NCBI RefSeq assembly: GCF_036588685.1
Contig: NC_086383.1
Location: forward strand, 61,008,001-61,072,000
DNA length: 64,000 bases
From: Mytilus trossulus
Taxonomy: Eukaryota
Direction of reading: 5' to 3'
Shown here: positions 1-64,000 of the stretch, one piece after another
Position numbering within the stretch: position 1 is the stretch's first letter
Layout of the letters: every line of letters begins with the position of its first letter
Program-made: the position numbers and the translations under genes
Notes under the pieces: generated by a model
What the model was told of the DNA's origin: nothing
Database searches by the model: none
The model's input: only the letters and a program-made list of their open reading frames with translations

Positions 1-149
1 CTACATTTGAAAATGCCTGTACCAAGTCAGGAATGTGACAGTTCTTGTCTATTCGTCTTTGATGCGTTTTGTTATTTGATTTTGCCATGTGATTATGGAC
101 TTTCCGTATTGGTTTTCCTCTGAGTTCAGTATTTTTGTGATTTTACTTT

Positions 150-1400
150 CTGAAGTGAGCCTCATAATGATAAAGAAACAAGTCGGCAAAAACGGAGCAC
201 AATTGGTTCCCATTAGAATGCAGACAGACTTTTGAAAAACACATTTTACGAACTTAACAAATATGTTGTCAATCAAAAAATCAAGCAGTTTGTCAGATTC
301 AGATAATATTTTGTTTAAATCAGAGTTATTCTTTACAAAGTAGGAGTTATCCCTCCCTAAGACAAGATACTTGTATTAACGTTGGCCATTCTTTTTTTTA
401 TCAAACACAGCGATGCAAACTCTTTCAATTTGTCGTTTAGTTTGGAAAGTGGAATACTTGTGTAAAGTGTAGAAAAGTCAAATGTTTTAATACTATTGCA
501 AGCTGAAATAGAGTAAGAGTGTATGCACGATAAAATATCTTTTGTATGTTTTAGTTTCCACATCTGATTCACGTTACCTCTAGAATAGGCAGTTTCACAA
601 TAACTCTGAATCCTGGATTTGATTGCTGATAAAATAGATGTTAATAATAAAGAAAGCAGTTTCGCGGAGCACTTGGAAGACTCAGCAATATACCGTTGTT
701 TGTTAGGACACTTATGTAGTTTAGCCTTCAATACAGTGGTGGAAGATCCAGTTCTTCATCTAAATTGAAATTCCAAAGGAACATATAACAGACCTATAAT
801 TATCCAGGATTTCATCTTTGGTAAGTGTCGTGAGGGTACAGATTGAGTTTCCAAGTGAATTGTCAATACCTTATTCGAATATCAAGCAGTTGATGTAATG
901 AGTTTTACCCCCAAAAACAATGTGATGTGCTGCTTTATCTGCGGGGACAACAACATATTTGTCATGCGGGTAGGATAAATGTTTTGAAACATTTGGGTCT
1001 TTAAACTATGACCTAGCATGGGCATTGATAGACCAATTTAGTTTCTTAATTCTGATTTGTATAAACGACCTCGCAGCCTACGTCAATTCGGAAAGAGTGT
1101 CTACGTCTTTTTCGATCTCGCTCTTAACACATTGCCTGGTATAATTCTCGACTGAATCCATAAAAAAATTGAAGTTGTTTTTCCAATTAATTGATTTAGG
1201 CTCACGATATATCGGACCTTCTGATAACACATTTCACAGGGAAGTGTCATAAACAATGTTGATGTCAATGGTAATAACGTGGCCAGCCGGGTTATATGTG
1301 AATTGGGAACTAGTGAAAGTGCAATCAGGAGATTGAGAGTTGAAGTCGTCAGTATTGAAATCCTGGCAAAACGTGTCTATAATTGAAAATGTTAGTTGTA
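150..1400 (-). mobile_element. Decayed Penelope-like retroelement RT region (Naiad-like)
   Basis: Fragments EGPIYREPKSINW, VVVPADKAA, KLHKCPNKQRYIA, IKTFDFSTLYTSIP and MGTNCAP. Several frameshifts. Interrupted at ~150 by a dispersed repeat. Confidence 0.85.
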
Positions 1401-1847
1401 ATACGTTTGGTAAGAAATGATTGGTACAGACTGATTTTTGAAATAAGGAGTTTTTTGGTGTATCTTATCTTGTTTAGAATATTATGCACATTTTGTACGC
1501 AATCAATGTCTGTGTTATGAATATGAATGTATAACTTATGTGCTAAAAATATAGAATTGAAACAAAAAAAACACCAATACAATGTAAAAAGAATTATATC
1601 AAAATATTTAACCAGGATTAATTGGTTGACTGAACAAAATTTCAATCAGATAGTGTTCTTATTCCATCTGTAGTTGTTTCCCCTTGTTGCAATGCTGTAA
1701 AGCAATATACAAAAACTAATGATTTGAACAACAACATTCAAATTGTATATTGAGGTGTAATACAATCAAATCATATGACGTCATACACATTTGCATATGA
1801 AAATAAGTCGAAAAATATATTCTGTGCATTTGGCGGTTGTGTGTAAA

Positions 1848-2175
1848 AGAGGGACGAAAGATACGAGAGGGACAGTCAAACTCATAAATCGAAAATAAAC
1901 TGACAACGCCGTAGCTAAACATGAAAAGGACAAACAGACAAACAATAGTACACATGACACAGCAAAGAAAACTAAAGAATAAGATACACGAGCCCCACCA
2001 AAAACTTGGGGCGATCTCATGTGCTCCGGAAGGGTGAGTATATCCGTCGTGTTGAAATCGGGAAAATAGTCTAAGTCAGTAAGTTACATTCATGAAAGGG
2101 AAGGAGGTTGTAGTTCAGACCTAAGGAATATATCCGATATCATTTGTGAAACAGTTATTCCATAACGGTCAACCA
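1848..2175 (-). mobile_element. 3' end/UTR fragment of the same Penelope-like family
   Basis: Colinear with 25260-25625 and with 44490-44855; ends TTTGACTGTCCC..TATCTTTCGTCCCTCTTTT. Confidence 0.8.
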
Positions 2176-2469
2176 ACTTGTAAACTAAGTTTTTCTAATT
2201 GTGTTGCTGTGTATTTCTTTATTCCACATTGGTTAGAGGTATAGGTGGTGGTTGCGATATCACAAAACACGTTTAACACCGCCGTACTTGTGCGCATCTC
2301 CCAATTCAGGGACACTTTCAACTCATTCAGATATATGCATTGAAAAAGCGTGTTCATGTAGATTATATTAACTTTCCAAAGCTATGATTCAAAAGACATA
2401 ATATGATAGACCTATTCACAGTTTGATGATAATATTTTAAAATGATTCATTAGAAATTAAAAGAAATAC

Positions 2470-2727
2470 CTTCTAATTTTATCCATAAACCATCATCAGA
2501 ATTAGCTTTACATTTTACTGTGTGAATTTCGATTCCATTTGTACTGGTTATATCTGTTATGTCTTTATTAAACAATTTGTTAATCAATGACGTTTTTCCT
2601 GCACCTTTTTCGCCAACTATAACTAAACGTATGTCTCTCTTTTTCTCAGATCCTGATTCAAGTAATTCAAGGTACAATGCAACATATTTTTTGTCAATCA
2701 TTGATTTTATTTCAGTTGGAACGTTAT
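2470..2727 (-). CDS. Exon encoding the N-terminal part of the Roc GTPase domain
   Basis: RDIRLVIVGEKGAGKTSLINKLF...ITSTNGIEIH (G1 and G2 boxes of Roc domains). AG acceptor at 2728-2729, GT donor at 2468-2469, phase 1/1. Confidence 0.88.
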
Positions 2728-5700
2728 CTACAAACATATAGAAATGTGTATCAAGCAGAGCAATATCATACGCAATTAATTGTGATATATGTATTCTTAT
2801 TTCATTGTATAAACATACTTTGTTTTGTTTTTTAGCAACATTAAGTACTGAATCTTTTTATCTGAAACCACACTAACAAAAGTTACTTTGCGACCAGGGC
2901 TTTCATGACTATTGTGACACAAGGAATAAAGATATTTTTCCCAAATATACTTCATAATATGTTGATATAACACTGCATTTGTTTTTAGCTGCACATTCAC
3001 AAAGTGTCATCGACACTAAGTAAAGAGATGTTATTCCAACTGATGAAAGTAGCCATTTGAACTTTGCAAGTTTTGATGAAAATTGAAGGCCGCACTGTGG
3101 TTTTGAATACATTTGTTGTAGTTGAACACCAATAATCTAGGTACATTTCCTTTTTTTATGTCAAGTTCAGTGTTGACCTTTGTGTTATCATTTGATATAC
3201 CATGTATACTTTCATTTCCATTACAACAGGAAAAATCGCAACAAAGTCATAAACTTTAAAATACCAAAACATTCCAGGTATTTAATGTAACCTCCCGAAT
3301 TGAACTATTTGTGGGGTTTGTGTTGCTCAATGGTGTTATATATTATGTATTGTGTTATATTATTTGTCTATTTGTCTTTTTTATCAGCCATGATGTTGTC
3401 AGTTTTATTTTCGATCTATGACTCTCTGGTATCTTTCGTCTCCCTTTTTCAGCTAGAATTGTGTATAAATTCTACAACTCCTGGTTTGGGTAAATAAGAT
3501 TGCGGGAACATTACTCGAGGACAGCAGAACTCAGGTAAATAAAACCCAAGCTTGGTTTTTGTTTAGTTATACTAAGCATAGTGTATAAGTTCCATAATAT
3601 CAAATTGAAAAAAAGATTTAAGAGAACGGAAACTAATTCGAGACGTGTGAATGTTCAAACTTATAACCAGAGGTATAAACAGACGTAGGAACGGATGTAG
3701 AAATCGGCAAACATTATGCCCCTCCTACGCGGTTGGAGTAAGAAAAATTACCACAAGACTCTTTCATTACGTGTGTAAAACGTGCAAACATAGACTAACA
3801 TAAAGAAGATTAACACACAGAAACTAACGAATGACAGAGAAGTTATAATTGTTATGAAAATCAGAGAAGATACTTCTTCCATGAAATCAAATCAAATTTT
3901 CCATAAAACAAATTATAAAATTGTAATAAACGGATAGCAAAACCAATGTTGAATCTTGTCTTTGACGAAAAATAATCAATTGAAATAATACTACTACCTT
4001 CATTCAATGCCGTTTCCTGTATATTCTTAGAGGTTTGTGCATATTTTGACGTAACAGACTGCAAACGAAAAAAAATAAAGACTGTAAAGAAAACATTATC
4101 TTTATAACATTTTTAACTTAAATGGCAACCCACTTTGTTTATGTAAAGAATACAAAGTATCGGGTCAAGCAATTAAACTATCCTGATTGCCATGCAATAT
4201 AACCACAAAACCAGATTTTATTTAACTCTGTAACTGTTAATCAAATGTAAATGTCTAATATCATCTATTGTGATTAGTGAAAAACATATAACTGTAGTAT
4301 CATTTTGTAGTTTTATCAAATCCAACTGAAACATTTGCTCGGAGTTTTTACTAAACTGCTATAAAAGAGCTAATGTCAGTTTAGTAGAAAAGAGTACAAT
4401 TGATACAGTTGAGGGTTGTAAAAATAAAGTTAAGTTTACAGAATTTCATTTTTACGTATCTGTCTTTGGGTTGTAATTGAAGTCATGTGTTTTGTTCCTT
4501 GAACTTTTTACAAAGATTTAAGAACAATTTAGACATTTCAAGGAATGCAAACGCGATTCAATTTCAAGTTGTATGGTTTTGGATAAATATTTGATGCACA
4601 CTGATTTCAAAAAATTGTCTGCGATACTGCTCATCTGTATATCAATTTGAAAAAAATGCCAAAATTTTATCCCTAAGCGCCTTTGTAATATACCCAAAAA
4701 AATATATCAAAGACCAAGCAATTTTTTAACAAAAGCTATTTAGTCATTTTTTTATGTAAATTATAAAGCTACATGTAAATATTAGCTGGAGTGGGATGCA
4801 AGTATTTCAATATGTGCGCCAAAATTACAACGCCTTTTTGTATGCTACTTATTTTTCTTGCAAATAGTTGCTGCAACATTGCTGCAACAATCCAGCAAAT
4901 GTTTGAGAAAAAAACAATATCTGTAATTTTTGCGGCAATATTACTGAAAATATAGTTTGTGACAATATTGATACAAACCCTACAGCAATTTAAGTGCAAA
5001 AAAACAGAAAATCATTAAAAATATTAATTGTTAAAAAATATCTAACTTTATTTCGGTTGTAAAATTCTATTAAAAGTATATTATCTTATATATGTATAAA
5101 CAACCGTCTCCCTATTCCAACAGGCATTCAATCAGAAGAATAAATAAACATTATTGAGTGCCAATAGAACGTTTTGAAACATTTAAATCTACATCCATAA
5201 AATGCCTGACATATTGATTTGTGTTTGCATAATCTAGATACTTCCACTTTTTTTTAGTTGTTTAACGAGTTTAAACGTCTTTATAAACTGAATGTCAATC
5301 ATGAATAACCTAAAGTTAGGATGCTATGATAAAATAATAATCAATGTACTGTTATGTATTTATCTTTATTTAACAAGTTGTATTAATTGTAGAAAAATGT
5401 TTGCCTTTAAAATCTGTCTACAGAGACTTTCTGTTCACTGATTAAAAACAAAGGTAAACATATTGCTAATTAAATGTCTGGCTCACATTTCTAATTGATC
5501 AGAAAGAGTTAATGATAAGAAAAAGTGCAGACCTTATTAGAAAACAAGACTGAAAATTAAACAAAATTTAAACTGAGACAGATGTTCCTAGATACAATAG
5601 TCCATTTGCTAATTACCGATTTGATTCTGTTATTATACACCTTTTTAACTAATTACTTCCCTTTGTCAATCGGAGGCTGGTACCATACCGGAAAAAAATT

Positions 5701-8700
5701 GGTCTCAGCCAATGCAAAGCATGAGGAATTGAAAGTGATGTAACGGCGGTTTAACTAATTTTTTACGATAAATAATTTCTGATGTCAAAAGTATTTAGTC
5801 AAACAACAAATCGATGTTATTAAAAGATTTGAAAACCTTTTAAATTACTCACATTACGCACAGGCAGAGTTGCTCATTCTGCTAGCTCTCCATTGTTAAT
5901 AAAAATTTATGTACGTCATAAGGGAGACAATTTTTTTAGGAACTCTTATTACAGGGTCAACTACGGGAATTGGCAAATAGCCTATTAAAATATATTGCTA
6001 TAAGTAGTGTTTGAAATACTCAAAGTGAAATATTTATGAACAGATATTAATAATAATATATTGTACACAACGGTTTTATATATTTTAACCCAGTTCCATT
6101 AATCACGAAGGAACTTTTTCTGGATAATTCATTTGGTTAACTGACAAAAGCGAACAGAACAGGAGGTCACAAGACAAAAAATAAGATACAATTATTCATT
6201 CATTATTGGTTTACATATAATTGTTGCAAGATTTTATATAAATACTTTGTACAGTTTAGGAAATAATGATCAAGGATTATAATTATAAGCTTATTGTGAA
6301 CACAAATAATGTCCTTTATGAAAATATATAGCCAAAGAATATACCGTCTGGCGTATATGCTGAATTTAACTTTTTTGGATTCGAGCGTCACTGATAAGTC
6401 TTTTGTAGACGAAACTCTGTCATTGATTTTTGAATTATTTGAAATACTAAGGCTTTTCTACCTCAGGCATAGATTACCTTAGCTGTATTTGGCAAACTTT
6501 TGGGAGTTTTGGTCCTCGTTGCTCTTCAGCTTCGTACTTTATTTGGCCTTTTTAACTCTTTTGGATTCGAGCGTCACTGATGAGTCTTTTGTAGACGACA
6601 CCCACGTCTGGCGTATGTGTTGAATTTAGTCCTGGTATCTATGATTGGTTTATTTAGTACTCGATATCAACCAATATATATTGCAAATTACATTAGAATT
6701 GAAGACAGACACGTCTGTGGCTTACTAAATTGTATGAGTGTATTTGTTTAATGACAGTTGCTTACATGAACGTCGTTCATAGGCTGGTATAAATACTTTA
6801 ACCTCCATTACATCTCTGGCCTGTTTTGTGATTTGTTTGTGAAAAAATTAAATGAATAAAGAATGTGCGAGAATTGTAAAAGTGACGCCACCCCAATTCA
6901 ACGTCATGTGTGTATAGGTTGTATATCATTTGTTTGAGGAAACTAATATAAGAGAACGGGAAAAAAATGTTGGAATGAACAGAAGTTATTACAATACACT
7001 TAATTGTTTGGGTTGTATTACAAGCATACAACTGTCTGTACACTTTTGTAATAACGTCTGTAGTATATTTCTTCCTAGTTGTGGTGCTTTTTTATAAACT
7101 CGATGAGCATTGATATCTCCGTTTTTGAACATGTTTAATGTAAATAAATCATTAAAAAAAGCCGATCTGTCAGCAGTGATGACATTTGTGATACTTCATT
7201 TTATTTTTCATTACACTGTTATATTTCAAAATAGTTATTTCAATGCCACAAAAAGACATTATATCAAATGTCCATATGGTGCCAACTAATATTGGTAGCA
7301 CGTTATTCTGTTAAAACTATGCTTCCGTTTGTAAGAGAAAGAATTTGTAATGCAGACATATAAAAGTACCTTCAGGTATTCCAGTATATTGTTGTTATGT
7401 CTGGCTTCTGCTAGATCATAGGGAGTTTTACCCTGAAATAAGTAAAAACTATTTAAATATTTTTACATATATATAAATATATTTTTTCAAACAGATATAT
7501 TTTGTATAAGTTATCTAAACCTATAAAAATGCCGGTAACATCTAAGTGCATTTTTTTTTAGTAAACTGCAGAATGTTTCGCTCTGATAATTGCTTTACAA
7601 AAGTAACATCCAAGTAGTTTATGATATAAGTGTGTGGCCAATCAGTTCTGATAACCACTTTATAAATGTAAAGGGGAGAGGGTTTGAAGACCACTCATTA
7701 TTGGTATACAAAGTAAAATCACAAAAAACTAAACTCAGAGGAAAATCCAATCGGAAATTCCCTAATCACATGGCAAAATCAAACGATAAAACACATCACA
7801 AACGAATGGACAAGAACTGTCATATTCCTGACTTGGTACAGGAATTTTCAAAGATAGAAAATGGTGGATAAAACCTGGTTTTATAGCGCTTAACCTCTCA
7901 CTTTGTTGACAGTCTCATCAAATTCCGTTATATTAACAATGGTGCGTGATCTATTATTCTACTCTTCAGTACTAATGATCACTTTATACCATTAACAACT
8001 ATTATTGTTTTGTTGGTAATTTCTTGGCTCTTATCATCAACTTTTTAACATACTTCAATAAGCTATAAAGGCCCCAATAGCTTACTGGTCTAGAATGTCG
8101 AACTTCTTTATTATCAGCCTGTCAACATTGAGGTTGTCAGTTTGAATCCCGCACGTGGCAGTTTCGCTTGACTCTAATCTCAATGTACTAGCATTGTCAG
8201 ATTTCATACCGAGGAGTTGTTTATTCTTTGTGGATTGCCCCACCAAAATAGGCTGTCTTTAAATGTTAACACAAAGGAAGAAAAGTTTGATAATTATAGA
8301 TTGTCGTTAATCATCTCAACGAGATTGATTTTCACGCTTGGTCCAGTACGGCGAAAGCGAGAAAAGCAATCGAGTTTAGATGACCAATGATAATCTGTTT
8401 ATCTCTATTTTACCTATGACGACGTTGTCAATTTCATGTCAATTTGATTAACAACGCCACGTGCGTCCTTAGTTTCTTGTGAACATTTTCCATTTCAAGC
8501 GAGTAGCATGGTATGAAAAATTATCACGAAAGAAGATCAAAGGAAAAATGCACAAAATGGCAATAACTTCTTTTAATGGCAATATGTGAAACGTTGTGAT
8601 GTATGTCACTAGAGAACACTTATTTCCGAAAATCATTGACACGTATTAGACCATTATGCATTGCAACCGATATCGATTCAACCGATTGATCAATGACACA

Positions 8701-11700
8701 AGTAAGCATTTTGATTATCATGATAACCAAAAAAACGTTTGACGACAGTAAACTTTGTATAATCAAAAGCCACCCCTTTTAAGGAAGCATATGGAAGCAT
8801 ATGAGAAATTTATAGTGGGGAAATTCTACATAAATATATCAAGTTTGCAAGAAATATCACTCAGTATATAGATGTTATATCAAACATAACCCTAACAATG
8901 AAAAGTCGATACAAGAAAAATATTCAAGCGAACAGATTTTACATATCTAATTCATGTTAGTTAGTCATAACTGAGCTTATCCTATGATATATTAAAGTTA
9001 CCTCACGTGTTTTATTCAAAGGACTAATACAAGTTCGTTCTACTAAATATGTTGTAATATGTAGATGGTTATTCTCAGCAGCCATATGTAAAGCTGTTTC
9101 TCCATTATTCTATAATAACACAAAAAATAATTAAATAGTGTGAACAATACTTCTAGATATAAAAAATATATACAAAACATCTTTAACTGACCGTATAGTT
9201 TGTTTACATTCGAAATAAATAATGCAAAAAACAAACAAGATGTTTTATGTGAAATTACAATACTCTAATTTTTTTAAAAAAAAGCTCTTTCAAGAAAATT
9301 TAGAAATATTTATACCAACGGATTCATGACAACGCACAGAAAAAAAAGACTTTGAACTTTAGAGTATTCTGGCAATTAATTGTTGACATGATGAATATAA
9401 TTTCAGATTTACATGATTCAGAATAATTTTTTTTTTCCAGATAAATTGCAATAAGTTACATTTGCTGGTTAAGAACGAGTGCAGAATCATAATTAAAATT
9501 TACTTTATAGGTACTTCATATAGTTTTTGTCTTATAAACAACATAATACTTAAGCTGAGTAGGAGCAGTGTAATCAGACTTAAGACTTACATCTTTGATA
9601 TCTGTTGTACATCCGCTCTGATGGATTAATCGAGTTATCTCCAAGTAACCTTCCATGGCAGCTATCATAAACGCTGTCCATCCAAAACACTAAAATGATA
9701 CAATCAAATATTGTCTTAAAGAATTAACAATGTTGTGTAATAAATTTATCTCACTCTTGTCTTTATATTTCAGATAACCAAAACGTAATCGACATGTTTT
9801 GTTGTGAGGTATTGGCAATAACTCCTAAAAATATTTTCAAACAGTTTCGACATATATATGACGCCCGTCAAGCAAAAACCACCCTTATCACATTTGACGT
9901 CGTTATCGGTAGTCAACGCTAGAATGTAACGTAGAACAAATCGATAAGTTGCACGTTGAAATTGAGATATTTTTTTCTAAACATAGCGTTATCCATGTGA
10001 ACTGAACAGTCTATTCTTATATTAATACATTTAAATACTTCTGTAAAATAATGCCGTATTTACGATTTAAAATTAAATTTTGTGATTTTCTATTAAAACT
10101 TTTCAAATGCTTGTATTGACACGCTGTATATTCTTACTGTCTTGAGAGGAATGATTTATAAACAATATAATAAAATCTCACAAATCAGCAAGTCTCATTA
10201 TGACATAGTACCACGATATGTAATGATTTACGTATTAACCTTCTACAATATATAAATAATACCAATGGTGTGTGGAAAAAAAACCCACTTAAATATTTTT
10301 TTAAAAACACTAAAAGTGTTTTATCCGCAGCTAGATTTCTTTTATACTTTTAATAGGGCAAGTTATTGTATGAAGAACCAAAGAAAATAATCTAATATTT
10401 GGCACAACATCATTATGCATGCCAACTGCGGAAAATCTTATATGGTTAATTACACTAAAGAGAGTTTGCTTACAAGAAATTAAGTACGACAGAGAAGAAA
10501 GTCTGTCTGGAATGTTTCGTCTTTTATTTTGCCACGCTTTAATCCGCAATATTAACTACTGTACATAAAACAATAAACCATTAATGTTGTTCAAATGAAA
10601 ACATTCTATGTGTATTTTATTAGAAAATATATCAAACAAGAATGTGTCCCAAGTACACGGATGCCCCACTCGCACTTTAATTTTCCATGTTCAGTGGACC
10701 GTGAAAATGGGCTAAAAACTCTAATTTGGCATTGAAATTAGAAAGATTATATCATAGGGAACATGACTGTGTACTAAGTTTCAAGTTGATCGGATTTCAA
10801 CTTCATCAAAAGCTACTTTGGCCAAAAACTTTAACCTGAACTGGGACGAACGAACGGTACGACGAACGAACGAACGACGGACTTACAGACCAGAAAACAT
10901 AATGACCCTCTACTATTGTAGGTGGGGCATACAAATTTGCAATGCGTTTAAAACTGTTAGTATGAAACAAATATCAGTTCATAATTTATCACTCACGTTA
11001 AAAAAGAAAAGAGGGGGGTACACTGTTTTGCCTCTGTCTGTCCTTTAGTCAATTCATCCTTCAGTCCGTCCGTTTGTCCCATGAATATTTTCGTTGCATT
11101 ACAAGTATTTCTATAATTTGGTTTCAGGTTTTATATAATTCAGTTATATCGTGCGATGCGTTTTCAGATTCATCACCCAACAACTGAATCACCAAAATCG
11201 GCTTTACAGGTCCCGGCCACTCATCTTCTAAGTGGAAAGGGGATGGAATTAGCTCGGCTCATACGGCACAAAAACTATAATAAACCTACAATTCGATTCT
11301 TTGGCTAGGATGTTGTCTTTTTGACAGATTCTGCATTAATTTTCCTTTCTCAATTTTATACAGCTTTATCGTAATTGTTGTTTTACATTTTCTAAAAGTG
11401 AACAAAATATAGGTGTTCTGCTTCCATTCGAAAAACATTTTTTTTAATCTTTTATTCTTAAATGGTCTGCGTGGTAGGCCATGAAGAAACAAAACAACAA
11501 AGAAAGGAAGAAAAACCAACGAAAATTAAAGATGCTAGAGGCTTGAGCTTATTCGAAAAATTATTAACAATTTTGGATGCATACACGAGATTGCTTAAGC
11601 TGGTAAATCATTGTTACAATGTTGTCAAATATATGTATACTATTTAATGGTCGCAGTTCAATTTCATTTGTCTTAATTTTCTTTGGTTGTGAATAAAACT

Positions 11701-14700
11701 AGATGCAGGATATTGTTTGACTTAAATTGAGTTGTTAACTTTGTTGAAATAAATATGCAACTCCAGTACGGAAGGTTATACAACGACGAGAAGACAATTT
11801 GTAAATTGATGTTTTTGACTTAATGATCAGAAGTCACTGACTGTATCACCCATCGTGTAAATCTCTTAATTCATGGATAGATTAGATTCACAATCCGATA
11901 ATAAACTTTCAATGGAATTTTTAAACGCCATGTAAAAATCAGAAATAGAAACAGAAACAAATGCAATTTTGCAATGTTGCGTTAATTTAAAAAACAAAAT
12001 GATGCTGGATATATTACAATGATCTGTAAACATGAAGCAAGGACTAATTGAGGCAGCACAAGCTGAAAAAACAATATAATTAGATCGCATCAAATAATCT
12101 TGTTGTTCTTCATATTTTTTTCAATCTTGAAATCTCATACTTTAGATGTTAAAAAACGATCTATTTAACTTTTGCATAATATTGAAATTTTCAAGTTCAC
12201 TTCGAATCAATATCCAGCGAAACTTATTATTATTATAGAAATACATAAAAATAGTTAATATTTATTACGAAGACGGACAGATTGAAATTTCGCACTCGAG
12301 ATATATTTTTAATGTTATTTAATAAAGTTTTTGAATGTTATTTTTCGTTTAAATCACTTTTAGTTTAACGTGCGTTATAGTTTGTTTTGTAAACATTTAC
12401 ATGCGTATATATTTATTGCAAGAAATATATCTGAAACGGACGATATTGCACACGCAGCTGCAGTTCTCATTTATCGATAACATTGAAGATAATACATGTA
12501 GAAATAAACTGTCCAAAGAAGGCATTTATTGGGTAAATTGAAATAAAAAGGCGTAGATAAATCCCGTTCTAGATACGGAGAGCGAAATCGAACAAAATTT
12601 TACATAAACTTTTGACAACAGGTAAGTTTTTTTGCGATGTATTGCTGTTACCTATAGTAATCGAAAGTCCCGTTTAAAATCGTTGATTAAACACATCAAC
12701 AGTAATAGAAATACAAAGAAAATATCAAAATTTTAATAGATGTTTGAGGGAATTTTCAAATATGGTACAATATTTGAAAAAATAGGCTAGTCTGCATGGT
12801 TTACTACAAACAGTACCTCATAACAGACATGACTCTGAACCCCAGATTGTGTAATCTTCTTGTGAATCAAAACAGTCGTTTTTTGACACATATGTACCAG
12901 CATTTCAGACAAATGGAACTGGATGTAGATATAAGAAGATGAGCATGAGCATGAGTGTCAATGAAACAACTCACCATCCATGTCATCATTTAAAAAGGTA
13001 AACCCTTATAGGTCAAAGTATGGTCTTCAACACGGAGCATGTATACCCAGATATGAAAAATCTGAAACAATTAAATTAATTACAGCCGATTCCATTGGGT
13101 GTGTAGGCAAGGGTAATAACTTTGGTTAGCTAAGGTATACGACAATCCTTTCGGAGTAGCCTGGTCTTATAACAGACAGATAGATTGGTTATCTGTCGGA
13201 TGAGTTTACATTTAAAGGAGTGCAGTTCACCTGAACTAGATATGACTTCACGGTTAAGCTAGTCGCGAATCAAGCTAACCAAAGATATTACCTTTGCCTT
13301 CACACACAATAGAATCGGCTGTAAATTAATACCAGTATTAAACGCCCTATTGGCAAAATAAATTCCACTCCTTTAGATTAAATGTTCAAAACACTGACCT
13401 TCCACGACAAATTCCCACATTGAGTTCCTTTAATCTATATTTCATTTCTAATTTTATTGTCAATTTGATTTTGAATGGACAAAGTGTTTTAACTGGCAAT
13501 ATAAATTGATTCAATCTGAACCTGAAAAAAGTTCAAATAAGAGTAAAAATGAGTCAAGTTGATCTTTAATATCAAATAAATATAAACAAACACCACGCGT
13601 GCAATCATACATTATAAACAGAAAACTCAGATGACCATGTCTTAAAATCAAACGAGTGATACAAAAAATAACACAGAAATTTAAAGTTTGAGCAACACGA
13701 ACCCAATGAAAAACAGATAGTGCCCTGTAAGAATCAGGAGTTCACACTTCAATGTTGTTTTTTTTTATTACATTTTAGATAACACTGAAATTTCTACCAA
13801 AATAAAAAGAATTCTTTTATATTTGAAATCCAACAAATGAAAGTCTTTATTGTTCTGTTATTGTAGCAGAAAAAAAATCGGTATATGACTGACTATCTTG
13901 CTTTGTGTTTGCTACATGTAGCTATACAATATTAGAAAAAATAAGCCTTTGGTCATACTAAACGTTTGGTAGATTTTGTCAAGCTAAAAAAAATATTGAC
14001 GAACAAACTGTGATACTGTATCGCATGTGACAGAATTCTTCCAAAAATTATCATCAATAAGTTAAGTCGGTTAACATTGTACGCAAGAGAACGATGAAAC
14101 TACTTAGAAAATGGATAGATTAGAAACCAATTTTATCTGTTTAGATCATAAACCTATTCTATGGTATCATAAAGTACCATTTTTTCATCGTTGCTCATGA
14201 TAAATCGGAAATTAATTTTGCAAAAATAAATGCACAAAATAAAAGAAATAGATACTCTGCATCGTCCTTGATAATAGTTCGAATAGTTGGCTCGTCCTGT
14301 AGATATTCATGCAGCCAGAACTGCATATGTTAGGTAGGAACATCTTTACATGTATCAAAAAAAATCGTCCATATGCTAGGAAGGGATATCAGGTTACATT
14401 TTGTCAAGCACCAGGAGAAGAGTGAAGTAGTAAATAGCAGCAAACTTAAATCGACGTCAAAGTGTATGATTTCAACGTTACGTTGAATTTTACGTTAGAA
14501 CACATTTCATGTGTTACCAAAATTGAAATTTCTAAACTAATTTTTCACCGATCGTTTTCAAATTTTTTACATTCTGTTGGCATTAGTATTTTCTGTTTAA
14601 TTAATTAAAAATCTGATAATTCATTATTTTTGCCATAAGGGTCGTTTTTGCTTGTCGGGCGTCATATGTAAACAATTGGTAAATTTCATTACTCTGAACA

Positions 14701-17700
14701 AATAATTTTCCTTTCAGATTTCTCTTTTGATAATGGTTCAAAAAATAAGACTAAACTTGCTTTTTACCCCCATATTCTATTGTTAGGGATGTCAGCCCTA
14801 TTGGTTGGTAGTCCGGGTTATCTGACATTATTAAGCTAGAAACTTTAATGATGATTATGGCCCATTTTGGTACAATTTGTCTCAGTAGTTTCAGAGGAGC
14901 AGATTTTTGTAAAAGATTATAAAAATTTACTAAAAAAAGTCTAAAATTTACTAGGAAGGACAATTACTCCTTCAGGGGTCAATTGACCATTTTAGATCTT
15001 TATCTGATGATCATTTCCATTGCTGTCCAGATGTGCTTTAAATGCATTAGTGTCAGAGCTATAAGCCAAAAACTGCATATGACTCCATGTTCTATGTTAA
15101 GCCTAGTAGTCATCTTGGTTGACGAGCAGGATCATCAAATACTTTTCCCAAACTTTATACTCTAGGGATGATTTAGTATAAGTTTGGTTCAATTTGGCCC
15201 GGCAGTTTCAGAGAAAAAGATGTTTGTAAAAACTTACAAAAATTAACGAAAAAGTGTGAACAGTTGACTTCAAAGGACAATCACTCTTTATGGGATCGAT
15301 TGACCATTTTGGTCGTTTCGATTTATTTGTCGATCTTACTTTGCTGTAATTTTTTTTGCTGTTTGCTATTTATCTCTATTTATAACAATATATAATTTCA
15401 GGACAGATATATCTTGTTTTGATCAACCTTTTAATCCCTATCATATTTGCTTTAAATGCTTTAGTTTCAGAGCTATAAGTAAAAAACTGCATTTTAAACC
15501 ATGTTCTACTTTTAGTCATGGCGGTAATCTTGTTTGAAGGGCGGGGACACCAGATACATTTTTGTGAACTTAATATCCTAAAGATGATTTAAATTTGTTA
15601 TTCTCATCGGATTTTGTCTAATGCTAAGTCCGTTTCTGTGTGTGTTACATTTTAATGTTGTGTGGTTGTTTTTCTCTTGTATTTAATGCGTTTCCTGGGT
15701 TTTAGTTTCTTACTCCGATTTAGTTTTTTGTCCATCGATTTACGAGTTTTGAACAGCAGTATACTACTGTTGCCTTTATTAGTTCAATTTGGCCAAGTAA
15801 TTTCAAAGGAGAAGATTTTTGTAATTTTTTTTATGAAAAGTCATGTTAAGTTGACTTTAAAGGGCAATGAATCTTTATGGGGTCAATTGACCATTTTGAT
15901 CATGTTGACTTTTTTGTTGATCTTACTTTGCTCAACAAAGTTGCTGTTTACAGTTTATTTGTTTCTATTATAATATTCAAGATAATAACCAGAAAAGGAA
16001 ACATTTTCTTAAAATTAACACTTCTGAGACAACTACCCCTGAACAAGTTGTCTGATGCGTCTAACAAGTTCTGGGCAGATTGGGGGATGCCGCTTACAAG
16101 TTTAACCACTCCACAAACATTTTCATCCCGGGGAGCCTGTAATTCAGTTGTTGTCGTTTATTCATGTGTTATATTTTTGTTTTTCGTTAATTATTTGTAC
16201 ATATGTTAGGCAATTAGTTTTCTGGTTTGAATTGTTTAACATTTGTCATTTCGGGGCCTTCTATTACTGACTTTGCAGTATGGACTTTGCTCTCTGTTGA
16301 AGGACGCACGGTGACCTATAGTTATTAATTTCTGTGTCTTTTGGGGCAGTTATACATTTATTTCAGCAAGACATAGTATATGAAAAGTCATAAACAATTA
16401 ATATCTGTTAAAGAGCAGTTTCGAACGCATAACTTGAAACTTGTAAAAGAAATAATAATTAATGTATACTTTTGGAATGTTTTTGACCAAGTTTTTATGT
16501 TGATTCAAGGGAATTTGATTAGAGTGTGTATACAACGTACATTTTTCATGTCTGTTTTACATCCGCTTCCAAGAAGCAGTCCAGTTACTTCTAGGTGTCC
16601 TCCAAATGCTGCCCTCATTAATGCTGTCCATCCAGTACCCTGGAGGAAAACAAATAACTGTCTTATAAACCGGATATTATTTTGCAAAACATATAAGCAA
16701 AAGATATACCACAACAGTGGTCAAAACTGTATACCATGAACAGTCACGTCAACTTAATTTGTCTCATTAACAGCAAGATTAAGTGCAAATTAAGTTAATA
16801 ATAAATTGGGTGGGAAAAATGATTTAAATGAACATAAAAAAGGTATATATTCTTATTCAGGATAGAAATATAATTAAAATATTACCTCAATTTCTAAAAA
16901 CTATTTAACCTGTCTGATTAGAAATATAGATTTGTGTTGATTATGAGCATTTTGAACGGCAAAATAATATAGCATACCATTTGGATATCTTTTTTACATC
17001 CCTTGTTGAGAAGCAATTGAGTTACCTCCAGATGTCCTCCATATGCACCCAACATTAATGCTGTCCATCCAACATCCTTAAATAATACAACTGACATCAA
17101 AACTTGTCTGGTAAACTATCTAATTTTGTGTTATAGATATGTGCAAAATATACTAAAAAAATGAACAATGGTCAAACCTGAACAGAATGATCAGTATATA
17201 TTCAACACAAACAACAAATGAACAATATATTTTGGTGTTAGATATATAAAATTCCAGCAGTTCTCTAAATGTATAAAGATTAAAAAAAGTGTGAAATATT
17301 CTATTGTTTCACCTACTAGAACATTGTATGTGTTGATACATCAAAACACAATGTCTGCGAAACCGAAAAGGAATTAGTGTATACCAACTCAAAAATCAGG
17401 ACCATTTGTGGTTAGTTGTTGTATTTGTATGTCTATTGACTATGAGTAGGGATGTGTTTCTGGTTGTGGTGGTTCCTTGCACTATCAAATATTCTATATA
17501 TAAGTAACATTTAGTACTTTGATGACGGATATATTTAACTTAGTGTTGTACTCTTAATTACATGTTATGTGGTGTGCTTCCTGAACAAATTGTTTTTTTT
17601 TAAACTGTTAAGAATTTGATATCAACTGTTTTCGCTGACCTTGTCCAAGTGAGCTTTTTGATCACTAGGTGTCCGTCATTCATCGTGTTCCGTTTACTTT

Positions 17701-19893
17701 TACAAAAAAATCTTCTCCTCAGAAACTACAGGACCAAATTTATTCAAATCAGCCACAATCAAAAGCAGTTAGACAAAATCTGACATGAGAGCGAGGTATT
17801 TATCAGGTTAATATCAATCCGCCCTAACAATTTAAGATGAATCAGACATGTAATTGCGTTGCTACACCTGAATAAGAAATTCTAATGAATTTTACAATTT
17901 TATGTTAATACTTTTTTAGATAAAAGTTTTTGGTCAATATAAATTTTGCTGTGTTGAAGTCCAATCAACCTGAAACTAATTACACATGTTCCCTATGATA
18001 TGATCTTTTTATTATAAATGTCAAATTAGAGTTTCGCTGTCCATTGAACATAGAAATTGATATTGCGAGTGGGGCATCTGTCTATTAATGACACATTCTT
18101 TTTGTCTTATAGCTTAAACCTAATCATAGTTCGAAAAAAAAACTTAAATAAACAAAAACAATCAGAAAGACAAGATCAACAATTCAGACAAATGACAAAA
18201 ATTTAACGTTGCATCACTGTTTTACTCTGCTGTATCTTGATGTAACTTATTGATATGTGATTGATACTGTACATAAAGACGTACCTCAAAATGATTTTGC
18301 TTAGTAGTATTCAAGTATATCAGTTTCGAATGGGATTATTGTACTCACATCTTGATAATTTATGTCTACCCCGTTCTGGAGGCATATTGATAAGACTTCA
18401 ATATTTCCTGATTTTGCAGCTGAATGAAATTTCTGTAATTAAAACATCAATTTTACAGGTAATATATTGTTATAAAAAATGACATTACTTTTAAAAAGGT
18501 AGAAATTAAATGCTTCCCTGTAAGACATGGAGTGTAGCAATTAGAGGATCATACTCTTAAATAACATTCATGAAGAAATAAATATTCAAAAAGAAAATAG
18601 ATGTTAGAATGTAAACATTCTTTTTTTATAAATATTGACTAAAACGTTCTACTTTTGATGTAAACATTTCAACAAAACGAAAAGACTATAACCCAATTTA
18701 TTTACGCGAGCTATTTATTTTCCTGACTTTCTTTGCGAATATTTTAAATTGTCCTCTTTAGATTACATTAAGTAAATTAGAAAATAGCTAAATTAAAAAG
18801 CCGCGAAGTGACTCTAAAAAGGGTTAAACGCGAAATTAAGTATCAGCTGTTCGAAATTCATAAATCGATAGAGAAAAAATGAATCAGGGTTGACAAACAA
18901 AAAGTAAAAGAAACGAATCAAATATAAGAGAAATACGTCAAAACAGAAACACAACATTAAAATGTAACATACACAGAAACGAACTATAATATAACAATGG
19001 CAATTTTCCTGACTTGTTACAGGGCATTTTAAGAGAAAAAAAATGGTGAGTTGAACCTGGTTTTGTGACACATGTGACATGTCAAACCTTTCGTGTTAAT
19101 GTCAATATCATGAGAGTTCAATTCGTTGATCATGAATTTGACAAGTTATGCCCCTATTTTATTATATATTCTCCCTGGATGTATAATAATTGATATACAG
19201 GGATACTTAGCCTAAAGCTGTAAGCTAGGTAAATTGTTAAACAGCATTTAGTGCAATAAAGATGATCTAATTGTTTCAAAAAAAAAAAAAGTTATGCCCC
19301 TGGTTAGGAAATCAATGTTGGTGTAAGCTACATAGATTGATTTTGACAATCTTTACACCAATATATGCAGTATTAAGATTTTCTGTATCGTTTAAGCTTT
19401 TCGCGATGTAAGACATTTGATACATGGTACTTTCATGTTCGATTTCTAGACATTGGAGTCTAGTGTATTTACTAACAGTGAAAGCCACACACTTTAAACT
19501 GTATACCCTATACATCATTCCCCTCGATGTTTGCCTGTATTGGTTAAGTAGTAGAAGGAGATGATCATTTAAAAAGTTCAGGACGCCAAATGTGACGGCA
19601 AAACTCATAAAGCCGTTAGGGCCAGGAGAGCAGAATACAGCAGATGCAAATGTCATGTAGCTCATGTCAATATCTTTCTTATAAACGCCACCCATGAAGT
19701 ACACTGTTTCTTTGTTTCAGTCTTGTTTGATTTGTTTTAGAAGTGTGATCCTCAAATTTCTATTTGTGTAGTATGTGTAAAATTCTAAAATATCTCATAT
19801 TATCACATACTTGGATTTTCTGAAGAAAATGGAAAGATGACAATTGGACTTTAAAAAAATTAATGTAAATCTTACCTTATTCCAAATTTCCAT
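2470..19893 (-). CDS. Ankyrin-repeat + Roc GTPase (ROCO-family) protein, spliced, 3' part beyond the left edge of the window
   Basis: Frame-compatible GT-AG exons on the minus strand: 19876-19893 MEIWNK; 18349-18432 KFHSAAKSGNIEVLSICLQNGVDINYQD; 16978-17076 DVGWTALMLGAYGGHLEVTQLLLNKGCKKDIQM; 16541-16639 GTGWTALMRAAFGGHLEVTGLLLGSGCKTDMKN; 9591-9689 CFGWTAFMIAAMEGYLEITRLIHQSGCTTDIKD; 9002-9109 NNGETALHMAAENNHLHITTYLVERTCISPLNKTRE; 7370-7432 GKTPYDLAEARHNNNILEYLK; 3998-4058 linker; 2470-2727 Roc N-terminus with P-loop GEKGAGKTS and switch-I STNGIEI. The start exon and the linker exon are the least certain. Confidence 0.85.
6343..6656 (+). mobile_element. Hammerhead-containing retrozyme-like repeat (family 1) with two mutated ribozyme cores
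   Basis: GCGTCA-CTGATAA-GTCT(tttgt)AGAC-GAAA at 6385-6415, and GCGTCA-CTGATGA-GTCT(tttgt)AGAC-GACA-cccacg-TC-TGGCG at 6571-6613. Confidence 0.8.
8085..8270 (+). mobile_element. Degenerate tRNA-derived SINE
   Basis: B-box-like AGTTTGAATCCC at ~8139-8150, followed by a decayed body resembling a mollusc SINE. Confidence 0.35.
10636..10933 (+). mobile_element. Helentron-associated (HINE/DINE-like) non-autonomous element
   Basis: AACAAG start, core, (GAAC/GGAC)n microsatellite and 3' ATGACCC..GGGGCAT hairpin. Second copy at 50797-51055; reverse fragment at ~17965-18100. Confidence 0.6.
13080..13324. mobile_element. MITE with ~50-bp imperfect TIRs
   Basis: TTACAGCCGATTCCATTGGGTGTGTAGGCAAGGGTAATAACTTTGGTTAGCT ... 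AGCTAACCAAAGATATTACCTTTGCCTTCACACACAATAGAATCGGCTGTAA. Confidence 0.85.
14700..16060. repeat. Decayed array of ~300-450-bp core repeats, probably Helentron-associated, with a nested insertion
   Basis: Recurring AATTTGGCC..AGTTTCAGAGGAG.AGATTTTTGTAA..GGGGTCAATTGACCATTTT at ~14875, 15190 and 15787. Confidence 0.6.
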
Positions 19894-20614
19894 TATTTTT
19901 GTAACCTAAAAATCAAAAAATAGGTTATTTATATATATTCTGTAGAGTTGTAACTGTTACTGCTAATTGGAAATACAAAATCCTTATGGACTTACGTATT
20001 TACCTTATATTCTCAAATATTAATCATAATCCATAAATACAGGCATTAAAAAAGACTTAATTACACTTTTTATCACTTTGAGATATAAATCTAGAGGCAA
20101 ATAGATGGCTGTATCGCTCATCTTGTGAATAAAAGTCGCCAGTTAGCTCATGGAAATTTACTATAATAGTTATTCTTGTATAGATAAATTTTCGATGTAC
20201 ATGTCTAACTTAGTTCTTCTATAATATTATTGTAGGATAAAAAAAAACTGCAAAAAAGTAATCAAATAAAAATTTGGTGACCATTAACCCCATAACTGGT
20301 GGTCAATCTATCAGAGGAACGACTTCACTTAAAACATTTTTACCCTGACTTCTTTAGTTTTCAAAATAACAGAGAAATGTTTTGTTTAAAACACAACTTT
20401 ATAATTCAGCAGCAATAACTAAAAAAAAAAACAGATTTGCCCGAAAATCTAGGAATGTAAATTGATCTTGTCATTTTAATATCTAAAAAAATATATTATT
20501 TGAGCAATAGGTAAAACTTAAAGATATATACTTAAAATGTACATATATTTGACTAGTATTTATTGCACAGTACTTCTTTTACAAATGCAGCAAGGTGAAA
20601 ATAACTTTAAATAA

Positions 20615-21926
20615 ACTTTAATAATCTTTCACGTTTGATCCGTGCCAATTGGCAAACTATTGCCAAACACCCTAAATTATCCAAGATCTTTCCCAATCCT
20701 CCTGTCTTAGCTTTTCGGAGACCAGCAAGTCTGAAAGACTTATTTGTTAGAGCTGACGTCTCCTCAAATAAAAGCTGTTCAATTGCAGGAAGGTGCAAGT
20801 CATGTGGTAACAGACGTTGCCTGACTTGTCAACAAATACTGAATACTCAAACATTCACTTGCCACTCGACTGGGTCTGTGTACACTATATATTGCAATGT
20901 AACTTCAAAACCCAGAATGTTGTATACCTCCTTCAGTGTCGATGTGGCATGCAGTATGTTGGCGAGACAGAGCAGCCATTTAACAAACGCATGAATGGTC
21001 ATCGAAGTGACTACACTTGCAAGCCCGACCTACCCGTAAGTCGTCATTTGAGATCACCTGGACACACACAAGCTGATCTCAAAAACCTTACCATCACGAT
21101 CATAGACCACAACGAGTGTTGGTCGAAGGTCGACAGAGTCGCTCGGGAAAGATTTTAGATAAGAAAGTTACGGACAGTCTCCCCAGAGGGCATAAATGAA
21201 AAAACATAGAACGAGTCCCTCATTTTCCTGTGACCACCTGTTTCAAACAACGCCGGATTTAGTACTGGCTTTACAGTTCCAAATTATTTTTTAAAAATAA
21301 CAGTTTAAATTACAGGTTTTCATTGATTCGGAATGATGTATAAGTACGTTGCCACGTTCAATTATTTTACCTCATTATACAAAACTTTTTTTTCAATCAC
21401 TATTAGACTGCTATTCGTTTGGAAGGCTTTAATATGTAAGTTCTGTTGTAATTGCCCTGCCGTTGTCTAATTTATACCATCCTGGATCGGTTAGGACATA
21501 TTTGATTTTATTGATTTTTTTGTTTGAGGACTGCCCTCAATGCAGTTATTACATCTCAACTGTCACATCCTTTAGAAATCTAGAGTTGTGCCATTTCACA
21601 TTGTAAATAACTTTTTTTATTTTTGGCATATTTCTGTAGTCTGCGGTGTGTTTGGAAATTTTAAAATTATTCCAGCGTTCGCTTAAATTGTATAAATCAA
21701 GATTTTGATAGAGTCTCAATTTGAATTGACATGATTCATTTGACATCGTGCTATTATTGAAGAAGGATATCTGTTATCCGAAATATCTAATATTTGTATA
21801 TTTTATAGTTATTTTATGGTGATGTTGTACCCTTTTTGACTTGTTATATATTGTATTTTGTAGTGTACAGAATCATATTACATGATCCATCGCCCTGTAA
21901 GATTGATCGTTGACTATTTATTCAGT

Positions 21927-21930
<4 letters not shown>
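20615..21930 (+). mobile_element. Penelope-like element 3' part: Cys-rich linker, C-terminal GIY-YIG endonuclease and 3' pLTR-like tail
   Basis: PVLAFRRPASLKDLFVR, CKSCGNRRCLTC, then after a frameshift NVVYLLQCRCGMQYVGET..RMNGHRS..RERF*IRKLRTVSPEGINEK. Hammerhead-like motif at 21752-21792. Ends at a (TA)n tract at 21931-21957. Confidence 0.85.
21752..21792 (+). ncRNA. Degenerate minimal type I hammerhead ribozyme in the Penelope-like tail
   Basis: TATTA-tTGAAGA-a-GGATA(tctgt)TATCC-GAAA-TATC-TAATA. Stems I and II pair; the first core C is replaced by T. Confidence 0.55.
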
Positions 21931-21957
<27 letters not shown>

Positions 21958-21958
<1 letters not shown>

Positions 21959-22135
21959 GAAGATGTGGTGTGAGTGCTAATGAGACAACTCTCTATCCAA
22001 GTAACAATTAAAAAAGGAAACCATTATAGGTTAAAGTAAGGCCTTCAACACGGAGCCTTGGCTCACACCGAACAACAAGCTATAAAGGGCCCCAAAATTA
22101 CAAGTGTAAAACCATTCAAACGGGAAAACCAAACG
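21958..22135 (+). repeat. Dispersed repeat family B (representative copy)
   Basis: GAAGATGTGGT.TGA.TGC.AATGAGACAAC..CCTTCAAC. Also at 12933-13040, 16110-16345(-), 26850-27110(-), 41165-41420(-), 55195-55442(-), 59390-59541(-) and 62750-63060. Confidence 0.85.
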
Positions 22136-22248
22136 TTTTAATGGATCCAAACCTTCTCCCTTTTTCTGAAACAATAGCATAACATCACAACATAGAGAAA
22201 ACACACGATAAAATATCCATTGGCAGACTTAACTCAATCAAAAAAATG

Positions 22249-22329
22249 TATACATTTCATGTGTAAGACTTTTTATGTTGATATATATATATATATATGC
22301 ATAAAAAGTCTTACACATGAACTGTATAC
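22249..22329. repeat. Palindrome with a (TA)n centre
   Basis: TTCATGTGTAAGACTTTTTATG..(TA)n..CATAAAAAGTCTTACACATGAA. Confidence 0.88.
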
Positions 22330-25257
22330 TCTAAACATTTCATTAAAGACCTAGGCCAGTTGTTCAAACCCAAGATGGGGGAAAACACCCCAACCACTTT
22401 TATTAATTGTCTGAGTTGTCATTATAAATGATCCCAGATGAAAATTTTTTTTGAAAGTGATTGAAAAGAGTTGATTATATAAACTGTCAGAATTGAAATT
22501 AAAGATGGTCCGAATTGTTTTTAATGACGGTCCAAGTTGACCTATCGACGGTCCGACCGACATTAAAGTTAGTCTGAGTTAATTTTATAAACGGTCCAGG
22601 TTCACTTATTAGTCCATACGATGAGTTGCTCGAACCAAGTTGTCGTTCATTCAAAGAGTTCTCGAAAAGTTTTGGTCCGAAGGCTATGTGGACTACATTG
22701 TTGGTATTTTGCACTAGAGATATTAGTGAGGATCAGTATATTTTCTTCAAAGTTACGATAGAAAAAAATATTTCTAAAACTCTTCTTTAAAAAAGAAAAA
22801 AAAAGGCAATCCCAGAACTACTATCAAATCCATGGTTAAATAAAAACACAAATTTATGTTCGGTTCCACCAAAATTTTTAAAGAATAAAAAATCTTCTTC
22901 CATTTTACAACCATGGTAAATATGTGATTTTACCACTGGTAAGGGTTGATAATTACATGCGTATATTTCGATATGTTTTGGAAAAACAAATGGAACCTGT
23001 GACGATCTGTGATGTGGTCAAATAAAAAACACAACGGGATATCTAAAATGCATTTAATATTTATACATATTTCTATTGCGTTGTTGAAAAATCATCATGT
23101 TTATATGGAATATCTGTATGTACGTTTGACCAAATCTTTGATTTAAATTCAACAATCGTTACTGGAAACTTAATTGTTTTCGTCCTGGAGGTGCAAAACC
23201 TAATGTAGATAACAACCAATGCAACTCGTTTTCTTTTTTTTTCTTGGCATTTTTATAAAGAGATATGTCCAGATAAACATGATAAATATGCAGTCGAAGG
23301 GGTGGATTCATGGGGCCCCATTTAATAACCAACAAATTATCTCCCCTTATTTAGTTTTGCCTAAAATCGCCCCAAAATAAGTCTATTTGCTCATTTAGAC
23401 GGAATATATTATGTTTTCTGCAATAAATTACGCTGCCTCTTTAAAATAAGGATTTAACTCTGAGTCTTAACTGTTTCATATGCTTTACATGAGAAATAGT
23501 TAATTTTTAAAACGTAAAATGTAATCATTACCAGTTTTACTTCTTTTCCCTTTTAAAGAAACGAATGATTTGTGCAGAAATGTAACTGTAGTATAATGAA
23601 AGAAAACACTAATTTGTGTCTTGTTCACCTGACTGGATCATTGAAATATTATAATCGATGATACCTATGCGTGTAAAATAAATAAGGAAGTAATGTGTAC
23701 TTTTCAAATGGACCTTTAAATACTTTTAGCTTTGTTTAAAAGACATTTGAAATCGTTTAACGGAACGATTACCACGCACGAATAGAAAAATCCGTGTGGC
23801 TTGGTCATTATTAGTTTATTTTAAATGAATAAATATGTTTCTCTAATTCTATCGTAACTTATCCCTTTTCTAGTATAAAACAAACTAATCAACGTGTGGT
23901 TGCCGATGATCTCAAATGATATTTGAATGATTTTAAGGTTCATGAGCTTTTAACTAACTATATGAATCATATATGTTATTGAAATTGACAGCTTCATGTT
24001 ATGTGAAAGGCGCTCGAAGGGGATTTTGGTTTAACAAAAAAAGAATTTCTGTTTTCATCATGAGAGAAACAGATTCTTAAGAAGTTACTCATGGTTTATC
24101 AGATTTACCCAATCTTGAAAGTTAAATTATGAATTTTAAAGTCATCGCTAAGGTTGGGACCTAAACATTGGTAAATTAACTATCTCGATTGGATAAATTC
24201 GATAATCCACTTTTATAAATGTAAGAATCAATATGAATCTTACAAAACAAGTGTGTATTAAGAAGATGTTTTACTATGGATTGAATATAGTAAAATATAA
24301 TTACTTGAAAAGTTGTCATTTTGACAACTAAGTATTTTTTGCAGAAGTCGTGAATACTATCTGAGACATAAAAATGTTGGCGGAAGTCCAAGATACTATA
24401 AAGTATTTTTTTAATAGCAAGAACACAAATATGAGGACATGACGCACAAGTATATCCTCCAGAACAGATCCATAGAACAATGTTTAATTATTAAGCGAAA
24501 ATTGATTAAAAGAATATGCCAACAAGAGTCAAATTGTATTATTATATGTAGTGGAGTCTATGTGGTAGAGTTGTTTAGCGCATGAGTTTCAACCCCGGCC
24601 AGAGAAAAATCAAAAAAAAAATCAAACGCAAATTTACAGATCTAACATCGTTTGATATATCAGATAAAATTGACTTAAAATTAAATTTTTGCTATAAGGT
24701 GCCTCCTTTGTACTGTAAACCTGCGGTGACGAAAATAATCAAAGCATATATTACGTTTCTCCTTTTAAATCAGTGTCTGAATAATGAATATATTTTGCTA
24801 ATAGAAATTATTAAAATTACCTTTTATGATTAAAAAGACATGTCCTCTTGGTTTATAAAATATCCTTGTTGTTTTTTTGTCTGATCACACGAACATGACC
24901 GATGTTGAAACGCCATTTTTACATACGAGTTCCTGTTATGTTATACAATACCTTTCAATGAAAAGCAATATATGTTTACTAAACCAATTAAGAGGCTGTT
25001 AAGGGAAATATTACAAAGGGCTAATACAATATCTATCAATATCTTGTTTTCAAGTGCATATATTTGATTTAAAAGAGAGGAAAAATATATGTTAGTCAGT
25101 ACCGTAGTTATAAATTTCACAAAAGGTGTCAGCGGTAATCCATGTAAAAGCAAGACAGGCAAGTCCAACAAAAGATGAACTTTAATTTTATATACGTGCT
25201 AAACATAATAATATTTTGTTTTTAATTTGCATGGAATACTGACTTTCATGTAATACA

Positions 25258-26085
25258 AAAGAGGGACGAAAGATACCAAAGGGACAGTCAAACTCATAAA
25301 TCGAAAATAAACTTACGACGCCATGGCGAAAAATGAAAAAAGACAAAACGACAAACAATAGTACACCTGACACAACATAAAAAACAAAAAAAATAAACAA
25401 CACGAGCCCCACAAAACCTAGGGTAACCTCAGGTGCACCGGAGGGGTAAGCAGATCCTGCTCCACATGTGGCACCCATCGTGTTGCTTATATGATAACAA
25501 ATCCGGTAAATAGTCTGATTCGGTAGGTCACATTTATACAAGGGAGGGGGATTGTAGTTACGACGTAAGGAACGTGTCCGATATCATTTATGAAACGGTT
25601 ATTCCATAACGGTCAACCAACTCGTGATGGCGTCCGTAAAATTTACGAAGGGATTATTTCAACTTCACCATTTGGAACTCTTGGTTAAATAGCTTCCTTG
25701 TGAGCAGCATCCCTCTATCAAGAAAATCATGATAGGAAATGCAAGCACGGGAATATCTTATCAATTGGGAGATATATACTCCGTATGCAGTTGCTGCTGG
25801 GATGTTACTACTTAGAAATGGATAGTTCACAATTGGAAAGCTAAAATCATCTCTTTTGTCGTAAAGTTTTGTTTTCAACCGACCCTCATTGTCAATTTCT
25901 AGATGTAAGTCAAGATATGAGGCCTACTTAACTGTTTCTGTAATATCCTTTATCTCTAGTTCGATGGAATAGATGCGTTCCACATAGTCACCAAATGTTG
26001 AATTATTTAGTGACAAAACAGCATCTATATAGCGGAAAGTAGAGTTAAAGAATCTCGCTAACTTCTTATCTTTCTTCCTAAGAAG
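25258..26085 (-). mobile_element. 5'-truncated Penelope-like element (RT C-terminus + 3' UTR)
   Basis: FRYIDAVLSLNN..SYLDL..KTKLYDKRDDFSFPIVNYPFLSSNIP..AYGVYISQLIRYSRAC, followed by the conserved 3' UTR. Confidence 0.88.
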
Positions 26086-28444
26086 AAACAAACAATTGTG
26101 TTATAAAAAAAATATGAGACTATATCCTTCATAGTCAGCTTTTAGAAATTAAAACCAAAAACTAGAGTCTCGGGATTCATTTTTCTTGCTACAAACCATA
26201 CGCATAAGATATTCCATTATTGAAGTTGTAATATCTGATTTATCCTTTTATGACGCTATTGAATATGTACATCTTTAGACAGAAGCCCTATACGTCCTAC
26301 TTTCTAAAAACAATGTAGGACCCTGGCCCCGATACACTGATTCTGAATACATTCATGTCGATACCTCTTTATAAAAACAAATCGCTCCTAGTTTATAGAC
26401 TTTTAGACTGTTGAAACAATATTTTACAATTATTGTTAGTTCTATATATCATGAAAAGTCCTAATAAAATATGTGAACAGTTTATCTTTTTTATGTTTGT
26501 GGCTATAATGTTCGTAATTTTCTGCTATAGGAAGTTCAATTTACAAATGCCTGTACCAAATCAGAAATATGACAGTTGTTGTCTATTCGTTTGATGTGTT
26601 TTATTATTTGATTTTGTAATAATAATGATAAATGCCATATCTAATACACATGATACATCGTTTACGCCTTTCATTTAGAGAAACAGATGTGCTGTTCGTA
26701 AGATATATTAGTATATGTCTTGAAATAATATCGAATAAATAAAAATAAGTAAATCACATTCATTTTGGGGACCACTAACGCTTGTCCTTTTATAATTCAT
26801 AACAGTTTAGATATAGTAACAGATGTGACAACATTATTTATGTATGTGCCTGTAATTCAGTGGTTGTCGTTTGTTTATGTGTTACATATTTGTTTTTCGT
26901 TCTTTTTTTTATATAAATAAGGCCGTTAGTTTTCTCGTTTGAATTGATTTACATTGTCTTATCGGGGCCTTTTATAGCTGACTATGTGGTATGGGCTTTG
27001 CTCATTGTTGAAGGCCGTACGGTGATCTATAGTTGTTAATGTCTGTGTCATTTTGGTCTCTTGTGGACAGTTATCTCATTGGAAATCATACCACATCTTC
27101 TTTTTTATATTGCCACCAGTGAACAAAACATTATTATGCAAACAACTGTGACTGTACGACTTTTACCATAACCAAAGCCAATACAGCGTATAAATGTAAT
27201 AAACTATAAACAGCCTTGGCATGAACTATTGACAACCAGTTTTTATATGCAGAAAACATAAACGAGAAAGTATCATAGCAGACCTAGCCAAACACAACCC
27301 GTCACCGGAATAAGAACAGACAATTAACAATGTAGCTTTCATCCCATAACTGTAGACGCTGGTTTAATAGCAAAACCGAACAATCTGTAAAAATTTTATC
27401 AAATCGACACGAATTACCAAAAGCAAGTTAAAAAGACATAAAAAATTAAATAACATTGCAAAATTCAAAAACGCCAAATAAATATGGAACTCAAATGTCA
27501 GTCTTGCTTTATATATTTGAATACGAAATAGAATAAATCAAATGAAAATGAATTATAATAAAGCAATTAAATTAACAGCCTGAAATAATTGAGTAATCCA
27601 TTCCTTTAACACAACTTATGAATACATATGATTTCCGATACTTTTTCTAGATTAGTTACAGAGATTCATAAACGGACTCTTAAAACACTGATGGTGAACA
27701 AACCGTAAGTGTACGTGTACAACTGTTTAGCTATAAATATTGAGTACGCTTTTAATTATCAAAAACTAAATTAATAGAAGTAATTGAGGCAATTATTCGA
27801 AGATTTTAATTCAATAACAAACTGATAACTTTCAAGAATACGTGTATTCAAGTTATAAATAAGCTTTATACGAGGATCGTATATATAGTTATGAGCTCTA
27901 TAAACCACTTCACCATAACATTAGGGTGTGATATACCATTGTTTTTTATAGTTTATGTTCAAATAACTCAAATAAATGTTTAGATTTTTCTGTTAACCTT
28001 GTCAAGAAATAATGACACATGAGTGGAATCTAACAATTCTTTTGAATGAGTGCATTATCAATATATGACAGACAAGTAATCTGTAAAGGTTGATTTTGGA
28101 ATGAAGTTTGAATTTACAGCCAACGTCCTATCGGAGTGTATTCACTTTATAATCAAATAATAGTTTTGCAAAGAAAGTCTGTGATTTATACCCACATTAC
28201 ATTGATTTATTATCAGGTCATGTAAATTAATAATTCCACCTACTGTTTACTACAGGCTAACTACTGTAACCATTGCATCTTCAATGCTCAATCTTACGGG
28301 TGTTTAATATATACATTCGATTCACTAAACGGTTATCACGGTTATGTGTCTTTTAAATTTATACACACATTCGGTGCGTTGTTATTTGCTTCGAGCGATA
28401 AAGTTTCTGTGTTTTTTAACATGTATAGGTAAATAAATTTGTGT

Positions 28445-28545
28445 AGTTATCAAAGGTATCATGATTATAATTTAATACGCCAGAGTAACGTTTCGTCTAC
28501 ATAAGACTCGTCAGTGACGCTCAGATCAAAATAGTTATAAAGCAA
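28445..28545 (-). ncRNA. Retrozyme fragment with type I hammerhead core
   Basis: Minus strand CGTCA-CTGACGA-GTCT(tatgt)AGAC-GAAA-cgttac-TC-TGGCG (28478-28519). Core nucleotides and stems I and II are intact; the stem III palindrome is altered. Confidence 0.75.
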
Positions 28546-28784
28546 AAGAAGGTACATAGTATATTGATACCTTATTCATTCAAATTCATTGATGGAGTTA
28601 TCTTTAAATGGTATCATGATGGAAATTAAAAGTGTTCCATAATTCTTAGTTAAATTATTATTCCTAGAGAATAAACATGATTGTAATTTGAAATAGTCCA
28701 GGGAAGTGATGCACTTAGCTAGTATGTTGTGATTAGCTTCATGTAATATGGTTTCTGTTTTAAATTAAGCATGTAAATGCATTA

Positions 28785-28790
28785 TTTATT
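28785..28790 (-). promoter_or_regulatory. Candidate polyadenylation signal of the minus-strand P4HA-like gene
   Basis: AATAAA on the minus strand ~130 nt past the stop codon. In AT-rich DNA this could be a chance match. Confidence 0.4.
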
Positions 28791-28918
28791 CAGAAGTGGA
28801 CATTACTAAATGTAATCAATAACCTACAAATGGCCTCCTTATGTGAATTAAATTTCACTTTAATTCTTACTGAAAGATTGCATAAAGACATACTATTATC
28901 TTAAATTGTCCCAGGAAA

Positions 28919-29101
28919 TTATAAACTAAAATGTTCCCAAATTGAAGGAATTGTCTGCAAAAAATTCATATCTTGGTCTTTCTTATGTATCCATTTGTTG
29001 GCGATCCATTTTGATCCAAAAAATACTGGGCATCCTGCATGTAATGTTGCTTTGTCACCCTGTTCCTCTTTGTCCAAATTTGTAAAAATTAAAGCTGAAC
29101 C
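28919..29101 (-). CDS. P4HA-like terminal coding exon (distal Fe-ligand His and 2-oxoglutarate-binding Lys)
   Basis: GSALIFTNLDKEEQGDKATLHAGCPVFFGSKWIANKWIHKKDQDMNFLQTIPSIWEHFSL*. Confidence 0.92.
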   Translation of the reverse strand, partial: GSALIFTNLDKEEQGDKATLHAGCPVFFGSKWIANKWIHKKDQDMNFLQTIPSIWEHFSL

Positions 29102-32100
29102 CTACAAAATTTGATTGATTGTTTTTTAATTTCAATTTAACGTACATATCGTTCAACAAATCCTTTTATCGGCAGTTACAAATACCTAGTATCAATATCT
29201 GAAACTCCTGATGTATCCGAGTCCTGATACAAGTGTGTAGTGTGTAACAATGGGTAAGTGAGATTTTTATCCGATTTCCCAACAGCAAAATAGATGGCCT
29301 TGAAGGGCAAACAAGAAGTTATCTTCTATTGCGTCTTCCATAATAATGTCGGTTCAACATTTATAATTCAAATTGAACGGATTATATGAATGCATCTGAT
29401 AACCATTCTAACGTGGTTCTTAAAAGTAGTCTGTAATGCAAATGATCGAATGTACTGCCGTTAAACATTAAAAGATTGATTGAAGGCTGTTAAATCTATT
29501 TCAAGCAATATTGGATCTATCGTAATGGTTCTTTTTTTATAGAGGACACCGGAGTGCCTCGAAAGAATCACCGGCGGGATAACGGACATTCATATTCAAA
29601 AAGAGAGGCAAACTATACCGAGAGATATTCAAACTGATAAAACAATAAAAAACGAACAAAGTCATGGCCAAGTTTCCTCAGGCTATTGATACAGTAGTTG
29701 CACTGTTAAGACAACTCGGAAATCGTGAACTTTTTTGTTTTTTTGTTTGGTTTAATCTTCTGACAATAACGTTGTATATCTTTTTAATTCATTCGCAGAA
29801 AGATAAATGATCCAATGTAACAAAGGACAATGTAATCACACCAAATTTTGATGTAGTTCATGTTGCTTGGTCGTTACTATTTTATGTTGCGTTTTGTGTA
29901 CTGTTCTTTGTCTGTTCGTCGGTTTTTTTTGTTTGTTCATGGCATTGTCAGTTTGTTTTCGACTTATGAATTAGGATATCCGTTTGGGAAAATTTTACTT
30001 CTCATTAGGAAATTAAGAAATGTAAAACTATACAATGTAGATCAAATCTGTATTACTAGTATCTCTACAATGGAACGAACGTAAACAACCTCAATCAATA
30101 GGTTAACAGCACACATTTGTAGAGTTCAATGGTCTGGCTTGAATGACAGTAGTAATTCTGATTTTTGCGATTCATAAGTGATGCACAGCTTAACCGTCAA
30201 ATATTCGTCTGTGATATCGTAGTGGTGAAACTTACATTTTTAAGTGTCTATGAAACCACAATGTTACAATTCATCAACGATACCAGCCTTATGATAAATT
30301 ATATCAAATACGAGTGAGACTTAGATGAGACTCGTCATTGCAGCTCTAATCAAAATAAATGATTGAAAAGCATAAACGCAAAAAAATCTAAAATCTTTAT
30401 AATAGATATTGCTAATACCGTCTAATTAGTTATCAAAGGTATCAGGATTATAATTTAATACGCCAGACGCGCGTTCCGTTTACATAAGACTCATCAGTGA
30501 CGCTCAGATCAAAATAGAAGTAAAGCCAAACAAGAACAAAGTTGAAGTATTAACACTGACAATAGAAAGTCCCTGGAATGTTATGTTAATACTTTCAGAA
30601 TAATATATTGTATATACATATATACCTTCACAGGTGACACGGCAAGTCCTAATTCTGGGAAAACTGTCGAACCACCGACTTCCACGTCACTCAACTGTAA
30701 TACAAGAAATGCATAATTTAGTTATTAAATTGTATTGTAATGAAATATGCGATTGGCTGATTTAATAGATACTTGAACAGAAAGAAAACACAAATTGACA
30801 GAAAACTATTATATTAACTATGCATTATTTCTAGGGATGTCAAAAGATCTGAAATTTAATACTCGGATACTCGGTCATAATACTCGAGTACTCGCAAGTA
30901 CTCGGATGAATCTTAAACGTCTATTGAAAAGTTTTTAAGTTAGATTTTAGGTGGGATGCAGTGCTTTTGTTATTACCTTTCATAAACACATTGACGAAAT
31001 ACAAACGTACTACAAACATAGCTTGCTCCTCTGTTTTTTGTGTCAATAAAACAATAAATAAACGACTGCCGTTTTTACAAATAACCTATCATAATAGCAA
31101 TTATTGTTTGTTTACGTGTTTATGAAACAAATTTCAATAAAATCAAAATATTTTATAAGCAAAAATCAAAAATATTTGCATTTTATGTCCGACAAAGTAG
31201 ACAATATATTTAGCATCTGTTCTGAGGAGTTGGTATTTTTTATAACACGACTTGTCTATTTAAAATTTGTCAACAACAATTATGATATTGGACTTCAAAT
31301 TACTTGTGCTTTTTCGTGTTGCTCAGTATTACTTTTTCTGTGGGTTTTTTTTTTTTTGCACTATCGTTTGTCTGATTTTCATTTTTTTTTTCTTTAGCCA
31401 TGACGTTGTTAGTTTATTTTCAACTTTTGTGGTTGAATGTCGCTCTCATACTTTCGCATATCTCTAAATTGTAAATTAAACAATTATAGTTAAGCTTTAA
31501 AAAGGGATTAATTAAATTAATTTAAATATACATCTCATACCAATCAGAAGTCTTGATTAACAAACAAAGGTAAGTTTTTACGGCTTGTGATGAGTTAATT
31601 ATTTATCCATGAACATGATGAAAGTGTTGATCCGTGTACAAACACCGTTAAAAATGTCTCAATCAGTTGTGTAGGGTTCCCCGCAGGTTACTTTGATTTT
31701 GTGTTCGTTTAAAAATATGATCTGGTCACGATTTCAGACGAAAGACTGTTAAACTCTCTATTTTTTTGTTACAAGGAGTGCACATGAAAATATTCCCTCG
31801 AAAGGAAAGGACGTTGCTGGTACTACTATAACAGATAGTATCCTCAGGATAAACATAGTTATGTTATTAACTTATTTTATTGAGTATTACGAAGGAGAAA
31901 TTTCAACAGAACTAAAATTGAGTGGAAATGTGAAGAGAACTATATCAAGATGTATAAAAAGCAAACGAGTATCCGAGTACTAAAACAGTACTCGAGTACT
32001 CGGTCTTCCGAGCGAGTACCCGAGTACTCGAGTACTCGTTGCCATCCCTAATTATTTCAAATGGTCAACAGAGTTTCTCTTAACATGCCACCTTCCTTGA

Positions 32101-35100
32101 GAGAAGTAGTATGGATGATCAATCAAAGTACTGAAACTAGTTATTCACATTTTTGGAAGGCATAAACGAGGGCGAAATATACCAAATGGACAGTCAAACT
32201 AATAAATCAAAAATAATCTGAAAATTTCATGGCTAAAAGAGAAAAGGACAGACAACACTAGTACACAAAATACAAGAAAGAAAAATAAACAGTAGTCAGC
32301 ACGATACCCTTCGTATACCGGGGATGATCTGAGGTGCTCCTGAGATCTTACTCCACATGTGGCACTGTCGAAATGCACATTTGTAGCAGAACACATCGGT
32401 ACCGTAATTAAATGGAAGTTTTGAGTAGATATCAAGACTGATTTATAAACAGATCAATAAATAAAAATTTAGACATATACCGAGATGATCGAATGAACGG
32501 CAATGGCGCCTCCACAAAACGTAAATTAAGTAATAAGGTGACATGTAATACTTACGTAAAGTATTATAGTCAAAACCCTGTTTGTTTTAGTTTGAAGATC
32601 ACCAGAAAGCTGCAATATAAATAATCATGCAAACAATATAGGTCCAAGTCAGGGAAATGGCCATAGTTCGTTTCTGTGTGTGTTAAATTTTAATGTTGTG
32701 TCGTAGGTCACTTATATTTCAGCGTTTCCTCACTTTTAGTTTAACCCGTATTTGTTTTTTCTCTATCGATTTATAAATTTCGAACAGCGGTATACTAATT
32801 TTGCCTTTGTTTTATATTTGCTACCCATTTACACATGTTACATACTGTTTTCAAGTTTAAAACTATAAAACTTTGCCTTTTATTGAAATATTTGTCCATT
32901 GTAATTCATTTTTAACGTTACAGATGACGCATTATCATATATTGTACACATATTATATTGTCATTTAAAACAATACGTGTTTGTTTACAAAAATGGTATT
33001 ATAATAAGTCTTTACCTTTAAGCAATATGAAGGTTTTACATGTCAAACATGGCAATGCTTTAAATGCTAAACAATACTACATTTCTACATTGGCTAGAGG
33101 TATAGGGAGAGGGTTGAGATCTCACAAACATGCTAGTCTTGTATTATTTTAATCTTAGTTTCTTGTGTACAATTTGGAAATTAGTATGGCGTTCATTATC
33201 ACTGAACTAATATATATTTGTTTAGGGGCCAGCTGATGGACGCCTCCGGGTGCGGGAATTTCTCGCTACATTTAAGACATGTTGGTGACCTTCTGCTGTT
33301 GTTTTATTCCTATGGTCGGGTTGTTGTCTTTTTGACACATTCCCCATTTCCATTCTCAATTTTATCATGATGATTTACAAGTGCTTTATGAACAAATAAT
33401 AATAAAATATTGGGAGGTCAAGATAACTCTATAAAAACAACATAAAACGATCGGTTTAATCAAGTAAGTAACCGTCCAAAGTTAGGAAAATGTTTTCAAT
33501 TGGTTTGATGTGTTTGAGTTCGATCAGGGACTTTCTGTTTTGAATTTATTTGGGAGTGTATGCCTTTTTGTGCTTCTTCGTTACATTTGTTGTTTTATAG
33601 TGATATTAAGATGATAACACAATATTGACTGCTGTACCCCTATTTTTGACATTTTTACTCTTTGAGTATGTTTGTTTTGTTCATACATCGTTGACAATGT
33701 AATGGAATTTGACGCAACTTTCATACAAGTGAGAGGTTTAGCTAGCTATAAAACCAGGTTCAATCCACCATTTTCTATATAAGAAAATGCCTGTACCAAG
33801 TCAGGAATATGACAGTTGTTATCCATTCGTTTGATGTGTTTGGACATTTGATTTTGCCTTTTGATTTTTGATTTTCCTTGTCGAATATTCCTCGGAGTTT
33901 TTACTTTTTATTCCTTTTTTTTTCTCTCCTCTTTATTTCACTACTTACCTTAACTATTTCGAAAAATTCATATCTTACCAAAGTTTCATCCAGCCAATCA
34001 AAATGTGGCTGAAATTCTCCACCGATACCGTAATTTACAATCTGAATTAAAATAAGCATTTGTATGATAATAAAGATAAGGCATATTTAACAGAAATGCA
34101 TATTTACAAAACGACAATAACAAAATGATACAAGCAATGAAACATGTCGTTTATTAAAATTGAAGGCCAGAATCACAACAACTGATGTAGAGGGAATAAA
34201 ACGGAGAGTTGATAACTCAATTTTTAAATTAGTGTGTGCCAGACAAATAGTAGGACTACATTAGATTCATCTGTGGTGTCCGAATCAAAACTTGGAACTT
34301 TACACGGGGGTCTTGCAACAGTAAGCAAAAAAAAATTGTTTAAAAAAAAAACATAAGTTTTCCCGTTCAATGCAGTTTTAAACTTACACCGAGAGAACGT
34401 TTAAATTTTAAACTAATGATTAACAATAATGTTCGTTGTCATTTCACGGCACTAACGGTGTCGCAAAAATCGTTTGGGTTGCATATCACATCTTCAAATA
34501 AGTCGCCAGTAATATCTATATAAAATTCTATTAGATCCTTCGCCCAGCTATCAACCAAGATAACGGTTACTTCAAAAATACCACCCAGGATGATAATTCA
34601 ATATACCTCAAGCATTCTTTTTCTTATTTATGCGTCCCTTGCTTTCAAAATTTCCAGATTAAAGTTTCCGATCAAGGTAAATCCAGAAAAACCAGTTCGA
34701 ATTCACATTTTATTAAGTTTGGTTTTTAATTTTTATGGAATTACGGAGGCTGCAACTATTTGTTCATTTTTTGTCTTGAAAGGTTTTATCTATCAGCAAA
34801 CATTTCTGAAATTTTGGTTTAAAGTAACAAGGGTTTCAGCTCCCGTGTAACGAACGCACAAAATGTCATGTTATAAAGAAACATTAGATCTACAAATTCT
34901 TTATCACGCGACTACTGTCCAATCATCAACAACCGTAAGATTGTCAAACTTTGATGCGTGTTTTCACTTTATAACTTGTTTTAATAAAAGTTAATGAAGT
35001 ATATACGTCATAGTATGTGTAGGTGAAGCGAGGGATATCAAAGTGATAATCAAACTCCTAAGTCGCAAAGAAAAAAAAAGGAAAACGATCAAAGACAAAA

Positions 35101-38100
35101 AAAGTATAGAATAAACTCATCATAGATACCAGTACTAAATTTAGTATATACGCCAGACGCGCTTTTCGTGTAACAAAAAAATCCATCAGTGACGATCGAA
35201 ACTAAAAAAAGTTTAAAATGCCAAATAAAGTACGAAGTTAAAGAGCATTGATGACCAAAATTCTTAAAAGTTTTGCCAAATACTGCTTAGGTAATCTTTG
35301 CCTGACTTAGACAAGCCTTAGTATTACACACAGTCTGCAAAACTGAACACTGAGCAAAATAAAACAACATTAAAAACTGAATTAATTCCAAATGATTAGG
35401 AAGGGTAAGAAGATTCTCCTCCATATCTAGAACCTGTTGTGTTGCTCATGTGAATAGAATGCTAGTGATATGGATTTTAAAGCTTTCCTCGATATTCTGT
35501 GAAATTCCATCAATATTGATCGTTTTTATAAAAATACTATTGAAAATATAAGCAGGTTTAAGCAATATGGATAAACCTGGTCTAATTTTTTCACTCAATG
35601 TTTAGTTTTGATTTTTTTGTTTTCTGGTATACGTTTTTTCATTGTTTTCGTAGTTTTTCATTGTTTGTAGCGGTTTTCTTTCGAATTATAAAATGCTCTT
35701 TAGATAAGTTCTGCCTCTTTTTCAGAGTTAATATTTGTAATGTTTGGTGTTCCAGTCTTAAATACCTCTATATATTCCGTATTTCGTAATTTATAAGGTA
35801 TATTGGGAATATATGGGAAGATTTTGGTTGTTTAAGTATCATATGAAAGCTTTGGAACTTGGAATCACTGCAGAATCCTTGTTGAAAGTTTTACTTGAAT
35901 AATAAAGAAGCATATGAAAGGAGGGCACATTTGCCCTGTTGTTCAGATCAGAAGTTCCGGTTTTTTAAACTATCACACTTCCGGGAACCAGTACTCTCTA
36001 ATATGCAATTGAAGGTATGTTGATTTTTTCCGCACAAGTCAGGATATTGTACAGTTTTGACATAAAATAACTGCCACTTTATTTTAACTTAAAACAAAGT
36101 AGCCATTAATGCTTGAAATTGCAGAATTAAGCTTAGAAAACAATAGGGGCTATGAATTAGTGGTTTTATAGTTATAAGTATTCAACCTTTTTTGTTTACC
36201 TGCAAGTGGTCCGCTTGTCGAATGTTTGTTCTGAGACCAGTTAGACGTTCTAAACGATCATTAAACTGAATCACATCTGGATCAGTCATATCTTCCATAA
36301 AATTATACCTAAAACAAGAGTCAACAGACTGGAACAGTTAGGGGTTAAAAAAATTATCAAAGGTACCAGGATTATTATTTTGTACGCCAGACTCGACATA
36401 GGTCTCATCAGCGACGCTCAGATCAAAAAAGTTATGAAGCCAAAAAGTACAAAGTTGAAGAACTTTGAGGACCCAAAATTACAAAAATATTGTTCATAAT
36501 ATATCATCTGTGAGTTTATTATCATTTCTGGCTGGCATATCAAATATCATTAATTTAGTGCATAAATTCCAAAATTTAATGTCCATAGAAGTTGGTTTAA
36601 TTTCTGATCTTATTGTGCAATAAGATATAAGAAACCACTTTTTCATTTACCCTATTATTGCTCACCCGTTATAGTGAGGTCATTACTTAGAGTAGTAAAA
36701 ATAAAACTGTACAAGAATAAGAAGATTGTCTCTTTTTTCAATTTGTCAAGTTTCTAATATACATTTGAATCAACTATTAACACTAAAATGGAGGACTTAC
36801 GTCGAGCTAGTTCTTGTACTGGAATCAAGAGGTCTCAAAAGTGAATCATCACCATGATAGATTTTTGATCTTTGTAACTGGAAATATAAAATCAATCATT
36901 AACACTAAAATTGAAGACTTACGTCGAGATAGTTCTTACACTGGAATCAACATGCCTCAATGGTGAATCATCACTTACAACTTTTGATCTTTGTAACTGG
37001 AAATATAGATAATGTGTTTAAATAGACAATTTTTAATAGTCCTTTGTGTATACTATTTGATTACATATTTACTGACCTCTTTTTCGGGTCAATTTGAACT
37101 TCGGTGTGGATGGGTTTTTGGTTTGTATCTTCTTTTTTTAAGGGTTGGTGGTAATATGCGTAACTTATCACATAAAACGTAGAGCTCTTCATCATTTTAT
37201 TTGTTAAAACAGATTGTATTAGTTCTCTTCAAATAAATGCATCGGTGGGTTTTTTTCATTCGGGTAACATAGTAATTTATTTATAAACTTATTAGAACAA
37301 AATGAAGGTGTAATAAGGTTTATCGACACATTGTGGACATTCCGTGGGTACCAATTGCTTCCCTTTAAATAGCAGACTTCATATATTGTTAGAAATGACA
37401 CTTTATGTTGAAACATATTACTTTTATTTCCATGCAATCGATACATTTAAGAGCATGCACCGTAAGAAAAAAGTAATCAAGCCAGAATAAGAATAGATTA
37501 AAACTGAAACCATTTATAGAAATATAATCACAAACCACATTTTCAAAATGTTGTCCAATACTAAAACGGTGGGAAAATGTATATTTCTTTTTTTAATTCT
37601 TTCAAAATGTCAATATTGGTATTTTTAATATTTTCCAATAAAACAATAGATTTACGGATACTTCAGAAAAATCGTTATATTAAGGTGTCAAACTTAAGCC
37701 ATAAGGAATTCAAAATAGGTTTTTCACACAATATTTCAAAGTGTATAATTATATGTTTCAAATGCTTTCTTTTCAAATAGATTAGAGGTATAGGGGGATG
37801 GTTGAGATCTCACAAAAATGTTAAACCCCGCCGCATTTTTGCGCCTGTCCCAAGTCAGGAGCCTCTGGCCTTTGTTAGTCTTGTACTATTTTAATTTTAG
37901 TTTCTTGTGTACAATTTGGAAATTAGTATGGCGTTCATTATCACTGAACTAGTATATATTTGTTTAGGGGCCAGCTGAAGGACACCTCCGGGTGCGGGAA
38001 TTTCTCGCTACATTGAAGACCTGTTGGTGACCTTCTGCTGTTGGGTTTTTTTTTTTTATTTGGTCGGGTTGTTGTTTCTTTGACACATTCCACATTTCCA

Positions 38101-41100
38101 TTCTCAATTTTATGTTCTATTAGAAAAGTGTATCCGTGCAGTGCATCTTGTTCTATCCGTAAGTTCCAGTTTGGAAATTGTGAACAGACATAATTTAGTG
38201 ATTTTGTTCCCCTTGAAATTACCAATTCAAAGAGGTTTTGGTAAAAAGAGGAAAAAAACATGACCTTTTCCATAACAGTTCTTTACCTGGTTTGCAAATC
38301 CTTTCAATTTTTCGAGAAGATTCTGACTAATGATGTCATGGACGACAAGTATCATTGGAGATTTATTAATGTACTCAACTTTGATTGGTTGCTTGAAAAA
38401 AGTTAAGTCTTGAAATCCTAGGTATTTACAAACTCCACCAAAGCGAGTATTCTAAAATAATTGACAAATAAATCTTGAAACATTGCTTGTTTAAATAAAA
38501 ACTTATCGGATTTTGTCTAATAATTAATTCGTTTCTGTGTATGTTACATTTTAATGTTGTGTTTCGGTTGTGTCGTTGTTCTCCTCTTATATTTGATACG
38601 TTTCCGTCAGTTTTAGTTTGTAACCCTGATTTTTTTCCTATCGATTTATGAGTTTCGGACAGCGGTATACTACTGTTGCCTTATTCGATTTAAAAACATT
38701 AATTTGTATCTTTAAAGTTGGGATAACAATAAAAACAAATAACGATCTTAAATGACACAAAATAAAATTAGGCATTTAATACATTAATGTCTATCAAAAG
38801 CCAATTCTGAAACAAAAAATCAGTGTATATATGTATTGTTTAACATTCATTTAAAAAACAACGCCAAAAGATTACGTTTGTTATGTATATACAATAGTTT
38901 TAAATTCTTCCTTTTAAAATTGTTACACGATGATGACTGTTGTGTCCGTATTTTGACTATTTTATTTATTTTGTCTGTTTAGTTAACGCATCATTGTAAA
39001 TATAACAGAATTTGATGAGACTGCCATCAAAGTGAGAGGGTTAGTGATATAAAACCAGGTTTAATCCACCATTTTCTACATTTGAAAATGCCTGTACCAA
39101 GTCAGGAATATGACAGTTCTTGTCCATTCTTTTTTTATGTGTTTTACTATTTGATTTTCCCATGTGATTATGGAATTTCCGAATTGATTTTCCTCTAAGT
39201 TCAGTATTTTTGCGATTTTACTTTTTAATGATAAATCGGGAGAATCATTCATTTGTGCTGGGTTTTTCAGCTTATGCATGTTTGTGCAAAAAGAAAGATT
39301 TTTTATCATCCTGTTTCGAGGCCTGCATAAGGTTTTTTTTCAAAGCTACGTTTAGTTTTTAACATACCCTTGTCAGACATGTATTTTCATATCTCTTCGT
39401 GAAGTTTGCATTTCTACTAAATTCTATCCCATAATACATCATGGAATTGTTTTTAACCATTGACTGAAATTCTGCAACTTCTGTTGTGTCTAAATCTAAA
39501 ACGACACGGATCCGTTACTTCCTGTTTATTTATTTTTTATTCTGAGGTGGGTGATAGGATATGTCAAAATGTAAAGAAAACGGAATAACACTAACATTTT
39601 TTTCATTCCAACTTTTTTTTCATCACGGCAATTGATGTAAAAAATTGAAAGCAACACGTTTATTAATTTCCTGCGTCCGAAACGCTTTTCTTGGATTTAC
39701 CTTCACCAAGAACACTCAAAGCCAAACATTTAAAATCCGAAGATATATAAGTACCGAAACCGTTGAAGAGCTATCTGTCAAAAATACAAAAAATAAATGG
39801 CCAAATTTATCTAGAGCCAACTTAGCCTGAAAAAGTTGAAACCTTAGTTTCTTAATTTCAAAATTTATAAACGGACTATTTTAGTAAAGTTTGTTATATC
39901 ATGTCAGTACCGAAGAACTGACTAGTGAGCTGATGATACCCTCGGGGACTGATAGTCCACCAGCAGAAGTATCGTAATTTCGATGATGGTAGATGCAATT
40001 TGGATGTAACAATTTTTTTCATTGGCTAAAAGTTGCCGTCAAATACACAGTTGACCAAGCGTAACTAAGATAGGACCCGCCATTTGTAATTGATTGAATC
40101 AACAAATGTTCGAATACTACTATTTAATCAAAAATAAAACAACACCTACTTCGAATTTGCCGTTCTAATGTAATTTTATCCGAACTTGAAGCGTACATGT
40201 AACGACTTAACCTCCAGTTTGTAAGTTTACATTTGTACATGTATGACGTCACGTTTAGCAATGACGTCTTTGTGCAAAAATCATTCGTGAAGTTTCGCGA
40301 ATTTTTTTCTATTTGTCAAATTTAGACATTTTTTCAAAGTTTTATCGTATTTTATCTTTTGTAATGCATTAGAATCGTAAAAGAAGTACTGTAGTTGAAG
40401 AGTTGCCACCGTCAATTTTGATTTGACGGTCGCAAATCTCCGTTTTACTGTCTCCGCTGTGCATCGCCAGTAAAAAAACGTTGAAGAGATGATACTACCA
40501 AAATGGACCTTTTGTCCGACCATCTCAATTGCAGTTAAAAACTATTTTCTTTAGAGACGGGCCTCATTAGTCGTGTTTTAATGTCGTTTTTTTTTCTTTC
40601 TATTTGTGACATTTGTACCTCTTGTGTCTGTTTGTTTTGTTCGAACATCATTTTTTAATATAATAAAATTTGAAAATTCTGTCATACAAGTGAGGTTTGG
40701 CTAGCTACAAAATCAGGTTCAATCCGTCATTTTCTACATGATTAAATGCATGTACGAGTCAGGAAAATGACAGTTGTTATCCATTCGTGTTTGAGCATTT
40801 GATTTTGTAATTTGGTTAGGGACTTTCCATTTTGAATTTTCCTCGTAGTTTAGGATTTTTGGGATTTTACTTTTTTCTTTAACTAATTCTATAGACTGTC
40901 AACACTCAGGTTGAATATTCAAATACGGGATGTTGTTTAACTGTAATATTTATTGACTCATCATATCTACAGTAGAGGCGTGTTCATTTGAAAAATTACG
41001 TATACCATCTTTTACTCATATTCATAAACACTTTACATAAACATAACATGCCAGCATTTTCGATATTTTTTTTACTTACTAAAATTTTCCAGTCTATTAG

Positions 41101-44100
41101 TTAATAGTTGCATCCTTGTTCGTATTCTGTCTAATCGATCCTATAAATAAAGCATTGTCTGATGTACAATATTTGTCGTTTTTTTTTGTGTAATTTATAC
41201 GTCTTTTTCGTTTCTCGTTTTTAATATAGATAAGACCGTTGGTTTTCCCGTTTGAATGGTTTTACACTAGTAATTTATGGGCACTTTATAGCTTGTTGTT
41301 CGGTTTGAGCCAAGGCTTCGTGTTGAAGGCCGTACATTGACCTATAATGGTTTACTTTTATAAATTGTTATTTGGATGGAGATTTGACTCATTTGCACTC
41401 ATACCACCTCTTCCTATATTTAATATTGTCTCCATTTAAGCACCTATGATCACCCCAGCTTTAGTTTTCTATGTTTTGTCTTGTGTCCTATTATTTGTCT
41501 GTTTTTTTATTGATTTTTTAGCAATGATGTTGTCAGTTTATTTTCTATCTATGAGTTTGGCTCTCTCTCTGGTATCTTTCGTCTCTCTTTTAAAAAAAAA
41601 AATTATAACATTTTTTTATTTTTCATCTCGTATTTTGTCAATGTTTCTGATGAAGGTCGCATGATATTTTTTCTGCTTCTTCCATTGTAGAGTTGAACAT
41701 CAACTATTAATAGCTAAGTCTTATTGAATTATTGAATTCATTAAATATATGGTTGTGTTTGCTTTTATTGTTATTAATTGTTCCCGTTGTTTCGTTGTTT
41801 TCCCCTTAAAGTTGATGTGTTTTTCTCGGTCTTGATATGTTATATGGATTTTGTTTTACAGTTAAACAACATCCGGGATTCAAATATTCAACCTATGTGC
41901 TGACAGGCTATAGAATAAGTACAAGAAGAAAATAAAATCACAAAATATACTAAACTCCGAGGAATATTCAAAACGCATAGTCCCTAATCAAATGACAAAA
42001 TCAAATAATGCACCACATCAAACGAATTGACAACAACTGTCATATTCCTGACTTAGTACAGACATTTCCAAATTTAGAAAATGGTGGATTGAACCTGGTT
42101 TTATAATTGATTAATGGCTATTGTACAGCGGTGTACTACTGTAGCTTTTTTTTTAACGTAATACTGAATCACCTGATATCCAATTCGGAAAATTGTGAAA
42201 AGATTTTTATTCTTTTTTTTCTCCATTGATAGCAGCAATACTTTGATAGTGCTCTCTCTCTTACTTGTTATGTTAACCTAAAAGCAATTTCAGTGACGAT
42301 ACATACGTTTTTAATTTGCATTAATTCCGAATACATTCAATGCAGCAGTTTTGATGTTAGAAATAAACTCATCATAGATACCAGAACTGAATTTAGTATA
42401 TACGCCAGACGCGCGTTTCGTCTGCAAGAGATTCATCAGTGACGCTCGAATCCCAAAAAGTTAAAAAGGCCAAATAAAGTACGAAGTTGAAGAGCAATGA
42501 GGTCCAAAATTACTAAAGGTTTTTAAAGATAGCAGCAATACTTTGATAGTGCTCTCTCTCTTACTTGTTATGTTAACCTAAAAGCAATTTCAGTGACGAT
42601 ACATACGTTTTTAATTTGCATTAATTCCGAATACATTCAATGCAGCAGTTTTGATGTTAGAAATAAACTCATCATAGATACCAGGACTGAATTTAGTATA
42701 TACGCCAGACGCGCGTTTCGTCTGCAAGAGATTCATCAGTGACGCTCGAATCCCAAAAAGTTAAAAAGGACAAATAAAGTACGAAGTTGAAGAGCAATGA
42801 GGTCCAAAATTACTAAAGGTTTTTAAAGAAAATGGTACATTCACACTGTCCAGGACCTAGCATTTAAATTATTCCTTCGAAAGGGACCTAAATATCATCT
42901 ACTGTCAATTATTAATCGGAATGAGTGTCATTGGACCATTCACGATTCACTCCCAATTCAGAGTATAAAATGGAGAAAGTGAGAAAGAGCCTACAAATAA
43001 TTCTTAGATTCTTGTATTTCATTGTTTAAACGAATTTGAAAAAAAAGATATTCATACTTTTTCAGAACATTTTACTCCAAAAATAGAAGCCTTATTTCTC
43101 GTATTAATCATGAACTTTTGAAAGAACTTGGCAGGAATATGTTCCCCGGCTTATAAGGTTGCCACAAATATTATTATTGCCGGACCTTATCAAAATAGGA
43201 AAGAGAACAAAAATATGATCGATTGAGAAAAAATAATCGTTCATGATATCGGGTGTATTGAGATTCGTTTGTTTTCGTGGATACCAATTGGTCGTTTCAG
43301 AAGCGTACACCAAAGCGGTTTGATTGGTTTAAAACTTCATAAACAATGGAAATTCAACCAATGATGTATCGTTATTTTCACTTTGGGGTACGAACAAGGA
43401 AATTACCCATGATGCTTTAGATTTTGAAACGGGCAATTATCGTGCATCAAGAAATCATTGTATACACTTGATTTCAATGATTTCTTAATGCACGATAATT
43501 GCCCGTTTCAAAATCTAAAGCATCATGGGTAATTTCATTGTTGTTTTTCCTGAGTTTGCTAACGAGCCAATAGAAAATGTGTTCTTTCTTAAACAAATGA
43601 ATTCGTGGTTCACTTTAACCCACGAAATTAACGAAAATCAGTTAAATGAAGAACGTTACTCCTCTAAACATAGTCTGATGATTCATTACACAATGAACAT
43701 TGACAACATAAATAAGAAAACTTACTTGTCTTTTAATTTCTGTTATGAATTCATTTACATCTGCTAAGAATTCCTTTGCTTTACCGGAATTCAAATGTTT
43801 GATCTTATCTACTGATGTCTGCATCCATTGTAAAGCTATTCTTGTGTATCCTGTCTCGTAGACAAACTTACCGATGTCATAACAATCGTATGCTGAAGAA
43901 TAAAAGCAAATAATGTTAAAGGGCGTGTTTTTCAACAGACTGTCGGCATTCCAAGGGGAACAAACTGTGCACCTCTACTTGCCGACTTGTTTCTTTATTA
44001 TTATGAGGCTGATTTCATGCAGGAACTTCTTAGAAAGAAATATAAGAAGTAAGCAATATCCTTTAACTCTACTTTCCGCTATATAGACGATGTTCTTTCA

Positions 44101-47100
44101 CTAAACAATTCAAAATTTGGTGACTATGTAGAACGCATCTATCCCATCGAACTAGAGATAAAGGATACTACATAATATACAGTTAATTCGGCTTCATATC
44201 TTGACTTACATTTAGAAATAGACAATGAGGGTCTGTTGAAAACAAAATTTTACGACAAAAGAGATCATTTCAGCTTTCCCATTCTGAACTTTCCATTTCT
44301 AAGTAGCAACATTCTAGCAGCACCTGCATACGGGGTATATATCTCCCATACGATATACCCGCGCTTGCATTTCCTATCATGATTTTCTTGATAGAGGGTT
44401 GCTGCTTACAAGGTAGCTCTTAAACCAAGAGTTCCAAATGGTGAAGTTGAAATCATCCCTTCGTATATATTACAGATGCCATCACGAGTTGGTTGACCGT
44501 TATGGTATTACCGTTTCACAAATGATATCGGATATGTTCCTCACGTCGTAACTACAATCCCCTTCATTTTCATGAATGTGACCTACCGAATTAGACTATT
44601 TACCGGATTTGTCATCACATAAGCAAAACACGACTGGTGCCACATGTGGAGCAGATCTGCTTACCCTTCCGGAGCACCTGAGATCACCCCTAGTTTTTGG
44701 TGGGGTTCGTGTTGTTTATTCTTTAGTTTTCTATGTTGTGTCAAATGTACTATTGTTTTTTCTGTTTGTCTTTTTCATTTTTAGCCAAGGCGTTGTCAGT
44801 TAGTTTTAGATTTATGAGTTTGACTGTCCCTTTGGTATCTTTCGTTCCTCTTTTAAAGAAATATTCCTTATTTTCGTCGATTTGATATGTAACTAATTGA
44901 AGTGATTACCAAGATAAACTTCCTTTGTGATTCTTCTCATTTTTCAACAACTATCTAAATAAGGTATATTCTCTCCTCAAATGTGAGTCAAGTGTTTTAT
45001 TGTAAGTATGCATTATGAAGAATGTAAAAGATTGATAATGAAATGTTCATTCTTATTTGTGTATTTCTGGTTAAGAAATTTAAACTTTCTATAGTAGTTA
45101 TTGATCTTCTTATTTTATCCATTGGCAAGCAATTGTTTAAGTCATTTTGTTTAAGTCAAAATGCCTGTACCAGGTTAGGAATATGACAGTTGTTATCCAT
45201 TAGTTTGATGTGTTTGGGCTTTTGATTTTGCCTTTTGATTTTGTATTTTCCTTTTTGACGTGTCTTTTGCGGTCAGTTCATTGCTGTACAGATATTTCAC
45301 TTTTCTCAGTGTATGCTTAGACTATTCAGATTCCTTTTTATTCTGTTCAAAACAACATCATACTATACATTGATATAATCATAATTATAAATTAAATGTT
45401 AACAAATGGGAAAAAATAAGGCTTTTTTACCTCAGGAATAGATTGCCTTAGCGGTATTTGACAAAACTTTTAGGAATTTTTGGTCCTCAATGCTCCTAAA
45501 CTTCATACTCTAGTTGGCCTATTAATCATTTTTTTATTCGAGCGTCGCTGATGAGTCTTTTTTTAGACAAAACGCGCATCTGGCGGAATTATTAAATTTT
45601 AATCATGGTACCTATGATGAGTTTATTTGTCTCAAAATCTACTGCACAGTGATGAATCGACTTTAAGCGAATTGTCTAAACAGTTTCCAATTTACTGTAA
45701 GCGAATTGTCTAAACAGTTTCCAATTTACTGCAAGCGAATTGTCTAAACAGTTTCCAATTTACTGTAAGCGAATTGTCTAAACAGTTTCCAATTTACCGC
45801 AATTGATAAGTTTGAATATCGACTAAAAGACTAAACTCGACTGAATTGTTGATTTTAAGACTTTTCAGAAGATGATCTAACAAAATGACCATTTAAGACT
45901 AGTTATTATTAACTATTGAAATGTCAATTATACATTTCCCTTTCAGTCTTGTATAATGGGTTTGAATACCTACCACTTAAAACTGGAACTTGTATTCCTA
46001 GTACATTTCCGCTTGCCATCTCTGGAGGTGTAACATTATATGTGTTCTGAAGCCTGGTGAACGATGTAAGAACGCCTTTCAGATCAACTTCTCCTGGTAA
46101 CTTGTACTTAAATGTTGCTTGAAACTCTGAAATTATGGAATAAAAAGTATATGTTGTATGATCAAGGACATTCGGTCCCCGATAGTATCACCAATAAGAA
46201 TTCAGTACATTCAGAGGACTAATAGATAAGATAAGATAAGATAAATACGTTTATTGCAATAAGCACAATTATGCTATAGCACATTTAAATAACAACATTA
46301 TCATGTGTAAGCAACATGAATTTATGTTAATGCATATGTATAAGAAAATGCAGAGAACAGTCATAATTAACAATATGAACATTTTGTTGATAAAAAAGAC
46401 AATTAGATACATAAACTACGTTAATATGAAAGTTCTGAGTTTCCAACTTTCACGCAAAAAACACATCAAATTGTAAATAACAGTTTTTGTTTGAACTTGT
46501 AGTAGTGAATACAGTTTGTTGATATTTGGCCGTGTATGATAATAGTTTGAGAAGTATTTAAGTCTATACTGTCTATATGCTGGACAAACCATAATAAAAT
46601 GATATTCATTCTCTATACATTGCATAGTACAACATTTACAAATTCTATCCTCCCTTCGTTGTTTTATGTAACGACCAGTTTCAATATTTAGTTTTAATAA
46701 ACCAAATCTTAATAAAGACAACATTTTAACATTGATATTTTTCGATATATATTGTTCCATCTTAAAATCTGTTTTTATCATTTTGTACAATATTAGTTTT
46801 TCAGAGCTCTCTACAGACTCACGCCAGCTCTGATAAAATTGATCTAACAAACGTTCATTCAAATATATCAAATTTTACATTAATATTCTCTTGTGTATAC
46901 CATAAATAATTAAATCCAAGTTGAAAAAGTAAATTACGAACATTTGTGGCCCAATTTTCTTTACCATTATAACAGTCAGCAACCAGAACTTGATATATTT
47001 CATATACAATATCTGGTTTCTTGTTTATAATATTAACCCAGTATTTCAACAACTTTTGTTTCCTAGTAACATACATAGGTAAATGACCAAGATCGCCAAT

Positions 47101-50100
47101 AGTACAACAGACAGGCGTGTTTTGGGGTACTTTTAAAACAAATCAACAAAATCTATTATGTACAGTTTCGATTTCTTTTGCATGATGAAAACCCAATACT
47201 TCAGAGGCGTAGTTTAAAATAGACGAAACTAGACTGTCAAACATAGCACATTGCTGTTCTGGTGAAATATAAGTAGATCTTAATGAATTCAACAATGCTG
47301 CAAGCGCTCTACTGCCCTGTCCCGCTAGGCGTTTTTGGGTTTGTTGAAATTTGCCGTTGTAATGTAGAAGAACTCCAAGGTATACATAGTGATCGACTAC
47401 TTTTAGTTCCGTATTGTCATCATGCCATGAATGGTTTACTCTTTGCCATCCTTTACGAAAAACTACAACTTCTGTTTTATCCTTATTAACCCCAATTTTC
47501 CATTTTGTACAGTAGATGAATAATTTATCTAAAAGAAACTGAAGAGCTTCTGGTGTTTTTCCAAATAGCACAGTATCATCAGCGAATAACAACAAGTATA
47601 TCAAATATCCAGTTAGGCTTATGTAATCACTAGTTCTATTATCATTCATACGTAGATCATCAGCAATGTCATTAATAAAAAATATGAAAAGCAGAGGAGA
47701 CAAGGGTTCGCCTTGTTTTACACCAATATTATTGGAAAAAACATCTGAAAGTAATCCATCACATTTAACGCGAATGTTCACAGTTGCATATACTGACTGC
47801 ACCATGGAAACAAACTTGCTACTTATTCCACTATTAAAAAGCTTATACCAAAGTATGCGACGCTCAACATTGTCAAAAGCCTTACAAAAGTCCACGAATG
47901 CTGAATACAGTTTTTCTTTTTGCGACAAGGTTGTTGATATTATTCCATGAAGAATAAAAACAGCGTCAACAGTTGATTTTTTGCGGCGAAATCCAAACTG
48001 GTTTGCTAAAAGAATCTCATTATCTTCGGCCCAACAAAGTAAACGATTATTCAAAATTGAACTAAAAATCTTTGAAAATACACTGATCAATATAATTGGC
48101 CTATAGTTATTAGGGTTTAAAAGATACCCTTTCTTTGGTACAGGTATAACAATTCCTTCTATCCAATTATCGGGGTAAATACTAAATTCAAATAGTTAAT
48201 TAAACAAAACTGTTAAAAATGTTGAAAAAAGCTGAGAATCTGATAAAAATATTTCTCCACTGATTTCATCTGTTCCTGTACTTTTACCACGCTTTAACTT
48301 TTTAATTGCAGATTCAATTTCCGATTCAGTAAATTCCTTATCTAAATCGTCTATGTGTAGATCTTCCGAACGAATTTTGTCTATTAATGTTTTAACTTCT
48401 TCTGATAAATCACCAGGTTCCGCACCAAGAAAGTTTTTAAAATGTTCAAAAATGTCTTTTGCATCGGCCGCGCATCTAGATCGACCCTTAGGTCTAACTT
48501 TTGACCAGAATTCTCTGGGATTCACTTTAGCCAATCGCCTTAGCTCCTGTCCACGTGCGCGTTTGTATCGAGTTTTCGCTTTTCGTTTAACTTTGTTGTA
48601 TTCGTTTCTTGCTGTCACGTATAATTGTCTATTGGGACTGTTTGGGTAGCGCTGAAAACGGTTCCGTGCTTGGTGAAATTCACTTCTAAACAGTTTACAT
48701 GAGTGATCGAACCAATCATTTTCACTAAGTTTATGTTTACTCAAATGTTTTTTAACAGATGTTTTACCAAAAACATTAAGCGCACATTTAAATATAACAT
48801 CGGTAATCACATTTACGGCGTTGTTCGCACTTTCATTGTCATTTATGTTGTTTACTAGTTCCAACATATCAGTTTGTTTCTCCAGTAATGCTTGCGTGAA
48901 ATCGTTAACTTTCTCATTATCCCACTTTATATATGTATAATGGTTTGAAGAATGTTCCTCATTATACGTTCGATTTGTCTGAATTTCATAAAATAAAGGC
49001 GAATGGTCAGAAAATTCATTATGTTCCAGAACTTAAAAAATTCTCAACCAATTTATAATCACATGGACAAGTTAACCGATAATCATTCACACTTCTTCCG
49101 TTTGAAGTACAACAAGTAAATTGTCCAGCCAGATCGTTTCGTAATCTACCATTACATATAGTTAAACCCGTGTTATGACACATTTGGACAAGCTTTCGAC
49201 CAAACTTATTTACTGTTGTATCCTTAGAACATCTTGGCGGTGTAATGGGATTTTCATCATGCACTACACTACTCACATATCTATCTGAATGAGCAAAACC
49301 TAGCCAATCATCTAGTAACCCAACTCTACAAATAAAATCACCACAAACAAGTAGGCTTCCCTTTTCTCTATACTCAAAAACAATATTTTCTATTAATTCA
49401 AAAAAGTCACAGTCATTTACATTATAATATGAGTACTTCTCATGGGGTATGTACACAAAACATATGTAAATATCAGTATCATTATGAAAAAAAAATCCTT
49501 TTTTAACTTGATCAATAAAATACCATTTTCAATTTCCTTGACTATTTCAATACCTTTCATAATATATGGTTTACAGTAAAAACATATTCCACCCTCGTTT
49601 CTGACCCCTATATTATTACATATACCAAATGACGATAGATTTTCAAAATTATTTAAGTGTGGCTTATAACTGCCCTTTAACCATGATTCACAAAGAAATA
49701 ATAAATCATAATCATTAATAAAATTAAGAAAGTCATTGTCATCGATACAAGAAATAATACCATGAATGTTCCAACTTAAACACTTGATGTTTCGAGAATG
49801 CTCTCTGCGTGTATCCTATGGACCAACATATTCTTTACCTGCTACGAACAGTTTGTCTCTCACGAAATATGCCTTTGTATTGTTTGCTTTAAGTGCTCTA
49901 AGTTTCGGCAGTAGATTTTTTCTTCTTTTCAGAATTTCAACTGGCAATTGTTCGGATATACCAAAATTAGTGTCTTTAAGATTAACAGCGCTTTTACGGA
50001 CTTCTTGTTTCTGAAAATAGTTTGAAACTTCACCAATAACGGGCGGATTCTGTCCCCCTCTTTTCCAATTCTGGAAGCACTTTTTATGTTTATTTCCCTC

Positions 50101-52405
50101 TCATTTTCTACTATATTCAAATTTTCTTTGAAAAAAATATGTAAGTTATTCACACAGTCTTCACCTTCCACCTCGGGTATATTATAAAAAACAAGATTGT
50201 TTTTCATTTCTTTCATATGTATGTCAATCATAAGTTCTTCTTTTATTTTAACGCTTTCGTCTTTCACCTTTTTTCGAGTCAGGTCGATTTCATTCTTTTG
50301 TTCAGATATTTGTTTATTAAAACGTGTTACATTTTCTGATTGTGATTTGATTTTATCATTTACTTCTTTAATTTTAGTGTCAAGTTTTAATATTTTTTTT
50401 TCTCTGATCGTCGAAGCAATCACTGAAATGTTGAGTAGCATGTTCAACCTCCCCCAATCTTTGACTTAAAATCTGTGTTTCATATTCAACTTTAATCACT
50501 TTACTATTCATATTAATGTTCAACCTACAAATTTTAAGGCTAGTTGAAGACCAATACTATTGCTTTTACACGCAATCAAGAGACAAATTTTAATACAACA
50601 TTTTATATCTTACAACAAAACGTTAAAGCAAATACATAAAATAAAATATAATAGCATTCTGTGTGTGTTTACTTTTTCTCAGACAATTACTCTCTTATAT
50701 AAATCTATCTGCCAAAAAACGTTTTGTGGCTCAAATAATACTGTGTTAGACGGGAAATCAAATTAAACTTTTGAGAGATTGTTGTAAATTATATGAAACA
50801 AGAATGTGTCCCTAGTGCACTGATGACCCATCCGCACTATCATTTTCTATAATCAGTAGACCGTGAAAATGGGGTAAAAATATTTAGTTTGGCATTAAAA
50901 TTAGAATGATCATATCACAGGGAACATGTGTACTAAGTTTCAGATTGATTTGACTTCAACTTCATAAAAAAAAATACCTTGACCAAAAACTTTAACTTGA
51001 AACGGGACAGACGGACGAACGGAAAACATAATGCCCATCTTTTGGGAATAAAAACGACCTCCGACAGTCAAATTAACTAAAGCAAATGACAGTACACAAC
51101 GTCTACGTTTTGAAATGTTCTTACCCTTTAGGTGTCTGTCAGCTTTTAGGTTGTTGATTATTTGAGTAATAGAGTACGAGGCATCACTGATAGTTTTAGC
51201 ATACAGGTACATAGACACGGGATTAGGTGGTACTGGTTTTGTTCCATTTAACTCTTCTGTCAGCTGACTTCTAATGCTTAATGATATTCTGAAAGCATAG
51301 ATAAATAACTTTTGATACTCTAAAGCATCAATAAATAACTTTATGAAAGTCAAATAAATATCTTTGTGATATTCTGAAAGCACAACTAAATAACACTGAG
51401 ATATTTTGAAAGTACAAATAATTAATTTTTGATAATCTGAAAGCACAAATGAATAACATTTTTGATATCCTGAAAGCACAAATAAATAACTTTTTAATAT
51501 TCTGGAAGCACAAATAAATAACTTTTTGATAATCTGAAAGCACAAATAGATAAGTTAAACTTTATGTTATTCTGAATGCAAAAACAAATAACTTTTTGAT
51601 ATCCTGAAAGCACAAATAAATAATATCTTTTTGATAATACGTAGGCACAAATAATTATTTTTTTAATATTCTGAAAGCAAAATAAATAACTTTTTCATAT
51701 TTCGAAAGCACAAAAAGATAACTTTTTAATATTCTGAAAGCACAAAAAAATAAATATTTTATATTCTGAAAGCAAATAACTTTTTGATTTATATTAAGAA
51801 ATAGAAAACGTTTTGATATCCCAAAGCATACATAAATAACTTTTTTATATCCTGAAAGCACAAATAAATAATAACTTTTTGATATTATGTAAGCACACAT
51901 AAATAACTTTTTGATATTCTGAATTCACACATGAATAACTTTTTGGTATCATGAAAGCACAAATAAATAACTTTTTGATATTCTGTAAGCACATATAAAT
52001 AACTTTTTTATATTCTGAAAGAAAAAAAGGAAATAACTTTTTGATATTCCGAAAGCACAAATAAATAAGATTTGATATTATGAAAGCACTAGTAAATAAC
52101 TTTTTGATTTGTCTTAATACATAGACAAAGTTTTGGTATCCCGAAGCAAACATAAATAACTTTTTGATATTCTGAAAGCACACATGTTTTTCGTGTAAAA
52201 CAACATAAAGAGATCACATGTATTACCTTTTTAAAACTTCAATCTTTAATTCCTCTTGTCTTATGTATTTATCCATATTTTTCACCAATTTCACGGCAGT
52301 TTTTTTGGATTCCTGAAAATTTTCCGTACACGTGAACAAATGCCCCAGAACACAATATAAATCAAATAAAAAGACGAAAGAAATCCACATTTTGTCCACT
52401 ATCAT
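28919..52405 (-). CDS. P4HA: Prolyl 4-hydroxylase subunit alpha-like (collagen P4H family), complete CDS of 13 coding exons, ~522 aa
   Basis: Exons: 52227-52405 (signal peptide); 51125-51288 (NPVSMYLYAK); 45974-46126 (RLQNTYNV); 43726-43892 (AYDCYDIG..QWM); 41080-41140; 39368-39495 (YENTC); 38287-38451 (PIKVE..SPMILVVHDII); 36923-36996 or 36801-36877; 36200-36308 (RLERLTGL..HLQ); 33979-34041 (IVNYGIGGEFQPHFD); 32556-32609 (NRVLTIILY); 30626-30694 (LSDVEVGGSTVFP); 28919-29101 (TLHAGCPVFFGSKWIANKWIH, stop). All phases match and the total is 1569 nt. Confidence 0.93.
30428..30548 (-). mobile_element. Retrozyme family 1 fragment (GAAA mutated to GGAA)
   Basis: CGCCAGACGCGCGTTCCGTTTACATAAGACTCATCAGTGACG. 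Confidence 0.75.
30832..32050. mobile_element. Non-autonomous hAT DNA transposon with 8-bp target-site duplication
   Basis: TIRs TAGGGATGTCAA / TTGCCATCCCTA (Ac-like TAGGGATG end). Perfect ATTATTTC direct repeats at 30824-30831 and 32051-32058. Clustered subterminal TACTCG/CGAGTA motifs. No transposase ORF. Confidence 0.9.
33480..33910 (+). repeat. Dispersed repeat family A (representative copy)
   Basis: AAAATGCCTGTACCAAGTCAGGAATATGACAGTT..GATTTTACTTT. Also at 1-150, 7711-7955(-), 26545-26615, 38910-39225, 40600-40875, 41930-42105(-), 45157-45255, 59673-59970(-) and 63462-63630(-). Confidence 0.85.
35112..35325 (-). mobile_element. Retrozyme family 1 fragment, degenerate
   Basis: Colinear with 42362-42520 and the reverse complement of 6450-6655. 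Confidence 0.72.
36354..36485 (-). mobile_element. Retrozyme family 1 fragment with a deletion in the ribozyme core
   Basis: TACGCCAGACTCGACATAGGTCTCATCAGCGACGCTC with the shared flanks. Confidence 0.7.
36801..36877 (-). CDS. P4HA-like alternative exon 8b (tandem duplicate of 8a)
   Basis: ttccag|LQRSKIYHGDDSLLRPLDSSTRTSST|gtaagt; 77 nt, phase 0 to 2, open frame, intact splice sites. Confidence 0.82.
36923..36996 (-). CDS. P4HA-like alternative exon 8a
   Basis: ttccag|LQRSKVVSDDSPLRHVDSSVRTIST|gtaagt; 74 nt, phase 0 to 2. Same length as the paralog exon at 63898-63971. Confidence 0.85.
37780..38112 (+). repeat. Dispersed repeat family C (representative copy)
   Basis: TAGAGGTATAGGGGGA.GGTTGAGATCTC..CCATTCTCAATTTTAT. 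Also at 33090-33365 and partially at 2229-2310. Confidence 0.85.
39630..39975 (-). mobile_element. Retrozyme-like repeat family 2 with degenerate hammerhead
   Basis: Minus strand GTGTTC-TTGGTGA-aggtaaatccaa-GAAA-AGCGTT-TC-GGACGC at 39673-39716. Related decayed cores at ~34670-34700 and 53665-53692 (CCTGATGAAG..GAAAC). Confidence 0.6.
42228..42829 (-). repeat. Near-perfect 300-bp tandem duplication, each unit carrying a type I hammerhead
   Basis: Units start at 42228 and 42528 with two substitutions seen between them. Minus-strand CGTCA-CTGATGA-ATCT(cttgc)AGAC-GAAA-CGCGCG-TC-TGGCG at 42403-42444 and 42703-42744. Confidence 0.93.
43399..43536. repeat. Long palindrome: 62-bp arms, 1 mismatch, 14-nt loop
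   Basis: 43399-43460 is the reverse complement of 43475-43536. Confidence 0.93.
43929..44855 (+). mobile_element. 5'-truncated Penelope-like element, antisense in P4HA intron 3
   Basis: FQQTVGIPRGTNCAPLLADLFLYYYE..FRYIDDVLSLNN..FYDKRDHFSF, plus a 3' UTR homologous to 25258-26085. Confidence 0.88.
45418..45628 (+). mobile_element. Retrozyme family 1 fragment (GAAA mutated to AAAA)
   Basis: GCGTCGCTGATGAGTCTTTTTTTAGACAAAACGCGCATCTGGCG; colinear with 6450-6655. Confidence 0.75.
45665..45800. repeat. Minisatellite, 34 bp x 4
   Basis: AAGCGAATTGTCTAAACAGTTTCCAATTTACTGT, nearly identical units with no spacers. Confidence 0.95.
46223..50465 (-). mobile_element. Near-full-length inactivated non-LTR retrotransposon (ORF1 + APE-RT ORF2; RTEX/Crack-like, clade uncertain) in P4HA intron 2
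   Basis: ORF1 has a coiled coil and NNLVFYNIPE..RIG..RPLLVKF. The APE endonuclease has CLSWNIHG and VCGDF. The RT has QFGFR, AFVDFCKAFD, GVKQGEPLSPLLF, LLFADD and YLGV. The C-terminus has IETGRY..RICKCC..ENEYHFIMVC. The 3' end has AATAAA followed by a (TCTTA)n tail at 46223-46256. ORFs are broken by stops (47143, 48196) and frameshifts. Confidence 0.93.
50797..51055 (+). mobile_element. HINE-like element, second copy
   Basis: Colinear with 10636-10933. Confidence 0.6.
51282..52183 (-). repeat. Minisatellite, ~31-bp unit x ~28, filling P4HA intron 1
   Basis: Unit on the minus strand GTTATTTATTTGTGCTTTCAG|AATATCAAAAA. The last unit is the real exon-2 acceptor. Confidence 0.93.
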
Positions 52406-54374
52406 CTTTATACGTACACTCTTCCGCTAAATAAATCTGACAAAAATATGATTGATTTTTATATTACATGTAATACACTTCTGCGTGTTCGACCATCACA
52501 CTTACATTCACCTCTATGAAGGTACTTAGTACAACCAGTCTTGTAAAAGTTTTAAACACATTTTAACAAATATCGAATACAAACCGGTATATATCAAACT
52601 ATGAAATTATGATATATTTTGGCTATGATTTGTCGTTTCGGTCTTTTCTGTTATAAGGTTTAACAGAGATACAAATATTTTATAGTCAGTAGAAAAATTG
52701 ACAATAAATGATATATTAATTTGATAATAATTTTAACCACATTTTAACAAATATTTATCAAACTATACACTTATGATATATTTTGACCTTGATTTTTTGC
52801 TTCTGTTATTAAGTCTTTTCTGTTATAAGGTTTAACAGAGATATAAACATATATAGTCTGTATAAAAAATTAAAATTGAATAAATAATTAAAATGTCTAT
52901 GGAAATTCTAGATATGATTTAAAACTCGGCACAGACGGACTTTATCAAGATATCACGAAGGTTCAGACGAATAAAGCTTCAGGAAATATTGGTATTTTAA
53001 ATATTACGAATTATTACTTAGAAAATTTATACATTTACAGATATTATTCATCCTGATTAAATTTTCAAATTAGTTGATTTGCTTGGCAGTGACATGGGAA
53101 TTCACCATCTGCCAATTGTCTTTGATAAAAATGGGGGAAATTGGTTTTATTTATTTTGGTCAATAATTACATATTTGAAAATTCTAATGCTATTTCACAA
53201 TGATAATTAAAAAGGGATGCTCAAAAGTACAGAGGAAATACGGAAGATTATAAATGTGCCTCTAGCTCAGTTGATGATAAATAGAAATTTTAATATTAGT
53301 TCTGCGTTTTAAATATAGGAATACAATTTAACCCTTTTATTATTTCCTTTCTAAAAAAAAAAGGTTCCATGTTATATCTTTAAAATTTTTAAAAAAAAAT
53401 ATTTCCTTTCAATGTTTTGCGAATTAATCTATTTATTAATGCATTTGCATTGCATGTTTTATCTGGGTGGTATGATTTGTCCACTTTTGTTTAAAAAGAC
53501 CACTACGATAAAGTCGAAGTATTGAAAATAGTATTACACACAAACTACTTGTATCAATCGATCTTTCACATATAATTAGTTTTACTATGAATATTTAACA
53601 TTTGATTTTAAAAAAAAAAAAAAAAAAAAAATAAAAAAATACCTGTCAACAATTTTAAATTAAGCGTACCTGATGAAGATAATACCAGAAACAGTAGAAA
53701 TACACATGGAATATAGTCAATCGGCAAACTTCGGTACATTCCGCTACCCTACATGAGATGTGCCGATTTGGAGTTTGATAATTAAATATAACAGATTATT
53801 TCGTTACTAAATGTGTAAACTTATTTTGTGTAATCTAAATAAAGTATGTATCAGGATAACTTGTAATGAAATCATGCAAATCTGTTAACCTATATATGGT
53901 ATATTTCAAAGAACAGTTTTGGACACATCAGAACTATTTTACATAGTATCTCATTTTAATATCCGAAATACAGCTCTGTATTTTTCGATAATTGTAGGTA
54001 AATTTCCTGGTAGAAAACATATAAACACAAAACATTAAAAAAAAAAAAAAGACTAACAGGAAAACCGATTATTTTTTTTTTCGGAATCATTTATATTTTA
54101 TATTTATCAAATATATCTTATTCTCTTTTTCTTCGCAATATGCTCATAGTTTACAATAAATATATATCCTTGACTATATTGTGTCACTCAATTCAGGAAC
54201 CAACAGGTATAAAGTCCCTGGTAATAATCTATAATTAAATCTCAATGTCAGATGTTTGCCTGAGGATTGTGTTCTCCTTGTATGTATCATGTACAACATA
54301 CATGTTTTGAACATCTATATGTACAATATTTATCACTAATAAGAAATTTCTTTAAATGTATAATTTAAATCAAT

Positions 54375-54597
54375 TACTGTAAACCAACTTATTTTCGCGA
54401 GCGATTTTTTTTTCGCGACTTTCGCGAGTAGAAAAATAACGCGAATATAAATCGTCGCAAATATGTCAATATTTGATCTTTCCTTAATAAACTTCCTCAA
54501 GTAAATCAGATAATCGCGAAATTAAATAGCCGCGAAGTGGTCAAGAAAGGGTGAAACGCTAAATAAAGTATCCGCGAAAATAAGTTGGTTTACAGTA
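54375..54597. mobile_element. MITE with ~25-bp TIRs and TA ends
   Basis: TACTGTAAACCAACTTATTTTCGCG ... CGCGAAAATAAGTTGGTTTACAGTA. A decayed relative lies at ~18685-18845. Confidence 0.88.
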
Positions 54598-55984
54598 TTG
54601 ATATTGCTTGTAGATTGAGAGATTAGAAAATTAATATTTGTCGAAGATGGCACATTATATTGCTTATGTAAGCTGTACGAACTTGTTTTCTCGGGAAATG
54701 AATAGTATATGCTACCAAAATATTTTTCCCTGGCTTAGGGGTAATATGCATAAAACCACTGAGGTAAAGATATCCAATCAAAACACTTATTTTTCATAGC
54801 ACATGTAGAACAATCCGTCCGTTCGGAACAAATCTTAACTTACAAAGTGTTATGCATATCAGCTCACAAATATATATACCAGGACAGTCGTCTGATATGT
54901 AATTTTATATTCGTCACAACTCGGCTGGTTCCGTACATCCATTCCGATGTTTGCCGATTGGCAATTTTACTGATTCTGTCATATTTATTGTATATTCGCC
55001 TGGTCTGTAATTTTTTATTCGTAACGACTCGGCAGATTCCGTACCTCCATCCCGAGGTTTGCCGATTGGCAATTTTACTGATTATGTCTTATATCATATA
55101 GTGACATTTTGACTGAGTGTTAAATATACATGTAGTTAATAAGCAAGTGAATCGATAAGACCTTGAAAATAATGTATATCCTGGAACCTGATGTTCTGTG
55201 GTTGTCGTTTAACGTCTTTCTAGTTTTTCGTTATTTCTATAGATTAGACCGTTGAGTTTCCCGCTTGAATTCTTTATCACCAGTCAATTTTAAGTCTTTT
55301 ATAGCTAAACTGTTCGGTCTGAATCAAGGCTTAGTGTTGAAAACCGTACAAAATGTTGACCTATAATGGTTTACTTTTAAATTATAAGTTGTGACTTGGA
55401 TTTAGAGTTTTCGCATTGGTACTCATGCCACATCTTCCTATAACTATATACATGTACATGTTTCTCTCCTCTCAACGTGATAATTGATTTGTGTTTATTT
55501 CTATTCAGTATTTCGCGTTCCTGATAATACTAAAAACAACAATATGTTATTATTTTCTATGATTTATTAATGTTTCAGTTAATATAATACTTATGAATTC
55601 ATTTAATAGTAGCTTTGTTGCCATGTTTCCATACGGTTTCTACAATAATGAATATAAATGACGATCTGGAGGGGGGTTACACCATATAGAATACTCGGAC
55701 AAATCTACAGAAAAATCGTCCATAAGAATTAAAAAGGGGGAATATGCCAAAAAAATAGAAAATATAGGTGTGCTGAAATAAAAAAAAATATTGAAATAAG
55801 GAAAAAATATATGAAGAATAGAAACAAATTATTTGAAAGATTAAGAACTACCTACACGACCCTCACAAATAAGGTAATATAACCAACGGCAATACTAAAC
55901 GATTACGACCAACAGAAAGCGATACCGGAAGACATTTTTTTTTTCATTTTTTTTTTCTTCATTTTTTTTTTATCTAGGATCTGC

Positions 55985-58900
55985 ATGATGTCTGTTCGTA
56001 AATTATTAGTATCCGTAATAATAACCGTGAATATTTTCTCTTGTATTGGAATATTATTTACGTGCACAAAACATTTTGAAGATTCTAAGAGAACAGTATA
56101 TAATCTTTCGGAATACATAGAATCTTTGAACGGGTATAACGAATTGAAAAGGTAAATAAATAATTATACATTTTCAGTTTAAACATATTTATTTGAAGTG
56201 GATTGGGAAAGAAGTTTTGCAACTTGAATTAATCCTTTTCTACTTTGCGGGTACGAGTGCTGCCTTGTAGCGGCATTAGCCTACTCTTTTTCGAAATCTA
56301 CAAGGGTGTCTTTAACATATATGGCTCTCTCTTAACACGGGTTAGCCATTTATCGTCCCCTTCCGACGGACAATCATCGTTTCCTTAAAATTATACTCGC
56401 AAATGGTGTCAAGGAAGAGCCGTTAATTGAGTTCCTGAAATTTTCATCCAGAACGGGAATCGAACCAGGAATCTTTGTGTTAGTAGTCCGATGCATTTGT
56501 AGTTTATATATTTGCTTTAGTCTAATAAACCCTTAGCGTTGCACATGTTGAGGTAACCATTGGCAGATTTATGGTGTGGCTCGAGGTTCAAAAACTTATT
56601 TTAAGCAAGTATTGAAACATTATTATTAGCATGAAATAGCTATACTCAGATTTTATCAATTACACCTAGAAAAACTGCTAAATTTTTGAACAATGCATTT
56701 AATAAAAGAAAAAACTTTTTGTATAGGAACAATCAAACATAAATTCTAACTTTGTCCGCTGTTAAATGATTATTATTTTTATGTATAAATGTTTAAAGTG
56801 ACTTATAGGTCCAAAGGGCCGGGTGTTGATACATGTAATTACAACTGCTTATTGAAATATTGTATATTGTCATAAAACACATGTCACTATAATAAATAAT
56901 TTGGTATTGGTATTATACACCCCGCCCCCTCTTGTTTATCTTTTAATTAGATCCTGGATCCGCCCCTTATAACTGCAGCTATTCAAACGCAAGTGCTTAT
57001 CTAACTTACAATGTAGATACAGATGAAACTAACAGCGAAATGATGGGGGTTTAGGCCAAAAATGTTCAATAACAGAATTGTTTCACATTGGTTTCAGCGG
57101 CGGATCCATGGAGGGGGGTTCCGTTTTTGCGTATCTTTTGTTAGAATTATAGAAAATTAAGGGTTAGTTCCCCTTATTTGTGGTCATTTGTTAATTACTG
57201 GTGCATTTAAACAAAACTTTTTTGTAAAATACTAGAACAGGAAAATGATAAGTAGATTGTTATTTATATTTGTGCAACATTATTCAATTTAAACATAAGT
57301 TAATATCCTTTCGAGTTGGTTTTTGATTTTCAGGTTCTCACGTGACCACTGCATACTTACCTTTTTAAAGTCAAACAGATAAATAATAATCTTTGAAAAA
57401 GACACGATATAAACTACATTTCGGCAAAATATTGAAACAATTTCGGACGTTTTTTGATAATTCCGATTTTTTACTGGTCAACAAGCTTAAGAGTAGCAAT
57501 GTAATTTAATATATTTTTGTTTACAGAATTTCAGAGAGATTAAGGGATCAAATCTCAGAGGAATGTAACAGAAACACAACAACACTTCCGAATCCTGTGT
57601 CTATGTACCTTTACGCTAAAACAGTCAACGAAGCTTTAAGTCCAATCAGAGATACAATAAATAAGACAGACGATGTTTTAATAAAAGGTAATTATTTTTA
57701 AAACGATGTGGTTATAATATGAAAATCAATGGTTTTCATTCCCGTCCAAACTTTGTAAGTGCCAAAATCAGACCATTTTTTTATGAATTTTTGCAAGTAG
57801 TTTTCATAAAAAGACCCCCCAAAAAAGTAGATCCCACTCTCCGTCTCATTTTTTGAATGAAAAAAAAATCTTAATAAATTGATTGTGTTTGACATTTGAA
57901 TGATTGGGTATGGCGATGAGACAAATTTCTATCATATTGACAGCATGTGTTAAATTTGTTTGATCGTCGAAGTATATCGGCAGATTCCGCTACCTTATTG
58001 TATCAGATTTCTAGAAGTCATTCTGCTTCATAATAAATCAATCGGCAAATCTCGGCAGATTATATTTATGCATGCCGAAGTGTGCCGAATGAGCCGTTGT
58101 CTAAAAGTTGTATATACTTAACCTGTATTGATAACTCCCAAATCATTAAGCTCAAATCGGTGCTACGGGTTCGTTTTGAGCATGCAGAATATTGTGCAAT
58201 TTTGTTCTTTGATGCATGGTATCGCTGTGACCGTGAGATCAAACACTTCAACGTACAAAACACAGCACAAGCAATTTTGCTGACACCTTGTTCATTTTCA
58301 TATACATTTTAGTAAATGAAAACACTTTTTGATACCTAAACAGAAAAGGCTACAAGTAACCATTCTACAGAATTATTTAGCAAAATTTTATATTTTTTAC
58401 AGAAACAATGATATCATTCATTTCAAATTTACCGACGGGAGCAGACGTAGAAGGTGTTATACTGTCATTCGTTAAGTTACAAAACACGTACAACGTATCG
58501 TCACGTGACATGGCTAGTGGTTACATACTTGGAATTAAAGTGCCAACTTTAACAGGTAAAATTACATTATTTGTGTTTAACAAATGGGTAATTGTTTGTA
58601 TTCTTTCATTATTTCAAATGTTAAGAGTGACATAGCTATATCTTTATTCAGAGATCTACCAGTATAACCAAAGAGAACTCTTAAATGAAAGGTCGGCATG
58701 CCTTTTCTAAATTTATTTGTGTCGTTTGATTGCTGTCTCGTTGATGCATTCCCGAAATATCACCATGCAACTGATATATACCGTTGATAAATCCAACATA
58801 AAAAAAACCGGGAAATAACTGTCATGTACCTGATCCAGTAAGTTGGCGTAGCGAATGCTCTCAAAAATGCGCCATATTGTAATCATTCTTTTAAACTACC

Positions 58901-61900
58901 ATCGAATGACAATATTCGTTTCATTTTCTGATGCGTATGATGAATAATAGTCGGTCTTTTTTCTATATACTAGTAAAAAAAATGTCCTTACTATTTACAA
59001 TCAAAATTTGACGTGCAGTAATCAATCTATTTGTGCAAATGAGAGACGGTCGAAAGATACCAAAAAATTAAAATGACGAAATTTCCTAAATCCTAACATC
59101 CTTTCAAGTAACATGTAATTCTTTTAACTTTAAGTATTTTTCTTCTATTTAACTGTGTTTATCGTTAATTTTTTTCAGCGTTTGATTGTTTCGACATTGG
59201 ACTTTTTATGTTTAAAAAAGGATATAACAGATTGGCTATACAATGGTTCTATACCACATTAACAAAACAGCAAGAAATCAAATCTACAAAACAGAACATA
59301 AAGATATTCCGCTCAATAATCATTGGTTTAATAGAAAATGCAAAACGACAGGTAAGTTATAGTATGTTCAGTCCTTTAAATTGACTTTAATCCCGCTGCA
59401 AATGCTTGCACCTCTCATCAGTCAGGAACTTGATGTACAAGTAGTTGTCGTTTGTTTATGTAATATATACGTGTTTCTTGTTTCTCGTTTTTTTATATAG
59501 ATTAGACCGTTGGTTTTCCCGTTTGAATGGTTTTACTCTAGTAAAACGACAGGTAAGTGTAAGGATGTTCACTCCTCTGTTTATACATAACTAAAAAAAG
59601 CTTGTATAAGTTGATACGATATAAATGAAGGAACTAAAAAAGTATTGGCTGCTTGTTTTTAAAATATATGAAAAGTAGAATCACATAAAAACTGAACTCC
59701 GAGGACAATTCATAACGAAAAGTCGCTAACCAAATGGCAAAATCAAAAGCTCAAACACATAGAATAAATAGATAACAACTCAGTGTCACATTCCTGACTT
59801 GGTACATGCATTTCTTATGTAAAAATGATGGAATGTACCTGGTTTTCTATCTAGCTAAACCTTTTACTTGTATGACAGTCGTGTCAAATTCCATTTATAT
59901 TGACAACGATATGTGAACAGAACAAACAGAATTTATAGGTAAAAGTGTCCAAAATTGGGGTACAGCAATTGACAATTAGATTGGACTTTATTCTCTCTAG
60001 ATTGTTCATGCATTTAACGTTGGCACCTTTTTTCTTTCAACAACTATGAAAAAATAACAAGGATTGTAAAAGAGTTTCAAAAATATATTTTTTTTATAAA
60101 TAGCATGTTATATAAAATTATGAAAACAAAAGTGGGGGTTAATAGGCCATTTTTAATAATTTTGCATTTCATGAATAAAACGAAAGGATTTGAATATCTG
60201 ATAAAAAGAAATATGCCAAACTAGTCTAGTAAAGGTCAACTTTGCTTGAGATAAAAGAACTTTAGTTCGTAGTGTGAATAATCACAATTAATCCTCCAAC
60301 AATGAACAAAACAAACCGTTTAGAAAGCTTTGACAGTTTGGCTGCTGCGTACTGTATAGCACCATGCACTCGTTTCTATCTATCAGAAATTCGAATATCT
60401 ATATGTAACAGAATCTTCAATAACGAATAGATAGTTAACATTTCCCATGGGCGGAAAAGTGCATGGGTGTACAACCCACATGACCATCATTCTGTCTTTT
60501 GTTTTATTTATTTCATTTACAGTTTGTTTAATTACAGGAAATTAAAGCAGAAAAGGAAACAAGAATGAGAATTGCATTTACTACACTCCAAAAAGGTAAT
60601 ATCAAACGACCCTTCGGTCTTAGAAGGAAAATACGGATATAGTTTTTTCAATTTTGCTGATAAAAATTATAAATCATTTCAAATTAAGGAATGTTTCTCC
60701 AGTCCCTTATTCAACGTATTATGTGGCATATGAATCTATGCCGAGTCTCATATTTAAAACTCTGATGGCATTCCGTATGACACAAAATATCCAGCAATGT
60801 TCTTCAATAAGAATTTTTTAAATACATGTAAATCAAATGAATTTGATAGTATATTAGAATTAACGGTCCTCCTTTATACACCATAACTCATGGTAGTGCT
60901 CCTATTTAAAGGAGACTCATACGGAGACAAGAAGAAGAGGTAAACCGTAAGAATCATTCATATTCTGGTTTTATTGATATTAAAAAAAAATATTTTATGG
61001 AAACCAAGGATTTGTATAGTAAGAAAGATTGGAATCTCGCGGTTTGTCGTAATCTCTTCCGCGGCGAGACTTTGCTACTCGCCACTACTTCTACATTTTG
61101 TACTCGTCACTTACGACTTCGGAACGTGATTTTTTTCGACGTAGTCGGTATAGTTTCGGTTTGTGCCCTTTGAAATTAAGGACGCTTAACTATGGCAACA
61201 GAATACGCATGCTCGAAAATCCTTTCTGTGATTGAACAAAATGCTGTCATGGTGGGTGATTTGTTTGTGTTTGAAAAAACGTCTCGTTAATTATATCGTA
61301 ATGGAAAGCAAGTGGAAAACTATAAATATTTGAACTAGATCTTACAAAGATTTACATTTTTTATTAAGAAAATACTTTCTCCAATAGCTCTTTGCATCCA
61401 TGACAGCTGTTTATTCGGGACAATTATACAATTTTCAATGTAAACTTTCTTGTACGAACGTACATGACTTTTAGAACGCACCTATGCATGTGAGATTTCC
61501 GCTGGGTTTTGGTGAATGTAAACAGAAAGATACGAGGACCGAGAATACTGAACACAAACATAGAAAACGTTATTTAAATGGTAAATCGAAATGATAGTTT
61601 TAAACATATACTCAAATTTTAATACGTCGGATATCTTTTTTAAAGATAGTTCTTGTTTATAATACAAATCCTTGTGGAAACCAATAAAGTTCAATCGGTA
61701 ATCATCGGGTGACTCCGCTTCTCTCATTCTATCCGTTAGATGAGGTACGGAATCGGCCGAGTTGTGACGATTGCAATAAAGTTTACATAACCTAAAGAGA
61801 GGAGAGAAAATACCACGACTGATATGCAACCGGTTGATATGCACGCCTCTTTTGATCGTGTACAAATCTATAACTGGACTTAAAATGATCTGATTGTTTC

Positions 61901-63971
61901 AAATAAAACTATTGTTAATTATAAACAAATAAACTCAGTTTTTAATGTCCCTTTAATGGTGTTAACTGTAATTTCAGTATTTCGTTCCTGAAAATGAAAA
62001 TCGTAACTTAAAACATAATTATAATCCTCATTTGTTTTATGTATAGATGATGACTCAAAATTTAAACAGAATTTGACTGCAGAATTACACGCAATGTTAA
62101 AAAACAAAACAATCAAATTTTATGGACCAGAACTGGACAGAAATTTAAAAGTAAACAAGAATTATGAGTTCTTATGCAGGAAACAGGTAAATAAACAATA
62201 ATTAAGAAAAACACGAATTTCAATTTCATTTATTTACGTCTATGTCTTTTTAACATTAATATTTGTGCCAATTCATTCTTTGTTGGATTTCATATTCAAC
62301 TTTGTCTCTACTAAGAGTGGTATAAATATCTCTTTTGTTTTGGTAGCACTTCCATATATATAGCTTTAATAGATATTCTGAAGCATTACACATAACGATT
62401 CATACGCATACCATATCTTCTTATGTCTATAATAAACAGTGGTATATATCAATATTTTTACAGATATCGTCTAGTTTATTTTATATATATATGTATGTAA
62501 TAAATGTCGCTGTGCGTGAAACATACAACACAAAACAACCAATCAATCATGTCATTTATACATTTCAGATCCTATATTCAGAGGGATACTGTAAATATTT
62601 AGGATATCCCTTCATCGGATTTTACTACCGACCAATCAAAATCGAGATCATCAACATATCACCAAGAATAATAGTTGTTCATGACATAATTAATATTGAT
62701 GTCATAAGTCACTTTACTGCAAAATCTTTTCAAGTAAGTTATTATAAAAAAAGAAGATGTGGCATGATTGCCAATGAGACAACTTTACTCAAGAGACCAA
62801 CTGACACTGAAATTAACAAGTATAGTATAATTAACCGTACCGCCTTCAACCATGATCAAGCGTATACCGCATGGCCCCGAAATGACAAATGTAAATGAAT
62901 TCAAACAAGAAAACTAACGACCTAATTTATGTTATAATTTTAAAATAATAAACGAAAAATAAATATGTATTACATTGCAACAAACGACAACCATACACTG
63001 AATAACAGGTTCCTGTCTTGGGAGAAGCACTAACAAAAATGTAGCGGTGTTAACCATGTGTCGTGGTCGATTTTCAATAATGATTATATAAAAATGAATT
63101 ATATATAAAAGTGGCTTACTTAAATTAAATACACAAAAAAGTTTGATATACGATTGTGTCTGATATTCTGATGAAAACATAATCTTTCAATCAGTTTGAT
63201 TGAGGTCTGGAGCTGGCATGTCAGTTACTGCTAGAAGTCTGTTGTTATTTATGTATTATTGTCATTTTGTTTATTTTCTTACTCTGACATCGGACTCGAA
63301 CTTCTCTTTAATTTCTCTTTTCGAGACTTAAAAACAACGTTGTATTGAACGAGATTCGGTAGTCGGGTCTGTCTCTCTGATAAAGTTCAATTATCTAAGC
63401 TGTAAAAATAAAATGTTAATATCTAACAAACCACGTAATGATTATAATAAAATATGCTTAAAGTAAAATCACAAAAATACTTCACTCCGGAGAAAATGGC
63501 AAAATCAAAAGCTCAAACACATCAAACGAATGGATAACAACTGTCTTACTCCTGACTTGATACAGGTATTTTCTTATGTAGAAAATGGTGGAATGAACAT
63601 GGTTTTACAGCTAGCTGAACCCCTTACTTGAATTTTCATAAAATTCTATTATAATGACGACAAGTCGGAGATAAACAAGCGAACCTAAAGAATTAGAAAG
63701 AAAATTTGTGATTGCTCAAAAACGATAATCTGCATGAAACTATTGAAGTGAGTTTTTTTCTCATTAGCCGATACACTAGTATAAAAAAAATGAGGTGGTA
63801 TGATTCGACGGTTGGCAGACCTTAAAAGGAATGGATTAAGTATAATTAAAGGTAAATATATATAAATATAGTATACAAATCTGAATTTTTTTTATAGCTT
63901 TCAAGATCTGAAGTAGTGAATTTAAAAGGCAATGATAGCAATGTCCAATCTGACCACAGAACAAGTTCAAC
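55985..63971 (+). CDS. P4HA: Second prolyl 4-hydroxylase alpha-like paralog, first 8 coding exons, continues past the window end
   Basis: Exons: 55985-56151 (MMSVRKLLVSVIITVNIFSCIGILFTCTKHF..); 57527-57687 (PNPVSMYLYAKT); 58403-58555 (KLQNTYNV); 59179-59351 (AFDCFDIG..IQWF); 60538-60595; 62047-62186 (YEFLCRK); 62569-62733 (CKYLG..PIKIE..SPRIIVVHDII); 63898-63971 (LSRSEVV..HRTSST). Exon phases are identical to the minus-strand gene, as are several lengths (153, 165, 74 nt). Confidence 0.9.
56185..56495 (-). mobile_element. tRNA-derived SINE, Meta-domain-like
   Basis: Minus-strand B-box GGTTCGATTCCC at ~56455-56466, followed by a central region resembling the MetaSINE core (plus strand GGGTGTCTTTAAC..ACACGGG..TTTATCGTCCC.TCCGA). 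Confidence 0.6.
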
Positions 63972-64000
63972 GTAAGTTCATCATGTATTAGATATAGTAA

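What the first reader, a model, noticed from the sequence alone, without database searches (positions are those of the whole stretch)
36770..37010. Recent tandem exon duplication creates apparently mutually exclusive P4H-alpha exons at the same position as in human P4HA1
Seen: two copies of exon 8 (74 and 77 nt), both open, both phase 0 to 2, both with ttccag/gtaagt sites. They are separated by only 45 nt (36878-36922), and their intronic flanks are still alignable (gtaagtc.tc.attttagtgttaat), so the duplication is young. Including both shifts the frame, and 45 nt is probably too short for the two to be spliced together. Known: human P4HA1 has mutually exclusive exons 9/10 encoding the homologous L-x-RATV...YR-x-SK segment at the start of the catalytic domain. 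Inference: mutually exclusive splicing evolved independently at the same exon in a mollusc, giving two variants (VVSDDSPLRHV..VRTIS vs IYHGDDSLLRPL..TRTSS). The only indel between the copies is exactly 3 nt, which suggests selection on both.
Basis: partly seen in the sequence, partly recalled or inferred. Interest (0 to 1): 0.8.

Follow-up and report, generated by a model that had tools for sequence, protein, structure and literature searches.

The report
Duplicated prolyl-hydroxylase exon, one copy used
A bay-mussel collagen prolyl 4-hydroxylase gene has two tandem copies of the small exon that encodes its substrate-binding loop, but the RNA and annotation evidence available here shows only the downstream copy in use, so the proposed either/or splicing remains unproven.

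Summary
On the minus strand, a roughly 119-nt unit holding one coding exon and both its splice sites is duplicated head to tail. This gives exon 8a (36996..36923, 74 nt) and exon 8b (36877..36801, 77 nt), 45 nt apart.

The gene is Mytilus trossulus LOC134690524, a collagen prolyl 4-hydroxylase alpha subunit, and this is coding exon 8 of 13. The exon encodes the substrate-binding "hairpin loop". A structural paper says human P4HA1 splice variants alter that same element.

Frame and the 45-nt spacing allow only one copy per mRNA. Use of both copies is not shown:
- Both RefSeq isoforms carry 8b.
- The one RNA assembly that covers the gene joins 8b to exon 9 and has no cover on 8a.
- 8a carries Ile at a Ser kept in all 14 other P4H sequences compared.
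- The 3-nt indel is an insertion in the expressed copy, so it says nothing about 8a.

Verdict: a real duplicated exon with a silent or rarely used twin. Regulated mutually exclusive splicing remains possible, at about 0.3. The scan noted other tandem exon pairs and splice-junction duplications in this genome, but on other genes.

The parts
28919..52405 (-). Coding span of Mytilus trossulus LOC134690524, a collagen prolyl 4-hydroxylase alpha subunit with 13 coding exons.
   Evidence: RefSeq protein P0009 (XP_063406558.1, 521 aa) maps by exact peptide matches in 13 segments; 520 of 521 residues are placed and residue 242 spans a junction. Contig length 71253669 equals that of the window's contig C11.
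38287..38451 (-). Coding exon 7 (165 nt, 55 aa), ending in phase 0. It is skipped in RefSeq isoform X2.
   Evidence: P0012 lacks these 55 residues. Contig record 7 of run X2 covers 38287-38452.
36890..37007 (-). Upstream tandem unit (118 nt): 11 nt of acceptor, exon 8a, and 33 nt of donor flank.
   Evidence: Direct repeats D1 and D2; alignments.
36923..36996 (-). Exon 8a (74 nt, 24 codons plus 2 nt, phase 0 to 2). It is open with intact AG/GT sites, is unannotated, and has no RNA support here.
   Evidence: Depth is zero in bin 36940-37096 in runs X21, X24 and X2; X3's mean word depth of 1.55 there does not fit exon 8a. It is absent from both RefSeq isoforms.
36928..36930 (-). Codon ATC (Ile) in 8a. 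It sits where 8b has AGC (Ser), at the Ser of the R-x-S motif.
   Evidence: sequences. The Ser is invariant in 11 of 11 Mytilus P4H-alpha proteins (alignment A2). It is also present in human alpha(II), Bacillus anthracis P4H and Chlamydomonas P4H.
36973..36978 (-). Internal GTAAGT at positions 19-24 of exon 8a, a consensus donor core that is absent from 8b.
   Evidence: Using it with the 8b acceptor would keep the frame. No RNA evidence exists for this.
36878..36922 (-). 45-nt spacer. It is the donor flank of 8a fused to the acceptor flank of 8b.
36898..36904 (-). TGTTAAT, the only exact YNYURAY branch-site match in the spacer. Its branch A lies 24 nt from the 8a donor and 21 nt before the end of the spacer (the 8b acceptor AG).
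   Evidence: No exact YNYURAY is found in the 100 nt upstream of 8a.
36768..36888 (-). Downstream tandem unit (121 nt).
36801..36877 (-). Exon 8b (77 nt, 25 codons plus 2 nt). This is the copy present in the mRNA.
   Evidence: P0009 residues 338-362 and P0012 residues 283-307. Contig record 1 of run X2 joins it directly to exon 9.
36200..36308 (-). Coding exon 9.
   Evidence: Record 1 of run X2 covers 36200-36305 with 1 mismatch.
63898..63971 (+). Single exon-8 homologue of the neighbouring plus-strand paralogue (XP_063406561.1).
   Evidence: Only one candidate was found in the window plus 8 kb beyond it.

Best explanation
A segment of about 119 nt was duplicated in tandem. It held coding exon 8 of the Mytilus trossulus collagen prolyl 4-hydroxylase alpha gene LOC134690524, with 11 nt of its acceptor and about 33 nt of its donor flank. 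The exon encodes the hairpin loop, one of two loops that close over the peptide substrate, together with the following R-x-S strand.

The two copies lie only 45 nt apart, and each is 3n+2 nt long. A productive mRNA can therefore hold exactly one of them (shown). In the evidence available, the downstream copy 8b is the one spliced in. It has gained one codon and several loop substitutions (shown).

The upstream copy 8a keeps the ancestral length, an open frame and consensus splice sites. It is nevertheless skipped, and it carries Ile at a deeply conserved Ser (shown). I read 8a as a silent or at most rarely used twin, not the second arm of a regulated switch (inferred).

A likely reason for the bias is as follows (inferred). 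The duplication placed a perfect branch-site motif, TGTTAAT, 21 nt upstream of the 8b acceptor and only 24 nt from the 8a donor. Spliceosome assembly on 8b would then block definition of 8a.
For: Duplication and geometry.

Gene identity and exon map.

Only 8b is annotated. P0009 (X1) and P0012 (X2) both contain the 8b peptide, and each is the single member of its 90% cluster. No 8a isoform is on record.

RNA evidence:
- In run X2, contig record 1 (438 nt, depth 9.2) runs from exon 9 (36200-36305, 1 mismatch) straight into 8b (36798-36877, 0 mismatches).
- Depth is 0 in the bin holding most of 8a (36940-37096).
- Record 7 (depth 4.8) covers exon 7 with a 30-nt (k-1) overhang.
- The surplus depth in the 8b bin (about 280 depth x nt) equals two 30-nt overlaps of summed depth about 9.3. 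That is what the exon 7-to-8b and exon 6-to-8b junctions of isoforms X1 and X2 would give (my arithmetic).

State of 8a: it has Ile where 11 of 11 Mytilus P4H-alpha proteins and the human alpha(II), B. anthracis and Chlamydomonas enzymes have Ser.

The indel is an insertion in 8b. All six orthologue proteins from four other Mytilus species have 24 residues, like 8a.

No sign of constraint on the pair: dN/dS is 0.89-0.96, and exon and intron-flank divergence do not differ (Fisher p = 0.41).

Branch-site motif.

Context (unchecked notes): the same genome is reported to be rich in tandem copies of splice junctions that are not used. This very gene has a 32-nt x 28.6 array of exon-2 acceptor copies in intron 1.
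Against: 8a has the same 11-nt acceptor, the same first 15 exon bases and the same GTAAGTC donor as 8b. On sequence alone it should be recognised.

8a is slightly closer to the orthologues than 8b: 18-19 of 24 identical against 17. It has no stop or frameshift.

The RNA evidence is thin. One assembled run of unknown tissue covers the gene, and contigs drop rare variants. The two raw-read runs laid (X21, X24) had essentially no reads on any exon of this gene and say nothing either way, and X3 showed no clear exon cover.

Annotation pipelines miss tissue-specific isoforms. A paper reports that some unannotated duplicated exons are expressed in a tissue-specific way (PMC9013439, passages).

The functional importance of the Ser is inferred from conservation. 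Its contact with substrate in the algal enzyme is recalled, not checked.
Confidence: 0.55

Rival explanations
1. The pair is a true, regulated mutually exclusive exon pair. 8a and 8b are both spliced in, in different tissues, stages or conditions. This gives two enzymes with different substrate-binding hairpin loops, as in human P4HA1.
For: The pair meets all structural criteria for such exons: adjacent, homologous, same phase, similar length, intact sites. Exactly one copy is needed for the frame. Any donor-to-branch-point distance inside a 45-nt intron is below the 50 bp used as the steric-interference criterion (PMC5740500, passage). The human P4HA1 variants change the same loop (PMC9676403, passages). 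The loop is hypervariable among Mytilus paralogues, so variation there is tolerated. Unchecked notes say other genuine pairs exist in this genome.
Against: There is no 8a isoform among the proteins on record for this gene. 8a has zero depth in the one run that expresses the gene. 8a has Ile at the conserved Ser. dN/dS is about 1. According to unchecked notes, RefSeq does list both versions for other pairs in this genome, so their absence here carries some weight.
Confidence: 0.3
2. The second copy is not a fixed feature of the species. It is an assembly error, or a duplication carried by only one haplotype of the sequenced animal.
For: No read set laid here covers 8a or the 8a/8b junction, so 8a rests on the assembly alone. 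Bivalve genomes are highly heterozygous (general knowledge).
Against: The copies differ at 11-13 exon positions plus an indel and at 4 flank positions, with a clean unit junction. That does not look like a collapsed or stuttered read. The contig is chromosome-scale (71.25 Mb). The neighbouring exons and 8b match independent RNA contigs almost perfectly.
Confidence: 0.04
3. 8a contributes in another way. Its internal GTAAGT (exon positions 19-24) could be used as a donor. That would make an 18-nt micro-exon spliced to 8b, which is in frame and adds six residues. Alternatively, the motif could act as a U1-binding decoy that tunes use of 8b.
For: The motif is present in 8a and absent from 8b. The combination of exon 7, the first 18 nt of 8a, 8b and exon 9 stays open, and the resulting 101-nt intron would be long enough to splice.
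Against: There is no RNA or annotation support. The exonic side of this site (GTT) is poor. This is pure sequence inference.
Confidence: 0.05

Closest known systems
[quoted passage not shown]
   Same: It is the same enzyme family and the same structural element. The mussel exon aligns to the alpha(II) hairpin loop RATVRDPKTGVLTV plus the YRVSK strand. PMC9676403 (passages) states that the C-P4H-I splice variants affect the hairpin loop. PMC12525012 (passage) calls the P4HA1 transcripts mutually exclusive.
   Different: In human both forms are expressed in tissues (paper statement). The event is treated as ancient, with equivalent exons reported in Caenorhabditis (PMC8373072, passage). Here the copies are still 82-85% identical with alignable introns, and only one is seen in RNA. 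Whether the exon boundaries coincide exactly was not tested. The human exon length of 71 bp is recalled, and Fig. S1 of the paper is a supplement that I could not open.
Unannotated tandemly duplicated exons (candidate mutually exclusive exons found by similarity to a neighbouring exon)
   Same: It is an intronic twin of an annotated exon, open and with splice sites. This class is said to affect about 10% of animal genes, with over 2,000 unannotated candidates (PMC9013439, passages citing the 2002 survey).
   Different: It is very young and very tightly packed (45 nt apart). It lies in a lineage, Mytilus, where this gene's orthologues show one exon-8 peptide each.
Steric-interference exon pairs such as alpha-tropomyosin exons 2/3 (recalled), and the short-intron pairs of C. 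elegans
   Same: The donor of the first copy lies closer to the branch site of the second than a spliceosome can use. The criterion is <50 bp in PMC5740500. Five C. elegans clusters have intervening introns too short to excise (PMC4165533, abstract and conclusion passages).
   Different: In those cases both exons are demonstrably used. The tropomyosin example is recalled and was not read here.
Splice-junction tandem duplications ('junction echoes' or 'mirage' minisatellites) noted elsewhere in this genome
   Same: They are small tandem duplications centred on exon-intron boundaries whose copies are reportedly not spliced (unchecked notes). The same gene has such an array at exon 2.
   Different: Here the unit contains a whole exon with both sites and an open frame, so the copy could function.

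Membership tests
Tandem exon duplication | Two adjacent homologous exons in one gene, with homology extending into both intronic flanks. | tested here: met
   Direct repeats of 85 nt (86%) and 26 nt (100%) form abutting units of 118 and 121 nt.
Mutually exclusive exon pair | Similar length, same phase, conserved splice sites and sequence homology. | tested here: met
   Lengths are 74 and 77 nt, both phase 0 to 2. Both have the tatatttccag acceptor and the gtaagtc donor.
Mutually exclusive exon pair | Joint inclusion or joint skipping is prevented or non-productive. | tested here: met
   With both copies the first stop is at codon 94, and with neither it is at codon 57. The spacer is 45 nt, below the 50-bp criterion.
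Mutually exclusive exon pair | Transcripts with each exon are observed. | tested here: not met
   Only 8b appears in RefSeq X1 and X2 and in the contigs of run X2. 8a has depth 0 there. The data are thin: one informative run. Runs X21 and X24 did not express the gene, and X3 showed no clear exon cover.
Mutually exclusive exon pair | Both copies are under purifying selection or conserved in related species. | tested here: inconclusive
   dN/dS between the copies is 0.89-0.96, from 3.5 synonymous and 10.5-11.5 non-synonymous differences. 8a has Ile at a Ser conserved in 14 of 14 other sequences. The genomes of other Mytilus species could not be read.
Collagen prolyl 4-hydroxylase alpha subunit | N-terminal P4Ha_N region plus a C-terminal 2OG-Fe(II) oxygenase domain. 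| tested here: met
   PF08336 and PF13640 are precomputed for P0009. The PDB search matches the human P4HA1 N-terminal region (E 1.2e-9) and the P4HA2 catalytic domain (E 2e-40).
Collagen prolyl 4-hydroxylase alpha subunit | His-x-Asp...His iron ligands and the 2-oxoglutarate-binding Lys. | tested here: met
   In the alignment to 7ZSC, the mussel PHFD and LHAGCPVFFGSKW segments pair with the human PHFD and RHAACPVLVGCKW segments. The residues His430, Asp432, His501 and Lys511 are named in PMC9676403 (passage).
Homologue of the human P4HA1 exon 9/10 position | The exon encodes the hairpin loop of the catalytic domain. | tested here: met
   Residues 340-354 of P0009 align to alpha(II) Arg363-Val376. 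The loop is defined, and the statement on the C-P4H-I variants is.
Homologue of the human P4HA1 exon 9/10 position | Identical intron positions and phases in the human gene. | not tested
   The human gene structure was not examined. The 71-bp exon length is recalled only.

The most novel reading that the evidence does not exclude
A mutually exclusive exon pair caught at birth. A mussel lineage has re-invented, by a fresh 119-nt duplication, the same hairpin-loop exon switch that human P4HA1 uses. Mutual exclusion was installed instantly by the 45-nt spacing and the 3n+2 length. Under this reading, 8a is used in a tissue or stage not sampled here, and the two loops give enzymes with different preferences for collagen-like or byssal proline-rich substrates.
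Probability: 0.27. Interest if true: 0.55.

Novelty: new member of a known kind. Interest (0 to 1): 0.3.

Why it matters
If both copies were used, this would be a dated, very young example of how mutually exclusive splicing starts. It would also be a second, independent hit on the substrate-binding loop of collagen prolyl 4-hydroxylase, in an animal that makes large amounts of hydroxyproline-rich byssal proteins.

As the evidence stands, it shows the more common outcome. A duplicated exon sits unused beside the working copy, the working copy itself has changed (one extra residue and several loop substitutions), and the old-looking copy is bypassed. That is useful as a caution: an open frame, intact sites and a 3-nt indel do not show use. 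It is also one more case of the small splice-junction duplications that seem frequent in this genome.

Tried and rejected
- Tandem Repeats Finder on 36000-38500 found nothing. The repeat finder and MAFFT did find the pair.
- Searching the PDB with exon 9 alone gave only a chance hit. The RefSeq protein P0009 was used instead.
- Exon 7 against 1.84 billion representatives gave 7 hits, none carrying 8a.
- Searches with regions of P0001 and P0009 gave 7 of 24 and 3 of 4 candidates, none with 8a.
- A 138-residue piece of P0009, chosen to reach short transcript-derived fragments, gave 0 of 9 candidates.
- The raw RNA runs X21 and X24 had essentially no reads on exons 7-9 (bins at 0 to 0.13). X3 had no clear exon cover. 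Their reads fell on intronic repeats, so they are uninformative.
- Tests for faster divergence of the exon against its flanks were not significant (p = 0.41, 0.17, 0.26). I therefore dropped the idea of diversifying selection on the loop.
- Polarising the changes with orthologues gives no parsimony-informative site. The age of the duplication relative to the split from M. edulis and M. galloprovincialis stays open.
- The two other paralogues in the C11 cluster were scanned for a second exon 8. Each has one.
- Papers: PMC287275 is not held. PMC3228551 says nothing on steric hindrance. No held paper mentions Ser95 or Arg93 of the algal enzyme, and PMC9676403 does not name alpha(II) Ser382. The substrate contact of that Ser is therefore recalled only.
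- Supplements were closed. Fig. S1 of PMC9676403 and the tables of PMC8373072 may show the exact human exon limits and the invertebrate equivalents.
That joined step was left out.
Full report
**What is there.** Read on the minus strand, 37007..36768 is two abutting copies of one unit.
- Each copy has 11 nt of acceptor (tatatttccag), a short exon, and about 33 nt beginning gtaagtc.
- The upstream exon, 8a (36996..36923), is 74 nt and reads LQRSKVVSDDSPLRHVDSSVRTIS.
- The downstream exon, 8b (36877..36801), is 77 nt and reads LQRSKIYHGDDSLLRPLDSSTRTSS.
- The spacer is 45 nt.
- The repeat finder reports an 85-nt block at 86% identity and a 26-nt block at 100%.
- The exons differ at 11 of 74 aligned bases plus a 3-nt indel. 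The intronic flanks differ at 4 of 44.
- The unit occurs nowhere else in the 1.30-Gb assembly.

**Which gene.** Exon 7 (55 aa), searched against 1.84 billion representative proteins, gave 7 hits. Follow-up searches and cluster look-ups name the organism and gene.
- The window lies on a 71,253,669-base contig of Mytilus trossulus.
- The gene is LOC134690524, "prolyl 4-hydroxylase subunit alpha-2-like".
- It has two isoforms: X1 (XP_063406558.1, P0009, 521 aa) and X2 (XP_063406559.1, P0012, 466 aa).
- P0009 maps onto the window by exact peptide matches in 13 coding segments from 52405 to 28922. The duplicated exon is number 8.
- P0009 carries PF08336 and PF13640.
- It aligns to the human P4HA2 catalytic domain (7ZSC, E 2e-40) with the iron and 2-oxoglutarate residues in place.

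**What the exon encodes.** In the alignment to 7ZSC, mussel residues 340-354 lie opposite RATVRDPKTGVLTV, and the end of the exon lies opposite YRVSK.

I read passages of PMC9676403, not the whole text. They say the following.
- The alpha(II) hairpin loop is Arg363-Val376.
- It is one of two loops that enclose the peptide substrate in the algal enzyme, and it is disordered in the human structure.

Identity of the exon borders was not tested.

A passage of PMC12525012 calls the P4HA1 transcripts mutually exclusive. A passage of PMC8373072 lists P4HA1 among events with equivalent exons in Caenorhabditis.

**Only one copy can be used at a time.** Exon 7 with 8a, or with 8b, followed by exons 9 and 10, stays open. 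With both copies the first stop is at codon 94, and with neither it is at codon 57 (joined only inside a script for this frame check).

Any branch point for 8b must lie within the 45-nt spacer. The one exact YNYURAY there, TGTTAAT, has its branch A 24 nt from the 8a donor and 21 nt before the end of the spacer, which is the 8b acceptor AG. A human survey used under 50 bp between donor and branch point as its criterion for steric interference (PMC5740500, passage).

**Is each copy used?** This is where the reading weakens.
- *Annotation.* Both RefSeq isoforms contain the 8b peptide. X2 differs by skipping exon 7. Each isoform is the only member of its 90%-identity cluster, so no 8a isoform is on record. 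Three further protein searches found none.
- *RNA runs.* Of the four runs laid, the two raw-read runs (X21, X24) gave depth 0 to 0.13 on exons 7, 8a, 8b and 9. Their reads fell on intronic repeats. They do not express the gene and are uninformative, as is X3.
- *Run X2, assembled contigs.* This run does cover the gene.
  - Record 1 (438 nt, depth 9.2) goes from exon 9 directly into 8b, with 1 and 0 mismatches. The 3-nt offset of the joint is the shared GTA.
  - Record 1 stops at the first base of 8b.
  - Record 7 (depth 4.8) covers exon 7 with a 30-nt overhang.
  - Depth over most of 8a is 0.
  - The break at the first base of 8b, the halved depth upstream, and the surplus depth of about 280 in the 8b bin all fit two upstream paths into 8b. 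These would be the exon 7 and exon 6 junctions of isoforms X1 and X2. This bookkeeping is my inference.

So 8b-to-9 splicing is shown, and 8a use is not seen. The evidence is one run of unknown tissue, and contigs drop rare variants.

**What the copies say about selection.** Orthologues from M. galloprovincialis, M. edulis (two records), M. californianus (two records) and M. coruscus each show one exon-8 peptide of 24 residues.
- 8a has that length, so the 3-nt indel is an insertion in 8b, the expressed copy. It cannot speak for selection on 8a.
- 8a matches the M. edulis and M. galloprovincialis peptides at 18-19 of 24 positions, 8b matches them at 17, and the two copies match each other at 16.
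- dN/dS between the copies is 0.89-0.96 on very few differences.
- Exon and flank divergence do not differ significantly.
- A 74-nt exon stays open after 4-13 random substitutions in 55-81% of trials.
- 8a has Ile in R-T-I-S where all 11 aligned Mytilus P4H-alpha proteins have Ser. Human alpha(II) (YRVSK), B. anthracis P4H (IRTSSG) and Chlamydomonas P4H (IRTSTG) also have Ser.
- That this Ser touches the substrate in the algal structure is my recollection. I found no held paper to confirm it.

**Context.**
- The other two P4H-alpha genes of the local cluster on contig C11 each have a single exon 8.
- Unchecked notes of this scan describe many unused tandem copies of splice junctions elsewhere in this genome.
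- The notes also describe several genuine exon pairs for which RefSeq lists both versions.

Both kinds of note are leads, not evidence. They suggest that small junction-centred duplications are a common mutation here, and that the annotation does record both versions when RNA supports them.

**Verdict.** This is a real, fairly young tandem duplication of the hairpin-loop exon of a mussel collagen prolyl 4-hydroxylase.
- Geometry enforces one copy per mRNA. The downstream, more derived copy is the one seen in transcripts.
- The upstream, ancestral-length copy is intact in frame and sites. It is unsupported by RNA and altered at a conserved Ser.
- I put about 0.55 on a silent or rarely used twin, about 0.3 on true regulated mutually exclusive use, and small weights on an assembly or haplotype artefact and on use of the internal donor in 8a.
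- The kind of feature is well known (passages of PMC9013439). This is a new example, not a new mechanism.

**What I could not do.**
The age of the duplication and the presence of a second copy in sister species are therefore open.

Noticed in passing
window 51282-52182: Intron 1 of the same gene holds a 32-nt x 28.6-copy tandem array (72% matches). The reverse complement of its unit contains tgctttcag plus the first bases of exon 2, so the array repeats the exon-2 acceptor junction (exon 2 starts at 51287).
   Followed up: partly
window 38287-38451 and P0012: RefSeq isoform X2 skips exon 7 (55 aa), which removes part of the N-terminal extension of the catalytic domain. The contig break and the depth halving in run X2 fit both forms being expressed at similar levels.
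   Followed up: partly
window 36973-36978: Exon 8a contains a perfect GTAAGT donor core that 8b lacks. Using it with the 8b acceptor would add six residues in frame.
   Followed up: partly
window 46400-50465, minus strand: Long open stretches of up to 350 aa with a reverse-transcriptase-like look lie inside intron 2, on the gene's own strand. They probably belong to a LINE-type retrotransposon. No family search was run.
   Followed up: no
window 37780-38115, 36350-36480, 35110-35300, 33800-33850: Intronic repeats are covered at depths of tens to several hundred (up to about 950 when both read directions are summed) in the RNA runs, mostly by reads 90-99% alike. They are transcribed, dispersed repeat families. 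Copies of one family lie at about 37944-38120 and 33225-33374.
   Followed up: no
window 42228-42829 and 45660-45797: There is a 300-nt x 2.0 tandem repeat (99% matches) in intron 4 (the subject of another note of this scan) and a 34-nt x 4.1 repeat in intron 3.
   Followed up: no
window 52405 (minus-strand gene start) and about 55883 (plus-strand gene start); G000:C11:60964436-60964597: Three P4H-alpha genes cluster on contig C11. This gene and the plus-strand paralogue XP_063406561.1 are head to head, about 3.5 kb apart. A third gene (XP_063406262.1) lies about 82 kb away, on the lower-coordinate side of the contig.
   Followed up: partly
P0001 and P0011 (M. edulis CAG records); window 28969-29088: Two older M. 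edulis protein records end in ...HAGCPVFLD(Q/R)NG..., where the other proteins have ...HAGCPVFFGSKWIANKW.... The odd tail equals another reading frame of the last exon, which is visible in the window. The cause is probably a one-base error in that assembly or gene model.
   Followed up: no

Follow-up and report, generated by a model that had tools for sequence, protein, structure and literature searches.

The window analyzed here, 64,000 nucleotides of Mytilus trossulus DNA, carries on its minus strand a gene for the collagen-modifying enzyme prolyl 4-hydroxylase alpha (P4HA-like; LOC134690524). The whole gene (28917..52405) comprises 13 coding exons; a 13-exon model in which all introns are of the GT..AG type reproduced the 521-aa isoform exactly, and the host protein contains the Pfam domains P4Ha_N and 2OG-FeII_Oxy_3. 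Exon 1 (52227..52505, minus strand) has its NCBI coding start at 52405 and is transcribed from at least 52505, the 5′ reach of RNA contigs being 52482 in sequencing run X5 and 52505 in X6. Exon 2 (51125..51288, minus strand; 164 nt) lies within the P4Ha_N domain and showed a 100% match to the M. trossulus LOC134690524 proteins. Between the two lies intron 1 (51289..52226, minus strand; 938 nt, GT..AG, phase 2). A paralog (P0006) is encoded on the plus strand from 55985, divergently oriented relative to the host gene, and its homologous intron 1/exon 2 junction (57507..57538, plus strand) is present as a single copy.

An earlier note on this DNA had proposed that intron 1 is nearly all a tandem array of about 28 copies of the exon 2 acceptor, and this was borne out. 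TRF reported an array at 51282..52182 (minus strand for the gene; period 32, 28.6 copies, 72% matches, score 790), the only one of its kind within the window, which takes up 894 of the 938 nt of the intron (95%); the donor and 44 nt of intron 1 lie beyond it (52183..52226, minus strand). The units are arranged head-to-tail (TRF and unit alignment), and each corresponds to the last 20 nt of intron 1 plus the first 12 nt of exon 2. The unit of about 31 bp with about seven exon bases given in the earlier note was thus somewhat short: the period is 32 and the exon part about 12 nt, with the window's own exon altered at positions 8 and 9. GC content is 23% in the array versus 38% in exon 2. Segmentation yielded 27 upstream units between a truncated first unit and a last unit ending at the used AG, with a mean identity of 86% to the consensus and 75% between pairs of units; derived bases were weakly shared between units at offsets 3, 10 and 11 (in one full allele). 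Among the 28 upstream unit ends, 15 carry CAG (“roughly half,” as had been stated), one TAG and one AAG, and 11 have lost the AG, so that AG is kept in 17 and YAG in 16. Two further readings of the intron were rejected. Taken as a decayed copy, the first 34 intron nt resembled the unit no more than shuffled sequences did (P = 0.69). On sequence inspection, units are also poor candidates for microexons, as the bases around the GT that follows 11 exon-like bases make for a weak donor, and 11 nt would break the frame.

The consensus unit matched the used junction at 28 of 32 positions (20 intron and 12 exon bases) and the homologous junction of the paralog at 24 of 32 (15/20 intron, 9/12 coding exon bases), compared with 9 to 19 of 32 for 17 other junctions of the host gene and the paralog. 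When the 64-kb window was scanned on both strands with 32 rotations of the unit, eight matches of ≥23/32 were found outside the array, all of them representing the paralog junction. Of the first 12 bases of the window's exon 2, 10 are identical to the unit and two, at 51281 and 51280, are not; two of three exon 2 haplotypes in DNA run X8 (organism C) are changed at both positions and match the unit at 12/12. These changes convert an L codon to K, giving the exon start I-S-K-S. At the start of exon 2, the protein reads RISKS in M. californianus and ISLS in M. trossulus and M. edulis; the residue at the K/L site is S in the more distant P0005 and E in the paralog. Because the window holds no other match than the paralog junction, and because two of the three X8 haplotypes match all 12 exon bases, the proposal that the unit is a copy of the ancestral intron 1/exon 2 junction (3′ splice site plus exon start) holds. 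With M. californianus as the outgroup to the edulis complex, the array would preserve an older exon start than does the host gene itself. We infer that copying ran from the exon to the array; alternatively, the array may have back-converted the exon start in some lineages.

Alleles of the array were also recovered from other organisms. Pieces listed for DNA run X2 (organism B) comprised stretches of 219, 148 and 289 nt with 0, 0 and 1 differences to the window, respectively, as well as a 279-nt stretch of a diverged allele with 25 differences and 11 gap positions. In the pieces listed for X8, the array adjoins exon 2 and its units match window units out of order. None of the pieces listed for either run spanned the whole array. 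The array is shared between organisms, old and polymorphic in sequence. In JGI metagenomes, none of 592 candidate relatives of exon 2 was confirmed and a 24-nt stretch of the unit had no exact match, blanks that are uninformative.

To establish which acceptor is used, 20 sequencing runs were available, none recorded as RNA and three guessed to be RNA; two of these three (X5 and X6) were compared with the DNA runs X2 and X8. X5 and X6 yielded two records each, one from the paralog and one from the host gene. In both runs, the host-gene contig joined 52227 directly to 51288 (a skip of 938 nt, GT..AG on the gene strand) and linked 51125 to the opening bases of exon 3, while depth across 51338-52185 was zero. 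Since neither DNA run showed the 52227/51288 joint, X5 and X6 were regarded as spliced RNA. The 3′ splice site used is therefore that of the last unit (51289..51308, minus strand), and the same joint is found in both M. trossulus NCBI isoforms (P0001 and P0002), drawn from a protein database that would omit NMD forms. Gene models of M. edulis and M. californianus have different N-termini ahead of exon 2 and are thus uninformative on this junction. The RNA evidence consists of two contigs with mean depths of 8.8 and 4.3 from one study, in which minor or NMD-degraded forms are dropped; accordingly, the authentic site is kept as the major form in 2/2 RNA-like runs and 2/2 NCBI isoforms, and no RNA contig of upstream-copy splicing was seen in the two shallow runs, where only the major form is visible. 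Tabulated as the earlier note had suggested, although from shallow contigs instead of long reads, the acceptor joined to the donor was 51288 in both contig sets, which fits its picture of a field of decoy acceptors skipped by the spliceosome, with only the last copy used. Rare leakage into upstream acceptors may be hidden by NMD.

Splicing to an upstream copy would rarely leave the protein readable. Five of the 16 upstream YAG sites are in frame and only one of them (51501) is also free of stops; the other 15 of 16 sites lead to premature stops 1,186 to 2,029 nt ahead of the last junction. The open frame reported to reach from intron 1 into exon 2 is present (50940-51554), and the associated suggestion that upstream acceptors could add in-frame inserts stands for the one unit acceptor that lies in it, 51501, but not for the others. 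Use of this acceptor would insert 213 nt (51289..51501, minus strand), or 71 low-complexity residues, inside P4Ha_N; the insert is absent from the RNA contigs. Shuffles of unit order often gave an open site (at least one open in-frame acceptor in 933 of 3,000; mean 0.43, observed 1) and the consensus unit is without a stop in all frames, so the open frame needs no special cause. Selection for open frames was rejected on the same grounds, the single open site lying within the shuffle range.

The array is probably a minisatellite specific to this locus, made of the gene's own junction and, in the assembled RNA, removed whole by splicing to the last copy; it is likely a neutral passenger, with the last copy likely favored because it alone precedes the real exon body. 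Its history would have begun with a 32-nt duplication across the junction, via slippage or unequal exchange, followed by expansion of the array through the same processes and by decay, and both expansion and decay would precede the divergence of haplotypes in organisms A to C. As 32 is not a multiple of 3 and other splicing would destroy the protein, only alleles splicing to the last copy would have been tolerated. Exon definition would pick this site: its acceptor is paired with an exon 2 donor 164 nt away, compared with exon lengths of 195 to 1,047 nt if upstream copies were used, and in upstream copies the exon part ends after 12 bases and gives way to U-rich intron sequence. The last site would perhaps be helped by ranking among the stronger copies, and NMD would remove the products of any occasional leak. 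In classic experiments with duplicated splice sites, adjacent exon sequence reportedly plays a role. The last copy most likely wins through exon definition, perhaps with help from the strength of the site, and its intrinsic strength may be no less important than its exon context. Neutrality allows, and does not require, persistence of the array across diverged haplotypes. Masking of upstream acceptors by RNA structure was ruled out, as the predicted fold of the intron RNA was less stable than 20 of 20 shuffles (z = +3.1).

A different weighting of the same elements, in which selection has eroded slightly deleterious upstream copies and the last site thereby owes its use chiefly to intrinsic strength and not to exon context, appears unlikely. 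When 3′ splice-site strength was scored for each unit, as had been proposed, the used site ranked second of 17 in all five small weight matrices, as this reading would expect, but it was outscored by 52014, and the matrices were built from 11 to 18 true acceptors. Upstream, 13 to 16 of the 16 YAG sites equaled or exceeded the score of the window's weakest true acceptor, and 1 to 4 that of the median. The AG is broken in 11 of 27 units and is the second most frequently broken of 31 dinucleotides in the unit, exceeding a flat rate (P = 0.046); however, 8.1 to 8.4 losses are expected from the decay of A and G elsewhere in the unit (P = 0.13 to 0.19), and the excess of AG-destroying mutations for which the earlier note had proposed a test is not seen once a higher decay of G is allowed for. 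Even these P values are generous, since the units share a history and are not independent. In three of the four units closest to the used site the AG or the C is missing, again in favor of this reading, yet AG loss showed no positional trend along the array (P = 0.23) and six consecutive units (18-23) retain CAG. It is far less likely still that the unit is a dispersed AT-rich satellite that inserted into the intron and whose likeness to the junction is fortuitous or the result of its having converted the junction. Stretches of one unit length that match other loci, seen as loose ends at 52000-52041 (X2 and X8) and 51734-51771 (X2), would be in its favor, as would a summed contig depth, which is not copy number, of up to 346 in the array in X8 (range 0 to 346, with exons at 23 to 88; in X2, 0.2 to 33 with exons at about 3 to 15). 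Nonetheless, a true dispersed repeat nearby (51020-51072) reaches summed contig depths of 650 and 4,048, array and splice site are in phase, and the array-free junction of the paralog matches the unit in register, coding bases included. The earlier note had named a genome-wide satellite unrelated to the junction as the finding that would count against its origin claim; within the 64-kb window, neither a multi-unit nor a single look-alike was found beyond the paralog junction.

The array could also act as a tunable attenuator, whereby a sizeable share of transcripts uses upstream copies, meets a premature stop and enters NMD, with array length or allele setting the P4H dose. Such a role would draw on the 16 upstream YAG sites that are left, nearly all at least as strong as the weakest true acceptor, on the stops incurred at 15 of them well ahead of the last junction, on alleles that differ in unit sequence, and on the capacity of NMD to hide the products from contigs. 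Precedents for VNTR-linked splicing are described in humans (PMC5954066, PMC10078293), and pseudo-donors of CBS and 6-16 are partly used (PMC1557585). We nevertheless think it improbable: neither RNA-like run contained an array-derived contig, a premature stop is the default outcome of any out-of-frame unit, upstream AGs are not conserved above background but decay at or above the background rate (11/27 units), and the amphioxus cases discussed below gave no aberrant mRNA (PMC3087553, PMC3902484). The claim that the array is a source of many isoforms and NMD products in a ratio set by copy number accordingly found no support in the two shallow sets of RNA contigs, in AG loss or in the frames of the YAG sites, of which one in 16 is open. 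The boldest version, a repeat rheostat on the acceptor side in which the 16 upstream acceptors take a real share of splicing that is visible when NMD is blocked, array alleles set P4H dose, 51501 yields an isoform with the 71-residue insert, and all this segregates in wild mussels, seems to us just as improbable as the attenuator.

In favor of the neutral, junction-built minisatellite, arrays of this kind have a precedent in amphioxus, where minisatellite-like duplications of intron/exon boundaries have been termed “mirages” (PMC3087553). Mirages occur at Adh3, the globin genes BflGb6 and BflGb9, troponin C and PGBD5, have units of 10 to 160 bp of which many, not all, keep the splice signal, and leave splicing undisturbed (PMC3087553, PMC3902484). 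The Mytilus array is a mirage minisatellite, and so belongs to a class already described: like the amphioxus cases, it consists of tandem copies across an intron/exon boundary with normal splicing, its 32-nt unit falls within their size range, and the splice dinucleotide is kept in many but not all units (17 of 28 upstream ends). The closest parallel is BflGb6, in which the 3′ end of an intron and the start of exon 2 are likewise repeated. Against these likenesses, the host is a mollusc and not a cephalochordate, BflGb6 has 3 to 6 copies compared with about 28 here occupying 95% of the intron, and amphioxus units share 81 to 100% pairwise identity compared with 75% in Mytilus, where the array would be older and more decayed. 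The amphioxus Adh3 mirage is reportedly subject to somatic instability. No molluscan mirage was found in the limited collection of literature searched. The array thus adds a clear-cut case from a mollusc to a repeat class already known, offers a candidate record of an exon-start state older than the gene's own and provides, with 16 near-identical silent acceptors in one natural intron, a substrate for studying 3′ splice site choice; it would gain greater importance only if upstream use were substantial and allele-dependent.

Preference for one copy of a reiterated splice site is also described in humans. For CBS 844ins68, PMC2630376 reports that the distal copy of a duplicated intron/exon junction is strongly favored, giving normal mRNA; the sites are referred to as donors in that text, although the title of the study cited for them concerns 3′ splice site selection. 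That variant comprises two 68-bp copies and is a recent polymorphism, in contrast to the 28 copies of 32 bp in Mytilus. On the donor side, splice sites reiterated through intronic minisatellites resemble the Mytilus array in layout. At the F7 IVS7 VNTR (37 bp), only the exon-adjacent site is used and the next intact one takes over when it is mutated, and across the VNTRs covered in PMC1557585, the exon-adjacent copy is used either alone (F7, LMNB2, PDGF) or together with its nearest neighbors (CBS intron 13, interferon-inducible 6-16). In these human arrays it is the 5′ splice site that is reiterated, as against the 3′ splice site in Mytilus, and the Mytilus units are far less uniform.

Exon 8 of the P4HA-like host gene (LOC134690524) is present as a tandem duplicate (36801-36996, minus strand) within a repeat of ~120 bp at 85% identity. 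Copy A (36996-36923, minus; 74 nt) and copy B (36877-36801, minus; 77 nt) are separated by 45 nt, and each has AG..GT flanks, an open frame and the same phase; inclusion of both is predicted to shift the frame. The M. trossulus gene models use copy B; in tblastn searches, the corresponding proteins of M. edulis and M. californianus match copy A. Exons 9a and 9b of human P4HA1 are mutually exclusive (PMC11868403). Mussel copies A and B are a candidate pair of the same kind, and the human pair probably lies at the equivalent position. The neighboring exon 7 (38287-38451, minus; 165 nt, in frame) is included in NCBI isoform X1 and missing from isoform X2 (P0001).

Other local duplications within or close to the host gene were found at 42228-42829 (two copies of 300 bp, 99% identity), at 45660-45797 (4.1 copies of 34 bp, 97%) and just upstream of host-gene exon 1 at 52588-52876 (a 120-bp pair, 78%), none of which spans a modelled coding splice site. 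Intron 2 of the host gene harbors a near-complete LINE-like element (∼46400-50500) on the minus strand, i.e., the gene strand, with pieces resembling ORF1 and an endonuclease as well as an RVT_1 domain (E = 4e-33), its coding parts being split over several frames.

The P4HA paralog (protein P0006) lies at 55985-63971 on the plus strand, divergent to the host gene, with eight exons of closely matching sizes within the window; its intron 1 (1375 nt) lacks the minisatellite array. Both RNA-like runs (X5 and X6) carry the paralog transcript, seen as loose ends. Minus-strand exons at 2453-2857 and 16505-16720 belong to a gene other than the host; one piece resembles a small-GTPase/Roc-like P-loop, based on weak Pfam matches to Arf and Roc (Roc being under its cut-off), and another was called ankyrin-like by eye. 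In the DNA run X8, three distinct haplotypes of host-gene exon 2 (51125-51288) occur at similar depth (~20 each), which may reflect a pooled sample, a hybrid or a gene duplicate.
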